Below, in pieces: positions 1 through 64,000 of a stretch of 64,000 nucleotides of DNA. Source of the stretch: an uncultured Bacilli bacterium (GTDB lineage Bacteria > Bacillota_I > Bacilli_A > RF39 > UBA660); NCBI GenBank assembly GCA_947626275.1, contig CANQRL010000009.1:7232-71231 (forward strand), read 5' to 3'. Under the pieces are notes generated by a model. The model saw only the letters and a program-made list of their open reading frames with translations. It did not search any database and was not told where the DNA came from. The stretch's first letter is position 1. Each line of letters opens with the position of its first letter. The position numbers and the translations under genes are program-made.

Positions 1-721
1 TCATTTAAAGAAAACATACCATACCTTAGAGAAAGAAACAGTAGCGGTTAAGGATTTCTCTATGTCTTTAGAGGAAGGGGAATTTATCGCGATTGTAGGA
101 CCTAGTGGATGTGGAAAATCAACGATTCTCTCTATCTTAAGTGGATTAGAAGAAAAAACGGATGGAGATATCTTTTTGCGAGATAAACAAATTGGTTATA
201 TGCTTCAAACGGATGCTTTATTTGATTGGTTAACCATTTTAGATAATTGCTTATTAGGATTGAAAATCAAAGGAGAACTAACGGAAGAAAAGAAAGAATA
301 TGTGATAGCATTATTAAAAAAGTATGGATTAGGGGATTTTTTAAATAGCTATCCTAATCATTTATCAGGGGGAATGCGGCAGCGAGTAGCGCTTATTCGA
401 ACACTTTCTATTAAACCGGATATTCTTCTCATGGATGAACCTTTTAGCGCATTAGATTATCAATCGAGATTGACCATATCAGATGATGTTTATAACATTT
501 TAAAAGAAGAAAAGAAGAGTTTGATTATGGTAACTCATGATATTGCTGAGGCTATTTCTATTTGTAGCAAAGTAATTGTTTTATCTGAACGACCATGTAC
601 TATCAAGAAGGTTTTTCCGATTCATTTAACGAATGGTTCTACTCCTATAGAAAATCGAAAGACGCCAGAGTTTCCAATTTATTATGATCAAATTTGGAAG
701 GAAATCGATTATGAGCCGTGA
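1..721 (+). CDS. ABC transporter ATP-binding protein (NitT/TauT-type), 5'-partial; the frame is open from position 2 and continues upstream of the window
   Basis: Walker A GPSGCGKST, ABC signature LSGGMRQRVALIR, Walker B LLMDEPFSALD. The in-frame codons upstream of the ATG at 62 read ...VAVKDFSM, typical of an ABC N-terminus, so the true start is off-window. Confidence 0.85.
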   Translation, partial: HLKKTYHTLEKETVAVKDFSMSLEEGEFIAIVGPSGCGKSTILSILSGLEEKTDGDIFLRDKQIGYMLQTDALFDWLTILDNCLLGLKIKGELTEEKKEYVIALLKKYGLGDFLNSYPNHLSGGMRQRVALIRTLSIKPDILLMDEPFSALDYQSRLTISDDVYNILKEEKKSLIMVTHDIAEAISICSKVIVLSERPCTIKKVFPIHLTNGSTPIENRKTPEFPIYYDQIWKEIDYEP

Positions 722-1499
722 GCAAAAAAACTATCTAAAAAAGCGAAAAAGGAAAAAGCTTCTTATTGTTAGCTTACAAATTTTTCTTTTACTTTTTCTC
801 TTAGGATTATGGCAAATTGCAGCGAACCAAGAATGGATTAATACTTTTATTTTTTCTAGTCCTAATAGAGTTATAAAAACAATTTTAAATCTTCATCAAG
901 ATGGTACTTTGTATCACCATATATGGGTGACTTTCTATGAGACAATTCTTAGCTTTCTCATTGGAACTTTACTAGGTATTTTGATAGCGACCATACTTTG
1001 GTGGTTTGACGTATTAGCGAAAGTATTAGATCCGTATTTTACGGTTTTAAATAGTCTCCCAAAAGTAGCTTTAGGTCCCATTATTTTAATTTGGTTTGGC
1101 GCTAATATTCGCTCTATTATTTTTATGGCGGTATTGATTTCTATCGTGGTAACCATTTTAAATATTTATCAGGGATTTCAAAATGTCGACCCTCAAAAAA
1201 TAAAATTAATGAAATCTTTTCGTGCCAAGAAATGGCAAATTTGTATGTATTTGGTTTTTCCTAGTAATTTTCAAACCATTATGGCAACTTTAAAATTAAA
1301 TATCAGTATGTGTTTAATTGGCGTTATCATGGGAGAATTTTTAGTTTCTAAAGAAGGTATTGGATACCTTATTATGTATGGTTCACAAGTATTCAATTTA
1401 AATTTGGTCATCAGCGGGATTGCTCTTTTATCGATTATGGCGACTTTTCTTTATCTCTTAATTCAATGTTTAGAGAAATTTTTTGTCAAGAAAAATTAA
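711..1499 (+). CDS. ABC transporter permease (NitT/TauT family, SsuC/TauC-like)
   Basis: About 6 TM helices and an EAA-like loop. The ATG at 711 follows GGAAGG and overlaps the ATPase stop; the ATG at 684 offered by the ORF track has no RBS. Confidence 0.8.
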   Translation: MSREQKNYLKKRKRKKLLIVSLQIFLLLFLLGLWQIAANQEWINTFIFSSPNRVIKTILNLHQDGTLYHHIWVTFYETILSFLIGTLLGILIATILWWFDVLAKVLDPYFTVLNSLPKVALGPIILIWFGANIRSIIFMAVLISIVVTILNIYQGFQNVDPQKIKLMKSFRAKKWQICMYLVFPSNFQTIMATLKLNISMCLIGVIMGEFLVSKEGIGYLIMYGSQVFNLNLVISGIALLSIMATFLYLLIQCLEKFFVKKN

Positions 1500-1527
1500 G
1501 CAGTTTTTAAAGACTGCTTGTTTTTTT
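1498..1527 (+). terminator. rho-independent terminator after the ABC permease
   Basis: AAGCAGT...ACTGCTT hairpin followed by a T7 tract. Confidence 0.6.
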
Positions 1528-1631
1528 ATGAGTAAGAGTAAGAAATATTCCTAAACGATGAATAGGTGATGATTCTTTATCAGCAATCCTTCTTTTTATG
1601 ATATAATGAGTAATAGGAAGTAGGTAGACAT

Positions 1632-3716
1632 ATGTTTGAAAATTTAAATGAACAACAATTGAAAGCGGTAAAAACAACGGAGGGTCCACTTCTTGTCCTT
1701 GCGGGAGCAGGATCTGGAAAGACTCGCGTTTTGACAACTAGAATTGCCTACCTAATTGAAGAGATGGGTATTTCTCCTTTCAATATTTTGGCGATAACCT
1801 TCACGAATAAGGCTGCCAAAGAGATGCGAGAAAGAGTATCAGCGATGTTAGGGCCAATGGCTTATCAAATCCAAATCTCCACTTTTCACTCATTTGGCCT
1901 TACGATTGTGAAAGAAAATTATGAACGGTTAGGGTATAAAAAAGAATTTACCATTCTCGATAGTGAAGATTCCCTTGCCATTATTAAAAAGATTTTAAAA
2001 GATAGTGGTCTTGATCCAAAGATGTATAATCCTAAAAACATTCGTAATCGCATTAGTAGTGCGAAAAATGAACGGATGACACCTGATCAACTTTCTTGCT
2101 TTAGTGCTTGTGATTTTGATGAGAAAGTGGTAACAGTTTACGAATCTTACCAAAAAAAATTAAAGACGAATAATTCTTTAGACTTTGATGATTTATTATT
2201 AAAACCGATTGAACTTTTTGAGGAATATCCAGAGGTATTAGAAGAATATCAAGAACGATTCCAGTATATTTTAATCGATGAATATCAAGATACGAACGAA
2301 GTTCAATATCAACTCACGAAAATGTTAAGTGGAAAAAGAAAAAATATTTGTGCGGTAGGAGATGAATCACAGTCCATTTATGCCTTTCGAGGATCTAATT
2401 ATCGAAATATTTTAAATTTTGAAAAGGATTATCCCAATAGTACGATTATTTTACTAGAGCAGAATTATCGTAGTACGAAGACCATTTTAAATGCCGCCAA
2501 TGATATTATTCGCCATAATAAAGAGCGGAAAGATAAAAATTTATGGACCGAGAATAAAGAGGGCGATAAAGTCGTCTATAAGCGATGTCTAGATGAAAAA
2601 GAGGAAGCTTCTTATGTTACGGATACCATTCAAGATTTGCTTTTAAAAGGCGCTAACTTAGATGATATGGTGGTTCTCTATCGAACCAATGCCCAGTCCC
2701 GTACGATTGAGGAAGCGATGCTTCGAGAAAATATTCCTTATAAAGTAGTTGGTACTTTTTACTTTTACAATAGACGTGAGATTAAAGATTTAATTGCTTA
2801 TTTAAGACTGCTTTACAATTCACAAGATGATGTCAGTTTAATGCGTGTCATCAATTCCCCAAAAAGAGGAATTGGTGAGAAGACGATTGCCTCTTTAGCA
2901 GAGCGAGCAGAACAATTAGGAAAAAGTATGTATGAAGTGATTGACTCTGGAAAAGAGCTGAAATTTAAACAGTTGATGGAGTCTATTCGTGAGAAAAGTG
3001 AAAATCTTTCTCTTACGGAAATTGTGGATTTGGTATTAAATCAAAGTGGTCTTAAAAAAGAATTAGAAGATGAAAATTCGATTGAAGCGGAAGCAAAATT
3101 AGAAAACTTGGAAGAATTTAAATCAATTACGAAAAATTTTGAAGAAAGATATGGTATAATATCTCTAGAAGAGTTCCTAGAAGAAATCAGTTTGGTAGCA
3201 GATATTGAGGAACATAAGGATAATCCTCATGTGGTAACGTTAATGACGGTTCACTCTGCAAAAGGGTTAGAGTTCCCTTACGTATTTGTGGTAGGAATGG
3301 AAGAAGGTATTTTTCCACATAGTCGTGCTCTTTTTGATCATAGTGAATTAGAGGAAGAACGACGCCTTTGCTATGTTGCCGTTACGAGAGCGAAAGAAAA
3401 AATATGGTTACTGGGTGCGAAAAGAAGAACTCTTTATGGAATGGATAGTGTGAATCCTATCAGCCGTTTTGTCAATGAAATAGGTGAGGAATATATCGAT
3501 CGAGGAGAGACATCAGAAAGCAAGATGACGACAAGTTTTTCTTCCTCTACGATTGATGAATCTATCGAGTATAAAGCAGGCGAAAAAGTTATTCATACAG
3601 ACTTTGGAGAAGGGGTTATTATTACCGTTGAAAAAACGATTTTAACGATTGCTTTTCCACATCCATATGGAATTAAAAAAATCATGAAAGGTCATAAAAG
3701 TATTAGAAAGGTGTAG
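1632..3716 (+). CDS. pcrA: ATP-dependent DNA helicase PcrA (UvrD family)
   Basis: AGAGSGKTRVL Walker A, DEYQDTN, and UvrD/PcrA motifs throughout. A TATAAT lies at ~1599. Confidence 0.9.
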   Translation: MFENLNEQQLKAVKTTEGPLLVLAGAGSGKTRVLTTRIAYLIEEMGISPFNILAITFTNKAAKEMRERVSAMLGPMAYQIQISTFHSFGLTIVKENYERLGYKKEFTILDSEDSLAIIKKILKDSGLDPKMYNPKNIRNRISSAKNERMTPDQLSCFSACDFDEKVVTVYESYQKKLKTNNSLDFDDLLLKPIELFEEYPEVLEEYQERFQYILIDEYQDTNEVQYQLTKMLSGKRKNICAVGDESQSIYAFRGSNYRNILNFEKDYPNSTIILLEQNYRSTKTILNAANDIIRHNKERKDKNLWTENKEGDKVVYKRCLDEKEEASYVTDTIQDLLLKGANLDDMVVLYRTNAQSRTIEEAMLRENIPYKVVGTFYFYNRREIKDLIAYLRLLYNSQDDVSLMRVINSPKRGIGEKTIASLAERAEQLGKSMYEVIDSGKELKFKQLMESIREKSENLSLTEIVDLVLNQSGLKKELEDENSIEAEAKLENLEEFKSITKNFEERYGIISLEEFLEEISLVADIEEHKDNPHVVTLMTVHSAKGLEFPYVFVVGMEEGIFPHSRALFDHSELEEERRLCYVAVTRAKEKIWLLGAKRRTLYGMDSVNPISRFVNEIGEEYIDRGETSESKMTTSFSSSTIDESIEYKAGEKVIHTDFGEGVIITVEKTILTIAFPHPYGIKKIMKGHKSIRKV

Positions 3717-3722
3717 GTGGAT

Positions 3723-3881
3723 ATGCAAGTATTAACTCTTTGGGAAACTTTAAATGAATATTCTTTAAAGTTTAGAGACTGGATATTCGATAACTATACC
3801 AATCCCTTGTTATGGATCGGTTTAGTTGTTGGTGGTTATATCATCTTTAGAGCTGTTTATAGTACCTTAAATAAAGACTAG
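3723..3881 (+). CDS. small hypothetical membrane protein (52 aa), not in the ORF track
   Basis: ATG after AGGTGTAGGTGG. One TM helix (PLLWIGLVVGGYIIF). Followed by an AGACTAG/CTAGTCT hairpin and a T-tract at 3875-3900. Confidence 0.3.
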   Translation: MQVLTLWETLNEYSLKFRDWIFDNYTNPLLWIGLVVGGYIIFRAVYSTLNKD

Positions 3882-3930
3882 TTATCCCTAGTCTTTTTTG
3901 TTATAATAATGGATAGGAAAGCGGTGAATT

Positions 3931-4839
3931 ATGAGAGAAATACTAGGATCCCATGTATCTTTTTCAAAAGAAAAACAAATGTTAGGAAGTGTATTAGAAG
4001 CACTTAGTTATCAAAGTACCACTTTTATGTTTTATACAGGTGCGCCACAAAATACGATGCGAAATGTGATTGATGAAAAATTGACTACTCTCGCACATAA
4101 TTTAATGGAAAAAGAGAATATTAATATTGAAAATGTTGTCGTTCATGCTCCGTATATTATCAATTTAGCCAATGATAAAAATCATGATTTTAATGTAACC
4201 TTTCTAAAAGAAGAGATTAAACGCGTAGAAGAGTTGGGTGTCTCTCTTTTGGTTCTCCATCCAGGAAGCCATGTCGGTTTAGGTATCGAAGCGGGAATTC
4301 AAAACATTATCGATTCCTTAAATGAAGTCATTGAAGAAAAACAGAAAGTAATCATTTGCTTAGAGACCATGGCCGGGAAAGGAAGTGAAATTGGCTCTCA
4401 TCTAGAAGAGATAAAAAAGATTCTAGAGGGAGTAAATATTCCTTCTAAAGTGGCCGTTTGTATGGATACTTGTCACTTGAATGATGCGGGATATGACCTA
4501 ACGGATTTTGATTCATTTTTAGAGGAATTTGATCGTGTGATTGGTTTAGAGAAATTGTTAGTAGTTCATATAAACGATAGTAAAAACGGATTAGGGTCTC
4601 ATAAAGATAGACATGAAAATATCGGATATGGAACGTTAGGATACGAAACGATTGTGAGAATCGTTCATCATCCAAAATTAAAAGGTATTCCTAAAATATT
4701 AGAAACACCTTATATAGGGGAAGGTAAAGAAAAATATCCACCTTACCTCTTTGAGATAAAAATGTTAGAGAGTAACCAATTTAATACAAACTTAGAAAGC
4801 GACGTAATTTCTCACTATACAGATTGTAAAAATAAATAA
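3931..4839 (+). CDS. nfo: endonuclease IV (AP endonuclease, Nfo family)
   Basis: N-terminal ILGSHVS and conserved HAPYIINLA, LVLHPGSH, ETMAGKG, HLNDAGYD metal-ligand motifs. Confidence 0.9.
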   Translation: MREILGSHVSFSKEKQMLGSVLEALSYQSTTFMFYTGAPQNTMRNVIDEKLTTLAHNLMEKENINIENVVVHAPYIINLANDKNHDFNVTFLKEEIKRVEELGVSLLVLHPGSHVGLGIEAGIQNIIDSLNEVIEEKQKVIICLETMAGKGSEIGSHLEEIKKILEGVNIPSKVAVCMDTCHLNDAGYDLTDFDSFLEEFDRVIGLEKLLVVHINDSKNGLGSHKDRHENIGYGTLGYETIVRIVHHPKLKGIPKILETPYIGEGKEKYPPYLFEIKMLESNQFNTNLESDVISHYTDCKNK

Positions 4840-5050
4840 TGTGTTCATAAGTAGTAGGGGAAACTTCCCCTTTTACTCTTTTCAAAACTTCATCAGGGTT
4901 ATATAATAGTTGTTGCCAATGATTTTGAATTTCAGTATAGAGGATATCGACTTCTTGATCCGTTAAAGAAACGTTATTATCGGAAGCAAATTTGACAATA
5001 TCTTCTTTTCTTAATTTGGTTACATAGGAATGTATTAATTTTTCTTTCAT
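4781..5050 (-). CDS. hypothetical small protein (89 aa)
   Basis: ORF convergent with nfo, overlapping its 3' end by 59 bp. No clear RBS and no recognised domain. Confidence 0.35.
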   Translation of the reverse strand: MKEKLIHSYVTKLRKEDIVKFASDNNVSLTDQEVDILYTEIQNHWQQLLYNPDEVLKRVKGEVSPTTYEHIIYFYNLYSEKLRRFLSLY

Positions 5051-5099
5051 ACTATAGGATATGCCATCGAAAAATTTTGTTGCATAGTTAGGGGGAACT

Positions 5100-7160
5100 A
5101 TGAGAAAAAAACAGAATCACAAGAAAAAGAAATCTTTACTTTTCAGTATTCATAGTCGCTATAAGATTCTAATAGGAATCATTTTTATAGTCTTTCTTTT
5201 GTTGACGGTAAAACTCTATGAAGTTCAAATTTTAGAAAATGCGAAATACGTCAAAGAAGTAATAGAATTGAGTAATAATTATATAGAAGGACCGACTGCC
5301 CCAAGAGGAAGAATATACGATCGGAATGGAAAGCTTTTAGTAGATAATGTTCCCGTTAAAACAATTGTCTATAAGAAACCGATTGGGATGAGAACGAGTG
5401 AGGAAATTGCTCTAGCTTATCAACTGGCGAACTTTATTGAGGTTGATTTTCGAGGTTTAAAAGAAAAAGATTTAAAAAAATTTTGGATTTTAAATCATAG
5501 TGAAGAAGCCGATAAAAAGATTCAAAAAGAGGAGTGGCAAGCGTTAGAGGAAAGAAAAATTACCGCATCCCAGATAGAGGATAAAAAAATTGCTAGAGTA
5601 ACCGAAGAAGATTTAGCCGTTTATACAGATTTAGATCGTGAAGCGGCGATGATATATACGAAGATGAATGATGGATATTCTTATGCTGAAAAGGTTATTA
5701 AAAAAGAGAATGTAACGGATGAGGAGTATGCGATAATTGGCGAGAATTTATCGATTTTAGATGGTATTACCACGCGAATGGATTGGGAGAGATATTATCC
5801 TTATGGGGAAACGTTTCGTTCGATTTTAGGAAATATCTCCAGTAGTGAAAGTGGAGTACCTGCCGAATTAAAAGATTCCTATTTAGCGCTCGGATATGAG
5901 CTTACAGACCGGGTTGGAACAAGTTATTTAGAAAAACAGTATGAAGCATTATTAAAAGGGACTAAGACAAAGTATAAAGTTTCTCCTAATGGCAGTTATG
6001 AATTAGTAGAAGAGGGATCTAGAGGATATGATATTGTCCTTACGATTGATATTGAACTTCAAAAACAGGTTGAAAAGATTATTGCTGATGAGCTATTATC
6101 GACGAAGAAGAAGGATAAGTATACCCAGTATTTAGATAGGGGATTTGTCGTTATTCAAGACCCGAAAACGGGAGAAATTCTCGCGATGGCAGGAAAAAAG
6201 ATTACCAAGAAGAATGGACAGTATGTGGTCTCTGATTATAGTACGGGGGTAATCAATTCCATCGTCACTCCCGGTTCTTCTGTAAAAGCGGCTTCACATA
6301 TCGTAGGATATACGACTGGAAACTTAAAAATTGGAGAAGTTCGTAATGATGCTTGTGTCAAATTAGCGGCGACTCCTTTAAAATGTTCTTTTCATAGCTA
6401 CGGCAATATCAATGATTTACAGGCTTTAAAATATTCTTCTAACACCTATCAATTTCAAACAGCGATGAAAGTAGGCGGAGCGAAATATCACTATGGAATT
6501 GCTTTAAAAGTAGATGAAAAAGCTTTTGATACGTATCGCAATATTTTTGCTCAATTCGGATTAGGTGTAAAAACGGAAATCGATTTGCCAAATGAAACAG
6601 AAGGATTGAAGGGGACAAGTCGACAATCAGGACTATTACTAGATTTTGCGATTGGTCAATACGATAACTATACGCCTATTCAATTATCGCAGTACATCAC
6701 AACGGTTGCGAATGGTGGTAGCAGGATGAAACCAAGACTATTAAAAGCGGTTTATGAGCCAACCAAAGAGAAATTAACGAGTCTCGTTTTTCAGACAACA
6801 CCAAGTGTTTTAAATACGGTAGATGCTGATAAAAAGTATATGGATCGAGTAAAACAAGGATTACGGATGGTATTTGCTTCTGGTGGAACAGGATATGGTT
6901 TTATCGACAATAAGTATTCTCCGGCTGGAAAGACAGGAACATCGGAAAGCTTTGTCGATAAGGATAATGATGGAGAGATTGATACCCCAACCCTTTCGAC
7001 AGTGTTGGTAGCGTATGCTCCTTATAAGAATCCTAAAGTTACTTTTACCGTGGTTACTCCAAACGTCGGAACAGGAAACATCAGTTTCGTTCAAATGTCT
7101 AGTATAAACAAGCGATTAAGTCAAAAAGTTTCCAAAAAATACTTTGAAATTTATAAATAA
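5100..7160 (+). CDS. class B penicillin-binding protein (transpeptidase; PBP2B/SpoVD-like)
   Basis: N-terminal TM anchor and dimerisation domain. SXXK (GSSVK), SXN (YSSNT) and KTG (AGKTGT) motifs. RBS GGGGGA. Confidence 0.85.
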   Translation: MRKKQNHKKKKSLLFSIHSRYKILIGIIFIVFLLLTVKLYEVQILENAKYVKEVIELSNNYIEGPTAPRGRIYDRNGKLLVDNVPVKTIVYKKPIGMRTSEEIALAYQLANFIEVDFRGLKEKDLKKFWILNHSEEADKKIQKEEWQALEERKITASQIEDKKIARVTEEDLAVYTDLDREAAMIYTKMNDGYSYAEKVIKKENVTDEEYAIIGENLSILDGITTRMDWERYYPYGETFRSILGNISSSESGVPAELKDSYLALGYELTDRVGTSYLEKQYEALLKGTKTKYKVSPNGSYELVEEGSRGYDIVLTIDIELQKQVEKIIADELLSTKKKDKYTQYLDRGFVVIQDPKTGEILAMAGKKITKKNGQYVVSDYSTGVINSIVTPGSSVKAASHIVGYTTGNLKIGEVRNDACVKLAATPLKCSFHSYGNINDLQALKYSSNTYQFQTAMKVGGAKYHYGIALKVDEKAFDTYRNIFAQFGLGVKTEIDLPNETEGLKGTSRQSGLLLDFAIGQYDNYTPIQLSQYITTVANGGSRMKPRLLKAVYEPTKEKLTSLVFQTTPSVLNTVDADKKYMDRVKQGLRMVFASGGTGYGFIDNKYSPAGKTGTSESFVDKDNDGEIDTPTLSTVLVAYAPYKNPKVTFTVVTPNVGTGNISFVQMSSINKRLSQKVSKKYFEIYK

Positions 7161-7202
7161 TTTGCTATAATAAATGTGCGTTACAAAAAGGAGGGAAAGA
7201 GT

Positions 7203-7370
7203 ATGGCAAAAAAAGGAGAGGCAAGACAAAGAATCACTCTTAAATGTACAGTTTGCGGTGAGGAAAATTATCGTACAGAAAAAAATAAAAGAACGACAAC
7301 AGATCGTATTGAATTAAACAAATTTTGCGCAAAGTGTAGACAAGTTACACCACATAAAGAGGAGAAATAA
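7203..7370 (+). CDS. rpmG: 50S ribosomal protein L33
   Basis: [32 protein letters not shown]...[12 protein letters not shown], a 4-Cys zinc ribbon. RBS GGAGGG. The track's start at 7176 is a GTG without RBS. Confidence 0.9.
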
Positions 7371-7372
7371 TC

Positions 7373-7573
7373 ATGTTTAGACACTTCATTACAGCTATTA
7401 ATTATAAAAAATTAATTGAGATGCAAGCACACCAGCAATCTTTCGCTCCCCAAGCACTTAATGTAGGAGCAAGTATTAAAGCGGAAAACACAAAAGCTAA
7501 TAGACAAGCAATTACGAAATTAAACAGGATGAACAAAGCAAAAATTAAGGTCTATGGAAGAAGTGGAAAATAA
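7373..7573 (+). CDS. hypothetical small basic protein (66 aa)
   Basis: Strong RBS AGAGGAGAAA embedded in the rpmG 3' end. Only this frame is open. No TM segment, so not SecE. No known domain. Confidence 0.3.
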   Translation: MFRHFITAINYKKLIEMQAHQQSFAPQALNVGASIKAENTKANRQAITKLNRMNKAKIKVYGRSGK

Positions 7574-7611
7574 GGTAGTTGAGTCCTTATTTTTTGTAGA
7601 AAGGAGTATTT

Positions 7612-8169
7612 ATGGTTAACGTTAATGATATTAAAAATGGAATGACTATTCTATTTGAAGATAATATTTATATCGTATTAGATTTCCAACACGTAAAACC
7701 AGGAAAAGGCGCTGCTTTTGTAAAGGCAAAACTAAAAAATTTACGTACGGGTTCTATCATTGAAAAGACGTTTAATAGTAGTATCAAACTAGAACGAGCA
7801 ATGATAGAAAAAAGAACAATGCAATTCTTATATGCGAACGGGGATAGTTATACCTTTATGGATAATGAGACGTATGAACAAATCGAATTGTCTCAAGACC
7901 ATTTAGGGGATGATAAATATTATCTAAAAGATGGACTAGAAGTAATGGTATCTATTTATCAAGGGGAAATCTTAGGAGTTATTCTTCCTGAAAAAGTAGA
8001 ATTAGTTGTTACACAAACAGAACCAGCAGTAAAAGGAAATACAACGAATAACGCCACAAAGGATGCCGTTGTAGAAACTGGATTATCTGTTCGTGTACCT
8101 CTTTTCATCGAAGAAGGGGAAACCATCATTATTAGTACCAAAGATGGTTCTTATGCATCACGTGCTTAA
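7612..8169 (+). CDS. efp: elongation factor P
   Basis: Full-length EF-P with the KPGKG loop (HVKPGKGAAFVKAKLKNL). A terminator hairpin follows at 8170-8192. Confidence 0.95.
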   Translation: MVNVNDIKNGMTILFEDNIYIVLDFQHVKPGKGAAFVKAKLKNLRTGSIIEKTFNSSIKLERAMIEKRTMQFLYANGDSYTFMDNETYEQIELSQDHLGDDKYYLKDGLEVMVSIYQGEILGVILPEKVELVVTQTEPAVKGNTTNNATKDAVVETGLSVRVPLFIEEGETIIISTKDGSYASRA

Positions 8170-8267
8170 AAAGATAGAAATATCTTTTTTTTGTTAAAAA
8201 ATGGTGGGGAGAAATCTTGACGTAAAAAAAGAATAGTGATATTCTTGTTAATATAGGAGGAAAGTCA

Positions 8268-9338
8268 ATGAATAATGAAGTAAATAACTATAATCAAGTA
8301 AACAATAATAATTATAATCCAATGAACAATAATAACTATAATCCAGTAAACAATAATTATGGAGCAATGCCACCACAAGGCACTACTACTCCTACACCAA
8401 AAAGTAAAAAAGGACTTTTTATTGCATTAGGGGTATTATTGGTAGTTATTGTGGTTGTTGCAGTGTTACTTATTGTAAAACCATTCCAGAAAGAGGAATC
8501 AAAAGAATCTAATTCTAATAGCAATTCTAACGTCGCTACTCAACCAGCTAAAAAACTAGATGAAAGCAAAGATTGGATATATGATGCAACATATGATTAT
8601 GATCGGTCTTATTCAGGAAATTACACGAGAAAACGTTATGATATTTTAATGGAATTAGGAGATTATCTTATCAAAAATCCAAATACCGGAAATTATTATG
8701 ATGATGTCAAAGTTCCTTACATAAATATGGATAGTGAGGATGCGAAAAATGTGAATTCGCAAATGGAAAAGATATACGAAAAAGCAATGAAGTCTATCGA
8801 TGAAGGAATTGCGGACTGTGATCCAATGGTAGATGATTATTATGGTTGTACGGATGTAAATGATGCCGCTAGTTATCTTGTTGGATATCAAGTACTTCAA
8901 AGTGAGAAAACGAATACCATTTCTCTCATCGTTAGTGTGGAGTATAGTTTTAGTACAAGTGTTTCTTATCCAACTCTTTATATTTATGTATTTGATTTAG
9001 ATACCGGAAAGGTGTTAAATATAGAAGGGCTTGCTAAAAAGTATCAAATGGATGTAACGACCTTACAACAAAAATCAGAAGAAGTATTGAAATCTATTTT
9101 AAAGGCTGAAATTGCAAAAAATGATTATTTAGAATATTCTGAAGAAGATACTTTAGAAACTTATCGTACATCATTTAAAAACTATGCTTATGAAAATGGT
9201 GGAGTAGTCGAAGAAGAGAATGGATTATTATCAGACGATACCCATTATTTGATTGATGAGGATGGTAAGTTGATGCTTATAGGCACTATGGAAGGGGAGA
9301 ATGTAATTCCTTATCCAACGGTTTCAGAGGTAAAGTAA
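8268..9338 (+). CDS. membrane-anchored hypothetical protein with an N-terminal Asn-rich repeat
   Basis: RBS AGGAGG. The N-terminus carries NNNNYNP-type repeats, then a TM helix (LFIALGVLLVVIVVVAVLLIV) and an extracytoplasmic domain of ~280 aa. A terminator lies at 9339-9365. Confidence 0.6.
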   Translation: MNNEVNNYNQVNNNNYNPMNNNNYNPVNNNYGAMPPQGTTTPTPKSKKGLFIALGVLLVVIVVVAVLLIVKPFQKEESKESNSNSNSNVATQPAKKLDESKDWIYDATYDYDRSYSGNYTRKRYDILMELGDYLIKNPNTGNYYDDVKVPYINMDSEDAKNVNSQMEKIYEKAMKSIDEGIADCDPMVDDYYGCTDVNDAASYLVGYQVLQSEKTNTISLIVSVEYSFSTSVSYPTLYIYVFDLDTGKVLNIEGLAKKYQMDVTTLQQKSEEVLKSILKAEIAKNDYLEYSEEDTLETYRTSFKNYAYENGGVVEEENGLLSDDTHYLIDEDGKLMLIGTMEGENVIPYPTVSEVK

Positions 9339-9421
9339 AGAAGAATGAATTCTTCTTTTTTTTCATTGTATAAATAAAAAAAATATAGTAAAATAATAAT
9401 AGTTGTATAGTGGGAGGAAAT

Positions 9422-10606
9422 ATGAAAAAGACAATAAGGGATTATGAGTTAAACGGTAAAAAAGTAATTATTCGTGTTGATTTTAATGTACCTATTAAAG
9501 ACGGTGTGATTCAAGATGATAACCGGATTGTTGAGAGTTTACCAACGATTCAATATGCGATAGAGGAAGGTGCCCGCGTTATTTTATTTTCCCATTTAGG
9601 AAGAGTAAAAGAAGAAGCGGATTTAGCGAAAAACGATTTAAAACCAGTTGCGGCTAGATTAAGTGAATTGCTTTCTAAAGAAGTTATCTTTATCGAGGAA
9701 ACACGAGGAGAGAAGCTTGAAAAGGCTGTTCAATCCCTACAAAATGGCGAGGTATTACTCGTTCAAAATACGCGATATGAAGATTTAAATGGTAAAAAAG
9801 AAAGTGGTAATGACCCTGAATTAGGTGCCTACTGGGCTTCTTTAGGAGATATTTATATCAACGATGCTTTTGGAACAGCTCATCGGGCTCATGCTTCTAA
9901 TGTGGGAATTGCTAGTCATTTACCAAATGGGATCGGTTTCCTTATTGAGAAAGAATTAAATCATTTAGAGCGGGCAATTAAGAACCCAGAAAGACCTTTT
10001 ACTGTTATTTTAGGCGGTGCAAAAGTCAGTGATAAAATTGGTGTTATTGAAAATTTAGTAAAGATTGCCGATTACATCTTAATTGGTGGAGGAATGATGT
10101 TCACCTTCTTAAAGGCACAAGGATATGAAATTGGAAAGTCTATACTAGATGAAGAAAGTCTTGATTTTTGTAAGAAAATGCTAGAGGAATATCCTAATAA
10201 AATCATTTTGCCAGTTGATTGTGTATGTGGCAAAGAGATGAGTGAGAGTTCACCAATGAGAGCTGCTCTTGTCAGTGACATTCATGAAGATGAAATGGGA
10301 CTTGATTTAAGCCTAAGGACCTTTGATCTATTTAGTGAATACGTTAAGAAAAGTAAAACAATTATATGGAATGGACCACTTGGAGCATTTGAAATTGATA
10401 AATTTTCAACAGGTACTAAGGTAACTTGTGAAGAATTATCAAAACTAGATGCAACGGTTATTCTAGGTGGAGGAGATACAGCCTCTGCTGCTATTCAATT
10501 TGGTTATAAAGACAAATTTTCTCATATCTCTACCGGTGGTGGAGCTTCACTAGAATTATTAGAGGGAAAAGATTTGCCAGGCATTTCCATTATCTCTGAA
10601 AAATAA
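9422..10606 (+). CDS. pgk: phosphoglycerate kinase
   Basis: RVDFNVP, GGGASLE and other PGK signatures. ATG at 9422 follows GGGAGG; the track's 9410 start is GTG. Confidence 0.95.
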
Positions 10607-10608
10607 AT

Positions 10609-11622
10609 ATGAAAAAAAATAAAAAAAATATAGTAAATGTTATGGTATTAATAGGGATTACCCTATTAGTACTATATTTTGCTTTAAAGGATGACTATGA
10701 TGCCATTATGAATCAGTTGAGAACAATTCATCTAGGATGGCTCATTGTCGCTTTTTCTTTAGTGATTCTTTACTGGATCTTGCGGGGAAAAGCTATTCAT
10801 ATATTTACTAGAAAGTTTATGCCAAAAACCAAATATTTAAGTTCTTTACAACTGATGATTCGAACGCAATTTTTTAATGCGGTTACTCCGTTCGCAACTG
10901 GTGGTCAGCCCTATCAGGTTTATCATCTTGTTAAAGATGGAGTAGGAATGACAACGGCAACGAGCATCATTATTCAAAATTTTATCGTCTATCAAATAGC
11001 GATGGTCTTGCTAGGAGGTATTGCTGTCATTGCAAATCATACTTTCTCCATTTTTGAGAAAAATGTATTGTTGCAAAGGCTTCTAGGCCTTGGATTTCTC
11101 ATTAATACGCTCGTAATCGTCATTCTATTTATCGTTGCTTTTAGTAGGAAAATGAATCGCAAATTGATTCGTTTTGCGATAACGATTTTAACGAAGTTAA
11201 GGCTAGTAAAAAATAAAGAGAAAAAATTAGCAGATTGGGATGAATATATCAATAAGTTTCATACCAGTGCGGTAATTCTCTTACAGAATAAAAAGGAGTT
11301 TTTCTTTACTATCTTTCTCAATTTTATAGCGTTATGTTTCCTATACAGTATTCCTTTGGTTTTATTATATGCAACCGGGGATTACGAGAGTTTTGGTTGG
11401 GGACATGCGATTATGACAAGTGCCTATGTTATGTTGATTGGTTCTTTTGTTCCAATTCCTGGTGGTAGTGGAGGATTAGAATTTGGGTTTGTCTCTTTCT
11501 ATGGAAACTTTATTACGGGATCGAAACTGATGGCAATTATGCTATTATGGCGCTTTGTTACGTATTACTTTGGAATGATAGTAGGAGCGATTAGTTTGAA
11601 CATGAAGAGGGTGAAATCATGA
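10609..11622 (+). CDS. UPF0104 / lysyl-PG-synthase-TM-like (flippase-like) membrane protein
   Basis: 8 TM helices and a GG...PGGSGG motif typical of the flippase-like family that usually accompanies glycolipid glycosyltransferases. Starts 3 nt after the pgk stop. Confidence 0.65.
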   Translation: MKKNKKNIVNVMVLIGITLLVLYFALKDDYDAIMNQLRTIHLGWLIVAFSLVILYWILRGKAIHIFTRKFMPKTKYLSSLQLMIRTQFFNAVTPFATGGQPYQVYHLVKDGVGMTTATSIIIQNFIVYQIAMVLLGGIAVIANHTFSIFEKNVLLQRLLGLGFLINTLVIVILFIVAFSRKMNRKLIRFAITILTKLRLVKNKEKKLADWDEYINKFHTSAVILLQNKKEFFFTIFLNFIALCFLYSIPLVLLYATGDYESFGWGHAIMTSAYVMLIGSFVPIPGGSGGLEFGFVSFYGNFITGSKLMAIMLLWRFVTYYFGMIVGAISLNMKRVKS

Positions 11623-12866
11623 GAATCGGTATTTTTACAGACACCTATCCTCCTTTTATTAACGGTGTTTCTACTAGTATTGCAATGTTGGAAAGTGCAC
11701 TGAAGAAAAAAGGACATCAAGTATTTATTGTAACGGTTAATCCGGATGATATGCATTATGTGTTTGAAAAGAATGATCACATTATTCGACTTCCTGGTAT
11801 TCCGGTTGGAATTTATGATTATCGTTTGACAGGAATTTATCCATTGAAGGCAATTAATAAGATTAAAGAGTGGAATTTGGACATTATTCATTCGCATACG
11901 GAGTTTGGGGTAGGTACTTTTGCGCGCATTATGGCAAAACAATTAGATATTCCGATTGTTCATACCTATCATACGATGTATGAAGACTACATTCACTATA
12001 TTACGAAAGGCTATTTTGATGCTCCTAGTAAAAAAATAGTAGAGCATTTAACGAAGTTCTACTGTGATAAGACGGTAACGGAATTGATTGTTCCAACTAA
12101 AAAGACGTATGATTTGTTTAAGGAAAAATATGAGTATACTAGAAACATTCATATCGTTCCTACGGGGATTGAAGTAGAACGGTTCTATCGAGAGAAGAAT
12201 AAAAAAGAGAAAACCACTATTTTAAAAGATCAGTTGGGAATTACCGATGATGATTTTGTTCTATTGTTTGTTGGCCGTTTAGCTTCAGAAAAAAATGTAA
12301 CATTTTTGATAGATAATCAAGTGGATTTAATTAAGAAAAATAAGCATTGTAAGTTATTGATTATTGGAGATGGACCAGATATTGACTTATTTAAAAGGCA
12401 AGCAAAAAAATTAAAGATAGCGGACAATGTCATTTTTACAGGAAAAATTCCATGGGAAGAAATTCATGAGTATTATCAAATTCCACAAGTCTTTGTAACG
12501 GCTTCTCATACGGAAACCCAAGGATTGACGTTATTGGAGGCAATGGCTGCATCCGTACCGGTAGTAGCTTTAGATGATGAAGCTTTCCGTGATGTTGTTA
12601 TCGATGATTTGAATGGTTATTTATTCACCAATAAGAAAGAGTATAAACAAGCGATTGAAAAAATTATGGATCATCCAGAGGTTATGGAACGGTTAAGCAG
12701 ACAGGCAAGAATTAATGCGGAATCTCATTCCGCCAAGTATTATGCTGAAAAAGTATTGGATGTATACTATACAGCATTAGGGGGAAAACCGGTTGGTAGA
12801 AAAGGAAAGAAAACATTTTTAACAACCATGAAGAGCGTAGTAAAGAAAGGATTACATGGCAAATAA
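11619..12866 (+). CDS. glycosyltransferase family 4 (probable glycolipid / glycosyl-diacylglycerol synthase)
   Basis: N-terminal IGIFTDTYPPFINGVS and the C-terminal EX7E-type GT4 fold (TETQGLTLLEAMA). ATGA overlap with the upstream gene. Confidence 0.8.
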   Translation: MRIGIFTDTYPPFINGVSTSIAMLESALKKKGHQVFIVTVNPDDMHYVFEKNDHIIRLPGIPVGIYDYRLTGIYPLKAINKIKEWNLDIIHSHTEFGVGTFARIMAKQLDIPIVHTYHTMYEDYIHYITKGYFDAPSKKIVEHLTKFYCDKTVTELIVPTKKTYDLFKEKYEYTRNIHIVPTGIEVERFYREKNKKEKTTILKDQLGITDDDFVLLFVGRLASEKNVTFLIDNQVDLIKKNKHCKLLIIGDGPDIDLFKRQAKKLKIADNVIFTGKIPWEEIHEYYQIPQVFVTASHTETQGLTLLEAMAASVPVVALDDEAFRDVVIDDLNGYLFTNKKEYKQAIEKIMDHPEVMERLSRQARINAESHSAKYYAEKVLDVYYTALGGKPVGRKGKKTFLTTMKSVVKKGLHGK

Positions 12867-13587
12867 AAAAATGGTAGTAGGTAACATGAAGATGAATTTA
12901 ACAGCAAAAGAGATTAATAAATACCTAAAAGAAGTAGAAAAAAAGAAATATAACAGTCAAGTCGTTTTTTGTCCTAGTGCACTTTATTTACCCTATTTTT
13001 TAGGACATGATTTTGCCGTTGGTATTCAAAATGTGGCGGCTTATGAAAATGGTGCCTATACAGGAGAAATCTCCGCTTCTCAAGCGAAGAGTATGAAAAT
13101 TTCTTATGCGATTATCGGACATAGTGAAAGACGAGGCTATTTCCAAGAAACGGATGAAGTCGTAGCGACGAAGTTGCGTTTAGCGTTGAAAGAAAATTTA
13201 AAGGTCATTTTATGTATTGGCGAAACGCTTGAGGAAAGGGATTCTCTTAGTACGTATAAAGTGTTGAAAAAACAGGTAAAGGCTGCTCTACAAGGAATCG
13301 ACAAGAATGACATTGCAAAAGTAACCATTGCTTATGAACCAATATGGGCAATTGGAACAGGAAGAGTTCCTTCCAATACAGAGATAGAGGATACCGTATC
13401 TTTCTTAAAGGATATGGTTCGAGAGTTATTACATGTCGAGATTCCTGTTCTCTATGGTGGAAGTGTCACCGATGAGAATATTCAAACTCTCAATAAAATA
13501 CCAAATGTAGATGGTTATCTTGTTGGTGGTGCGAGTACCAAGATAGAAAAATTTAATAAAATAATAGAAGTTGTTGTAACCCAATAA
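12856..13587 (+). CDS. tpiA: triosephosphate isomerase
   Basis: VVGNMKMN, AYEPIWAIGTG, GGSV motifs. 11-bp overlap with the GT4 gene. Confidence 0.9.
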   Translation: MANKKMVVGNMKMNLTAKEINKYLKEVEKKKYNSQVVFCPSALYLPYFLGHDFAVGIQNVAAYENGAYTGEISASQAKSMKISYAIIGHSERRGYFQETDEVVATKLRLALKENLKVILCIGETLEERDSLSTYKVLKKQVKAALQGIDKNDIAKVTIAYEPIWAIGTGRVPSNTEIEDTVSFLKDMVRELLHVEIPVLYGGSVTDENIQTLNKIPNVDGYLVGGASTKIEKFNKIIEVVVTQ

Positions 13588-13600
13588 CTTTTTTTATGCT

Positions 13601-13607
13601 TTCGACA
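13601..13607 (+). promoter_or_regulatory. TTCGACA (reverse of the Spo0A-box consensus TGTCGAA) upstream of spo0A
   Basis: Exact 7-mer located 62 nt upstream of the spo0A ATG, in the intergenic region. Confidence 0.35.
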
Positions 13608-13668
13608 TTTTTTGATAATTAGTTTAAAAAGGTAGTAGTAGAATAGGTAGTATCATAGGGAGGATAAT

Positions 13669-14433
13669 ATGAAAAAGATTAGATTATTAATGGTAGATGA
13701 CAATATAGAATTAATTGGTGCAGTAAAAGAATATTTGAAAGATAATAAAGATATGGAACTAGTATACGAAGCCTATAATGGAAAAGAGGGAATAGAGCTC
13801 ATTGAAAAGGAGAAAGATCACTACGACTTCATCATTTTAGATCTGATTATGCCTGTCAAAGACGGTATCTATGTTTTAGAAGAGATGAAGAAACGAGGAA
13901 TTGAGAAAAATGTCATTGTCGCAACGAGTTACAATGCGATGGAAGTTATTAGACAAGTTTCGGAATACGGGGTCAATTATTATGTTTTAAAACCGTTTGA
14001 CTTATCAGATTTAGAGCAAAAAATTCTGCAGGTTTCCAAACGTTCTTATGACAATACGAGTATCGATTTAAAGTATAATAACTTACAACTTTCTATTACC
14101 AAGATATTACATGAATTAGGGATTCCTTCACATATTAAAGGATATCAATATATTCGAGAAGGCATCGGTATTATCTATGAAAGACCAGAGACGATTGGCG
14201 GAATTACCAAAGAACTCTATCCGGAATTGGCAACGAAATTTGATACGACAGTATCGCGAGTAGAAAGAGCTATTCGGCATGCGATAGAGGTAAGCTGGAA
14301 TAGAGGAAACTGGGATTTGATGGAGGAGATATTTGGACATAGTGTCGATATCGATAAAGCAAAACCGACCAATTCTGAATTCATTGTCACGATAGCGGAC
14401 AAATTACGGTTAGATTATCATAAAGTGCATTAA
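13669..14433 (+). CDS. spo0A: sporulation master regulator Spo0A (receiver domain plus Spo0A_C DNA-binding domain)
   Basis: Receiver motifs (DDN, ILDLIMP, SYNAME) and the diagnostic C-terminal domain (ITKELYPELA...TVSRVERAIRHAIEVSWNRGN...KPTNSEFI). RBS AGGGAGG. Confidence 0.9.
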   Translation: MKKIRLLMVDDNIELIGAVKEYLKDNKDMELVYEAYNGKEGIELIEKEKDHYDFIILDLIMPVKDGIYVLEEMKKRGIEKNVIVATSYNAMEVIRQVSEYGVNYYVLKPFDLSDLEQKILQVSKRSYDNTSIDLKYNNLQLSITKILHELGIPSHIKGYQYIREGIGIIYERPETIGGITKELYPELATKFDTTVSRVERAIRHAIEVSWNRGNWDLMEEIFGHSVDIDKAKPTNSEFIVTIADKLRLDYHKVH

Positions 14434-14435
14434 AA

Positions 14436-14475
14436 AAATATATAGCTTTCAAACTATATATTTTTTTCTTTTGGG
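14436..14475. terminator. bidirectional terminator between spo0A and the convergent gene
   Basis: AAAAATATATAG...CTATATATTTTT palindrome flanked by A and T tracts. Confidence 0.6.
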
Positions 14476-15389
14476 GGAATGGAAAAACTAAGTGTTTCAT
14501 AGTCGAAGATTTCTAAGGAATCCCTTGGAATATCTCTTTTAATCATGTGATTCCTTGCATCTAAAATTCTTTTTAAATAGTATTCTGTGATAGATTCTCC
14601 TTCTGCTATCGAAACCGTTTCCTCTTCTATTCCTAGCTTTTCTTTTGTCGAGATGGCAACACATGGAAGGGTATCTGTTGCAAACTCTTTCCAATACTTT
14701 TCAAAGAAATGAAAAACAACTGCTTTTTCTTCTGGGGTAAGAGGTTTTGTCAATTCTTCCATGGATGCACAAGCACTTGGATAATCCCGATTGAGAAAGA
14801 CATTAAAATATTCTTTTTTATTTTCAATAAACTTTCGAAAGAAAGTAGGGGAAGATAATCCATAATAGGGAGAGGTTTCTAAATTGTTGGCAAAGAAAAT
14901 AGGGGTTGCCTCTCTCCCGTTGTAATAGCCAAAGATATTTTGCTTTCCGTATTTTTGAAAGATTCTTCTAACCTGTTCGATCTCTTCTAGATCCCATGGC
15001 TTTTCTTTGACGACTAATCCTCTATCTTGAATTTGTGGATAGAAGGTTCGATTGAAACTGTGAAAGACGAATCCACTTCTTAAAAACTCTTCTAAGCGAG
15101 TAAAATTGGAATCTCGCCTATATTCCTCTTCTAGAAAATGCTGTAAACAACTAGAGAAACATCTATAATTCTGATTTTTTTGAATGAACTCTCTATTTTC
15201 TAATATTTTATCCACTACAAAAGTAACATTTTCGAGAATGTGTAAATCACTATTTACAACAAAAGAGTAAAATAAAATGTCAATTAAGTTTACATATTCT
15301 TCTTTTGAAAGTTGATATTTTTTGGCTATCTCTACTAAGAGAAATTGTGTTTCTTCTGTCCACAATTCTTGGAACCATTTTTGTGCCAT
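14454..15389 (-). CDS. hypothetical cytoplasmic protein (311 aa)
   Basis: Long ORF. Preferred start ATG at 15389 with RBS GGTGA. The longer alternatives at 15434/15515 overlap the upstream gene. No recognised domain. Confidence 0.55.
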   Translation of the reverse strand: MAQKWFQELWTEETQFLLVEIAKKYQLSKEEYVNLIDILFYSFVVNSDLHILENVTFVVDKILENREFIQKNQNYRCFSSCLQHFLEEEYRRDSNFTRLEEFLRSGFVFHSFNRTFYPQIQDRGLVVKEKPWDLEEIEQVRRIFQKYGKQNIFGYYNGREATPIFFANNLETSPYYGLSSPTFFRKFIENKKEYFNVFLNRDYPSACASMEELTKPLTPEEKAVVFHFFEKYWKEFATDTLPCVAISTKEKLGIEEETVSIAEGESITEYYLKRILDARNHMIKRDIPRDSLEIFDYETLSFSIPPKEKNI

Positions 15390-15435
15390 ACAATCACCAA
15401 CTTCATTATAACAAAAATAGGATGGTTTATCCATC

Positions 15436-16308
15436 CTATTGATTGACAATTCGGTACAAGTTAAAAGACGGTCTATTGAAAAAACGAAATTTAATGTTAG
15501 AGGTTCCAATCCCACTAGAAATATAAAGATCAGTATTTTTTAAGTCGTAGTAGTTATCATAATATTTCTTAGCGTGAGGAGGAAGAATAAGCGCTCCCAC
15601 AAAAGGTAGTCTTACTTGTCCATTATGGGAATGTCCCGCTAAAATAAGTTGAAATTTAGAATAGTCAAAGTCTTCTATGTAATCTGGTTCATGCATAATT
15701 AAGATGTTGTATTGTGTTTGCATTTCCTCTATTTTTGCAAGGGCATCTTCTACTTTTTGTTCGAAATTTCCGTTGCCATATTGACCCGTAGAAGCTCCAG
15801 CAATTAAGATTGGCTCTTGTGCTCCATTATAGAGAATTTGATAGGAATCATCTAGATTCGTAAATCCGGTATTAGAGATAACCGTATGATATTCGGAACG
15901 AGTATTGTCGTGGTTCCCCATAATGATATATCGTCCTAAGGAAGCTTCCAATTTGGATAATTCTTTTTCTAGAAAATCCAAATCTTCTTTGGTGTACTGG
16001 ACATCTCTATCTAATAAATCTCCGGTAATAACGATAATATCAGGCTTTGTTTCATTAACTTGTTTTACAATCCTTTTTATCTCTTTTCTATTGGTCGTTT
16101 GACCATAATGAATATCGCTTAGATGGGCAATTTTTAGACCGTAGAAACTATTGGGTAATTGCTTATTAATGATAAGATATTCTTTCGTCTTTAACCCAGA
16201 AGTAGAAATAAAGCGACTATATAAAAGGGTACCTACCACGAAAAAAATGAGGAGGATGAACAATTTTAACCAAAGTCTAACTTTTCTTTTGGGAGTATTT
16301 TTTTCCAT
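15436..16308 (-). CDS. membrane-anchored metallophosphoesterase (calcineurin-like, YkuE-type)
   Basis: N-terminal TM helix, then HLSDIHYG, GDLLD, GNHD, GHSHNG phosphoesterase motifs. RBS GGTGA. Confidence 0.8.
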   Translation of the reverse strand: MEKNTPKRKVRLWLKLFILLIFFVVGTLLYSRFISTSGLKTKEYLIINKQLPNSFYGLKIAHLSDIHYGQTTNRKEIKRIVKQVNETKPDIIVITGDLLDRDVQYTKEDLDFLEKELSKLEASLGRYIIMGNHDNTRSEYHTVISNTGFTNLDDSYQILYNGAQEPILIAGASTGQYGNGNFEQKVEDALAKIEEMQTQYNILIMHEPDYIEDFDYSKFQLILAGHSHNGQVRLPFVGALILPPHAKKYYDNYYDLKNTDLYISSGIGTSNIKFRFFNRPSFNLYRIVNQ

Positions 16309-16422
16309 ATTTTCACCATTCTCATTTTAACATATATCTTGAGGAAATACAATGTCGGATGAGGAATGACACTATACAAAAAAAGGAATTTATGTTAGAA
16401 TAATCTTGAAAGGTAGGAACCG

Positions 16423-17094
16423 ATGAAAAGACTAATTTTAGTAACATTTAGTTTCCTTCTTCTCTTATCCGGATGTGGAAAAAAAGAGCAGTGTGCGAGG
16501 GGAACTTTACAAGATGGTATGTGTGTATATATTGAATCTAGTGAACCGACTGTTACTTGTGATGGCGAGTTAAGTGCGGATAAGACGGAGTGTCTAGCAG
16601 AAGTAGAAGAGCTTGCAAGTACCAAACGGACATGTCCAAATGGCTTTAGTGAAATAGGCGATTTTTGTTATAGTGATAAAGCGCAAGCTCAAGTGACAGC
16701 TTATCGATGCGCCAAAAATCAAACCGAATATAACAAGTATATTGATACGACTCCTAAGAAAGGATTTTGGAAAGCCGAATTAAAAGGAAGTAAATGTCAG
16801 TATTATTTTTGTGAAAGCTATATCGATAGTCGATGTGTAGGGGCGGAAGCATGGCTGAAAAAAGCTATTTCTTATAAGACCTGTCCAGAAGGAACGTTCT
16901 TATATTTAGGAGAATGTCGAAAGAGGACGGGAGGAACGGTTTCTTATACTTGTCCAGAAGGCTATGAATTAAAAGATAAAAAATGTGTAGCAATAAAGAC
17001 GATAGAACCCACTTATTTATGTGAAAGTGGATCCTATAATCCGGAAACAAAAAAATGTGAAAAAAGATTTGAAGCGGAACCTGGCGTTGGCTAG
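16423..17094 (+). CDS. cysteine-rich secreted lipoprotein
   Basis: Signal peptide with lipobox LLSGC. ~20 Cys arranged in repeated CP(N/E)G...C modules. RBS AAAGGTAGGAA. Confidence 0.65.
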   Translation: MKRLILVTFSFLLLLSGCGKKEQCARGTLQDGMCVYIESSEPTVTCDGELSADKTECLAEVEELASTKRTCPNGFSEIGDFCYSDKAQAQVTAYRCAKNQTEYNKYIDTTPKKGFWKAELKGSKCQYYFCESYIDSRCVGAEAWLKKAISYKTCPEGTFLYLGECRKRTGGTVSYTCPEGYELKDKKCVAIKTIEPTYLCESGSYNPETKKCEKRFEAEPGVG

Positions 17095-17100
17095 AATTTG

Positions 17101-17129
17101 TTGAAATTTGTCGTTAACTACGATATAAT
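17101..17129 (+). promoter_or_regulatory. consensus sigma-A promoter (TTGAAA-17-TATAAT) in front of the pilin-like gene
   Basis: TTGAAA at 17101-17106, a 17-nt spacer, and TATAAT at 17124-17129. Confidence 0.6.
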
Positions 17130-17153
17130 AAAAAAAGAATAGAAGGTGTACCC

Positions 17154-18173
17154 ATGAGAAAAAAATTAGACAATCGGGGATTTGCTATTTCAGCGATTCT
17201 CTATACGATGCTTATTTTAATTGTCTTGCTCATGTTTTTAATTATCAGTATCATATCTAATCGACGAGCTACGTTAAACAAGTTAACAGAAAATGTTCGT
17301 GACAAGATTGGGGGAGAGGTAGTTGGAAAACCGGCTGAACCAGTCCCTTTATATGATAAGATTAAGGTATCTGCCGTTGATGATTCCAGTATCAACTTTA
17401 AACAAGCCTCTTCCGATACCAATGGAAAGGGTACTTACGTAATGCATAGTACTACATCTACTACTCATCCTATCTATTATTATCGAGGAGATATTCACAA
17501 TAATTTTGTTCTTTTTGCTGGTTTTTGTTGGCAAATCGTAAGAACGACAGATACAGGTGGTATAAAACTTATTTATGTAAGTAGTGGAAATACCTGTCAA
17601 TACAATAAGAATAGTGTTATTAGTACGACGAAAACTAAGTATTCTGGTTCTCTTTCTACGTATCTTTATACGAGTTCAACGGTTAAAACAACGATAGAGA
17701 ATTGGTATAATAATAATATCAAAAATAAAACGGAAGCTAGTAAAGTAGAGTCTTCACAATGGTGTAATGATACTATTGCTTCTAGCACTGCTAGAACACC
17801 TAATGTAAATAGTTGTTCTAGAAAAGTAACTGCTACTATCGGTTTACCTACTTATGATGAAATGATTTTAGCAGGAGGAGTTTATGCTGAAAGTGGCGTT
17901 CAAAGAAACTACTGGCTTTATGTTCCACAGAATTATAAGGTAGGAAGTGGCTTTAGTAGTGGAACAGCACTCGATAATATTACGACAGTAGGAATGACCA
18001 TTGATACTGCTGGATCTAGAAGTACGGTTTACTATGTCGGTAGTAATGGACAGATTCACTCTTATACTGTAACAACGGCTTATAACATTCGTCCAATGAT
18101 TGTTTTAAAGCATGATGTTATATGGGCTAGTGGAACAGGAACTTCGACAGATCCTTATCAAATTCAACCATAA
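17154..18173 (+). CDS. Ser/Thr-rich surface protein with a pseudopilin-like (ComGG-like) N-terminus
   Basis: N-terminus MRKKLDNRGFAISAILYTMLILIVLL...NRR resembles the ComGG-type pseudopilin leader/anchor. The rest is S/T/N/Y-rich. The C-terminus ends with a GTGTSTDPYQI motif. Confidence 0.5.
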   Translation: MRKKLDNRGFAISAILYTMLILIVLLMFLIISIISNRRATLNKLTENVRDKIGGEVVGKPAEPVPLYDKIKVSAVDDSSINFKQASSDTNGKGTYVMHSTTSTTHPIYYYRGDIHNNFVLFAGFCWQIVRTTDTGGIKLIYVSSGNTCQYNKNSVISTTKTKYSGSLSTYLYTSSTVKTTIENWYNNNIKNKTEASKVESSQWCNDTIASSTARTPNVNSCSRKVTATIGLPTYDEMILAGGVYAESGVQRNYWLYVPQNYKVGSGFSSGTALDNITTVGMTIDTAGSRSTVYYVGSNGQIHSYTVTTAYNIRPMIVLKHDVIWASGTGTSTDPYQIQP

Positions 18174-18175
18174 GA

Positions 18176-18204
18176 TTGACAAATGATAAATATTTATTTA
18201 TAAT
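18176..18204 (+). promoter_or_regulatory. consensus sigma-A promoter (TTGACA-17-TATAAT) driving the T-box leader
   Basis: TTGACA at 18176-18181, a 17-nt spacer, and TATAAT at 18199-18204. Confidence 0.65.
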
Positions 18205-18210
18205 ACAAAA

Positions 18211-18440
18211 AGAAAAACGAGGAACAAGAGGAGTATTTGAAGAAAACTTTTAAGAGAGGAAGAGTCATCGGCTGAAAACTTTTCTAAAGAATATTCAAAG
18301 AAGGTAGCTTGGGAGTTGAATATCTGAATAGAGTAGGATATTTCGTTAGCAGCGTTAATGCTTTCAAGGTAATCGAAAGATTATGAATAAAGGTGGTACC
18401 ACGACTATTCGTCCTTTAGGGATGATGGTCGTGTTTTTTT
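18211..18440 (+). ncRNA. T-box riboswitch leader (probable Val specifier GUC)
   Basis: AGAGAGG...GAAGAGUCA region (codon GUC at 18264-18266 followed by A). Conserved T-box sequence AAAGGUGGUACCACG at 18388-18403. Terminator helix ACGAC.../...GGUCGU with a U7 tract at 18401-18440. Lies upstream of valS. Confidence 0.7.
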
Positions 18441-18459
18441 GTAAAGGGGGGATTCATCT

Positions 18460-18939
18460 ATGAAAGAAATTGAAACCGAAAAAGATAAATATTTGATATA
18501 TACACCATCGAAAGAATTGTTAATATTGGAAGCTACCTATGGTAGGAGAAGGGAAATCTTTGTTCCTTATTTGATGAGACGAGGAATGGATATTAATAAT
18601 TTTGAAAGATTAGAAACAGCCTTGTTAACGCTTTTAGATGATGAAAAAGCCATGTTTTTGATGCAGAGAAGAAACAAAAATATGCGATATGGACATTCTT
18701 ATGGAAAACTAGAGAAAACAGATTGGATACAAATTCGAAATTATTTAGGTTATTTGCAGGATTTTTCTCATCGTGAAGAGGAAATGTTGCAAGGTGCCAT
18801 TCAAAAAGAACATTTAAAAATGATGTATACTCCATTTGATGAAATACAAGAATATGCTAGCGATAGTGAAATTCGAATGGATTATGGTTTACTTCCAGCG
18901 CTTTCTATGCTAGAAGAAAAGGTATTTGTAAAAAAATAG
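18460..18939 (+). CDS. hypothetical protein (159 aa) between the T-box and valS
   Basis: RBS AAGGGGGG directly after the T-box terminator. No recognised domain. Confidence 0.55.
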   Translation: MKEIETEKDKYLIYTPSKELLILEATYGRRREIFVPYLMRRGMDINNFERLETALLTLLDDEKAMFLMQRRNKNMRYGHSYGKLEKTDWIQIRNYLGYLQDFSHREEEMLQGAIQKEHLKMMYTPFDEIQEYASDSEIRMDYGLLPALSMLEEKVFVKK

Positions 18940-18958
18940 AAAAGGAGAGTAGAGTAGT

Positions 18959-21487
18959 ATGTTAGAGACAAAATATAATCATAAGAAAGTAGAAGAAGGA
19001 AAATATGATACTTGGAAAAAGAAAGGATACTTTGAAAGTGGGGATTTATCTTTAAAACCCTATTGTATTGTTATCCCTCCTCCTAATGTTACAGGAAAGC
19101 TTCATTTAGGACATGCTTGGGATACGACTTTACAAGATATTATCATTCGTTATAAGAGGATGGATGGATATGATACCTTATGGCTTCCGGGAATGGATCA
19201 CGCGGCTATCGCAACGGAAGCAAAAGTTGTTCAAAAGTTAAAATCCCAAGGCATTGATAAGTATGAACTTGGAAGAGAAGGCTTTTTAAAAGCTTGTTGG
19301 GATTGGACGCATGAATACTCTGAAAATATCCGTAAACAATGGGCGAAATTAGGACTTAGCTTGGACTATCGTAAAGAAGCATTTACTTTAGATGAAAATC
19401 TAACAAGAGCGGTAAAGACGGTTTTTGTTAAACTCTATGAAGAGGGATTAATCTATCGGGGAGAAAGGATTATCAACTGGGATCCTGTTGCGAAGACTGC
19501 TTTATCCAATGAAGAAGTTATCTATAAGGAAGACGAAGGTGCTTTCTACCACTTAAAGTATTTTATAGAGGATAGTGAAGAGTATCTTGATGTTGCCACT
19601 ACTCGACCTGAGACCATGTTTGGTGATACAGCGGTAGCCGTTAATCCTAATGATGAAAGATATAAACACTTGATTGGCAAGAATGTTATTCTTCCAGTAG
19701 TTAATAAACGAATTCCGATTGTCGGAGATGAACATGCGGATCCAGAATTTGGAACTGGTGTAGTTAAGATTACGCCTGCCCATGATCCTAATGACTTTGA
19801 AGTGGGAAATCGTCATAATCTGGAACGGGTTGTCGTTATGAATGAAGATGCGACGATGAATGAAAATGCGTTAAAGTATCAAGGAATGACAAGAGAAGAA
19901 TGCCGTGAAGCCCTCGTAAAAGACTTAAAAGAACAAGGAATTTTAATTTCAATCGAACCAATGGTTCACAGCGTTGGGCATAGTGAGCGAACAGATGCCG
20001 TAGTAGAACCATATCTATCAAAACAATGGTTTGTTAAGATGAGCCCTTTAGCTGATAAAGTATTAGAAAATCAAAAGAAAAAAGCTAGTAAGGTAAATTT
20101 TGTCCCTCCTCATTATGAAAAGACAATGAATCACTGGATGGAGATTACCTATGACTGGTGTATTTCTCGTCAGTTATGGTGGGGACATCGTATTCCGGCT
20201 TGGTATAAGGGAGACGAAGTTTACGTTGGCATGGAACCCCCTAAAGGAAAAGGATGGGTACAGGATAACGACGTATTAGATACTTGGTTCAGTAGTGCAT
20301 TATGGCCTTTTGCGACGTTGGGATGGCCAGAGGAAAGCGCTGATTATCAAAGATACTATCCAAATAATTGTTTAGTAACCGGATATGATATTATTCCTTT
20401 TTGGGTTAATAGAATGACTTTCCAAGGATTAAAATTTACAGGCAAAAGACCATTTAAGGATTGCTTAATCCATGGACTGATTCGTGATAAAGAAGGAAGA
20501 AAAATGAGTAAGTCCTTAGGAAATGGTGTAGACCCTATGGATGTTATTGAGGAATATGGTTGTGATGCCTTAAGATTTTTCTTGACGACGAATTCTGCTC
20601 CTGGAGCCGATTTACGTTATGACGAAGAGAAGGCAAAATCCACTTGGAACTTTATCAATAAATTATGGAATGCTTCTCGCTTTGTTCTCATGAACTTAGA
20701 AGGATTTACGCAAAAGGAGTATACTTTGAAAAATTTATCTTTGGCAGATAAATGGATGTTAACGAAGTTAGAAAATACGATTGTTGAAGTTCGAAAAAAT
20801 ATGGAGACCTATGATTTTCACAATGTAGGAAATACTCTTTATAGTTTTATTTGGAATGATTTCTGCGACTGGTATATCGAGTTATCCAAAAAAGATATGT
20901 CCAATACGAATAAGAGTGTCCTACTGAAAGTGTTGACAGATATTGTGAAGATGCTTCATCCTTCTATGCCTTATGTAACAGAAGAAATCTATCAGATGTT
21001 ACCAATTCGCGATGCGGAGTCTATCATGATTAGCGCATATCCTAAGTTTGAAAAGAAGTATGTATTTGAAGAAGAAAAAGAAACGCTTGATAAGGTATTA
21101 GAGGATATAGTAGCGATTCGTAATATGAAAGCTACGAATAACATTACAAAACAGGCGAAAGTAACGTATGAAGTAGATCCTTCCCTAGAATCTATTTATG
21201 CTTCTCAATTAAAGATTACGGAAGAAAGTCTTCTAAAAGATAAGAAAGATTATTTGACTAGTACGTATAAATCAAAATATATTGATATTACTTACTATTA
21301 TGAAGGAACAAAGGAAGATAGTAGTAAGAAAGAAGAAGAAATTCAAAAATTAGAAGAGTCTATTCGTCGCCGGGAGACTTTATTGAGCAATGAAAACTAT
21401 GTTCAAAAGGCACCACAAAATATTGTGGAAATGGATAGAAAGAAATTACAAGAGGAAAAAGAGCGTTTAGCAATTTTAAAAAGTTAA
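18959..21487 (+). CDS. valS: valine--tRNA ligase
   Basis: HIGH motif ([15 protein letters not shown]), KMSKS, and class I editing/anticodon domains. Terminator at 21488-21517. Confidence 0.95.
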
Positions 21488-21514
21488 AAAGTATCGAATA
21501 ACCGATACTTTTTT

Positions 21515-21543
21515 TTGCTTTTCTAAGAAAACTAGGGTATAAT
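21515..21543 (+). promoter_or_regulatory. sigma-A-like promoter (TTGCTT-17-TATAAT)
   Basis: Immediately follows the valS terminator and precedes the 21588 gene. Confidence 0.5.
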
Positions 21544-21587
21544 GAGTATAGGATAGAGATAGTTTTTAAAAGAAATGAGGAGAAGTT

Positions 21588-22655
21588 ATGAAAGATTATG
21601 ACTATATAGGAATAGATAGAGAAAGAAATGCCTTAGAGAGAGGAATGTCTTCTCTTTTGAGCCAGGTATTCAAAAGACGGAGAGGAGCCGATAGAGCACT
21701 TGTTAATGAAGTATTAGAGATGGTTAACGAGATGATTAGCAAATTGCAAGCAGCGATGGCTTCTCCTAACAAAGACAAATTATTGGATGGAGAATTTAAT
21801 AAGGATAGTATTTTCTTAGGTTCTGAAATGAATAAGGATAGAACCTCTATTCCTCTTTATTTTGAACTAGATATTTTAATCGCAGCCCTTGAAAAAGATT
21901 ATGTCAAAAAGTTTGAAAACCCTCAACCAATCATTAGTATGTTACAGGCTTTAGGAGCGTTAAGAGATCAAGCTGCTACGTTAGCTTTTAACAGCGCTTT
22001 TAAACCAGACGAACCAATCAGCGAAGCAGCCATGGATGATATTCTTGCTACGCAAGGAGATTTTGAGGTAGGAAGATATGAAAAGAATGGTATGAAGTTC
22101 ATTGGTATTGCGCCAACACTTGTTACTGAACAAGTATATTATAGTAATGGGGAATATCTTTCTGGTGGCAGGTCTTCTACCTCTCTTGGGAAGAAACCAC
22201 TTTATGAGAAAGATGCCCAAGCACTCCGTGAAATTCAAAATCAAAACTTAGCAAAGTTACATTCTGCCATTGGAAAGTATTTTGAACACGATTGGGATTT
22301 TGTTCCTACTAGTGCTAAATTTTTTGATAAATTGATTGATATCGATTTAGATGAACGACTAAAAAAACGTTTACTTGCTATTAGTTATATCAAGGATAAA
22401 CATCCTGATAATTATGAAGTAGCGGCTATTGCGGCTCCTATTGTAGAGGAAATCATTGAAATAGAACATCAAATTCAAAAAGAACAGGAAGCAGCGTTGA
22501 CTAGACAGACCGCTATTAATGAGGCACGGGCAAGATATCAGGAAAAAAGCGGATTCTGGAAGTTCTTCCATCGACAAATGAGCCCAGATAAGTTGAATCT
22601 TGATGCGATGTCAACAGAGGAAATCGATGGATTATATAAGGGAAAGGCTAGGTAA
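21588..22655 (+). CDS. hypothetical cytoplasmic protein (355 aa)
   Basis: RBS GAGGAG. No TM segments and no recognisable domain. Confidence 0.6.
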   Translation: MKDYDYIGIDRERNALERGMSSLLSQVFKRRRGADRALVNEVLEMVNEMISKLQAAMASPNKDKLLDGEFNKDSIFLGSEMNKDRTSIPLYFELDILIAALEKDYVKKFENPQPIISMLQALGALRDQAATLAFNSAFKPDEPISEAAMDDILATQGDFEVGRYEKNGMKFIGIAPTLVTEQVYYSNGEYLSGGRSSTSLGKKPLYEKDAQALREIQNQNLAKLHSAIGKYFEHDWDFVPTSAKFFDKLIDIDLDERLKKRLLAISYIKDKHPDNYEVAAIAAPIVEEIIEIEHQIQKEQEAALTRQTAINEARARYQEKSGFWKFFHRQMSPDKLNLDAMSTEEIDGLYKGKAR

Positions 22656-22656
22656 T

Positions 22657-22938
22657 ATGGAAGAATTGAATCAAGCATTCGGAGAATATATGGAGGCCTA
22701 TAAAGCTCTCGATATTCCTTCAAAAAGAAAAGAAATTATTAATGCGACCAAAGAATTAATCGTTGTTTTTGAACAGCTTGCAACCAAAGATAACATAGAA
22801 CTTCAATACTTAAGAAGTAGAGAAATTAACGATTTAAAAGAAGAGAATACCACCGAGGATGACTTCTTAGAAGCGGAGTTAGTTTACTTAGAAGTAGCTA
22901 AGAATATGATTGGTCAATACTTAGATAAAAAGCTATAA
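22657..22938 (+). CDS. hypothetical small protein (93 aa)
   Basis: ATG 1 nt after the upstream stop. The longer track ORF from 22600 overlaps the upstream gene by 56 bp. Followed by a perfect 7-bp hairpin and T8 tract at 22937-22964. Confidence 0.5.
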   Translation: MEELNQAFGEYMEAYKALDIPSKRKEIINATKELIVVFEQLATKDNIELQYLRSREINDLKEENTTEDDFLEAELVYLEVAKNMIGQYLDKKL

Positions 22939-22974
22939 GAAATTCATACGAATTTCTTTTTTTTCTTGTTTTAA

Positions 22975-24987
<2,013 letters not shown>

Positions 24988-25055
24988 CTGGATAGTATTT
25001 TTCTTTTTTACAAAAACATGATATAATGACTTTATACTATCCTAGAGGTGAAGAA

Positions 25056-27281
25056 ATGAACGAATGGAATGGATTCCAAGGCGAGACATGGAAGAAAAAA
25101 ATCAATGTCGAAGACTTTATTATAAATAATTATCAGGAATATACAGGAAATGAGAAATTTCTTGTAAAGAGTTCAAAGAAAACTGCTAAGGTATGGAGTC
25201 GGTGTCAAAAACTTTTAGAAAAAGAAACAATTACGAAAGTTCTTGATATTGATACTCATACTATAGCAGGGATAGATAACTTTGATGCAGGATATATCGA
25301 TAAAAAGAATGAAGTAATTGTAGGATTACAGACGGATGAACCACTCAAAAGAATGATGAATCCTTTTGGGGGAATTGATACGGTCAAAGAGGCTGTAAAT
25401 TCTTATGGTTATACGATGGATAAAGAAATAGAAGACAAATTCTTCGAATATCATAAGACCTATCAAGAGGGAATTTTAGATGCTTATTCTGATGAAATGT
25501 TGAAATATCGGAAGGCAAAAGTTTTAGCTTCTCTTCCTGAAGAATATGGAAGAGGAAAAATTCTTGGCGATTATCGGCGCCTTGCTCTTTACGGAGTCGA
25601 CTATTTAATTAAGCGAAAGAAAAAAGATTTACAAAAGTTAACGAAACCAATGAATTTCGCTATGATTCGAACAAGAGAAGAAGTACAGGAACAGATTAAG
25701 GCTTTAGAGGATATCAAGTGGATGGCTAGTCGATATGGAATGGATATTTCAAGACCGGCTTCGAATGCCAAGGAAGCGGTTCAATGGCTCTATTTTGCTT
25801 ATCTATCAACGATTAAACAGAATAATGGAGCTATCAATTCTTTTGGACGAAATGCGGCTTTTTTAGATATCTATATTGAAAGAGATTTAGCAAGTGGTAC
25901 ATTAACCGAAGAAGGTGCTCAGGAGTTAATTGATCAACTCGTTATTAAGTTGCGCCTTGTTCGTCACTTACGTAAAAACGATTATCGAGATACATTGATA
26001 GGAGAACCGGCTTGGGTAAGTGAATCGATTGGGGGAATGTGTGATGAAAACAAATCTTTTGTCACCAAGACAGCTTATCGATTCTTAAATACGCTCAAGA
26101 ATCTAGATTCTTCTCCAGAGCCTAATTTTGTTATTTTATGGTCTCAAAAATTACCAGAAACTTTTCAAAAATATGTTTCTAAATTGGCTATTGACACCCA
26201 TGTTATTCAATTTGTAAACGATGATATTATTCGCCCAATCTATGGACGAGATTATGCGATTACCGGTTGTTCTTCTCCCGTCAAGTTAGGAAGCCAAATG
26301 GTTTATTATGGGGCTAGTATTAACTTACCTAAAGCGTTACTCTATGCCATCCATGGAGGAAAAGACGAGATGACAAGAGAGGTTATGGTAGATGGCATTC
26401 CCGAGGTTGAGGGAGATAAGTTAAACTATAAAGAAGTTATTCAAAACTTTTTAACGATCATGAATCACTTTATTCGTGTCTATGTCGATGCTTTAAGTGT
26501 CGTTCACTATATGCAAGATAAGTATGGATACGAGTCTGCCCCTATGGCCTTTTTAGATACGGTCGTTGAGCGAAAAATGTCCTTTGGTGTAACCGGTTTA
26601 GCGACTGTTGCGGATTCCTTATCAGCCATTCGTTATGGTGGGGTTAAAGTTATCCGGGATCAAGAGGGATTTATTACGGGGTATCAAGTAGAAAAAGAAT
26701 TTCCTCGTTTTGGAAATAGAGAGGCAAAGGTAGATTCCTTAGCTTCCGATATTATGAAGTTATTTGCGAAAGCTTTAAGTGCGGAACATCTCTATCGAAA
26801 TGCCAATGCGAGAGTTTCTCTACAGACGATGGCAGATCATGTCTTCTATGGCGAAGCAACAGGTGCAACACCAGATGGAAGAGAAGAAAAAGAACCTTTC
26901 TCTCCAGGAGCAAGTCCATCAGATGGTATGGATATTTCAGGGGCCGGAGCTTCTTTAGAAAGTGTTGCTAAAATTCCTTACGCTGTCATTTGTGAGGATG
27001 GAATTACCAATAACTTTTGTATTTCTCCTAATGCATTAGGAGAAAAGGAATCAGAGAGAGTTACCAATCTTTTACAATTAATTCATGATTACTTTAAAAA
27101 AGGGGGAGAGCATTTAAATATCAATGTACTTTCCAAAAATCAATTGTTTAATGCTCAAAAAAATCCGGATAAGAATCCTAAATTAATTGTTCGTTATGCA
27201 GAATGTGGTGTACGATTTAACCAACTTACAAGAGGACAACAAGAAGAACTATTGAGTAGAACGTTCCATGAAGATTTATAG
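25056..27281 (+). CDS. pflB: formate C-acetyltransferase (pyruvate formate-lyase)
   Basis: N-terminus MNEWNGFQGETWKKKINV. Active-site CC (TGCSSPV...) and the C-terminal glycyl-radical motif RVSLQ/GY context. RBS AGAGGTGAAG. The track start at 25026 lies inside the TGATATAAT -10 element. Confidence 0.95.
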   Translation: MNEWNGFQGETWKKKINVEDFIINNYQEYTGNEKFLVKSSKKTAKVWSRCQKLLEKETITKVLDIDTHTIAGIDNFDAGYIDKKNEVIVGLQTDEPLKRMMNPFGGIDTVKEAVNSYGYTMDKEIEDKFFEYHKTYQEGILDAYSDEMLKYRKAKVLASLPEEYGRGKILGDYRRLALYGVDYLIKRKKKDLQKLTKPMNFAMIRTREEVQEQIKALEDIKWMASRYGMDISRPASNAKEAVQWLYFAYLSTIKQNNGAINSFGRNAAFLDIYIERDLASGTLTEEGAQELIDQLVIKLRLVRHLRKNDYRDTLIGEPAWVSESIGGMCDENKSFVTKTAYRFLNTLKNLDSSPEPNFVILWSQKLPETFQKYVSKLAIDTHVIQFVNDDIIRPIYGRDYAITGCSSPVKLGSQMVYYGASINLPKALLYAIHGGKDEMTREVMVDGIPEVEGDKLNYKEVIQNFLTIMNHFIRVYVDALSVVHYMQDKYGYESAPMAFLDTVVERKMSFGVTGLATVADSLSAIRYGGVKVIRDQEGFITGYQVEKEFPRFGNREAKVDSLASDIMKLFAKALSAEHLYRNANARVSLQTMADHVFYGEATGATPDGREEKEPFSPGASPSDGMDISGAGASLESVAKIPYAVICEDGITNNFCISPNALGEKESERVTNLLQLIHDYFKKGGEHLNINVLSKNQLFNAQKNPDKNPKLIVRYAECGVRFNQLTRGQQEELLSRTFHEDL

Positions 27282-27291
27282 GAGAGATGAT

Positions 27292-28020
27292 ATGAAAAAA
27301 AATATAAAAATGTTGTTGTTCCTTTTTCTGCTTATCATTGTAACGGGTTGTGAGTCATATAAAGAGGCGAATGATGACTGTCAAAAAGTAGCGCTTCAAA
27401 CATTAGAAGAACGATATGGAGAAGAATTTGTTTATGTGGAAGACATATCGGATGATTCCCCATGCTATGGACTAGTTTGCTATCCTTTGTATTATTATCT
27501 AACACCAAAAAGCAAAGATTCTCCATTATATGGTCAAAATATCTATGTCGCTGTAACGGAAAAAAGGGAAGTTTATGACAATTATACCCATTTAAAATAT
27601 TATCAAGACGTGGAAAGAGTTTTGAACACCATTGTTCAAAACCATTTTCACACCTTTCATCTTAACTATCGAAAAGTAGATTCGGATGACGATACGAATG
27701 ACTTTGACAAGGATACTACATTAGAAGAATACTTAATGAATAAAGATAAGAGACCTCTCTCTATTACATTAGAAGTGACTGAGAGTGAATTTAAAGAGGA
27801 ACTTCCAAAAATATTATTGGAAGAAATGAGTGCGAAAATGCAAGCGTTCGATATGATGATAGTTGTTTCTAAGGATGAGTATTTTGGACAAAGTACGGAA
27901 GATGAATTGCGTGATCAGGCAGTTAGAAATGATTTTTCTAAGATAGCCTTTTATGCGAAGGTGGAAAGTTTTGAAGAAACTAGGGTAGAGATTTATAACC
28001 AATATGGAAAGTTAGAATAG
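27292..28020 (+). CDS. hypothetical lipoprotein
   Basis: RBS GGAGAG. Signal peptide with lipobox IVTGC. It sits where a pflA activase might be expected, but has no radical-SAM motifs. Terminator at 28026-28052. Confidence 0.6.
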   Translation: MKKNIKMLLFLFLLIIVTGCESYKEANDDCQKVALQTLEERYGEEFVYVEDISDDSPCYGLVCYPLYYYLTPKSKDSPLYGQNIYVAVTEKREVYDNYTHLKYYQDVERVLNTIVQNHFHTFHLNYRKVDSDDDTNDFDKDTTLEEYLMNKDKRPLSITLEVTESEFKEELPKILLEEMSAKMQAFDMMIVVSKDEYFGQSTEDELRDQAVRNDFSKIAFYAKVESFEETRVEIYNQYGKLE

Positions 28021-28182
28021 AAGAAGCCACACGAAAAGTGTGGTTTTTGTTTGGTTAAAAGATAACCATGCGATATTTTATCTTCTAGTATGAAAAGATT
28101 GTTATCTTTTTTTCTCACTTATGGTATAATGAGAATGATATAAAATACACAAACGTGTGCATAAAAATATAATTGGGGTGAA

Positions 28183-31100
28183 ATGATGAAAAAAACAATA
28201 ACAGTAGATGGAAATGAGGCTTGTAGTTATACAGCCTATATGTTTACAGAGGTAGCAGGAATTTATCCTATTACCCCTTCTAGTCCTATGGCTGAACATG
28301 TGGATGAATGGAGTAAAGATCGTATTAATCTCTTTGGAGATGCAGTGAAAGTGGTAGAGATGCAAAGTGAAGCAGGCGCTGCTGGATTCATTCATGGTTC
28401 TTTAAGAGCCGGGTGTCTAACGACTACCTTTACCGCTTCTCAGGGACTTTTATTAATGATTCCTAATATGTATAAGATAGCAGGAGAGATGCTTCCAGGA
28501 GTTATGCATGTAGCTGCTAGATCTTTATCTACGCATGCTCTTTCTATTTTTGGAGATCATCAGGATATCTATGCTTGTAGAGGAACTGGTTTTGCTATGC
28601 TTGCTTCTTCCTCTGTTCAAGATGCTGCTTATTTAAGTGCGGTTGCGCATCTTTCTGCCATAAAGGGTAGCCTACCTTTCATGCATTTCTTCGATGGCTT
28701 TAGAACTAGCCATGAGATTCAAAAAATTGAAGTATTACAGGCTGCTGATTATGCTGATTTAATCGACCAAGAAGCGTTACAAAAGTTTAGAGAAAAAGCG
28801 TTAAATCCAAATCATCCAGCTATTTATGGAACGGCTCAAAATGATGACATTTACTTTCAAGCAACGGAAGCTCGAAACAAATATTATAATGCTTTACCAG
28901 ATGTTGTCTACGAATATATGGAAAAGATTAATGAAAAGGCTGGAACCCATTATTTACCTTTCAACTACTATGGAAATCCACAAGCAAAAAGAGTAATTGT
29001 TGCTATGGGTTCTGTTTGTGAGACGATTAAAGAAGTTATCGATACCCTTAGGGAAGATATTGGATTAGTAGAGGTTCATCTCTATCGTCCTTTTAGTACG
29101 AAATACTTCTTACAAGCGATTCCTCGGACGGTTGAGACCGTAGCTGTGTTAGATAGAACGAAAGAACCAGGAAGTAATGGGGAACCACTTTATTTAGATG
29201 TTTCTTCTATTCTTTCTAAGAAAGGTGTCAAAGTAGTTGGTGGACGGTATGGTCTTTCTAGTAAGAATACGACGCCTGATCAAATCTATGCCGTTTATGA
29301 AATGTTAAAGGAACCAAAAAATAATTTTACGATTGGTATTGTCGATGATGTTACCAACCTCAGTCTAAAACCAATTCCTATCCATACGACTCACGCTAAT
29401 GAATGGTTATTCTATGGATATGGTAGTGATGGAATGGTTAGTGCCTCTAAAGCGATTATTAAGATTATTGGAGAAAATACCGAGAACTATGTTCAAGGAT
29501 ATTTCCAATACGATTCTAAGAAGAGTGGAGGCGTAACTTGTAGTCATCTTCGTTTTAGTCCTGATAAGATTCGTTCTACTTATTATGTTGAGAATCCTAA
29601 ACTTCTTGTCATTACGAAAGATAGTTATCTAAAGAATTATGATTTTGTAGGAAGCTTACAGAAGAATGCGAAAGTGATTATCAATACAAATAAAAGTACT
29701 GATGAAGTTTTATCTCTCATGAAAGATAGTTTCAAGAAGCAGATTCAAGATGCCGAAGCAGAAGTATATGTTATCAATGCTTATGAGTTAGCGGATTCTG
29801 TTGGCTTAAAAAACAAGATTAGTACGATTATGGAAAGCGCTATTTTCGCTCTTACAGATATCGTTCCTTATGATCAAGCTCTCTCTTCTATGGAGAAGAT
29901 GATTGTTTCTAAGTTCTCTAAGAAAGGAACAGAAGTTGTTGAGGCAAATAAAAAAGCCATTTATGGCGTTAAAGAAGCTCTACGGAGAATCGAGATACCG
30001 AGAGTAGAAGAAGTCAATAAAGAAGAAGATTATCACTCTGTTTTTGAAGCAATTCATTACCGGAAAGGGGATCTTTTAAAAACTTCTGATTTTGTAGAGA
30101 CACCAGATGGACGCTTTGACTGTGGAACAGCGTCTTTAGAAAAACGATATGTAAGTGACGAAGCACCTGACTGGATTAGTATGAATTGTATTCAATGTAA
30201 TCAATGTTCTCTTGTTTGTCCACATGGTGTGATTCGTCCATTCTTACTCAGTCAAGAAGAGTATGATCAAGCACCAGAAATGATTCGGGCAAGAGCTACC
30301 AAAGCAATCGGTATGGATGATTATTACTTTATCATCAGTGCTTCTGTTGCGGATTGTACAGGATGTGGTCTTTGTCATAAAGTTTGTCCTGGTATGAAGG
30401 GTGAAAAAGCTATCGCCATGGATAAACTCGATAGAAAAGAACAAGAGGTATTCGACTACTTAAAAGAAAATGTAAAAGATAAAGGATTAGTTAATCCTTA
30501 TACCGTAAAAGGAAGTCAATTTAGAGAACCAAAATTTGCCTTTAGTGGAGCCTGTGCAGGGTGTGGAGAGACAGCTTATATTAAGCTACTTACGCAATTA
30601 TTTGGAGAACATTTGATTATTAGTAACGCAACCGGATGTTCTTCGATTTATGGAGCCAGTGTTCCCTCTATGCCATATACCCTTCCATGGGCAAGTAGTT
30701 TATTTGAAGATAATGCGGAATATGGGTATGGAATGTTGATTGCCAATAATACGATTCGTGCAAGAATTGCTAGTATTATGAGTAAAAATATGGATAATGA
30801 AAATAGTCCATACTTCCATAAATGGTTAGAAAATCCAGACTCTTATGAGGTAACAAAAGAAGTTTATGATCATCTAACGGATAATCTTCCAGAAGAATTA
30901 AAAGCATTAAAAGAGTACATTGTCATGCGCAATATTTGGTGTATTGGAGGAGATGGATGGGCTTATGATATCGGCTTTGGTGGTATTGACCATGTATTAG
31001 CCTCTAACGATCACATCAAGATTTTAGTACTAGATAGCCAAGTATATTCTAATACAGGAGGACAGTCTTCTAAGGCTAGTCCAAAGGGAGCTATCGCATC

Positions 31101-31569
31101 CTTTGCGGCTTCTGGAAAGAATAGTAACCAAAAGGATTTAGCGCGGATAGCGATGAGTTATCCTCATGTCTATGTCGCTCAAGTATCTATTGGTGCTAAT
31201 CCACAACAAGTTATCAAAGCATTCAAAGAAGCGAATGAATATCCAGGACCTGCTATTATCATTGCCTATACTCCATGTATTTCTCATGGTATTGCAGGAG
31301 GAATGGAAAACAGCGTAGAAATGGAAAAAATGGCTACTTTATGCGGTTACTTCTTAACGTTTAGACGTCATCCAGAACAAGGATTTACGTTAGATAGTAA
31401 GAAAGTAGACTTTGACTTGTATGAAGAGTTCTTAAATAGTCAGACACGCTATAAAATGCTAAAAACCGTCAACCCTGAAAAGGCAGATGACTTATTACAA
31501 GCGAATAAAGACTATAGTATTGAAACCTTCAATTATTATGAAGGATTAAGTAATACGACGAATGAATAA
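28183..31569 (+). CDS. nifJ: pyruvate:ferredoxin (flavodoxin) oxidoreductase, single-chain PFOR
   Basis: 1128 aa. Two 4Fe-4S ferredoxin motifs (CIQCNQCSLVCPHG, CTGCGLCHKVCPG). TPP-binding GDG motif (CIGGDGWAYDIGFGG). Terminator at 31568-31592. Confidence 0.95.
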   Translation: MMKKTITVDGNEACSYTAYMFTEVAGIYPITPSSPMAEHVDEWSKDRINLFGDAVKVVEMQSEAGAAGFIHGSLRAGCLTTTFTASQGLLLMIPNMYKIAGEMLPGVMHVAARSLSTHALSIFGDHQDIYACRGTGFAMLASSSVQDAAYLSAVAHLSAIKGSLPFMHFFDGFRTSHEIQKIEVLQAADYADLIDQEALQKFREKALNPNHPAIYGTAQNDDIYFQATEARNKYYNALPDVVYEYMEKINEKAGTHYLPFNYYGNPQAKRVIVAMGSVCETIKEVIDTLREDIGLVEVHLYRPFSTKYFLQAIPRTVETVAVLDRTKEPGSNGEPLYLDVSSILSKKGVKVVGGRYGLSSKNTTPDQIYAVYEMLKEPKNNFTIGIVDDVTNLSLKPIPIHTTHANEWLFYGYGSDGMVSASKAIIKIIGENTENYVQGYFQYDSKKSGGVTCSHLRFSPDKIRSTYYVENPKLLVITKDSYLKNYDFVGSLQKNAKVIINTNKSTDEVLSLMKDSFKKQIQDAEAEVYVINAYELADSVGLKNKISTIMESAIFALTDIVPYDQALSSMEKMIVSKFSKKGTEVVEANKKAIYGVKEALRRIEIPRVEEVNKEEDYHSVFEAIHYRKGDLLKTSDFVETPDGRFDCGTASLEKRYVSDEAPDWISMNCIQCNQCSLVCPHGVIRPFLLSQEEYDQAPEMIRARATKAIGMDDYYFIISASVADCTGCGLCHKVCPGMKGEKAIAMDKLDRKEQEVFDYLKENVKDKGLVNPYTVKGSQFREPKFAFSGACAGCGETAYIKLLTQLFGEHLIISNATGCSSIYGASVPSMPYTLPWASSLFEDNAEYGYGMLIANNTIRARIASIMSKNMDNENSPYFHKWLENPDSYEVTKEVYDHLTDNLPEELKALKEYIVMRNIWCIGGDGWAYDIGFGGIDHVLASNDHIKILVLDSQVYSNTGGQSSKASPKGAIASFAASGKNSNQKDLARIAMSYPHVYVAQVSIGANPQQVIKAFKEANEYPGPAIIIAYTPCISHGIAGGMENSVEMEKMATLCGYFLTFRRHPEQGFTLDSKKVDFDLYEEFLNSQTRYKMLKTVNPEKADDLLQANKDYSIETFNYYEGLSNTTNE

Positions 31570-31709
31570 GGAGAGAAATCTCCTTTTTTTGTCACATTCT
31601 TGTTAGAAAAAGACAAACGGATTCTTTTTAGATTGATTTTTTGATGAAAAGTGCTTATAAAATTTTCTTTTTTTCCGACTTTTTGATATAATGAGTTATA
31701 GGTGTAGAT

Positions 31710-42069: not shown

Positions 42070-43284
42070 ATGAATATATTTGAAATGTTAATCCTCAATA
42101 TCATTTTGATATCTTTTCCTCTATTTTGTTATCTACTTTATATCGTAGCGAATAAAAATGTTAGTAGAAGAGAAAAGGATTTCCTTTTTGACTTCGTCCT
42201 AGTTTCTTCTTCTTTTTTGTTAATTCATTATGGCAATTATTTTGAAAATGTCCTTTTATCCTTCTTTCTAGGAGGTACTGTCTTTTTAGCGTTATCTAAA
42301 AATAGATACTTTATTTCGCTTGTTTTAGAAGGGGTTGTCATTAGCTCTTATTATCCTGATTTGAAAAGCCTTCTCTATTTTTCTATCTTCTATTTTGTTT
42401 TTGATATCTTTGTGTTCCTTTATCATAAACATCCATGGAAACGATTTTCTTTTTTTAAAATCTATCTTTTTCTCTATAGTGCGGCTCTTATCTTGTGGAG
42501 ATTCTTATTCCATCAAACGGGGTTAGGCTATTCTATTTTATTGATTGGTATCTTTATCATTTTTATGAATCTATCGCTTATTTTGTTAGTACAAGGGGAA
42601 AAGGTTATGAAAAACCATCTCGAATTTCAAGAATTACAAAAGGAAAAGCAAATTCGTCTATCTCTTTTTAAAATTACCCATGAGATTAAAAATCCCGTTG
42701 CGGTATGTAAAGCTTACTTAGACATGTTTGATGTCGATAATGTCGAACATGCGAGAAAATATGTTCCGATTATCCAAAAAGAGATTGAAAGATTGCTTTT
42801 ATTGTTACAAGACTTTTTACTTGTTAATAAGTCCAATATGAAATATGAAATTATGGACGTCAATATGCTTTTAGAAGATGTTTTAAAGGACATTCGTCCT
42901 TTGATGGAGGAACACCAAATTTCTTTTAAAGTCAATACGATTGATGATGAATTATTCATTAGTGGGGACTATAATCGCCTAAATCAGGTATTTGTCAATC
43001 TTTTAAAAAATAGTATTGAAGCGAATGCGAAAACGATTCAGTTAAAGACCAATTTGACGAGTAAAATATTGGAAGTTCAAATCATCGATGATGGCGAAGG
43101 AATCAGTAGTGAAATTTTAGATAAGATAAAAGAGCCTTTTTATACGACTAAACCACGAGGTTCTGGACTGGGAGTATCCCTATCGAATGAAATTATTCAT
43201 GCCCATAGTGGAAAGCTAGAATATCAATCGAAAATGGGAGAGGGAACGAGTGTCAAAATTACGTTACCTCTTTACGTATTATAG
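42070..43284 (+). CDS. orphan membrane sensor histidine kinase (no adjacent response regulator)
   Basis: ~6 N-terminal TM helices. H-box ITHEIKNP, N-box LLKNSIEAN, G1 DDGEGI, G2 GSGLG. RBS GGTGA. Confidence 0.85.
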   Translation: MNIFEMLILNIILISFPLFCYLLYIVANKNVSRREKDFLFDFVLVSSSFLLIHYGNYFENVLLSFFLGGTVFLALSKNRYFISLVLEGVVISSYYPDLKSLLYFSIFYFVFDIFVFLYHKHPWKRFSFFKIYLFLYSAALILWRFLFHQTGLGYSILLIGIFIIFMNLSLILLVQGEKVMKNHLEFQELQKEKQIRLSLFKITHEIKNPVAVCKAYLDMFDVDNVEHARKYVPIIQKEIERLLLLLQDFLLVNKSNMKYEIMDVNMLLEDVLKDIRPLMEEHQISFKVNTIDDELFISGDYNRLNQVFVNLLKNSIEANAKTIQLKTNLTSKILEVQIIDDGEGISSEILDKIKEPFYTTKPRGSGLGVSLSNEIIHAHSGKLEYQSKMGEGTSVKITLPLYVL

Positions 43285-43325
43285 AAATTTTGATAGGTTT
43301 GTGATACAATTATTTTGGTGATGAT

Positions 43326-44822
43326 ATGAAACCTTTTGTACTTTGTATTATGGATGGAGTAGGAGAAAGAGAAGAAATTCATGGGAACGCTGTTAAGCAA
43401 GCCCATACTCCTACGTTAGATATGTTAAAAGAAAGATATGGATTTTCCACACTAGAAGCGAGTGGAGTGAAAGTTGGTCTTCCCAAGGGGCAAATGGGAA
43501 ATAGTGAGGTAGGACACATGAATATTGGGGCTGGAAGAATTATTTATCAGCCTCTAGAATTGATTAATCATGCTATCGAAAATGGAACTTTCTTTCAAAA
43601 TGAAGAAATTTTGAAAGTGATGAACCATGTGAAAGAACATCATTCAAAACTACATATCATGGGATTAATCAGCGATGGTGGGGTACATTCTACGGTTTAT
43701 CATTTACTTGCTCTACTAGATATGTGCAAACAAAACAATGTAGAAAGAATTTACCTTCATCTTTGTACAGATGGAAGAGATGTGGATCCTCATAGTGCCT
43801 ATACTTATATTTCGATGGTAGAAGAGAAATTAAAAGAAACCGGTGGTGTCATCGCAACAGTGGGCGGTCGGTATTATACGATGGATAGGGATAATAACTA
43901 TGACCGTTTAAAGAAGGGGTATGATGCCATTGTTAATGGGGTTGGACCGAAACATTCCTCTGTGAAAGAATTTATTGAGGAAAGCTATGCGAAACAGATT
44001 ACCGATGAATTTTTGATTCCAACCGTTTTTGATGAGAGTGGATTCCTAGAAGAAAATGATGGATTTATGACCTTTAATTTTCGAAAAGATCGGTTAAGAG
44101 AGCTATTTACAGCGATTACTAATCCAGAGTTTCATGAAATGGAAGTAAAAAGATTTTCTAATTTAGCGGTATTAACGATGTTACCAGTCGTAGAATCCGT
44201 GAAAGCTCCTCATGCTTTTGCTGATCCAAATCCTCAAAATATTTTAGGGGAGTATTTAGAGGAGAAGGGACTAACCCAACTTCGAATTGCGGAAACAGAA
44301 AAATATGCCCATGTTACTTTTTTCTTTGATGGTGGAAAAGAAGTAGATTATAGGGGAGAAAAGAAGATTTTAATTCCTTCTCCTAAAGTAGCTACTTATG
44401 ATTTAAAGCCTGAGATGAGTGCTTATACGGTAACAGAAGAACTAGTAAAAGCATTACCGGATTTTGATGTTGTTATTGTCAACTATGCAAATGGGGATAT
44501 GGTAGGTCATACAGGCGTGATGGAAGCGGCTATTAAGGCTGTCGAAGTAGTTGATGAATGTATTGGAAAAGTATATGAGAAAGTAATGGAATTAGGTGGT
44601 TGCATGATTGTGACAGCCGATCATGGAAATAGTGATACGATGTTAGATGAAAATGACAACGTTGTCACGAGTCATTCTACGAGTGTTGTCCCATTTATTG
44701 TTACGAAAGATAACATTCGAGTAAGAAATGGTAAACTAGGGGATATCGCACCAACAATGCTCTCTTTATTAGGATTAGAAATTCCTTCTGATATGACAGG
44801 AGAGGTTCTCATTGATAGCTAG
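43326..44822 (+). CDS. gpmI: 2,3-bisphosphoglycerate-independent phosphoglycerate mutase
   Basis: CIMDGVG, GNSEVGHMNIGAG (catalytic Ser), TADHGN, TSHS metal ligands all present. Confidence 0.95.
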   Translation: MKPFVLCIMDGVGEREEIHGNAVKQAHTPTLDMLKERYGFSTLEASGVKVGLPKGQMGNSEVGHMNIGAGRIIYQPLELINHAIENGTFFQNEEILKVMNHVKEHHSKLHIMGLISDGGVHSTVYHLLALLDMCKQNNVERIYLHLCTDGRDVDPHSAYTYISMVEEKLKETGGVIATVGGRYYTMDRDNNYDRLKKGYDAIVNGVGPKHSSVKEFIEESYAKQITDEFLIPTVFDESGFLEENDGFMTFNFRKDRLRELFTAITNPEFHEMEVKRFSNLAVLTMLPVVESVKAPHAFADPNPQNILGEYLEEKGLTQLRIAETEKYAHVTFFFDGGKEVDYRGEKKILIPSPKVATYDLKPEMSAYTVTEELVKALPDFDVVIVNYANGDMVGHTGVMEAAIKAVEVVDECIGKVYEKVMELGGCMIVTADHGNSDTMLDENDNVVTSHSTSVVPFIVTKDNIRVRNGKLGDIAPTMLSLLGLEIPSDMTGEVLIDS

Positions 44823-44823
44823 T

Positions 44824-45363
44824 ATGGGAGTTACTTTAACAGAGGCATTAGAAAGTTACCAACAAATGATTTCTAATTACTCTGTTTTTTCCTTTATTCT
44901 AATTGCGATGGTTGTTGTTGGGATCCTTTTATGGGTCAACCGGAATACCTCTACTACCTATTACTTTACTTGGGGCATCTTTTTCTTATTAGTTGTCATG
45001 ACTATCTACTTTCGAAGAATGGAACTACTAGATCATATCGATACGATATTCCAAGCAGATTTTTATCAAAACCTCTACTTTTATCATTGGAATATGATCT
45101 TTGCTTTCTTTCTTCTTCATTCCCAATTATCTTCTCATCGTATCTCTGAAGTATCAAAGATGCTTTGCCTTTTCTTTTTCATCGCTTTGTCAACGAATTG
45201 TGTTTTCCAATTTTTTATCAGTGATTATGTAGGAAATACGCCTATCCTTGTCCTTGGAAATACATATTCTATGATTGTTGTAGGAGACTTATTATCGTTT
45301 GCTTTTTATTTATTAGTAATCGTTTCTCATCTTGTTCCATACCATCCAAATAAAGCAAAATAA
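44824..45363 (+). CDS. hypothetical polytopic membrane protein
   Basis: 5-6 TM helices. Start uncertain: TTG at 44812 or ATG at 44824. Confidence 0.45.
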   Translation: MGVTLTEALESYQQMISNYSVFSFILIAMVVVGILLWVNRNTSTTYYFTWGIFFLLVVMTIYFRRMELLDHIDTIFQADFYQNLYFYHWNMIFAFFLLHSQLSSHRISEVSKMLCLFFFIALSTNCVFQFFISDYVGNTPILVLGNTYSMIVVGDLLSFAFYLLVIVSHLVPYHPNKAK

Positions 45364-45433
45364 ATGTGTCATTTTGACAAAAACTAGAGAACATGTTATA
45401 ATGGTGAACGTCTTGTAAAAAGGAGTGAATTGT

Positions 45434-46015
45434 TTGAAAATTACTAGCGTTAATTTAGTCGTAAGCGCAGTTAGAAGGAGTCAATATCCGACGGATGGAA
45501 AGTCAGAATTCTTGTTAGTTGGTAGATCGAATGTAGGGAAGAGTAGTTTTATCAATACCCTAATCAATCGAAAAAACTTTGCGCGGACATCAGCGACCCC
45601 TGGAAAAACCCAAACGATTAATTTTTATTTGGTCAATGAAGATTTCTATTTGGTAGATGCTCCTGGATACGGTTTTGCGGCTTTAAGTAAGCAGAAACAA
45701 AAGAAATTTGGCTTGATGATGGAAGATTATTTACAAAATAGACCGAATCTAAAACAAGTATTTATGTTAGTCGATTTTCGTCATCGACCTACGAATGACG
45801 ATTTGATGATGTATAATTTCTTAAAGCATTATAAAATTCCGGTTACGATTGTCGCAACGAAAACGGATAAAGTAAAAATTACCCTTCATCAAAAACAAAG
45901 AGCAACGATTTTAGCGGATTTGGATTTGGTTGTTGGTGATGATTTTACGATGTTTTCCAATGTTACGAAATTAGGAAAAAATGAAATTTATCAAAAGATA
46001 GAAAGAACGATGTAG
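45434..46015 (+). CDS. engB: ribosome biogenesis GTP-binding protein YihA/YsxC (EngB)
   Basis: GRSNVGKSSFIN G1 motif, DAPGYG, TKTDK. A TTG start at 45434 with AGGAG 8 nt upstream matches the B. subtilis YsxC N-terminus better than the track's GTG at 45425. Confidence 0.85.
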   Translation: MKITSVNLVVSAVRRSQYPTDGKSEFLLVGRSNVGKSSFINTLINRKNFARTSATPGKTQTINFYLVNEDFYLVDAPGYGFAALSKQKQKKFGLMMEDYLQNRPNLKQVFMLVDFRHRPTNDDLMMYNFLKHYKIPVTIVATKTDKVKITLHQKQRATILADLDLVVGDDFTMFSNVTKLGKNEIYQKIERTM

Positions 46016-46059
46016 TTCCCATCTATCTTTTTTTTCATACACTACTATTGGGTGGTAGG

Positions 46060-46518
46060 GTGAAAATAGAAGAGAAGGAAGACGAGTTAGTTCTCTTTTT
46101 AAAAAAATCAGAAATCGAAAATTTTTGTTTCGAAGATTTAGAGGCGATTGAAGACTCTTTTCGTTCCTTATTTCTAAATTTAGAAGAGTACTATCATATT
46201 ACGATAGAGGGATTTTACAATATCCATGTCTATCTAGATCCAGAAGAAGGAATGGTTTTAACGCTTCAACAGGAAGATTTGGACTATTATCCTTTTCATC
46301 AGGTAGAAATGCGAATTGTGAAAGAAGAGACGAGCTTTTTATATCAAGTAGAAGAGCCACTAGATTTTTTAACTCCTGATTTTGACATCTATGTGTATAA
46401 AAATCATTTTTATGTGAAAAAAAAGACTTCCAAAGAGGTATATTCTTCCTATGAATGGGGAAAACTAATTTATGAAAAGACCAATATCATATTAGAAAGA
46501 GGCAAATTGTTGACATAA
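46060..46518 (+). CDS. possible short MecA-like adaptor protein
   Basis: N-terminus MKIEEKEDELVLF resembles MecA MEIERINEHTVKF. Acidic middle region and a C-terminal YVYKNHFYV similar to the MecA C-terminal domain. GTG start after GGTGG. Terminator at 46525-46555. Confidence 0.4.
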   Translation: MKIEEKEDELVLFLKKSEIENFCFEDLEAIEDSFRSLFLNLEEYYHITIEGFYNIHVYLDPEEGMVLTLQQEDLDYYPFHQVEMRIVKEETSFLYQVEEPLDFLTPDFDIYVYKNHFYVKKKTSKEVYSSYEWGKLIYEKTNIILERGKLLT

Positions 46519-46611
46519 ACGTAAAGAAAATCATGTATTTTCTTTATTTTTTTTCCTTTTTCTCAAAAATTTGATATAATAGTTTTGAATAATAAGAATG
46601 GAGAGAGGGAT

Positions 46612-48210
46612 ATGCCTGGAAGTGGAAGAAAATCAATTTTACTATTAATGAATGGATTTGGAATGGAAGTTCCAAAGTCTTTTAATGTTTATACAGCGGC
46701 TCTTATGCCATCTTTGGCAAAGCTATCCAATTATTATCCATTTGTGTCTTTATTTGCAAGTGGTACAGAAATAGGATTAAACAAGGGACAATTATCTAGC
46801 TTTCGGGCAGGTTATTTGGCTTTTAGTTCCAATGGAAAACCAAATAAGAAGTCGAATGCCGTACAATCCCATATCGCAGCGAATACGTTTGCGACTAACC
46901 CAGTCATTGCCAATTCTATCAATTATGCGGTAGAGCATAACTCTAGATTACACATTTTCTTTAGTATCGGAGAACGTACAGAAGAAATTCAGTTTCAACA
47001 GTTGAAGACGTATGGGGAATTAGCGGCTCAATGTGGCGTTAAAGATATTTGTGTTCATATCTTTTTAGGCGATAACAGTGTTCAAAATATGAAAGTATCT
47101 AACCTATGGCTTAAGAACTTAAAATATCATGTACTCAACTTTGTACCACAGATGAGATTGGTATCCATTGCTGGACGAAAATATTTAACCGATGCACCAA
47201 AAGATCAAAAAATTGCTTATTATCGTATGATTGTAAGTGGAGTTGGAGAAGTTTGGACCAATTATGAAGAAACCCTTACGAAAAAATATCAAGGAAAAGA
47301 AACAGACGATACGATGGGAGGATTCCTTGTTGTCCGTGAAAATGTCCTTCGCGAATATGATAGTGTCATGAATTTCAACTATGATAACGGTGTTGGTGCG
47401 GAATATTTAGATATCATTCAAAAACCAGCTGAGTTCTTCCCAGCAGGAGGAAAAATTCCACTAAGTGTTGCGACCAATTCTCTTTTTGCTATCGCCGATA
47501 ATCCAAATATTCCTTATGCTTTTGAATCAGAATTACCTCAACATTTCTTCTTTGAAACGATTCCTAACGATAAAAAAATTTTATTAATTGCTGATAAGGA
47601 TCGACTTCAATATATCAGTAAATGTTTAAATGGATTTAGAGATCAATTTAAGCCAAATGTTCAAGTATGGCCAATTGAGGATAAAGAGAAACGGTTTGAA
47701 TTGATGTGTCAATATTTAGCGGCCTATATCAATCAAGATGCTTACGATTTAATTATTGCCGACTGTGATTTATATAATGAGCAAATAGAACCAAAAACCG
47801 TAGAACGATTGAGAAAGAACATGCAAGGTGTGGATAATGTATTAAACGTTGCCTATACTAGAGGAATGGAAAAAGGATATACGCTTTATGCTACTTCATT
47901 CTATGGAATTAAGACGAAACTTTTATTGACAACGACGTATGAAGAGATTGACTTCTCACAAAAGACCCCATTCTTAGTAGCAGGAAAAGATATTTCTAGA
48001 ACCAATACTTCTTTACAAATCGATGGAAACATTACGCAAGTCGCCCAGATTATGTTACGAAATCTTGGTGTCAATGTAGATGCTCCACTTGTTGGAGAAA
48101 AAGCGGTAGAAAAAGTAAAAAAGAAGATGCTTCCTGTTTTAATTATCATTCTAGCTATCTTTGCTATCTTTGTTGTCGGTGCATTACTATATGTTACAGG
48201 TGTTATTTAA
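46612..48210 (+). CDS. membrane tail-anchored, catalytically degenerate iPGM-like (metalloenzyme-superfamily) pseudoenzyme
   Basis: Aligns by eye to the true gpmI in this window, but with the catalytic and metal residues replaced: LLLMNGFG vs CIMDGVG, GQLSSFRAGY vs GQMGNSEVGH, ATSFYG vs TADHGN. A C-terminal TM helix (LPVLIIILAIFAIFVVGALLYV). Own TGATATAAT promoter at 46572-46580 and RBS GGAGAGAGGG. Terminator at 48211-48235. Confidence 0.6.
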   Translation: MPGSGRKSILLLMNGFGMEVPKSFNVYTAALMPSLAKLSNYYPFVSLFASGTEIGLNKGQLSSFRAGYLAFSSNGKPNKKSNAVQSHIAANTFATNPVIANSINYAVEHNSRLHIFFSIGERTEEIQFQQLKTYGELAAQCGVKDICVHIFLGDNSVQNMKVSNLWLKNLKYHVLNFVPQMRLVSIAGRKYLTDAPKDQKIAYYRMIVSGVGEVWTNYEETLTKKYQGKETDDTMGGFLVVRENVLREYDSVMNFNYDNGVGAEYLDIIQKPAEFFPAGGKIPLSVATNSLFAIADNPNIPYAFESELPQHFFFETIPNDKKILLIADKDRLQYISKCLNGFRDQFKPNVQVWPIEDKEKRFELMCQYLAAYINQDAYDLIIADCDLYNEQIEPKTVERLRKNMQGVDNVLNVAYTRGMEKGYTLYATSFYGIKTKLLLTTTYEEIDFSQKTPFLVAGKDISRTNTSLQIDGNITQVAQIMLRNLGVNVDAPLVGEKAVEKVKKKMLPVLIIILAIFAIFVVGALLYVTGVI

Positions 48211-48299
48211 GGTATTCGAAGGAATACATTTTTTGCTAAAATGATTGCTGAAGAATAGAGAAAATGGTATACTTTTGATAAGACGATAGGCGGGATTCT

Positions 48300-48926
48300 A
48301 TGATAAAATGGTTAGAAAAAAGTATCATAATACTGGGAATTATTCTTTTTCTATTCCTTTATATTTTTGGAAATGTTATCTATTATGAAACGTTAGCGCC
48401 ACTTGCCGCCTCTCTTTTACCATTTCTCATCTTACCGATTAGAAATTTAATTCTTTCTAAGAAAAGGCGATTGACGGCTTCTTATGCCATTGTAGAAATT
48501 TTGGTTATCCTCTTTGCTTTAGGAATGACAACTGTTCTATTCTTGGAAGATTGCTCTATCCTTCCATCTTCTACGATGACGAATAGGATTTGGATAGCGT
48601 CCCTACTCTGTATTTTAGTTGCTAGTATACCAGGTTTCTTCATGAAAAAAGAAAGGGAGAAACGAGAGAATCATCGCTTTTCCTATTTCTTACTTTTAAC
48701 GCCTGGGATTTGTACGTTTTTTTCAGATACCCAATCTCTTTTTGATTTAATCTTTATCGCCGTTTTTCTAGTCGGTTGGTTAAAAAATAAAGATATTTAT
48801 ATTAGGGTAGAGTATCAAAAATGGTATGCTATCTTATTTGTTCTAGCTTTTTTCTCCCGTAATCTTTTAGCGATTATCCTTCTTCCCATTTTATACTTTC
48901 AGTTGGATAGGATGCCAAATGTTTGA
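48300..48926 (+). CDS. hypothetical polytopic membrane protein
   Basis: 6 predicted TM helices. Terminator at 48943-48970. Confidence 0.5.
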   Translation: MIKWLEKSIIILGIILFLFLYIFGNVIYYETLAPLAASLLPFLILPIRNLILSKKRRLTASYAIVEILVILFALGMTTVLFLEDCSILPSSTMTNRIWIASLLCILVASIPGFFMKKEREKRENHRFSYFLLLTPGICTFFSDTQSLFDLIFIAVFLVGWLKNKDIYIRVEYQKWYAILFVLAFFSRNLLAIILLPILYFQLDRMPNV

Positions 48927-49061
48927 TTCAAAAAGGAATCTCGCAAGAGATTCTTTTTTTAGTATGATGAGCGATAAGAGTAATAATCGTTATATTCTAT
49001 AAACTTTTAACGTTTTTTAGATTTTTATGTTATAATACATGTGCACTGGAGATGAAATACA

Positions 49062-50672
49062 ATGAAAATGAAATATTATAATGGAAGAAAAACGAGAAAT
49101 ACTCTAAAAAAACGAATTGCTTTGGTGGGATTAGCTAGCGCGATTACGATTACGGGAGCAGCTTTTTTCCTACGTCCTGAACCCAAAGAAGAACCCCCAG
49201 TAGAAGAACATGCCATTACAGGAATTGTCTATCCAGAGGAGAAAGACGAAGCAGATACGGACTTTGTTTTAGTAGATAGTGCTTCGCCAGAAATTCTTGA
49301 ACAAGTATCTCGAGAACAAAAAAATATGGGATTAGTGGTAGATATGACGATGAACTCTTATTTAGAAGTATATAAAAAAGTGGATGAAGTTAAAAAAATC
49401 GTTAGAAAATATGAAATCACTTATCCTATTTGTTTGAATTTAGATCCTTATGTAGAGGAAAGAGAAAATTTTAGATCCTACTGGTGGTTAAATTCCTTAG
49501 TAAGAGAATTCGTTCAAAAATTAGAGGCTAACAACTGTTACGTCTGTGTTATGGGAAAAGAAGAAGTATTAAATTCTCTTATTAATTATCGGTATCATAA
49601 AGTACTCGTAAGAGAGCAAGATACCGATGTTGATACGAGTCAATACTGTATGGTAGTTTCGGATGGACAAGTAGATTTATTATGTCAAAATATAGCTGGA
49701 ATGATTGTATCTCAGGAGATGAATAGAGCAGATAGATTTGTCGATGACTTTTCTTATCAAATTCAAGAGGGAGATACTCTATGGCGTTTACAAGTCTTAT
49801 TTGGAATGCAAATGGATGATTTGAGTGACTACAATGGGATTGCTAATCCAGATATGCTATCTATTGGACAAAGAGTTACGATTCCTTCTATTTATGGGGA
49901 TATGGTAAATTACTATTATTCTGGGGTTAATCATGAACTGATGGATAGAGAAGATTTGGAAAAAGATTATGCATTAGGAATTGTCGTAGAATATAGCGGA
50001 TATGATTACAGCAATCTTGATTCCAGCATTCAATTTGCCATGATAAAATCGAGTCATGGAAAAGCCGTTTCTCCCGCTTTCTTAAAAAACTTAGAAACTT
50101 TCCGTTCTAAGGGACTAGCGATTGGAATTCAGCACTATTCTTCGGCTCGTACGGCTCAAGAAATCAATGAAGAGATTGCTGTTCTCCTTCCAACTTTAGA
50201 AGAGGCAGGTAGTGTGGAATTACCAGTATACCTAGATACTGAATCTAGCTTGTTATTAGACCATGAGGGCATTCGCAATGATTTGATAAATGGAACTGAT
50301 GAGGATCGAGAAAGAATTAATCAGATGTTTAGAACGTTCTGTGAGAAAATAACCGCTGCCGGATATACCGCTGGAATTCGTCTACATAAAGATGCTTATC
50401 CTTACCTTGATCAAGATTTAAAGAAAGGCTATGCGATTTGGTTAGTCGGAGGAGAATTTAATAATGAATACCTACACTTTGATAATTTAAAATTAGGGTA
50501 CAAGGAAAATAGTAATGTAACGAATTATCAAATCACTGATTTTTGTTTAGGAAATAGTATTGGAATGGGCGACGGGAATGAGCCATATATGACCGTAACA
50601 GCAATGGATAAAGAGTATTTTAATCAGCTCGTTGATCAACCAAAAGTGAAAGAATACCAAAAAAATGAATAA
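49062..50672 (+). CDS. cell-wall hydrolase: signal-anchor, LysM domain and GH25 muramidase domain
   Basis: LysM (YQIQEGDTLWRLQVLFGMQMDDLSDYNGI...IGQRVTIP). GH25-like core (FAMIKSSHG..., LPVYLDTE). Terminator at 50708-50735. Confidence 0.75.
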   Translation: MKMKYYNGRKTRNTLKKRIALVGLASAITITGAAFFLRPEPKEEPPVEEHAITGIVYPEEKDEADTDFVLVDSASPEILEQVSREQKNMGLVVDMTMNSYLEVYKKVDEVKKIVRKYEITYPICLNLDPYVEERENFRSYWWLNSLVREFVQKLEANNCYVCVMGKEEVLNSLINYRYHKVLVREQDTDVDTSQYCMVVSDGQVDLLCQNIAGMIVSQEMNRADRFVDDFSYQIQEGDTLWRLQVLFGMQMDDLSDYNGIANPDMLSIGQRVTIPSIYGDMVNYYYSGVNHELMDREDLEKDYALGIVVEYSGYDYSNLDSSIQFAMIKSSHGKAVSPAFLKNLETFRSKGLAIGIQHYSSARTAQEINEEIAVLLPTLEEAGSVELPVYLDTESSLLLDHEGIRNDLINGTDEDRERINQMFRTFCEKITAAGYTAGIRLHKDAYPYLDQDLKKGYAIWLVGGEFNNEYLHFDNLKLGYKENSNVTNYQITDFCLGNSIGMGDGNEPYMTVTAMDKEYFNQLVDQPKVKEYQKNE

Positions 50673-50784
50673 TTATTCTATCCATAGGGAGAAATTTTGA
50701 TTTTTTTGAGAGTCTATGTTAGACTCTTTTTTTCATATTTTGAAAACTTCTTCATATAGTTAAATGAAAGAAAGTAGGGAATAT

Positions 50785-52248
50785 ATGGAAAAAACGGATA
50801 TTATAAAAAGTATAACAACAAGAACAGGTGGAGATTTATATCTAGGGGTAGTAGGAGCCGTTAGAACAGGCAAAAGTACCTTCATTAAGAAGTTTATTGA
50901 AAACTTAGTAGTACCGAATATTACTGATGAATATGAACGAAAAAGATGTCTAGATGAAATCCCCCAATCGGCTCAAGGAAAAACCATTATGACAACGGAA
51001 CCAAAGTTTGTTCCGAGCAGTGCGGCTACGATTAAGATTGATGATTTTGAGACGAGTGTTCGCCTAGTCGATTGTGTAGGGTATGTGATCGATGGAGCAA
51101 AAGGATATGAGGATGAGAATGGTCCAAGAATGGTACGTACGCCTTGGTATGATGAAGAGATTCCTTTTGTTGAAGCAGCAGAAATTGGAACTGAAAAAGT
51201 GATTCGTGATCACTCTAGTATCGGAATTGTCGTTACGACGGATGCCTCTTTTGGAGAAATAGCAAGAAGTAGCTATATAGAAGCGGAAGAGCGGGTGATA
51301 GGAGAGTTAAAAAGTATTGGAAAACCTTTTATCGTCCTTTTAAATTCTGCTCATCCAATGTTACCAGAAACCGAATCTTTGGCAGATAAAATGCGAGAAG
51401 AATATCAGGTACCCGTATTGCCAATAAGTGCTGAAAATCTAAATGAGAAAGATGTCTATCAAATTTTAAAAGAGGCGTTATACGAATTTCCTGTATTAGA
51501 AGTGGAAGTCAATATGCCAGATTGGATTGCTTGCCTAGAACCTACTAATTGGCTTAAAAAAATCTATATCGACAAGATTAGAGAAAGTGTTGTGGAAGTA
51601 GATAAGTTAAGAGATATTGATACGATTACGAAACACTTTGAGGCTTGTGAGTATATTACGAAATCGTATATTTCTAATGTCGATACTTCTACCGGTATTG
51701 TAACGATTAATTTACAGGCAGATGATGAGTTATACAATCAGGTATTGAAAGAGATTGTTGGTAGAGAAGTCTCTAGTAGAGCAGATATTATTTCTCTTTT
51801 CCAGGAATATAATGAGGCTAAAACGGAATATGATCACATTAAAGGCGCTTTAGCGATGGTTAAAAAAACAGGATATGGAGTTGCTAGCCCAACGTTACAA
51901 GATATGAAATTAGAAACACCAGAAGTGATTAAACAGGGAAGTCGATACGGTATCAAATTAAAAGCCGTAGCGCCTTCTATTCACATGATAAGGGTCGATG
52001 TAGAATCCACTTTTGAGCCAATTATTGGTTCGGAAGTACAAAGTAAAGAATTGATTGACTATCTCATGAAAGATCAAGACAATATTTGGAAGAGTGAGAT
52101 TTTTGGTAGAAGTTTAGATGTCATAGTTAAAGAAGGAATTCAAGCAAAGATTTCGCTCATGCCAGAAGGAGCACGGTATAAGCTTCAACAAACGTTGTGT
52201 AAATTAGTAAATAAAGGCTCTGGAAATTTATTTACCTTAGTCATATAA
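50785..52248 (+). CDS. spoIVA: stage IV sporulation protein A (spore-coat basement-layer ATPase)
   Basis: N-terminus MEKTDIIKSITTRTGGDLYLGVVGAVRTGKSTFIKKF (Walker A) is near-identical in pattern to B. subtilis SpoIVA. Confidence 0.9.
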   Translation: MEKTDIIKSITTRTGGDLYLGVVGAVRTGKSTFIKKFIENLVVPNITDEYERKRCLDEIPQSAQGKTIMTTEPKFVPSSAATIKIDDFETSVRLVDCVGYVIDGAKGYEDENGPRMVRTPWYDEEIPFVEAAEIGTEKVIRDHSSIGIVVTTDASFGEIARSSYIEAEERVIGELKSIGKPFIVLLNSAHPMLPETESLADKMREEYQVPVLPISAENLNEKDVYQILKEALYEFPVLEVEVNMPDWIACLEPTNWLKKIYIDKIRESVVEVDKLRDIDTITKHFEACEYITKSYISNVDTSTGIVTINLQADDELYNQVLKEIVGREVSSRADIISLFQEYNEAKTEYDHIKGALAMVKKTGYGVASPTLQDMKLETPEVIKQGSRYGIKLKAVAPSIHMIRVDVESTFEPIIGSEVQSKELIDYLMKDQDNIWKSEIFGRSLDVIVKEGIQAKISLMPEGARYKLQQTLCKLVNKGSGNLFTLVI

Positions 52249-52280
52249 AAAAGACTTCAAGAATGAAGTCTCTTTTTTTG
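52249..52280. terminator. bidirectional terminator between spoIVA and ponA
   Basis: AGACTTCA-AGAA-TGAAGTCT hairpin flanked by A5 and T8 tracts. Confidence 0.7.
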
Positions 52281-52281
52281 A

Positions 52282-55104
52282 TTAATTCTCCGGAATAGTA
52301 GGTTCAGGAGTAGGGATGATAGAAGAACTGTTTACTGTTGCTTGAATACTTGAACCCTTACTCATGTTATTTTTGAATTTCGAGTAGCATGCCTTTACAA
52401 TTAATGTAACATCGCCATATTGTCCAGAAACAACATAGTTTGTATTTTCTGTCCAATCGAGTAAAGTTAATCCCTCACTGGTTTGAACATAGATATTGTA
52501 ACCTAAAGTACCTAGCGTACTTACGTTTTCTTTATAAACCTTATTGACATAAGAGTTTAAAGCACTATCTGTATTAAAGGCACTTTGATTTAACTTTTTA
52601 ATAACATCTTTATTTAACGCATCTGGAGTGGCAATTGGATTCCATGAAAGGGAAATCGAACCATCCAAATTAGAAGTAGCTTGTAGGTTAGATACGTCTG
52701 CTAGTTGGGCAAATCTAGTAGAAGTGGTAGCAGGTTCTGTACCCGCTACAAAGTATTCTTCTTTAATATATTTCTTTGGTGTATATTCGCTTGGAAGTTG
52801 TAGCGTAGCATATCCCGTTTCAATTTTTACTTTGGTTACCGTATCTGGCATCTTCCAATCGGTTTTATCCTTGAAAATTCCTTTTGCGACAGCTTGGAAT
52901 AATCTTGTATGTTGCATACTAGCTAGTAAGTTGTATCCATCTTTAATAGAAGGGTATCCATACCACATACCAATCGCATATTGAGTATTATAACCGCAAA
53001 CCCAATAGTGACCAACTGCTTTTGCTGGAAGTTTCCATTTCTTTTTCGTTTCTGCATCAAAGTTCGCTGTACCAGTTTTACCAGCATAAGGAACTCCATT
53101 AATATTTTTGTATTTTCCAGAGTCGATACCATAAGCAGCGGCATCTTGTAGCATATTGGTAATGAGATAAGCGGTAGAATCGTTCATGACTTGTTTTGTT
53201 TCCTTTGAATTTGTAATGACTTCTGAAGTATCTCCCATTACAATCTTAGTAACGGAATAAGGTTCGGTATAATAACCACCATTCGCAAAAGCGGAATAAG
53301 CAGCAGCCATGGAAAGAGGTGTTTCTCCTTCGTAACCACCAATAGCATGTGCTTCATGGAAGTTATTTTCTGGATGAAGTCCTAACTTTTGAACGAATGA
53401 TTTAATATCTCCCTTGCTTAATTTTTGGAATGTTTTTAAAGCTGGGATATTTCGTGATAATTTTAATTGTTCTCGAATGGTATCATATCCTCTAAAGGTA
53501 CCATCGGCATTGTTGATGGAAGTACCATCACTATAGGTTATTTTTTCATCGGCAATCGCCGTTGCTGGGGACCAGTTTTCAAATTCAATGGCAGGACCGT
53601 AGTCATAAAGTGGTTTAGCAGTAGAACCGATTTGTCTTAAGTAGTTTTCATCTGTTGCCCAGTTAATGTTTCCATCTACGGAAGTATCTCTATTTCCTCC
53701 AACGGCAACAAGTGCGCCTGTTTTTACATCGACAACGGCAATTCCTGCTTGAACTTTACTATTTTCCCATTTATAGCTTTTTCCGGTCATGATTTTTCCA
53801 ACGTGATATTGGAGGGTTTTATCAAAGGTTGTATAAATTTTCATGGAAGTTAATCGTGGATTTTGACCAGTTAGCTCTTTGACTTCTTCTACGACAGTAT
53901 CAACAGCAGAACGAATCTCTCCATCCATCGGATCAGCATTGGAAGTAATTCCGGTTCCCGTTACAATTTTATCAACCGTTAATTTCTTAGCAATTTCATA
54001 TTCTTTTTCAGTAATATAACCATGTCTTTTTAATAGTCCAAGGACCGTCATTCTTCTATTTTCAGCAGCTTCTGGGTGGAAAAATGGATCATATCCAGAA
54101 GGGGCTTGATACATTCCTGCTAAAAGTGCAGCCTCTGAGATATTGATATCTTTGGCACTTTTTCCAAAATACATTTGGGCAGCAGCTTCTAGTCCATAAG
54201 TAGAACCCATCTGGTTACTATTGATATAAAATTCAATGATTTCTTCTTTGGTATAAGTAGGCTCAATTTTGAACATCGCTACATAAATATCTTGAAATTT
54301 ACGAATAATTCCTTCAATTCCTTCGTCTTCTTTAGAAGTATAGGTGTTTTTCGAAAGCTGCATAGTAAGAGTAGAGGCACCTCCACCTTCTCTTCCTCGA
54401 GTTAATACTTGCGTAACCGAAGCAACTAAGAATCTTTGAAGGTCAAATCCATTATGTTGGAAGAATTTCGCATCTTCCGTAGCTACCAAGGCATTGATAT
54501 AAACTTCTGGAATTTCATCATAAGTAATGATATCTCTTTTTTCTAGTCCAACCGTTGCCATTAAGGAACCGTCTCGCCAGTAGAGAGTGGTAGGAGATAC
54601 GGAATATAATTTCTCTGGATTAAAGTCAGGAGAATTTTCAACGATATAAGAGCAAAAAGCAACGACTCCTACAACTCCTGCCATAAAACATAGGCAGCAG
54701 AAAATTAAGAAACATTGGAAAATTCGAAGAGCAATATGTCTTTTCTTCTTTTCCTTTTTTGGCTTTTCTTTTGTTTTCCCCTTTTTCTTCATTTCTTCTT
54801 CATCTCCTACTACGATTACTTCATCATCTTTTTTGTATTCATGGACGATTGCGACATCCTTTTTAGGAAGTTCTACTTTCTTTTCTTCTTTTTTCGCTTT
54901 TTCTTTTTCTTTCTTTAGATTATGGATAACCCGAGTCGCAATGGTTTTAATTTCTACACGGAAGAAGATGACATCTAAGATAAGGACTAGAAGAAAAGTT
55001 GGCAAGAACCCAATTGCTAAGGTTCCTACAATAAGCACTAATACACTCATGATGATAACAACTAAGGATGTTGGATTTTTAAGCTTTCTCATTTTTGGTT
55101 TCAT
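52282..55104 (-). CDS. ponA: class A penicillin-binding protein 1A (glycosyltransferase plus transpeptidase) with C-terminal FN3-like extension
   Basis: GT51 motifs (EDAKFFQHNGFD, RGGSTLTMQL). TP motifs (STAKP, SRN, KTGT). RBS AGAGGTGA. The N-terminal region is unusual (see findings). Confidence 0.9.
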   Translation of the reverse strand: MKPKMRKLKNPTSLVVIIMSVLVLIVGTLAIGFLPTFLLVLILDVIFFRVEIKTIATRVIHNLKKEKEKAKKEEKKVELPKKDVAIVHEYKKDDEVIVVGDEEEMKKKGKTKEKPKKEKKKRHIALRIFQCFLIFCCLCFMAGVVGVVAFCSYIVENSPDFNPEKLYSVSPTTLYWRDGSLMATVGLEKRDIITYDEIPEVYINALVATEDAKFFQHNGFDLQRFLVASVTQVLTRGREGGGASTLTMQLSKNTYTSKEDEGIEGIIRKFQDIYVAMFKIEPTYTKEEIIEFYINSNQMGSTYGLEAAAQMYFGKSAKDINISEAALLAGMYQAPSGYDPFFHPEAAENRRMTVLGLLKRHGYITEKEYEIAKKLTVDKIVTGTGITSNADPMDGEIRSAVDTVVEEVKELTGQNPRLTSMKIYTTFDKTLQYHVGKIMTGKSYKWENSKVQAGIAVVDVKTGALVAVGGNRDTSVDGNINWATDENYLRQIGSTAKPLYDYGPAIEFENWSPATAIADEKITYSDGTSINNADGTFRGYDTIREQLKLSRNIPALKTFQKLSKGDIKSFVQKLGLHPENNFHEAHAIGGYEGETPLSMAAAYSAFANGGYYTEPYSVTKIVMGDTSEVITNSKETKQVMNDSTAYLITNMLQDAAAYGIDSGKYKNINGVPYAGKTGTANFDAETKKKWKLPAKAVGHYWVCGYNTQYAIGMWYGYPSIKDGYNLLASMQHTRLFQAVAKGIFKDKTDWKMPDTVTKVKIETGYATLQLPSEYTPKKYIKEEYFVAGTEPATTSTRFAQLADVSNLQATSNLDGSISLSWNPIATPDALNKDVIKKLNQSAFNTDSALNSYVNKVYKENVSTLGTLGYNIYVQTSEGLTLLDWTENTNYVVSGQYGDVTLIVKACYSKFKNNMSKGSSIQATVNSSSIIPTPEPTIPEN

Positions 55105-55657
55105 TTTTCACCTCTATCAATTTTAAATAATCTAAGCGTGGGCGTAACCCAATCGGAATGAGTTTCCCATATTTTTGAAAATAACTTCTCGGAATCGATT
55201 TTCTTTTTTCACTATCGAGAAAGTGAAAAAAGGCATCTCCACTTAAAAAGTAAGTCTCTCCATAAGCGGTAAAACGTACGATAAGAAAACCAATTCCTCC
55301 ATGTTTTTGAATTCTTCGTAAGTGAGCAATCTGGTGTTCGTGGATATTCGATAGGGGAAAACTTGTCTTGTAAGAAGTCTCTTTGGCTTCAAAGTCAATA
55401 TATTTTCCCTGATAGATTCCATTATAATCCGTAGTAGATGGAATCGTAAATCTAGCATCGGTAATGACAGCATCTTTTCTCGAATGATAATCGACTTTAT
55501 GAATCGTAATCGGCGTTGGCTTTTTATAAATGATAGCGATATCACTATCCCGATAATACTCATTCGTGACATTCAAATCTTCTTCTAGGTTCATTCCTCT
55601 ATTTCCATAAGAGGGAAGCACTTTATAGACTTTTTGAATGCCATTTGGATATTTCAC
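55079..55657 (-). CDS. recU: Holliday-junction resolvase RecU
   Basis: KYPNG, RGMNLEEDLN, DYNGIYQGKYIDFEAKET, FPL.NIH.HQ motifs. GTG start at 55657 preceded by AGGTGAGG. Overlaps the ponA start by 26 bp, as in B. subtilis recU-ponA. Confidence 0.85.
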   Translation of the reverse strand: MKYPNGIQKVYKVLPSYGNRGMNLEEDLNVTNEYYRDSDIAIIYKKPTPITIHKVDYHSRKDAVITDARFTIPSTTDYNGIYQGKYIDFEAKETSYKTSFPLSNIHEHQIAHLRRIQKHGGIGFLIVRFTAYGETYFLSGDAFFHFLDSEKRKSIPRSYFQKYGKLIPIGLRPRLDYLKLIEVKNETKNEKA

Positions 55658-55767
55658 GTTCCTCACCTAGGAGTATTATACTATAAAATAAAAATTATTT
55701 CCACTCCTCACTAGTATTCGACAAATGTTCCGCATTCTTTATTCTATAGTGATATGGAGGTGAGAAA

Positions 55768-55881
55768 ATGGAACGAAAAAAGCATGTAGAAGAAATGTTT
55801 AATACCATGATTAACGACATTAGCTATATCAAATTAAATACTTATCAAATCGGTCAAAAGAAGGAGCAGGGGAATGTTTGA
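55768..55881 (+). CDS. small ORF (37 aa) with a strong RBS and its own terminator
   Basis: GGAGGTGAG 6 nt before the ATG. Followed by an AATGTTTG-A-CAAACATT hairpin and T8 tract at 55872-55900. Not in the ORF track because it is under 60 aa. Confidence 0.3.
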   Translation: MERKKHVEEMFNTMINDISYIKLNTYQIGQKKEQGNV

Positions 55882-55934
55882 CAAACATTCTTTTTTTTGA
55901 GATAATATGAGAGAAATAAAGAGAGGTGGATAGA

Positions 55935-56264
55935 ATGTATCAAGATAGAGTTGTGCTTACTAGTAAGGATATTCTAGAGAAAGATTTTAAAATTGATACA
56001 AGAGGTTATCGACCACAAGAAGTAGATCGTTTTCTCGATATGATTATTAAAGATTATGATGAAATGACAACGATTATCCGAGAATTAGAAGAAGATAAAA
56101 AAGAATTATTAGAAGATAATATTCGGTTAAAGAAGGAAGTTAGAAATCTTCGTACCAAATTAGATGTTATCTCAGAGAATGATTCTACTGGCGCTAGCGG
56201 AGCGAATGCCGATTTACTTCGAAGATTATCAAATCTAGAAAAAATAATATATGGAAAAGAATAA
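55935..56264 (+). CDS. gpsB: cell-cycle protein GpsB (DivIVA-domain)
   Basis: LTSKDILEKDFKIDTRGYRPQEVDRFLDMIIKDYD is a DivIVA/GpsB N-domain. ATG at 55935 follows AGAGAGGTGG; the track start at 55926 is GTG. Confidence 0.85.
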   Translation: MYQDRVVLTSKDILEKDFKIDTRGYRPQEVDRFLDMIIKDYDEMTTIIRELEEDKKELLEDNIRLKKEVRNLRTKLDVISENDSTGASGANADLLRRLSNLEKIIYGKE

Positions 56265-56615
56265 TATTTCGGGCAAACGCTGTATAGGATACTATATAGA
56301 GGAAAGTCCATGCTCGCACAGTCTGTAATGATTGTAGTGTTCGTGTAGGGGGAAAAAATAACCCCTAGTAGTTTTTACTAACGGCTCTGGAAAGACCTAA
56401 GTCTTCGGATATGGTCAAGTACAGTATAAAAGTGCTATAGCGACGATGCCCTGGAGAAATCTAGGGAGTGGAACGTAGTAAACCCCGCGAGCGAGAAACC
56501 CAAATTTTGGTAGGGGAGCTCTAACGAAGGAAACAAACGGAGTTAGGGACCAAGCAATTGGTAGATAAATGTTTGCCACCCTAGTGGTACAGAACATGGC
56601 TTATGAAGTGTTATT
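56261..56615 (+). ncRNA. rnpB: RNase P RNA, type B (Firmicute type)
   Basis: AGAGGAAAGUCCAUGCUCGCACAG, GUCUUCGGAUAUGG, GUGGAACGUAGUAAACCCCGCGAGCGAGAAACCCAAAUUUUGGUAGGGGAGC, ACAGAACAUGGCUUAUGAAG all match B. subtilis rnpB blocks. A P1 helix pairs 56261-56270 with 56605-56614. Same gpsB-rnpB neighbourhood as B. subtilis. Confidence 0.85.
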
Positions 56616-56638
56616 TGTTTTAGAATTGAGGTTTTCAA

Positions 56639-57136
56639 ATGAAAGAGATAGGAGAGAAGTTACAAGAAGCAAGAGTTAGTATGGGCATTTCCATTGAAGA
56701 AGCAGCAGAAGACTTAAAACTGAAGCCATCTCAATTAGAAAATATCGAAGCGGGTAATAGAGAGGCTTTTAAAGATATTTTTTATTTGAAATATTTTATT
56801 CGTGATTATGCAAAATATCTAGGCTTAGACTATGAAGAAATGGTGGAAGATTTTAACGAATTCGTTTTTGATTATACTTCCAAGATTTCCCTAGAAGATA
56901 TTAAGAAAGCAAATAAAAAGCATGAAAAGAAACAGGCGAAGAAAATTGCTTCTCCTTATACACTAGAAGAGAAGAAAAAAAATCCGATTGCTTTCTTTTT
57001 AATAGTTAGTTTTCTTATTTTACTCGTTTGTGTTGTGATTTTTTTAATCATTACCTTTGCTAAAAAAGGAGATAAAGATGACGAGGTAAATGGTATTAAC
57101 TCGAAGACCGATGTCTCTTATGTATTGGTGGGATAA
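56639..57136 (+). CDS. RodZ-like cytoskeleton protein (XRE-type HTH plus TM anchor)
   Basis: N-terminal HTH (LQEARVSMGISIEEAAEDLKLKPSQLENIE), a basic linker and a TM helix. Lies upstream of pgsA, as ymfM-pgsA in Bacillus. Confidence 0.7.
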   Translation: MKEIGEKLQEARVSMGISIEEAAEDLKLKPSQLENIEAGNREAFKDIFYLKYFIRDYAKYLGLDYEEMVEDFNEFVFDYTSKISLEDIKKANKKHEKKQAKKIASPYTLEEKKKNPIAFFLIVSFLILLVCVVIFLIITFAKKGDKDDEVNGINSKTDVSYVLVG

Positions 57137-57137
57137 T

Positions 57138-57764
57138 ATGCGGAAAAGAAATTTGAAAAGTAAAAACACAATTTGGAATTTACCAAATAAAATTACCATA
57201 GCAAGAATCATATTGTCTTTTGTCATTGTCATTATTTTGGTGCTTCCTTTTGATATGATGGGAATAGAGGTTCCGAAACTCTTCATATCAGAAAAAATAG
57301 TAGTGGATATCAAATATTTGGTTGCAGGAGTCCTATTTATAGTGGCATCCTTAACGGACTTTTTAGATGGACATATTGCGAGAAGTCGCAACCTTGTTAC
57401 CGATTTTGGAAAAATGATTGATGCGATAGCGGATAAGATGCTTGTCAATTCGGTATTGATTATTTTAGCGGCGACGGGATTTATCCATCCTATTATTCCC
57501 GTTATCATTGTGATGCGTGATAGTGTTGTCAATACCATTAAGATGATTGCTGGAAATAAGGGAAAAGTAGTGGCAGCTATTAAATCAGGAAAGTTAAAGA
57601 CAGCTTGTTTAATGACAGGAATTACGCTTACGCTATTCTATAATTTACCTTTTGAATTATTCAATTTAAGAGTAGCCGATTTTCTTCTTTTTATAGCGGC
57701 GATTCTATCATTAATATCTTGTTTCCAATATTACAATATGAATAAAGATTTGATTTTTGAATAA
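57138..57764 (+). CDS. pgsA: CDP-diacylglycerol--glycerol-3-phosphate 3-phosphatidyltransferase
   Basis: CDP-alcohol phosphatidyltransferase motif DFLDGHIARSRNLVTDFGKMIDAIADK. ATG at 57138 follows GGTGGG. Terminator at 57761-57790. Confidence 0.9.
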   Translation: MRKRNLKSKNTIWNLPNKITIARIILSFVIVIILVLPFDMMGIEVPKLFISEKIVVDIKYLVAGVLFIVASLTDFLDGHIARSRNLVTDFGKMIDAIADKMLVNSVLIILAATGFIHPIIPVIIVMRDSVVNTIKMIAGNKGKVVAAIKSGKLKTACLMTGITLTLFYNLPFELFNLRVADFLLFIAAILSLISCFQYYNMNKDLIFE

Positions 57765-57829
57765 GGTTTTCCTTATTCTTTTTTTGTTCTAAAGGAAAAA
57801 GGAATACATACTTATTAATAGGTGAGTGG

Positions 57830-58360
57830 ATGAAACTAGTTCCTTTTCTTTTTAGAACCCTTTTGACGATTATCATTAGTTTATGTGTTTTGATTATGAT
57901 AAAAATGAGCCCACGTTTTAAAGAACTTGTCTATCAAAAAGTCTATACCGAAAGTTTTCCTTTTTTAGAAGTAGGAACCTTGTATCAGAATCTGTTTGGG
58001 TCAACTTTTCCGTTTGATAAATATATCAAAACCAAACCCGCCTTTCAGGAAACATTAACTTATCAGAAGAAAGAACCCTATTTAGAAGGAGTACGTCTAA
58101 TGGTTGAAGATACGTATCCTGTCCCTGTTTTAAAAACCGGTTTGGTTATTTTTGTAGGAGAAAAAGAAGGGTATGGAAAAGTAGTGATTGTCGAACAATT
58201 AGATGGTATCCATTGTTGGTATGGTAATCTTTCTACTAGTACGGTAAAACTGTATGACTATGTAGAAGAAGGAAATCTTCTTGGGGTAGCAGAAAAAGAA
58301 CTATATTTGGTTTATAAAGAAGAGGGAGTATCGATTCCATATGAAGAATATCCTCTTTAA
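57830..58360 (+). CDS. SpoIVFA-like membrane protein with a degenerate M23/LytM domain
   Basis: N-terminal TM helix. C-terminal LytM-like fold (KTGLVIFVGEKEGYGKVVIVEQLDGIHCWYGNL) lacking the catalytic His residues. Immediately upstream of, and overlapping, the site-2 protease gene. Confidence 0.55.
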   Translation: MKLVPFLFRTLLTIIISLCVLIMIKMSPRFKELVYQKVYTESFPFLEVGTLYQNLFGSTFPFDKYIKTKPAFQETLTYQKKEPYLEGVRLMVEDTYPVPVLKTGLVIFVGEKEGYGKVVIVEQLDGIHCWYGNLSTSTVKLYDYVEEGNLLGVAEKELYLVYKEEGVSIPYEEYPL

Positions 58361-59066
58361 AGTTCGCTTTCATCCTCTTTTTTACCTTCTTTTAGTTCTT
58401 TCTATTTTAACGGCGCAGTTTCAAAAGGTAGTCGAATTTATGACTATCATTTTTGTTCATGAATTGGGTCATGTCTCAGTAGCTACTTTCTTCAGATGGA
58501 AAATCAAAAGAATTTTAATTTTACCGTTTGGGGGTATGGTAGAGTTTCAAGAGAAACTGAATCGTCCTATGTACCAAGAGTTTTTGATTACGCTAGGAGG
58601 TCCCTTATTTCAAATCCTCCTTTCCTTTTTTTGGAAAAGCTCTTATCATTTTCCCTTGCTCTTTTTTAATCTTCTTCCTATCTATCCCTTAGATGGATCA
58701 AAGTTTCTTTTTTTGCTTCTCAATTTTTTTACTAGCTATTATTGTAGTTATCTGATACTCTTTCTTTGTTCTTCCTTTACCATTTTTTTCCTTCTTTTGA
58801 AAGACCCTAATTTTTTCACCTTGCTTTTCTTTTCGTATCTACTTTATCAAAGCATTCATCTGTTAGGGTCTGTCCCTGAACTCTTTTTAAGGTTTTTATT
58901 TGAGCGATATCAAGAAGACTTTTTTTTCTACCGAAAGAAGAAAATTATAGGGCCTAAGTTTAAGAAAATGAAGAGAGATGTGAGACACTTTTTTGTGATA
59001 GAGAAAAAAACATATGAAGAGAGGGATGTTTTGGGGACTTTTCTCTTTCAAACATTGAAAAAGTAA
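58341..59066 (+). CDS. spoIVFB: site-2 (M50) intramembrane metalloprotease, SpoIVFB-like
   Basis: HELGH zinc site and NLLPIYPLDGSK (LDG) motif in a polytopic membrane protein. The N-terminus aligns to B. subtilis SpoIVFB (KIHVHPFLW vs KVRFHPLFY). The C-terminus is shorter than the Bacillus CBS domain. Confidence 0.8.
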   Translation: MKNILFKVRFHPLFYLLLVLSILTAQFQKVVEFMTIIFVHELGHVSVATFFRWKIKRILILPFGGMVEFQEKLNRPMYQEFLITLGGPLFQILLSFFWKSSYHFPLLFFNLLPIYPLDGSKFLFLLLNFFTSYYCSYLILFLCSSFTIFFLLLKDPNFFTLLFFSYLLYQSIHLLGSVPELFLRFLFERYQEDFFFYRKKKIIGPKFKKMKRDVRHFFVIEKKTYEERDVLGTFLFQTLKK

Positions 59067-59074
59067 GAAGGATA

Positions 59075-59083
59075 TGGTATAAT
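59075..59083 (+). promoter_or_regulatory. extended -10 (TGGTATAAT) upstream of the giant surface-protein gene
   Basis: TGGTATAAT lies 56 nt upstream of the ATG at 59139. Confidence 0.45.
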
Positions 59084-59138
59084 CGAACTTAAGTTGACGG
59101 GCAAATACTAGAGGATAAAATATTGTGGCGGTGAAGGA

Positions 59139-62100
59139 ATGAAGAAAAAAGAAAAAAATAATATAAAGAGGAGACAATGGACGATAAGAATTGCCGTAAT
59201 TGTAGGCATTCTTCTATTGCTCCTCCTTTTGTGTTTTTGTGGGCGAAAAGATTACGGTGTTTCTTTTCAAATTGGCGATAATGTCTATACCATGGTCAAT
59301 ATTCGTCATGGTGGGAAAGTGGAAGAACCAAAAGTTCCAACCAAAGAGGGTTATACTTTCCAAGGATGGTATTGGAATGATAAAAAATTCGACTTTAACT
59401 CTGAGATTACGAAAGATGTTATTTTAGAGGCTCGGTTTGAAGAAAATATTTATACGGTTACCGTGGATGACGGAAATGGAAATCAAATAGAATTACATGC
59501 AAAACATAAAGAGGCTATTTCAGAACCAAAAGTAGGAGAAAAAAGGGGATACTACTTTGCTGGATGGTACGTTGATGGGGAAGAATTCCATTTTGAAGAT
59601 GGTGTCACAAAAGATACTCAGGTAGAGGGAAAATGGGCTCTTAATGAGCATGCACTTTATCGGGTAGAACACTATTTACAAGAAAAAGATGGAACGTACC
59701 CTAAAACTTATAAAGATATCGAAATTTTAGACGGGAAAACCAATAGTACGGTTACTCCTGCTACGCACACGTATCGCGGATATCAAACACCAAGTAAGAA
59801 AAGCGTGAAAGTAGAATCTGACGGTACAACAATCGTAAAATACTATTATTCTCTTAAAATTTATACATTGGTAGTAGTAGGTGGAGCAGGAATTGATTCT
59901 GTAAGTGGAAGTGGAAAATACTACTACGGAGATGAAGTAAAGATTGGTTATACCTTAAAAGATGGCTATCACTTCAGTGGCTATAGTAGATCTTTAGATG
60001 GCGATATTTTTGCGATGCCAGATGAAAATGTTGGAATAGAGGTAATGGCAGAGGCTAATGCAGATACTCCTTACCGGGTAGAACATTATTTACAAAATAT
60101 AGATGAGAGCTATCCAGAAACTCCAGAAGAAATAGAGACGCTAAAGGGGAAAACTGACTCTCAAGTAAAACCTGATACCCATATTTATGAAGGCTTTACC
60201 GCTCCTCAAAAACGAGAGGTAGTAATTGATGGTAAGGGAACAACTGTTATAAAGTATTACTATACTAGAAATAAATACCACATTACTATTACAGGGGATA
60301 GAGGAATTGCCTCTCTTACTCAATCAGGTGACTTCTACTATGGTGATGAGATAAAAATAGAAGCGACTTTAAAAAGTGGATATGCTTTAAAAGAGTGGTC
60401 TACCAAAGAACAAACGCTTACTATTTCTTATCAGGTAAAAGATAACGATACAGTAACAGTCACAACGACTCCAATCAAATATACGATTACCTATGAATTA
60501 GAGGGAGGGGAAGGTGAAACTTCTTCTCAATATACGGTAGAAGACAAGGTTCAATTACCAACTCCGAAAAGGGGAGGATACACATTCCGTGGCTGGTATT
60601 TAGATCAAGACTATCAAAAAGGACCAGTGACAGAATTAGAAAATTCTGTTGGAAATCTTACCCTTTATGCAAAATGGGAAGCAAACCCTCATACAAAATA
60701 TTTAGTTAAACATTACTACATGAATGTTGCAGGAAATTATGACGGTGTTAAACCAGTGGAAGAAGAACAAGAAGGAAGAACAGGAGCAACTACTTCGATT
60801 ACCGACCGAAAAGTAAAAGAAGGATTTACTTTTGATTCCTCTAAATCAGATACTGAAAAAGAGATTTCTGGGGAAGAGGAAACGATTGTTTCTTACTACT
60901 ATGTTCGAGAAAAATATGATGTAAAAGTTCAAGCTTCTACAGGAATAGAAAAAGTAACAGGATCAGGAAGTTACTACTTTGAACAAGAAGTAGAAGTAAC
61001 AGCTGCTTTAAAGATGGGATATGAAAATCTTACTTGGGAAGGATCTGTTCAAGAAGTAGATGGCAAAACAATTCTTACTGTTCCAGTAGGTGGAATAACG
61101 GTTACCGCCAAAGCAACTCCAAAAGAGAATACTCCTTATACTGTAAAGCATCATTTTATGAATAAAGAAGGCGACGGATATTTAGAGCCAATCGTTGATT
61201 ATCAAATAGGAACGACTGACGAAACCATCAGAGTTTCTCCTCGCGAAGTAGACGGATTTAACGTTCCTGAAGAGCAATCTTTAACGATTACTGGTGATGG
61301 ACTGGCTTCTTTAGATTTTTATTATGAAAGAAATCAATATACCGTTACTATTACGACAGAAGAAGGCGTAACTAGTAAGATTTCTAGTATTACGGACTAC
61401 TTTGACAAGGAAATAGAAATTACTTTCGATAATCTATCTTTTAATCCAGGATATCGCTTTGTTTCTTGGGTAATTGACGGTGTGGAAACAACGGAAGAAG
61501 ATATCACATTATCTATTCCATCTCATCACGTCAATATTCTAGTCAAAGCAGAAAAGATACCTTATCAAGTAACTTTTAAAAACGATAATCCCCATCGAAA
61601 AAATAGTAAGCCTGTTACTTACTATTATGGAGATTCTATTACGGAACCTGAATTTGTAGATTGGGAACATCACGATTTCCAAGGTTGGTATTTAGAAAAT
61701 GTAGATGGCTCATTAGCGAGCGAGGCATGGAATTTTAAAGAAGATACTATGCCAGCTAGAAATATTACGTTGGTAGCGAAATGGAAAATCCATAAGGGAA
61801 CACTTAATTTCAATTTTGGATTTAAAGGTGTTTATCAACCATTTAAAAATGTCAACTATGATACGACGGTAGAAGAATTGCTTACAAGAGAAGGAAAATC
61901 TCTTGAAGACTATACTTCTCCAACTCATCAAGGATACAAATTCTTAGGATGGTATCCATCTAGAGATTTTGAAAAGGCAAAACCAATTGAGGATATTTTA
62001 CATTACACTATGCCAGACCCAGAAGAGATGGGAATGGAAGAACAAGGAATTACGCTATATGCGAATTGGAAACCTTACCGCTATCAAGTAGAATTTAATG

Positions 62101-64000: not shown

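Follow-up and report, generated by a model that had tools for sequence, protein, structure and literature searches.

The window analysed here, a stretch of 64,000 nucleotides from an uncultured Bacilli bacterium, carries on its forward strand an open reading frame of 532 aa (46612..48210, stop codon included), which we defined from the ORF list and studied with BLASTP, Pfam/NCBIfam profiles and an AF2 model. Its product, called pseudo-iPGM below, is a relative of cofactor-independent phosphoglycerate mutase (iPGM), a textbook glycolytic enzyme and drug target. Upstream on the same strand lies gpmI (43326..44822), which encodes a genuine, catalytically intact iPGM with all catalytic motifs present and a TIGR01307 score of 645.6 bits (cutoff 330). 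It is followed by engB/ysxC (45425..46015), a ribosome-biogenesis GTPase gene (TIGR03598 score 216.7 bits, cutoff 124) for which a promoter scan found a perfect TTGACA-17-TATAAT promoter at 45374-45402, and by p156 (46048..46518, forward strand), whose small product may have a MecA-like fold, its model being of low confidence (pLDDT 66). The flanks hold core housekeeping genes (rlmN, prpC, prkC, rsgA, rpe, tig, ftsW, ponA and recU), which, together with flat GC content and skew, led us to reject a mobile-element or island origin of the locus. In the window, Rfam matched only a T-box (18.2 kb) and RNase P (56.3 kb), and no RNA element was found near pseudo-iPGM.

About 60 close homologues of pseudo-iPGM (62 homologue clusters) were found, all in metagenome-assembled genomes of uncultured gut 'Bacilli' and with traits in common. 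We distinguish clades A and A' from a sister group B, whose members are about 480 aa long and appear likewise dead. Comparison of these loci informs the reading of the local signals. Translation of pseudo-iPGM likely starts at ATG 46612, and a ribosome-binding site, GGAGAGAGGG (46600..46609, forward strand), can be read in the sequence 3-12 nt 5' of it; another possible start, the TTG at 46585, is just 5 nt past the -10 box. The presence of this binding site and the position of the TTG too near the -10 box favour the ATG, and a GGAG/GGGTG element also occurs in related loci. The -10 box itself, read directly from the sequence, is an extended element of sigma-A type, TGATATAAT (46572..46580, forward strand). 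Among 21 scanned clade-A loci, 20 keep this TGnTAnAAT (TGnTAtAAT) box, even where protein identity has fallen to 38%; L027 is without it, and L006 and L018 were outside the scanned set. It stands 35-43 nt 5' of the start codon, or 77 nt in L001, where the start was assigned automatically.

Two hairpins on the forward strand delimit the gene. An AT-rich one (AAAGAAAAT-CATGT-ATTTTCTTT) with a T-run follows the p156 stop (46523..46555) and is probably a terminator that splits an engB-p156 unit from the pseudo-iPGM gene; the same structure, T-run included, recurs in L001-L005, L007 and L010. The other, GTATTC-GAAG-GAATAC followed by A and T6 (48212..48234), is the probable intrinsic terminator of pseudo-iPGM, and comparable 3' hairpins with T-runs come after the stop in L001-L008, L010, L012, L018 and L019. 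A simple scanner overlooked the promoter and terminator of this gene because of a poor -35 region and an AT-rich stem, and our terminator scanner, which is GC-based, left the hairpin at 46523..46555 uncalled. Transcription of pseudo-iPGM alone, from its own sigma-A-type extended -10 promoter, best explains these putative signals, as the first-pass annotation had suggested in crediting the gene with its own promoter and terminator.

Full-length homology to iPGM, also proposed at first pass, is borne out by sequence, profile and structure comparisons. BLASTP aligns pseudo-iPGM with the gpmI product of the window at 22% identity over 513 columns (E 1e-25), and a profile of the family matches solved iPGMs at E 2e-31. 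The Pfam model iPGM_N (PF06415) scores 47.7 bits, above its threshold of 27; its match covers the transferase-domain core (residues 84-257; 46861..47382, forward strand), which holds the pseudo-specific invariant residues Glu213, Trp215 and Phe238. The Metalloenzyme model (PF01676) stays below threshold (18.6 against 24.3 bits), and group-B members fall under both. Neither TIGR01307 (91.3 bits against an equivalog cutoff of 330.65) nor NF003897 (48 bits against 862) is reached. The AF2 model has a pLDDT of 91, and the top 22 Foldseek matches to it are all iPGM structures, with E values from 1e-30 to 4e-24 and TM scores of at most 0.65. The iPGM fold, in which a transferase domain is inserted into a phosphatase domain of the alkaline-phosphatase type, is thus predicted to be kept with both its domains.

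Comparison with its nearest relatives sets out what has been retained. The full-length two-domain architecture is common to GpmI (TIGR01307, EC 5.4.2.12; 1EJJ, 1O98, 4MY4) and pseudo-iPGM, as are the structural and core residues G15, G17, P33, H114, H149, D250, G341, D408, G432 and P453. However, GpmI ends in an acidic soluble tail, whereas pseudo-iPGM adds a Lys-rich linker and a transmembrane helix, and all seven metal-ligand and nucleophile positions of GpmI are replaced. Phosphopentomutase (DeoB), the next-nearest fold class, likewise combines an alkaline-phosphatase-like core with an inserted cap domain, but its Foldseek matches are far weaker (E 6e-6 to 1e-4; TM 0.3 vs 0.65 for iPGM), its cap domain is a different one, and it is catalytically active with a metal site that pseudo-iPGM lacks.

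The metal ligands and the nucleophile of iPGM are established, the latter being Ser62 in B. stearothermophilus and Ser86 in C. elegans, within the motif GNSEVGH (PMC5382265). In pseudo-iPGM this motif reads SSFRAGY (Ser to Phe64, His to Tyr68), the Asp of DG(V/F)G is Asn14, TADHGN has become TSFYGI, and the His of TSHS is Asp447. The metal sites Asp403/His407/His462 and Asp12/Asp444/His445 correspond to Asn389, Glu393, Asp447, Asn14, Phe430 and Tyr431, and clade A and group B have lost the ligand at all six positions. At the nucleophile position, Ser in all 22 genuine iPGMs compared, clade A has Phe (56 of 57 sequences) and group B has Tyr, Thr, Ile or Leu. The residues His123, Arg153, Asp154, Arg185, Arg191, Arg261, Arg264 and Lys336, which we take from the 1EJJ and 1O98 structures to be substrate-binding, are represented by Glu, Asn, Ser, Arg, Ala, Asp, Val and Arg, respectively.

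Across 57 clade-A, 4 clade-A' and 75 group-B sequences, all 17 catalytic and substrate positions that are invariant in the 22 genuine iPGMs are replaced, in agreement with the earlier description of a protein stripped of its catalytic determinants. No A, A' or B sequence retains the Ser and the metal ligands; the sole exception at the 17 positions is the clade-A' protein P0065, which keeps the Asp12 equivalent only. The substitutes at the dead-site positions are themselves conserved (Asn, Phe/Tyr, Tyr, Leu-Tyr), and groups A and B have 16 pseudo-specific residues in common. These alignments support the conclusion that pseudo-iPGM would be dead for iPGM chemistry.

The loss of catalytic residues might be taken to indicate a functionless, decaying duplicate or an annotation artefact, to which we assign virtually no chance. 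More than 130 homologues have an uninterrupted reading frame of 470-545 aa, and conservation extends to the replacement residues, the promoter and the anchor. Estimates of dN/dS for pseudo-iPGM range from 0.03 to 0.15, compared with 0.06-0.24 for gpmI in the same genome pairs. On these comparisons, purifying selection maintains the gene, as the first-pass annotation had argued from the promoter and terminator. In the operational sense of a clear enzyme homologue that lacks the catalytic residues and is under purifying selection, pseudo-iPGM would therefore qualify as a pseudoenzyme.

A hydrophobic segment, LPVLIIILAIFAIFVVGALLYV, occupies residues 507-528 of pseudo-iPGM (48130..48195, forward strand), preceded by KVKKK. 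It contains the only hydrophobic 19-mer of the protein, and the AF2 model places a helix at residues 506-529, so the C-terminal transmembrane tail noted at first pass is upheld by both hydropathy and structure prediction. In all 61 clade-A and clade-A' proteins the tail includes a 19-mer with a Kyte-Doolittle value above 1.6, which occurs elsewhere in none of the 61, and the anchor follows a Lys run. With one C-terminal transmembrane segment and no signal peptide, the A/A' members are predicted tail-anchored proteins; they resemble known ones in having the helix within the last 30 residues and positive charges on its N side. Group B has no transmembrane helix and ends in a basic tail of about 12 residues, for example KKKGFLxxLFKK, with a median net charge of +3 compared with -2 in genuine iPGMs and a higher hydrophobic moment. 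Judged from this composition and moment, the group-B tail is probably amphipathic, similar in design, but not by homology, to the C-terminal amphipathic targeting helices of the MinD/FtsA type. The transmembrane helix of A/A' and the basic amphipathic tail of group B may therefore be two devices that serve the same membrane targeting.

An analogy, though not membership, can be drawn with YejM/PbgA (LapC) of Gram-negative bacteria, in which a membrane-tethered alkaline-phosphatase-superfamily domain serves chiefly in binding and regulation rather than metabolism. The Foldseek match of pseudo-iPGM to this protein is weak and partial (6vat_C, E 9e-4). Five transmembrane helices at the N-terminus and a periplasmic domain set YejM apart, as does the absence of the iPGM transferase domain, whereas pseudo-iPGM has a C-terminal anchor and is predicted to be cytoplasmic and to have no metal site. 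At least one study describes YejM as a metalloenzyme (PMC7576196).

The first-pass annotation had offered two roles for a membrane-bound iPGM fold, a 3-PG/2-PG sensor and a scaffold. As a sensor, pseudo-iPGM would still bind phosphoglycerate and, at the membrane, signal the status of glycolysis or of forespore 3-PGA, a role compatible with the retained fold and two-domain clamp, with a genuine gpmI 1.8 kb 5' in most clade-A loci, and with the presence of spoIVA in the organism. The window protein also still has a basic residue at the positions of Arg185 (Arg189) and Lys336 (Arg331). Nevertheless, His123, Arg153, Asp154, Arg191, Arg261, Arg264 and the metal-bound site have given way to non-basic residues, an Arg at the Arg185 position is found in 33 of the 57 clade-A sequences but in no group-B sequence, and group B has Asn in place of Lys336. 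Because the substrate-binding residues are lost, we regard the sensor as very unlikely. The suggested connection to sporulation is similarly disfavoured: it comes down to spoIVA, which lies 2.5 kb 3' of pseudo-iPGM in a syntenic housekeeping region of the window and varies in distance and orientation among loci (reversed in L018 and L020). The promoter is sigma-A-like rather than of a sporulation-sigma type, and distant members are found among unrelated housekeeping genes, with no link to gpmI or sporulation genes.

The fold, the loss of all catalytic determinants, purifying selection on the gene, conservation of its promoter and a hydrophobic anchor at the C-terminus are computational observations; as to topology, location at the membrane and a mode of action by binding, we infer the following. 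Pseudo-iPGM is probably a tail-anchored pseudoenzyme with a binding or scaffold role on the cytoplasmic face of the membrane, and the scaffold suggestion remains the best reading of a sequence that has lost its metal and substrate residues. The complete two-domain fold, phosphatase and transferase domains alike, is predicted to be kept, while the two catalytic metal ions would not be bound, the phosphoserine intermediate would not form, and the basic residues that hold phosphoglycerate are missing. A single transmembrane helix with a Lys cluster on its N side, and no signal peptide, would place the whole domain on the cytoplasmic membrane face. In place of the old active-site cleft there would now be a conserved pocket, free of metal and made up of aromatic and polar residues (Asn14, Glu19, Ser23, Phe64, Tyr68, Asn340, Ser429, Leu/Phe430 and Tyr431), as suggested by homology to the iPGM active-site positions. 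At the membrane, this pocket may recognise another protein as a partner, or some ligand that is not phosphoglycerate, and pseudo-iPGM would then act as an adaptor or scaffold.

The conserved polar residues of the rebuilt cleft could equally reflect an unrecognised catalytic activity. Pseudo-iPGM would then be a neofunctionalised enzyme that uses a remodelled site (Asn14, Glu19, Ser23, Tyr68, Asn340, Ser429, Tyr431, Glu213, Trp215 and Asp250) to catalyse another reaction without metal, with a lipid head group, a cell-envelope precursor or a similar membrane-associated molecule as its substrate. LtaS and EptA are alkaline-phosphatase-superfamily proteins that act on membrane substrates, and a membrane tether would suit a lipid-linked one. 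The strong conservation of the replacement residues, several of them polar, and a dN/dS as low as that of the active enzyme also fit this alternative. However, A, A' and B share no conserved residue that could serve as nucleophile: Phe/Tyr stands at the Ser62 position, and group B does not have the Ser62/63 of clade A. In addition, no enzyme-family profile matches pseudo-iPGM, and all catalytic members of the superfamily known to us use the metal site that is gone here. A new enzymatic activity is therefore fairly unlikely in our estimation.

The gene neighbourhood bears on possible partners of the proposed scaffold. We called ORFs in 98 loci and clustered them by all-vs-all BLASTP, and no neighbour common to clade A, group B and clade A', nor any functional lead, emerged from this tally. 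Clade A has engB and p156 as neighbours, clade A' has DUF308 and infC-rpmI-rplT, and group B, whose locus search was built on a 6-sequence alignment subset, has map in 37 of 68 loci and also recD2-like, ClpX-like AAA, DUF1538/PII and rdgB genes. Directly 5' of pseudo-iPGM, p156 is found in all clade-A loci except L019 and L027, which raises the alternative that pseudo-iPGM docks this MecA-like protein, and thus ClpC/ClpP, at the membrane, or is its dedicated substrate. We consider this decidedly unlikely. The hairpin with its T-run and the promoter of pseudo-iPGM separate the two genes, and hhalign and hmmsearch found no p156 relative beside group B, clade A' or L019. The whole 12-kb region is syntenic, and the adjacency may therefore simply be inherited.

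Also against docking are the low pLDDT of the p156 model and the failure of sequence profiles to detect MecA. The Pfam MecA model (PF05389) had no match at E <=1 in 19 p156 orthologues, a PDB profile search with p156 returned no MecA chain at E <=10, and hhalign against a B. subtilis MecA sequence gave a probability of 1.6%. MecA/YpbH adaptors of ClpC have about 218 aa, whereas p156 has 156 aa and no acidic linker. A bolder version, in which the iPGM clamp is a membrane receptor whose closure on a new ligand or peptide at the rebuilt, metal-free cleft recruits p156 and ClpC-dependent proteolysis, with group B using its amphipathic tail and another partner, is in our view quite improbable. If true, such recruitment would be a hitherto unknown way for gut Bacilli to link the fold of a metabolic enzyme with regulated proteolysis or with control of the envelope.

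Synteny of gpmI and the pseudo-gene, seen in 20 of 23 clade-A/A' loci, invites the idea that the dead paralogue binds active GpmI and sets its activity or location, as pseudoenzymes often regulate active paralogues. Against it, bacterial iPGMs are described as monomers, the deposited structures show iPGM by itself or together with a small ligand or peptide, and no gpmI lies near pseudo-iPGM in L018, L019 or any group-B locus. We therefore hold a role as GpmI regulator to be highly improbable.

The first-pass annotation knew of no described family of this kind, and our searches agree. No dedicated Pfam or NCBIfam model matched, and we found no relevant paper on an iPGM pseudoenzyme, an inactive or membrane paralogue, or PF06415, nor any published description of a dead, membrane-tethered iPGM derivative. 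These results support the view that the family has not previously been described in Pfam, NCBIfam or the searchable literature; iPGM paralogues are reportedly a rarity among bacteria (PMC2964296). In the family, strong purifying selection goes together with a metal-free rebuilt cleft and two alternative C-terminal membrane-targeting devices, which suggests that the two-domain clamp of iPGM can be kept for a use other than catalysis. As found, the family settles no long-standing question, but it gives the search for new membrane-associated functions in this little-known gut lineage a defined target. It also matters for annotation. No source gives the family a dedicated name, and at least one labels a member 'Phosphoglyceromutase', so that glycolysis could be mistaken for complete in pathway reconstructions of uncultured gut Bacilli, for example in L018, where the syntenic gpmI is missing. 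Such errors would be avoided by a profile made for this family and combined with an exclusion rule.

The gene at 46612-48210 (+) belongs to a real, conserved and undescribed family of pseudoenzymes derived from cofactor-independent phosphoglycerate mutase (iPGM) and new in architecture and in location; the finding has no bearing on any long-standing question. Its product, pseudo-iPGM, has 532 aa; in the ORF listing of the window, the longest reading frame opens at TTG 46585. The credible start codon on sequence grounds is ATG 46612, because GGAGAGAGGG lies directly 5' of it, the TTG is just 5 nt 3' of the -10 hexamer, and the first column of the family alignment coincides with the ATG. As the first-pass annotation had proposed, the protein aligns end to end with the genuine iPGM encoded by gpmI (43326-44822, +), with 22% identity over 513 columns (BLASTP, E 1e-25). 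It exceeds the Pfam threshold for iPGM_N (47.7 vs 27 bits), falls slightly under that for Metalloenzyme (18.6 vs 24.3 bits), and scores 91 bits against the NCBIfam equivalog TIGR01307, for which gpmI reaches 646 bits and the cutoff is 330. A profile of 56 family members retrieved the solved iPGMs of S. aureus, Geobacillus and B. anthracis (E 2e-31 to 6e-30). An AlphaFold2 model built from the same 56-member alignment had a mean pLDDT of 91, and its best 22 Foldseek matches in the PDB were iPGMs without exception (E 1e-30 to 4e-24). TM scores were 0.65 and 0.62 for the substrate-bound closed forms 4my4 and 1ejj, 0.51 for 2ify, an open form, and 0.48 for apo C. elegans forms, a slight hint of a two-domain clamp modelled in the closed state.

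Homology places pseudo-iPGM in the alkaline-phosphatase superfamily, on the branch of the iPGMs, yet it fails each functional criterion of an iPGM. The alignment for the catalytic DETERMINANTS comprised 158 sequences: 57 from clade A (the close homologues), 4 from clade A' (distant relatives with a transmembrane tail), 75 from group B (a sister group of ~480 aa) and 22 genuine iPGMs. The 17 positions read were the seven metal-ligand/nucleophile residues plus substrate-binding residues, the latter as known from Geobacillus structures. In C. elegans iPGM, metal site 1 consists of Asp/His/His and site 2 of Asp/Ser/Asp/His, nucleophile included (PMC5382265). All 17 positions are invariant across the genuine iPGMs (one at 21/22), and pseudo-iPGM has other residues at each save Arg185, which itself varies among family members. 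In Geobacillus/B. stearothermophilus numbering, Asp12 is replaced by Asn14, Ser62 by Phe64, His66 by Tyr68, His123 by Glu, Arg153/Asp154 by Asn/Ser, Arg191 by Ala, Arg261/Arg264 by Asp/Val, Lys336 by Arg, Asp403/His407 by Asn/Glu, Asp444/His445 by Phe/Tyr and His462 by Asp, so every residue-level reading in the first-pass annotation was correct. The substitutes are kept family-wide (Asn; Phe or Tyr; Tyr; Leu-Tyr), and clade A and group B have in common 16 pseudo-specific residues unlike iPGM (L12, N14, E19, S23, M32, F44, Y68, L152, E213, W215, F238, L291, N340, S429, L430, Y431). These shared derived residues indicate that the dead lineage arose once, and that the former active site was rebuilt metal-free, as opposed to decaying at random. 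For such a site, a new metal-independent enzymatic activity is another reading, although one that we consider unlikely. The earlier suggestion of a 3-PG/2-PG sensor is very unlikely, since pseudo-iPGM has lost both the basic and the metal-bound groups with which an iPGM holds phosphoglycerate; its alternative, a binding or scaffold role, we retain by inference. Separately, the iPGM homologues P0086, P0087 and P0088 have partly degenerate active sites (e.g., EGWG / SASSVGF / SNSSY), which suggests that this fold has lost catalysis more than once.

The C-terminal transmembrane tail also withstood scrutiny. Residues 507-528 (LPVLIIILAIFAIFVVGALLYV) are the sole hydrophobic stretch in pseudo-iPGM, preceded by KVKKK and followed by the last four residues, and AlphaFold places a helix at 506-529. 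A hydrophobic 19-mer occurs at the C-terminus of 61/61 clade A/A' sequences (median Kyte-Doolittle 3.07) and elsewhere in the protein in 0/61. A signal peptide is absent, because the fold begins with a beta-strand right at the N-terminus; together with the positive charges ahead of the helix, this predicts a tail-anchored protein whose iPGM-like body is cytoplasmic. Membrane-tethered genuine iPGMs exist too: in P0075 (934 aa) and P0172 (737 aa), an iPGM with intact motifs (GNSEVGH, TADHGN) is followed on its C-terminal side by a transmembrane helix and large extra domains, and a motif like that of signal peptidase I, GDNRDHSADSR, occurs at the P0172 C-terminus.

Among 5.8 billion proteins searched there were 62 homologue clusters (40-91% identity, nearly all 527-536 aa), nameless apart from two JGI 'phosphoglyceromutase'-type labels and one 'hypothetical protein'. 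GTDB contigs, with one genome per species, contained 21 loci, all save two mislabelled bins from 'uncultured Bacilli bacterium' MAGs of gut samples, rabbit, mouse and sheep rumen among them; homologues likewise lack the catalytic Ser. When 1.84 billion representative proteins were searched exhaustively with an HMM, more distant relatives came to light that outscored genuine iPGMs. Among them, clade A' (P0064-P0067; 517-542 aa) is dead and keeps the transmembrane tail, with P0065 an intermediate in which the first Asp is still there. The larger group B (e.g., P0070-P0097; loci L022-L097, such as L022:8001-9446), abundant in rumen and gut metagenomes, from which 70 loci were obtained, has identical dead motifs (LINGFG, DYKDGY, GEKW, SSLYG) and no transmembrane helix. 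It ends in a basic amphipathic tail, e.g., KKKGFLxxLFKK, with a median net charge of +3 vs -2 in genuine iPGMs and a higher hydrophobic moment, by design like membrane-targeting helices of the MinD/FtsA type. On this reading, if correct, the entire family would be membrane-directed through two different C-terminal devices, and membrane proximity would be part of its function. Neither Pfam nor NCBIfam holds a dedicated model, group B members score under every threshold of both, and our literature searches found no description of the family, in keeping with the original impression of novelty. A survey of bacterial PGMs found iPGM paralogues rare and listed no dead one (PMC2964296).

The gene is maintained and has its own conserved sigma-A-type promoter, as established computationally. 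TGATATAAT lies at 46572-46580, and TGnTAnAAT occurs 35-43 nt ahead of the start codon in 19/21 scannable clade-A loci and at -77 in L001, where the start was assigned automatically, even in genomes with protein identity of just 38-47%. An AT-rich 9-bp hairpin with a T-run (46523-46555) follows the stop codon of p156, the small upstream gene, and a 6-bp hairpin with T6 (48212-48234) follows that of pseudo-iPGM; comparable structures occur in about half of the loci. A consensus scanner made no call here, as it accepts only promoters with a -35 match and only hairpins with GC-rich stems. Approximate dN/dS values (Nei-Gojobori; dS often near 1) were 0.03-0.15 for orthologue pairs of pseudo-iPGM, compared with 0.06-0.24 for gpmI, 0.00-0.06 for engB and 0.10-0.41 for p156 in the same genome pairs. 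Gene decay is excluded. A perfect sigma-70 consensus promoter, TTGACA-17-TATAAT (TG-n-TATAAT), at 45374-45402 (+) upstream of engB serves the engB-p156 pair.

Computation establishes that the iPGM fold is intact, that the determinants for metal, nucleophile and substrate have been lost completely, that the cleft is rebuilt and conserved, and that the protein is under purifying selection and has a C-terminal hydrophobic anchor. Because of these features and its own promoter, pseudo-iPGM is probably a non-catalytic binding protein, which would sit on the cytoplasmic membrane face, bind with either its remodelled cleft or the clamp of its two domains, and serve as an adaptor, scaffold or receptor. 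The nearest analogy in mode of action is YejM/PbgA, in which a domain of the alkaline-phosphatase superfamily is tethered to the membrane and has a regulatory role, although its topology and domain make-up are unlike those of pseudo-iPGM. YejM/PbgA may itself be a metalloenzyme (PMC7576196).

The surrounding region is core chromosome, with the order PFOR, rlmN, prpC, prkC, rsgA, rpe, tig, ftsW(-), EIIB-like, histidine kinase, gpmI, membrane protein, engB, p156, pseudo-iPGM, membrane protein, LysM-GH25 protein, spoIVA, ponA(-), recU(-). The engB adjacency may simply be inherited, because the ftsW-to-pseudo-iPGM block is syntenic in about 19/21 clade-A loci. This block includes gpmI; regulation of genuine GpmI by pseudo-iPGM is unsupported and highly improbable. 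The tighter neighbour is p156 (46048-46518, +), immediately 5' in all clade-A loci with upstream sequence except L019; it still adjoins pseudo-iPGM in L015, where two genes separate it from engB, and is not directly upstream in the clade-A' locus L027. A specific partnership with a MecA-like p156 and ClpC is attractive, but it is weakly supported and quite unlikely: p156 has no Pfam match across 19 orthologues, its profile finds no MecA chain in the PDB at E <=10, and hhalign gives 1.6% probability against a B. subtilis MecA sequence. In one subclade (L011, L013-L017, L020, L021), the pseudo-iPGM gene lacks a terminator, and type VIIb secretion genes (YukD-like, two WXG100-like and an EssC-like of about 1,500 aa) begin 4-24 nt downstream (e.g., L015:9594-15130), making co-transcription possible. 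Group B lies directly 3' of map in 37/68 loci, and other family members adjoin nrdDG, DUF2130, DUF308 or infC-rpmI-rplT. Gene context gives no function, since no neighbour is conserved across clade A, A' and group B loci.

Several other features of the region were recorded. Just 5' of gpmI, all clade-A loci keep a 109-aa protein with an N-terminal transmembrane helix and a PTS EIIB(Glc)-type domain (41668-41997, +), followed immediately by an orphan membrane histidine kinase (42070-43284, +); the pair may represent a sugar-status input to a two-component sensor. In a sheep-rumen MAG (L018, JAFXPU010000024.1, 5036-6880), the dead paralogue is present, whereas gpmI is absent from the position that it keeps elsewhere, flanked by the histidine kinase and membrane protein genes, so automatic annotation could mis-score glycolysis. 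The 183-aa polytopic membrane protein at 44812-45363 (+), with a weak, sub-threshold DUF2304 match, has an 11-nt overlap with gpmI at the stop codon; most clade-A loci keep it in synteny between gpmI and engB, but it evolves rapidly (24-77% identity). A 792-aa ORF between rsgA and rpe (36110-38488, +) has no Pfam match at E <=1e-5. The window also carries a T-box leader (18211-18419, +; 116 bits) and a class B RNase P RNA (56265-56607, +; 303 bits), the latter consistent with a low-GC Firmicutes/Bacilli host.

Follow-up and report, generated by a model that had tools for sequence, protein, structure and literature searches.

The window, a 64,000-nt stretch of one contig from an uncultured Bacilli bacterium, ends inside a very large gene (Table 1). 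Its last 4.9 kb is the first 60% of a real, intact 8.1-kb gene that is cut by the window edge. Translated on the plus strand, 59139–64000 gives 1620 codons with zero stops, against 58–165 stops in each of the five alternative frames. The first-pass annotation had proposed a frame open from ATG 59139 to the window end for at least 1620 codons, and retranslation bears it out. This ATG is the first start codon past the nearest upstream in-frame stop at 59109.

As also pointed out there, the ORF list is empty over this stretch but for a 62-aa out-of-frame ORF (59239–59427). The giant gene is absent from the list because ORFs running off the window are omitted. The −10 hexamer TGGTATAAT that had been noticed at 59075 is included in a predicted promoter, which overlaps the 3′ end of the preceding M50 gene. 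A promoter scan gave a weaker second candidate at 59094–59121. The ribosome-binding site claimed ahead of the ATG is plausible and reads GGCGGTGA.

Table 1. Features of the giant gene and its upstream context, in window positions; residue numbers are those of the giant protein.
Feature	Position	Strand	Remarks
Upstream context pair, M23 and M50 genes	57830–59066	+	M23 gene 57830–58360, M50 gene 58341–59066; Pfam; not part of the giant gene
Predicted sigma-70/sigma-A-type promoter	59055–59083	+	TTGAAA, 17-nt spacer, TG-extended TATAAT; 11/12 matches; consensus match only
Putative ribosome-binding site	59127–59134	+	read from the sequence; ends 4 nt before the ATG
Giant InlB B-repeat-containing surface protein gene, first 1620 codons	59139–64000	+	whole gene 8082 nt (2693 aa + stop)
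Probable lipoprotein signal, else uncleaved signal anchor	59139–59240	+	residues 1–34; basic n-region, 19-residue hydrophobic segment, L-C-F-C34
Two Flg_new repeats	59253–59648	+	residues 39–100 and 105–170
Module 1, YxVxHY + Flg_new_2	59658–60059	+	residues 174–238 and 242–307; Pfam, alignment; residues 171–307 modelled
Module 2, YxVxHY + Flg_new_2	60072–60476	+	residues 312–376 and 380–446; Pfam, alignment
Flg_new repeat	60480–60683	+	residues 448–515; best Pfam match of the protein
Module 3, YxVxHY + Flg_new_2	60699–61124	+	residues 521–589 and 593–662
Module 4, YxVxHY + Flg_new_2-like	61137–61559	+	residues 667–730 and 734–807
Eight-repeat Flg_new array	61563–63524	+	residues 809–1462, 55–95 aa each
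First of five ~140-aa composite modules	63528–63953	+	residues 1464–1605
Second composite module, start	63957–64000	+	cut by the window end

Beyond the window the gene runs 1073 codons further. The first-pass annotation had asked for the continuation past 64000, and the complete protein, which is already public but unnamed, supplies it: P0001 has 2693 aa, is 100% identical and reaches a stop. It consists of an N-terminal signal sequence with a cysteine at the lipobox position, about 35 beta-rich stalk domains and a C-terminal domain of about 380 aa. The identical full-length protein is called in 3–4 independent assemblies, and the window differs from contig L001 at 2 of 14862 nt. P0019 was considered as the continuation of this locus and rejected, being a separate paralogue after aspS.

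Misassembly is a common risk in repeat-rich genes, and an IS3 element lies 56 nt past the stop. A chance open frame, a repeat assembly chimera or a decaying pseudogene is nevertheless almost certainly wrong here, given the 2693 stop-free codons beside the stop counts of the other frames in the window part, the identical protein in the independent assemblies and the good scores of all domains. The DNA of the repeat copies is at most 84% identical, so assembly collapse is unlikely; by the same measure the Flg_new array is old rather than a recent amplification.

The M23 and M50 genes stand directly upstream, where the first-pass annotation had placed a spoIVFA/spoIVFB-like pair, and the gene order agrees. 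The two reach no NCBIfam SpoIVFA or SpoIVFB threshold and appear spoIVFA/spoIVFB-like from their Pfam domains and gene order only. In a sister genome, L002, the order is M23-M50-giant gene(s)-rplU-prp-rpmA, and the arrangement with rplU-prp-rpmA is present in L017 and L022 as well. The L002 order matches that of Bacillus subtilis, spoIVFA-spoIVFB-rplU-ysxB-rpmA.

Lying directly downstream of this pair, with spoIVA in the same region, the gene invites the idea of a sporulation or spore-surface protein co-regulated with its neighbours. We regard this as very improbable, since the gene has its own vegetative-type promoter by consensus match, and since related giant genes elsewhere adjoin uvrC, aspS, rpsB or tgt, which are unrelated contexts. 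Moreover, a protein with the signal peptide and the lipobox would be expected to leave the vegetative or mother cell by export.

The N-terminus had been described as signal-anchored. A hydrophobic N-terminal signal is indeed present, but a plain anchor is less likely than a lipoprotein signal by the alignment of 15 proteins, in which Cys34 is nearly invariant. Under the criterion [LVI][ASTVI][GAS]C, with a positively charged n-region and a hydrophobic h-region, a canonical lipobox lies at the Cys34 position in 9 of 14 homologues (P0004, P0006, P0008–P0011, P0013, P0035 and P0042) in the forms LTSC, LSSC, LVSC and ISAC. This protein has both regions. Its −1 residue and that of its nearest relatives (CFC, SFC, TFC, VFC) is Phe, which fails the [GAS] rule. 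For the N-terminus of this protein a lipoprotein signal is the probable reading, ahead of a plain signal anchor.

The suggestion of cell-wall association finds no support in the complete protein. A regex search of its 2693 aa found no LPXTG-like motif, and Pfam gave no match to SLH, CWB, LysM, GW or any other anchor domain. The C-terminus reads ...LTYSLTVEKK and has no hydrophobic tail.

The predicted Flg_new matches are strong. In the window part, Flg_new (PF09479) matches 12 stretches with E=3.9e-99 and 325 bits against a cut-off of 27, and Flg_new_2 (PF18998) matches 4 stretches with E=1.6e-39; TIGR02543 matches 11 stretches with 215 bits against a cut-off of 21. Pfam finds 17 Flg_new stretches in the complete protein. 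Altogether the stalk comprises about 21 units of the Flg_new type, four YxVxHY domains and, besides these, the composite modules. Two successive array repeats contain a DRCDDC (CxxC) motif, at residues 1209/1212 and 1291/1294. A second Flg_new gene was looked for inside the window and not found.

Two module types, Flg_new and YxVxHY, had been read as alternating along the protein. Both exist, but the alternation does not extend along its whole length, as YxVxHY is limited to residues 174–807. Four modules of the kind put at about 150 aa are there; their actual length is about 135–145 aa and each is two domains. Nor do two types suffice, for a third, the composite one of about 140 aa, begins at residue 1464. 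Its first copy ends in ~40 residues that match the C-terminal half of Flg_new. The 65-aa YxVxHY unit is matched by no Pfam family or PDB sequence profile.

The AlphaFold model of the 137-aa module of residues 171–307 (YxVxHY + Flg_new_2) is all-beta with a pLDDT of 97.6, and this modelled part has the beta-grasp-like small beta-rich fold. Foldseek ranks YwfG (7yl4/7yl6; TMq 0.6), on whose repeat region the module superposes, as its best match and also lists B. anthracis TIE, MUB type 2 (3i57), MucBP (3q69) and InlB (7pv9). On this model the module resembles the MucBP/Mub/InlB stalk repeats. MucBP (PF06458) has no Pfam match at E≤0.1 in the window part or the full protein, and a profile of 28 stalk-module copies has none at E≤1 among the PDB sequences. 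The MucBP likeness is purely structural, because no sequence match accompanies it.

The protein is of an ordinary kind, an InlB B-repeat-containing protein, which is the NCBI term for the large proteins with Flg_new repeats in gut Firmicutes, Dorea and Muricomes among them. It shares with these proteins the repeat families above threshold, the size class of 1,200–2,800 aa and the habitat type, whereas the nearest named one is about 25% identical and its C-terminal domain is restricted to a small group of uncultured Bacilli. Published work counts Flg_new among the stalk domains of fibrillar adhesins (PMC9210967) and regards Listeria-Bacteroides repeat proteins as factors by which microbes associated with the gut adhere (PMC7883539). 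Our search of the open-access literature for the phrase 'InlB B-repeat' found no paper using it. With the open frame and the strong Flg_new matches, the core of the first-pass annotation holds: this low-GC Firmicute encodes a giant, secreted protein of repeats that belongs with the adhesins or surface proteins.

The B-repeat (Flg_new) is also common to the Listeria internalins InlA, InlB and InlH, and the NCBIfam internalin models match at it only. Unlike the internalins, this protein has no LRR, inter-repeat domain, LPXTG or GW anchor; no LRR family is matched by Pfam in the window part or the full protein. Identity as an internalin is rejected on this and on the scores, which fall far below the cut-offs (internalin_A, 131 bits against 1600; internalin_H, 108 against 1050).

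The tandem pairs of small beta domains in the stalk recall L. reuteri MUB and L. lactis YwfG. The Mub/MucBP adhesins have a C-terminal LPXTG and another tip, whereas the tether here would be an N-terminal lipid or transmembrane one. Similarly, the classical Gram-positive fibrillar adhesins are anchored by a C-terminal LPXTG and bear the adhesive tip at the N-terminus, so the topology here is reversed.

Relatives with more than 40% identity are confined to a handful of uncultured Bacilli assemblies, and named ones have 24–27%. Between the window and L002, SpoIVA is 97%, GpsB 96% and PBP1 91% identical but the giant protein just 52%. The giant protein diverges much more rapidly than its neighbours, which is what diversifying pressure on an exposed surface protein would be expected to bring. 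The same genome encodes at least four further giant paralogues, and their C-terminal ends differ.

An exhaustive HMMER search among 1.84 billion proteins found 7 representatives of the C-terminal domain. It is kept, though diverged, at the C-terminus of the related giant proteins. It matches no Pfam family, its profile hits no PDB sequence at E≤1, and its alignment found no relative among the JGI metagenome contigs. AlphaFold gives a weak alpha/beta model (pLDDT 56), with which the fold search returned no significant match. By the fibrillar-adhesin criterion of PMC9210967 a known adhesive domain lies distal to the anchor, and none is recognised at that place here. We infer an adhesive role of the C-terminal domain only from its position.

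One alternative is an S-layer-like envelope coat, in which the giant lipoprotein paralogues jointly form a protective layer and their C-terminal domains self-associate. The several giant paralogues in one genome and the lack of a recognisable adhesive domain would suit it; C. difficile SlpA fragments turn up among the fold hits of the C-terminal model, but at E>0.1 they are no evidence. We consider such a coat unlikely, as Pfam found neither SLH nor CWB2 nor any other domain that anchors S-layers, and both the long repeat architecture and the structural matches are typical of the stalks of fibrillar adhesins.

Another is that the stalk carries a carbohydrate-binding or enzymatic C-terminal tip capturing substrate, like the large Flg_new-containing enzymes of gut Firmicutes. 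Domains of the glycoside-hydrolase, pectate-lyase or dockerin kind occur in other Flg_new proteins among the homologues, YwfG, the best structural match, is a surface protein that binds mannose, and the C-terminal domain is predicted to be alpha/beta. This reading too is improbable, and slightly more so, because no catalytic or CBM family is matched at E≤0.1 in Pfam and no sugar-utilisation genes are among the neighbours.

We favour, with a probability of about 0.7, an N-terminally tethered fibrillar adhesin of uncultured, spore-forming gut Bacilli that binds its target with the C-terminal tip. The gene would be transcribed from its own housekeeping-type promoter, as the consensus match suggests. 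The product would be exported by Sec and held by its N-terminus at the outer face of the cytoplasmic membrane. The tether would most likely be lipid modification of Cys34, as the alignment indicates, or else the uncleaved hydrophobic segment. The roughly 35 small beta-rich domains (Flg_new, Flg_new_2, YxVxHY and composite) would form a long stalk, by analogy with the MucBP/Mub/InlB-type repeats a beads-on-a-string fibre of ~100 nm as an order of magnitude. It may carry the ~380-aa alpha/beta domain past the wall as the ligand-binding tip.

In two sister genomes, L002 (Lapin-020 bin65) and L017 (GCA_947628235.1), a promoterless, 5′-truncated C-terminal cassette lies inverted beside the expressed gene and is flanked by inverted repeats. 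One repeat is inside the expressed gene and the other at the head of the cassette. The repeat is 28 nt exact within a 66-nt, 85% repeat in L002 (positions 14758–14823 and 17173–17238 of L002) and 522 nt with 95% identity in L017 (7212–7733 and 10498–11019 of L017). The cassette frame in the sister genome is open. One and the same type of C-terminal module is expressed in L002 but inverted and silent in L017, and the breakpoint falls at the repeat. Apart from L002 itself, its cassette occurs only in L012, in the same silent arrangement.

The minus-strand ORF after the L002 orthologue was considered as a gene-splitting transposase, which was rejected as its translation is a second copy of the C-terminal domain. 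The 1125-aa gene downstream in L002 has a signal sequence and a promoter of its own and is an independent paralogue.

In the window's strain, by contrast, the IS3 element follows the gene, the contig with B-rplU joins through the IS end, and the homology to L002 ends exactly at the cassette edge, with no invertible cassette visible. A tblastn search also found no silent cassette in the window or in L001.

Surface variation driven by inversion is found in the Mycoplasma pulmonis vsa lipoproteins, the R64 shufflon (PilV C-termini), Campylobacter fetus sap and type I hsdS. The likeness to these systems is confined to L002 and L017, where an expressed gene, a promoterless cassette of opposite orientation with an alternative end and inverted repeats occur together. 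Here, however, the C-terminal tip of a stalk protein of more than 2000 aa would be exchanged, no one population was seen to have both orientations, and no tyrosine or serine recombinase gene was found within ~10 kb of the locus in L002 or L017. The 522-nt repeat of L017 could serve general homologous recombination instead.

The inverted cassettes in L002 and L017 suggest tip switching by DNA inversion. Tentatively, the giant lipoprotein between spoIVFB and rplU might be an adhesin that varies by exchanging its distal C-terminal tip when the DNA between long inverted repeats is inverted, and the window's strain a locked variant that lost the cassette at the IS3 site. We regard this fuller scheme as possible but doubtful.

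A surface protein of 2,693 residues would be missed by ORF lists that drop genes at a window edge. It offers a well-resolved example of a fibrillar surface protein of reverse topology, with an N-terminal membrane tether and a C-terminal tip. One genome encodes at least five giant paralogues, and the lineage appears to invest heavily in giant surface proteins. A family could be defined on the 65-aa YxVxHY stalk domain. The C-terminal domain is lineage-restricted, and its arrangement in the sister genomes looks built for inversion switching. If the switching is true, nature would here provide a compact system by which a very long adhesin changes its binding specificity.

The open frame from ATG 59139 to the window end is real. 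Its translation (59139-64000, plus strand) runs through 1620 codons with zero stops, and the remaining five frames of this stretch have 58-165 stops each. The closest in-frame stop upstream lies at 59109, and no start codon comes between it and ATG 59139. The -10 element and ribosome-binding site claimed by the first-pass annotation also hold, the former within a near-consensus promoter and the latter as plausible. A second promoter-like site (TTGACG, 16 nt, TAAAAT; 10/12 matches) follows the main promoter at 59094-59121, still ahead of the start codon. The gene has a G+C content of 35.1%, against 34.8% for the window. A non-functional ORF is a less supported reading of this frame.

The gene had been called unlisted, and the sole entry in the ORF listing here is indeed a 62-aa out-of-frame ORF. 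However, the listing leaves out ORFs running off the source, so the absence is an artefact of that rule and no property of the gene. P0001, an unnamed protein of 2693 aa in NCBI and ENA, is 100% identical to the window frame across all 1620 residues. Over 14,862 nt, its contig L001 and the window have 2 differences. Therefore, the gene is 8,082 nt long, and the window covers its first 60%. The DNA-level repeats within it reach at most 84% identity over 141 nt and are old, which makes misassembly unlikely.

Features of the giant gene, its protein and related loci
Feature	Location	Strand	Remarks
Promoter	59055-59083	+	TTGAAA, 17 nt, TG-extended TATAAT; 11/12 consensus matches
Ribosome-binding site, plausible	59127-59134	+	GGCGGTGA
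N-terminus	residues 1-34		basic n-region, 19-residue hydrophobic stretch, L-C-F-C34
Flg_new repeats, two	residues 39-100, 105-170		
Two-domain modules, four	residues 174-307, 312-446, 521-662, 667-807		65-aa YxVxHY unit + ~70-aa Flg_new_2
Flg_new repeat, single	residues 448-515		between two-domain modules 2 and 3
Flg_new repeats, eight	residues 809-1462		
Composite modules, five	residues 1464-1605, 1607-1746, 1748-1886, 1888-2020, 2168-2314		~140 aa; final ~40 residues match Flg_new C-terminal half
Flg_new repeats, two	residues 2022-2166		between composite modules 4 and 5
C-terminal region	residues 2315-2693		no Pfam match
Giant paralogues	L011 (ERZ27249462 NODE_358) 3332-16198; L019 (NODE_28) 10001-13735; L022 210-3584		
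Conserved pair and giant genes, distant relatives	L013:7079-9922, 15059-21265; L014:6927-9937; L018:4082-7258		

The Flg_new profile, named in advance by the first-pass annotation, matches 12 stretches of the window part (E=3.9e-99). Flg_new_2 matches four (E=1.6e-39) and the NCBIfam model TIGR02543 matches 11, while the NCBIfam internalin models are matched through the B-repeat region alone and far under cut-off. Two successive Flg_new repeats carry DRCDDC (CxxC) at 62763-62774 and 63009-63020 (residues 1209/1212 and 1291/1294), a motif conserved in the related proteins P0002, P0121 and P0123. More Cys pairs are at residues 2032/2035, 2136/2141 and 2349/2360 of this otherwise Cys-poor protein (0.7% Cys). 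These pairs could be disulfide or metal sites.

The proposed 150-aa module exists in its YxVxHY signature, but each copy consists of two small beta domains of 65 aa and ~70 aa. The 65-aa unit is covered by no Pfam family, and a profile from 28 module copies found no PDB sequence. For residues 171-307, AlphaFold gave a very confident, all-beta model (mean pLDDT 97.6) from the alignment of these copies. Foldseek matches this model in the PDB to surface-protein stalks of Gram-positive bacteria: L. lactis YwfG (7yl4/7yl6, TMq 0.6), B. anthracis TIE, SHIRT repeats, L. reuteri MUB type 2 (3i57), a MucBP domain (3q69) and InlB including the B-repeat (7pv9). Because of these matches, the modelled YxVxHY+Flg_new_2 module is placed in the MucBP/Mub/B-repeat structural class as a pair of small beta domains. 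It is predicted to be a stalk-like element and lies outside the MucBP sequence family.

At the N-terminus, Cys34 is nearly invariant in an alignment of 15 relatives. Nine of 14 homologues have a canonical lipobox there (LTSC, LSSC, LVSC or ISAC), and the giant protein and its nearest relatives have Phe at -1 (CFC, SFC, TFC or VFC). The claim of signal anchoring stands as to an N-terminal tether, but the signal is probably that of a lipoprotein with a non-canonical -1 residue, an uncleaved signal anchor being the fallback. The tether would be N-terminal either way. The complete protein has none of the other anchors looked for, namely an LPXTG-like motif, a hydrophobic C-terminal tail, or an SLH, CWB, LysM or GW domain.

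The C-terminal domain is rare. Searched exhaustively with HMMER, 1.84 billion representatives yielded only seven proteins with it at E<=0.001, and a local profile finds it, strongly diverged, at the C-termini of the related giant proteins P0004, P0010, P0009, P0011, P0019 and P0013. The aligned domains share motifs including SSLY and AG[IF]KTAFW. AlphaFold models the domain weakly, as mixed alpha/beta (pLDDT 56), and the model gave no significant fold match.

In the literature, Flg_new counts among the stalk domains of fibrillar adhesins (PMC9210967), and proteins with Listeria-Bacteroides repeats are regarded as adhesion factors in microbes associated with the gut (PMC7883539). The profile matches establish which domains make up the protein; from this literature and the Foldseek matches, we infer the fibre, its length and its binding role. 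The protein would be exported with its N-terminus as the tether, its ~35 beta domains would make a long fibre, and the C-terminal domain would be shown at the far end as a binding tip. Less supported than the adhesin are a surface coat and a carrier whose tip is carbohydrate-binding or enzymatic.

The M23 and M50 genes are preceded by spoIVA, a class A PBP, recU, gpsB (above the NCBIfam cut-off), a rodZ-like gene and pgsA. At 52282-56264, recU and the PBP gene overlap on the same strand with gpsB nearby and spoIVA upstream, a Bacillus-type organisation that fits the 'Bacilli' label of the closest MAG. The presence of spoIVA suggests that the organism forms spores. The M23 (176 aa) and M50 (241 aa) genes at 57830-59066 overlap by 20 nt; their products are short for SpoIVFA/SpoIVFB and reach no NCBIfam equivalog.

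The closest genome match, L002 (CANROB010000001.1), comes from a rabbit ("Lapin") sample and is the MAG of an uncultured member of the Bacilli. Its gene order is the same, with rplU-prp-rpmA coming next. This is also the order in B. subtilis, spoIVFA-spoIVFB-rplU-ysxB-rpmA. The label spoIVFA/spoIVFB-like is hence reasonable by gene order, though not by any equivalog model. That the giant protein itself serves sporulation is less supported.

Between the window and L002, identity in the flanking proteins ranges from 74 to 97% (SpoIVA 97%, PBP1 91%), M23 and M50 being the least conserved of those compared, at 74-77%. The giant proteins share 52% identity, and that of L002 is ~730 residues shorter, lacking several composite modules. 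The locus is hypervariable.

The assembly with P0001 also encodes P0002 (2065 aa), whose gene adjoins a Flg_new gene for 2174 aa, and P0019 (1244 aa), and the species also has P0127 (1124 aa), its paralogue B. These make at least four more giant Flg_new paralogues in the same genome or species, with N-termini alike and C-terminal ends differing. They adjoin the housekeeping genes trmD/rpsB, aspS and rplU. In more distant relatives, a conserved gene pair, missing at the window's locus, precedes each giant gene. One member is a 305-444-aa Flg_new+Big_2 protein and the other has ~600-630 aa (1755 aa in one case) and no Pfam match.

In L002, the orthologue A (9980-15856) is followed by C (15984-17159, minus strand), a 391-codon open frame converging on A, and then by the independent paralogue B. 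C encodes the C-terminal domain a second time, starts within the last Flg_new repeat, and lacks the N-terminal part and a promoter of its own. A and C (L002:14758-17238) share a 66-nt inverted repeat of 85% identity, whose 28-nt core, CCGATAATGAGCATTATGTAGAGTACCA, matches exactly and coincides with the edge of the cassette homology.

A third genome, L017 (GCA_947628235.1, CANQZC010000024.1), has the same locus. The C-terminal module expressed in L002 is inverted and silent beside B in L017, and the homology between the two breaks at the same repeat. A 522-nt inverted repeat of 95% identity (L017:7212-11019) connects the stretch for residues ~1807-1980 in the expressed 2203-aa gene with the head of the silent cassette P0122, whose frame stays open from the edge of the repeat until its stop. 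The segment that would invert contains an HTH gene (339 aa) and a 108-aa ORF.

This arrangement is the anatomy expected for tip exchange by DNA inversion. The repeat identity, high against <35% amino-acid identity in the rest of the domain, speaks for recombination that is still going on. Within ~10 kb, neither L002 nor L017 has a recombinase gene, and the sole other copy of the L002 cassette (L012) has the same silent arrangement; both count against a programmed switch.

In the window's strain, the stop codon is followed by 56 nt and an IS3-family element (L001 ~18139-19405; rve, HTH_21) with imperfect terminal repeats, TGAAA...AGTAGACATT(G/A)ATAAAAAAGACTT. L001 ends at the IS terminus, and L022 and L023, contigs of the same species with B-rplU-prp-rpmA, start with the same 52 nt of the IS end. 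The element breaks the assembly between the giant gene and B. Upstream of B, their homology to L002 ends at ...AAAGAAATTTCGATAAT, exactly where the L002 cassette would begin. The two IS flanks, AAAAAGATCAAGG and CTTTGATCTTTTT, are complementary and resemble halves of a terminator hairpin, and no target-site duplication is found at them. The strain thus apparently has no cassette, the simplest reading being P0001, IS3 and B in a row. Two IS copies bracketing extra DNA are possible, given the short-read contigs.

In summary, the finding of the first-pass annotation is real and its reading essentially right. The gene is a new, divergent giant InlB B-repeat-containing surface protein of a well-known kind. 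Noteworthy are its reverse topology of N-terminal tether and C-terminal tip, its stalk domain matched by no Pfam or PDB sequence profile, and its rare C-terminal domain. The most interesting lead, beyond the window and seemingly absent in its strain, is the inversion-cassette arrangement in the sister genomes.
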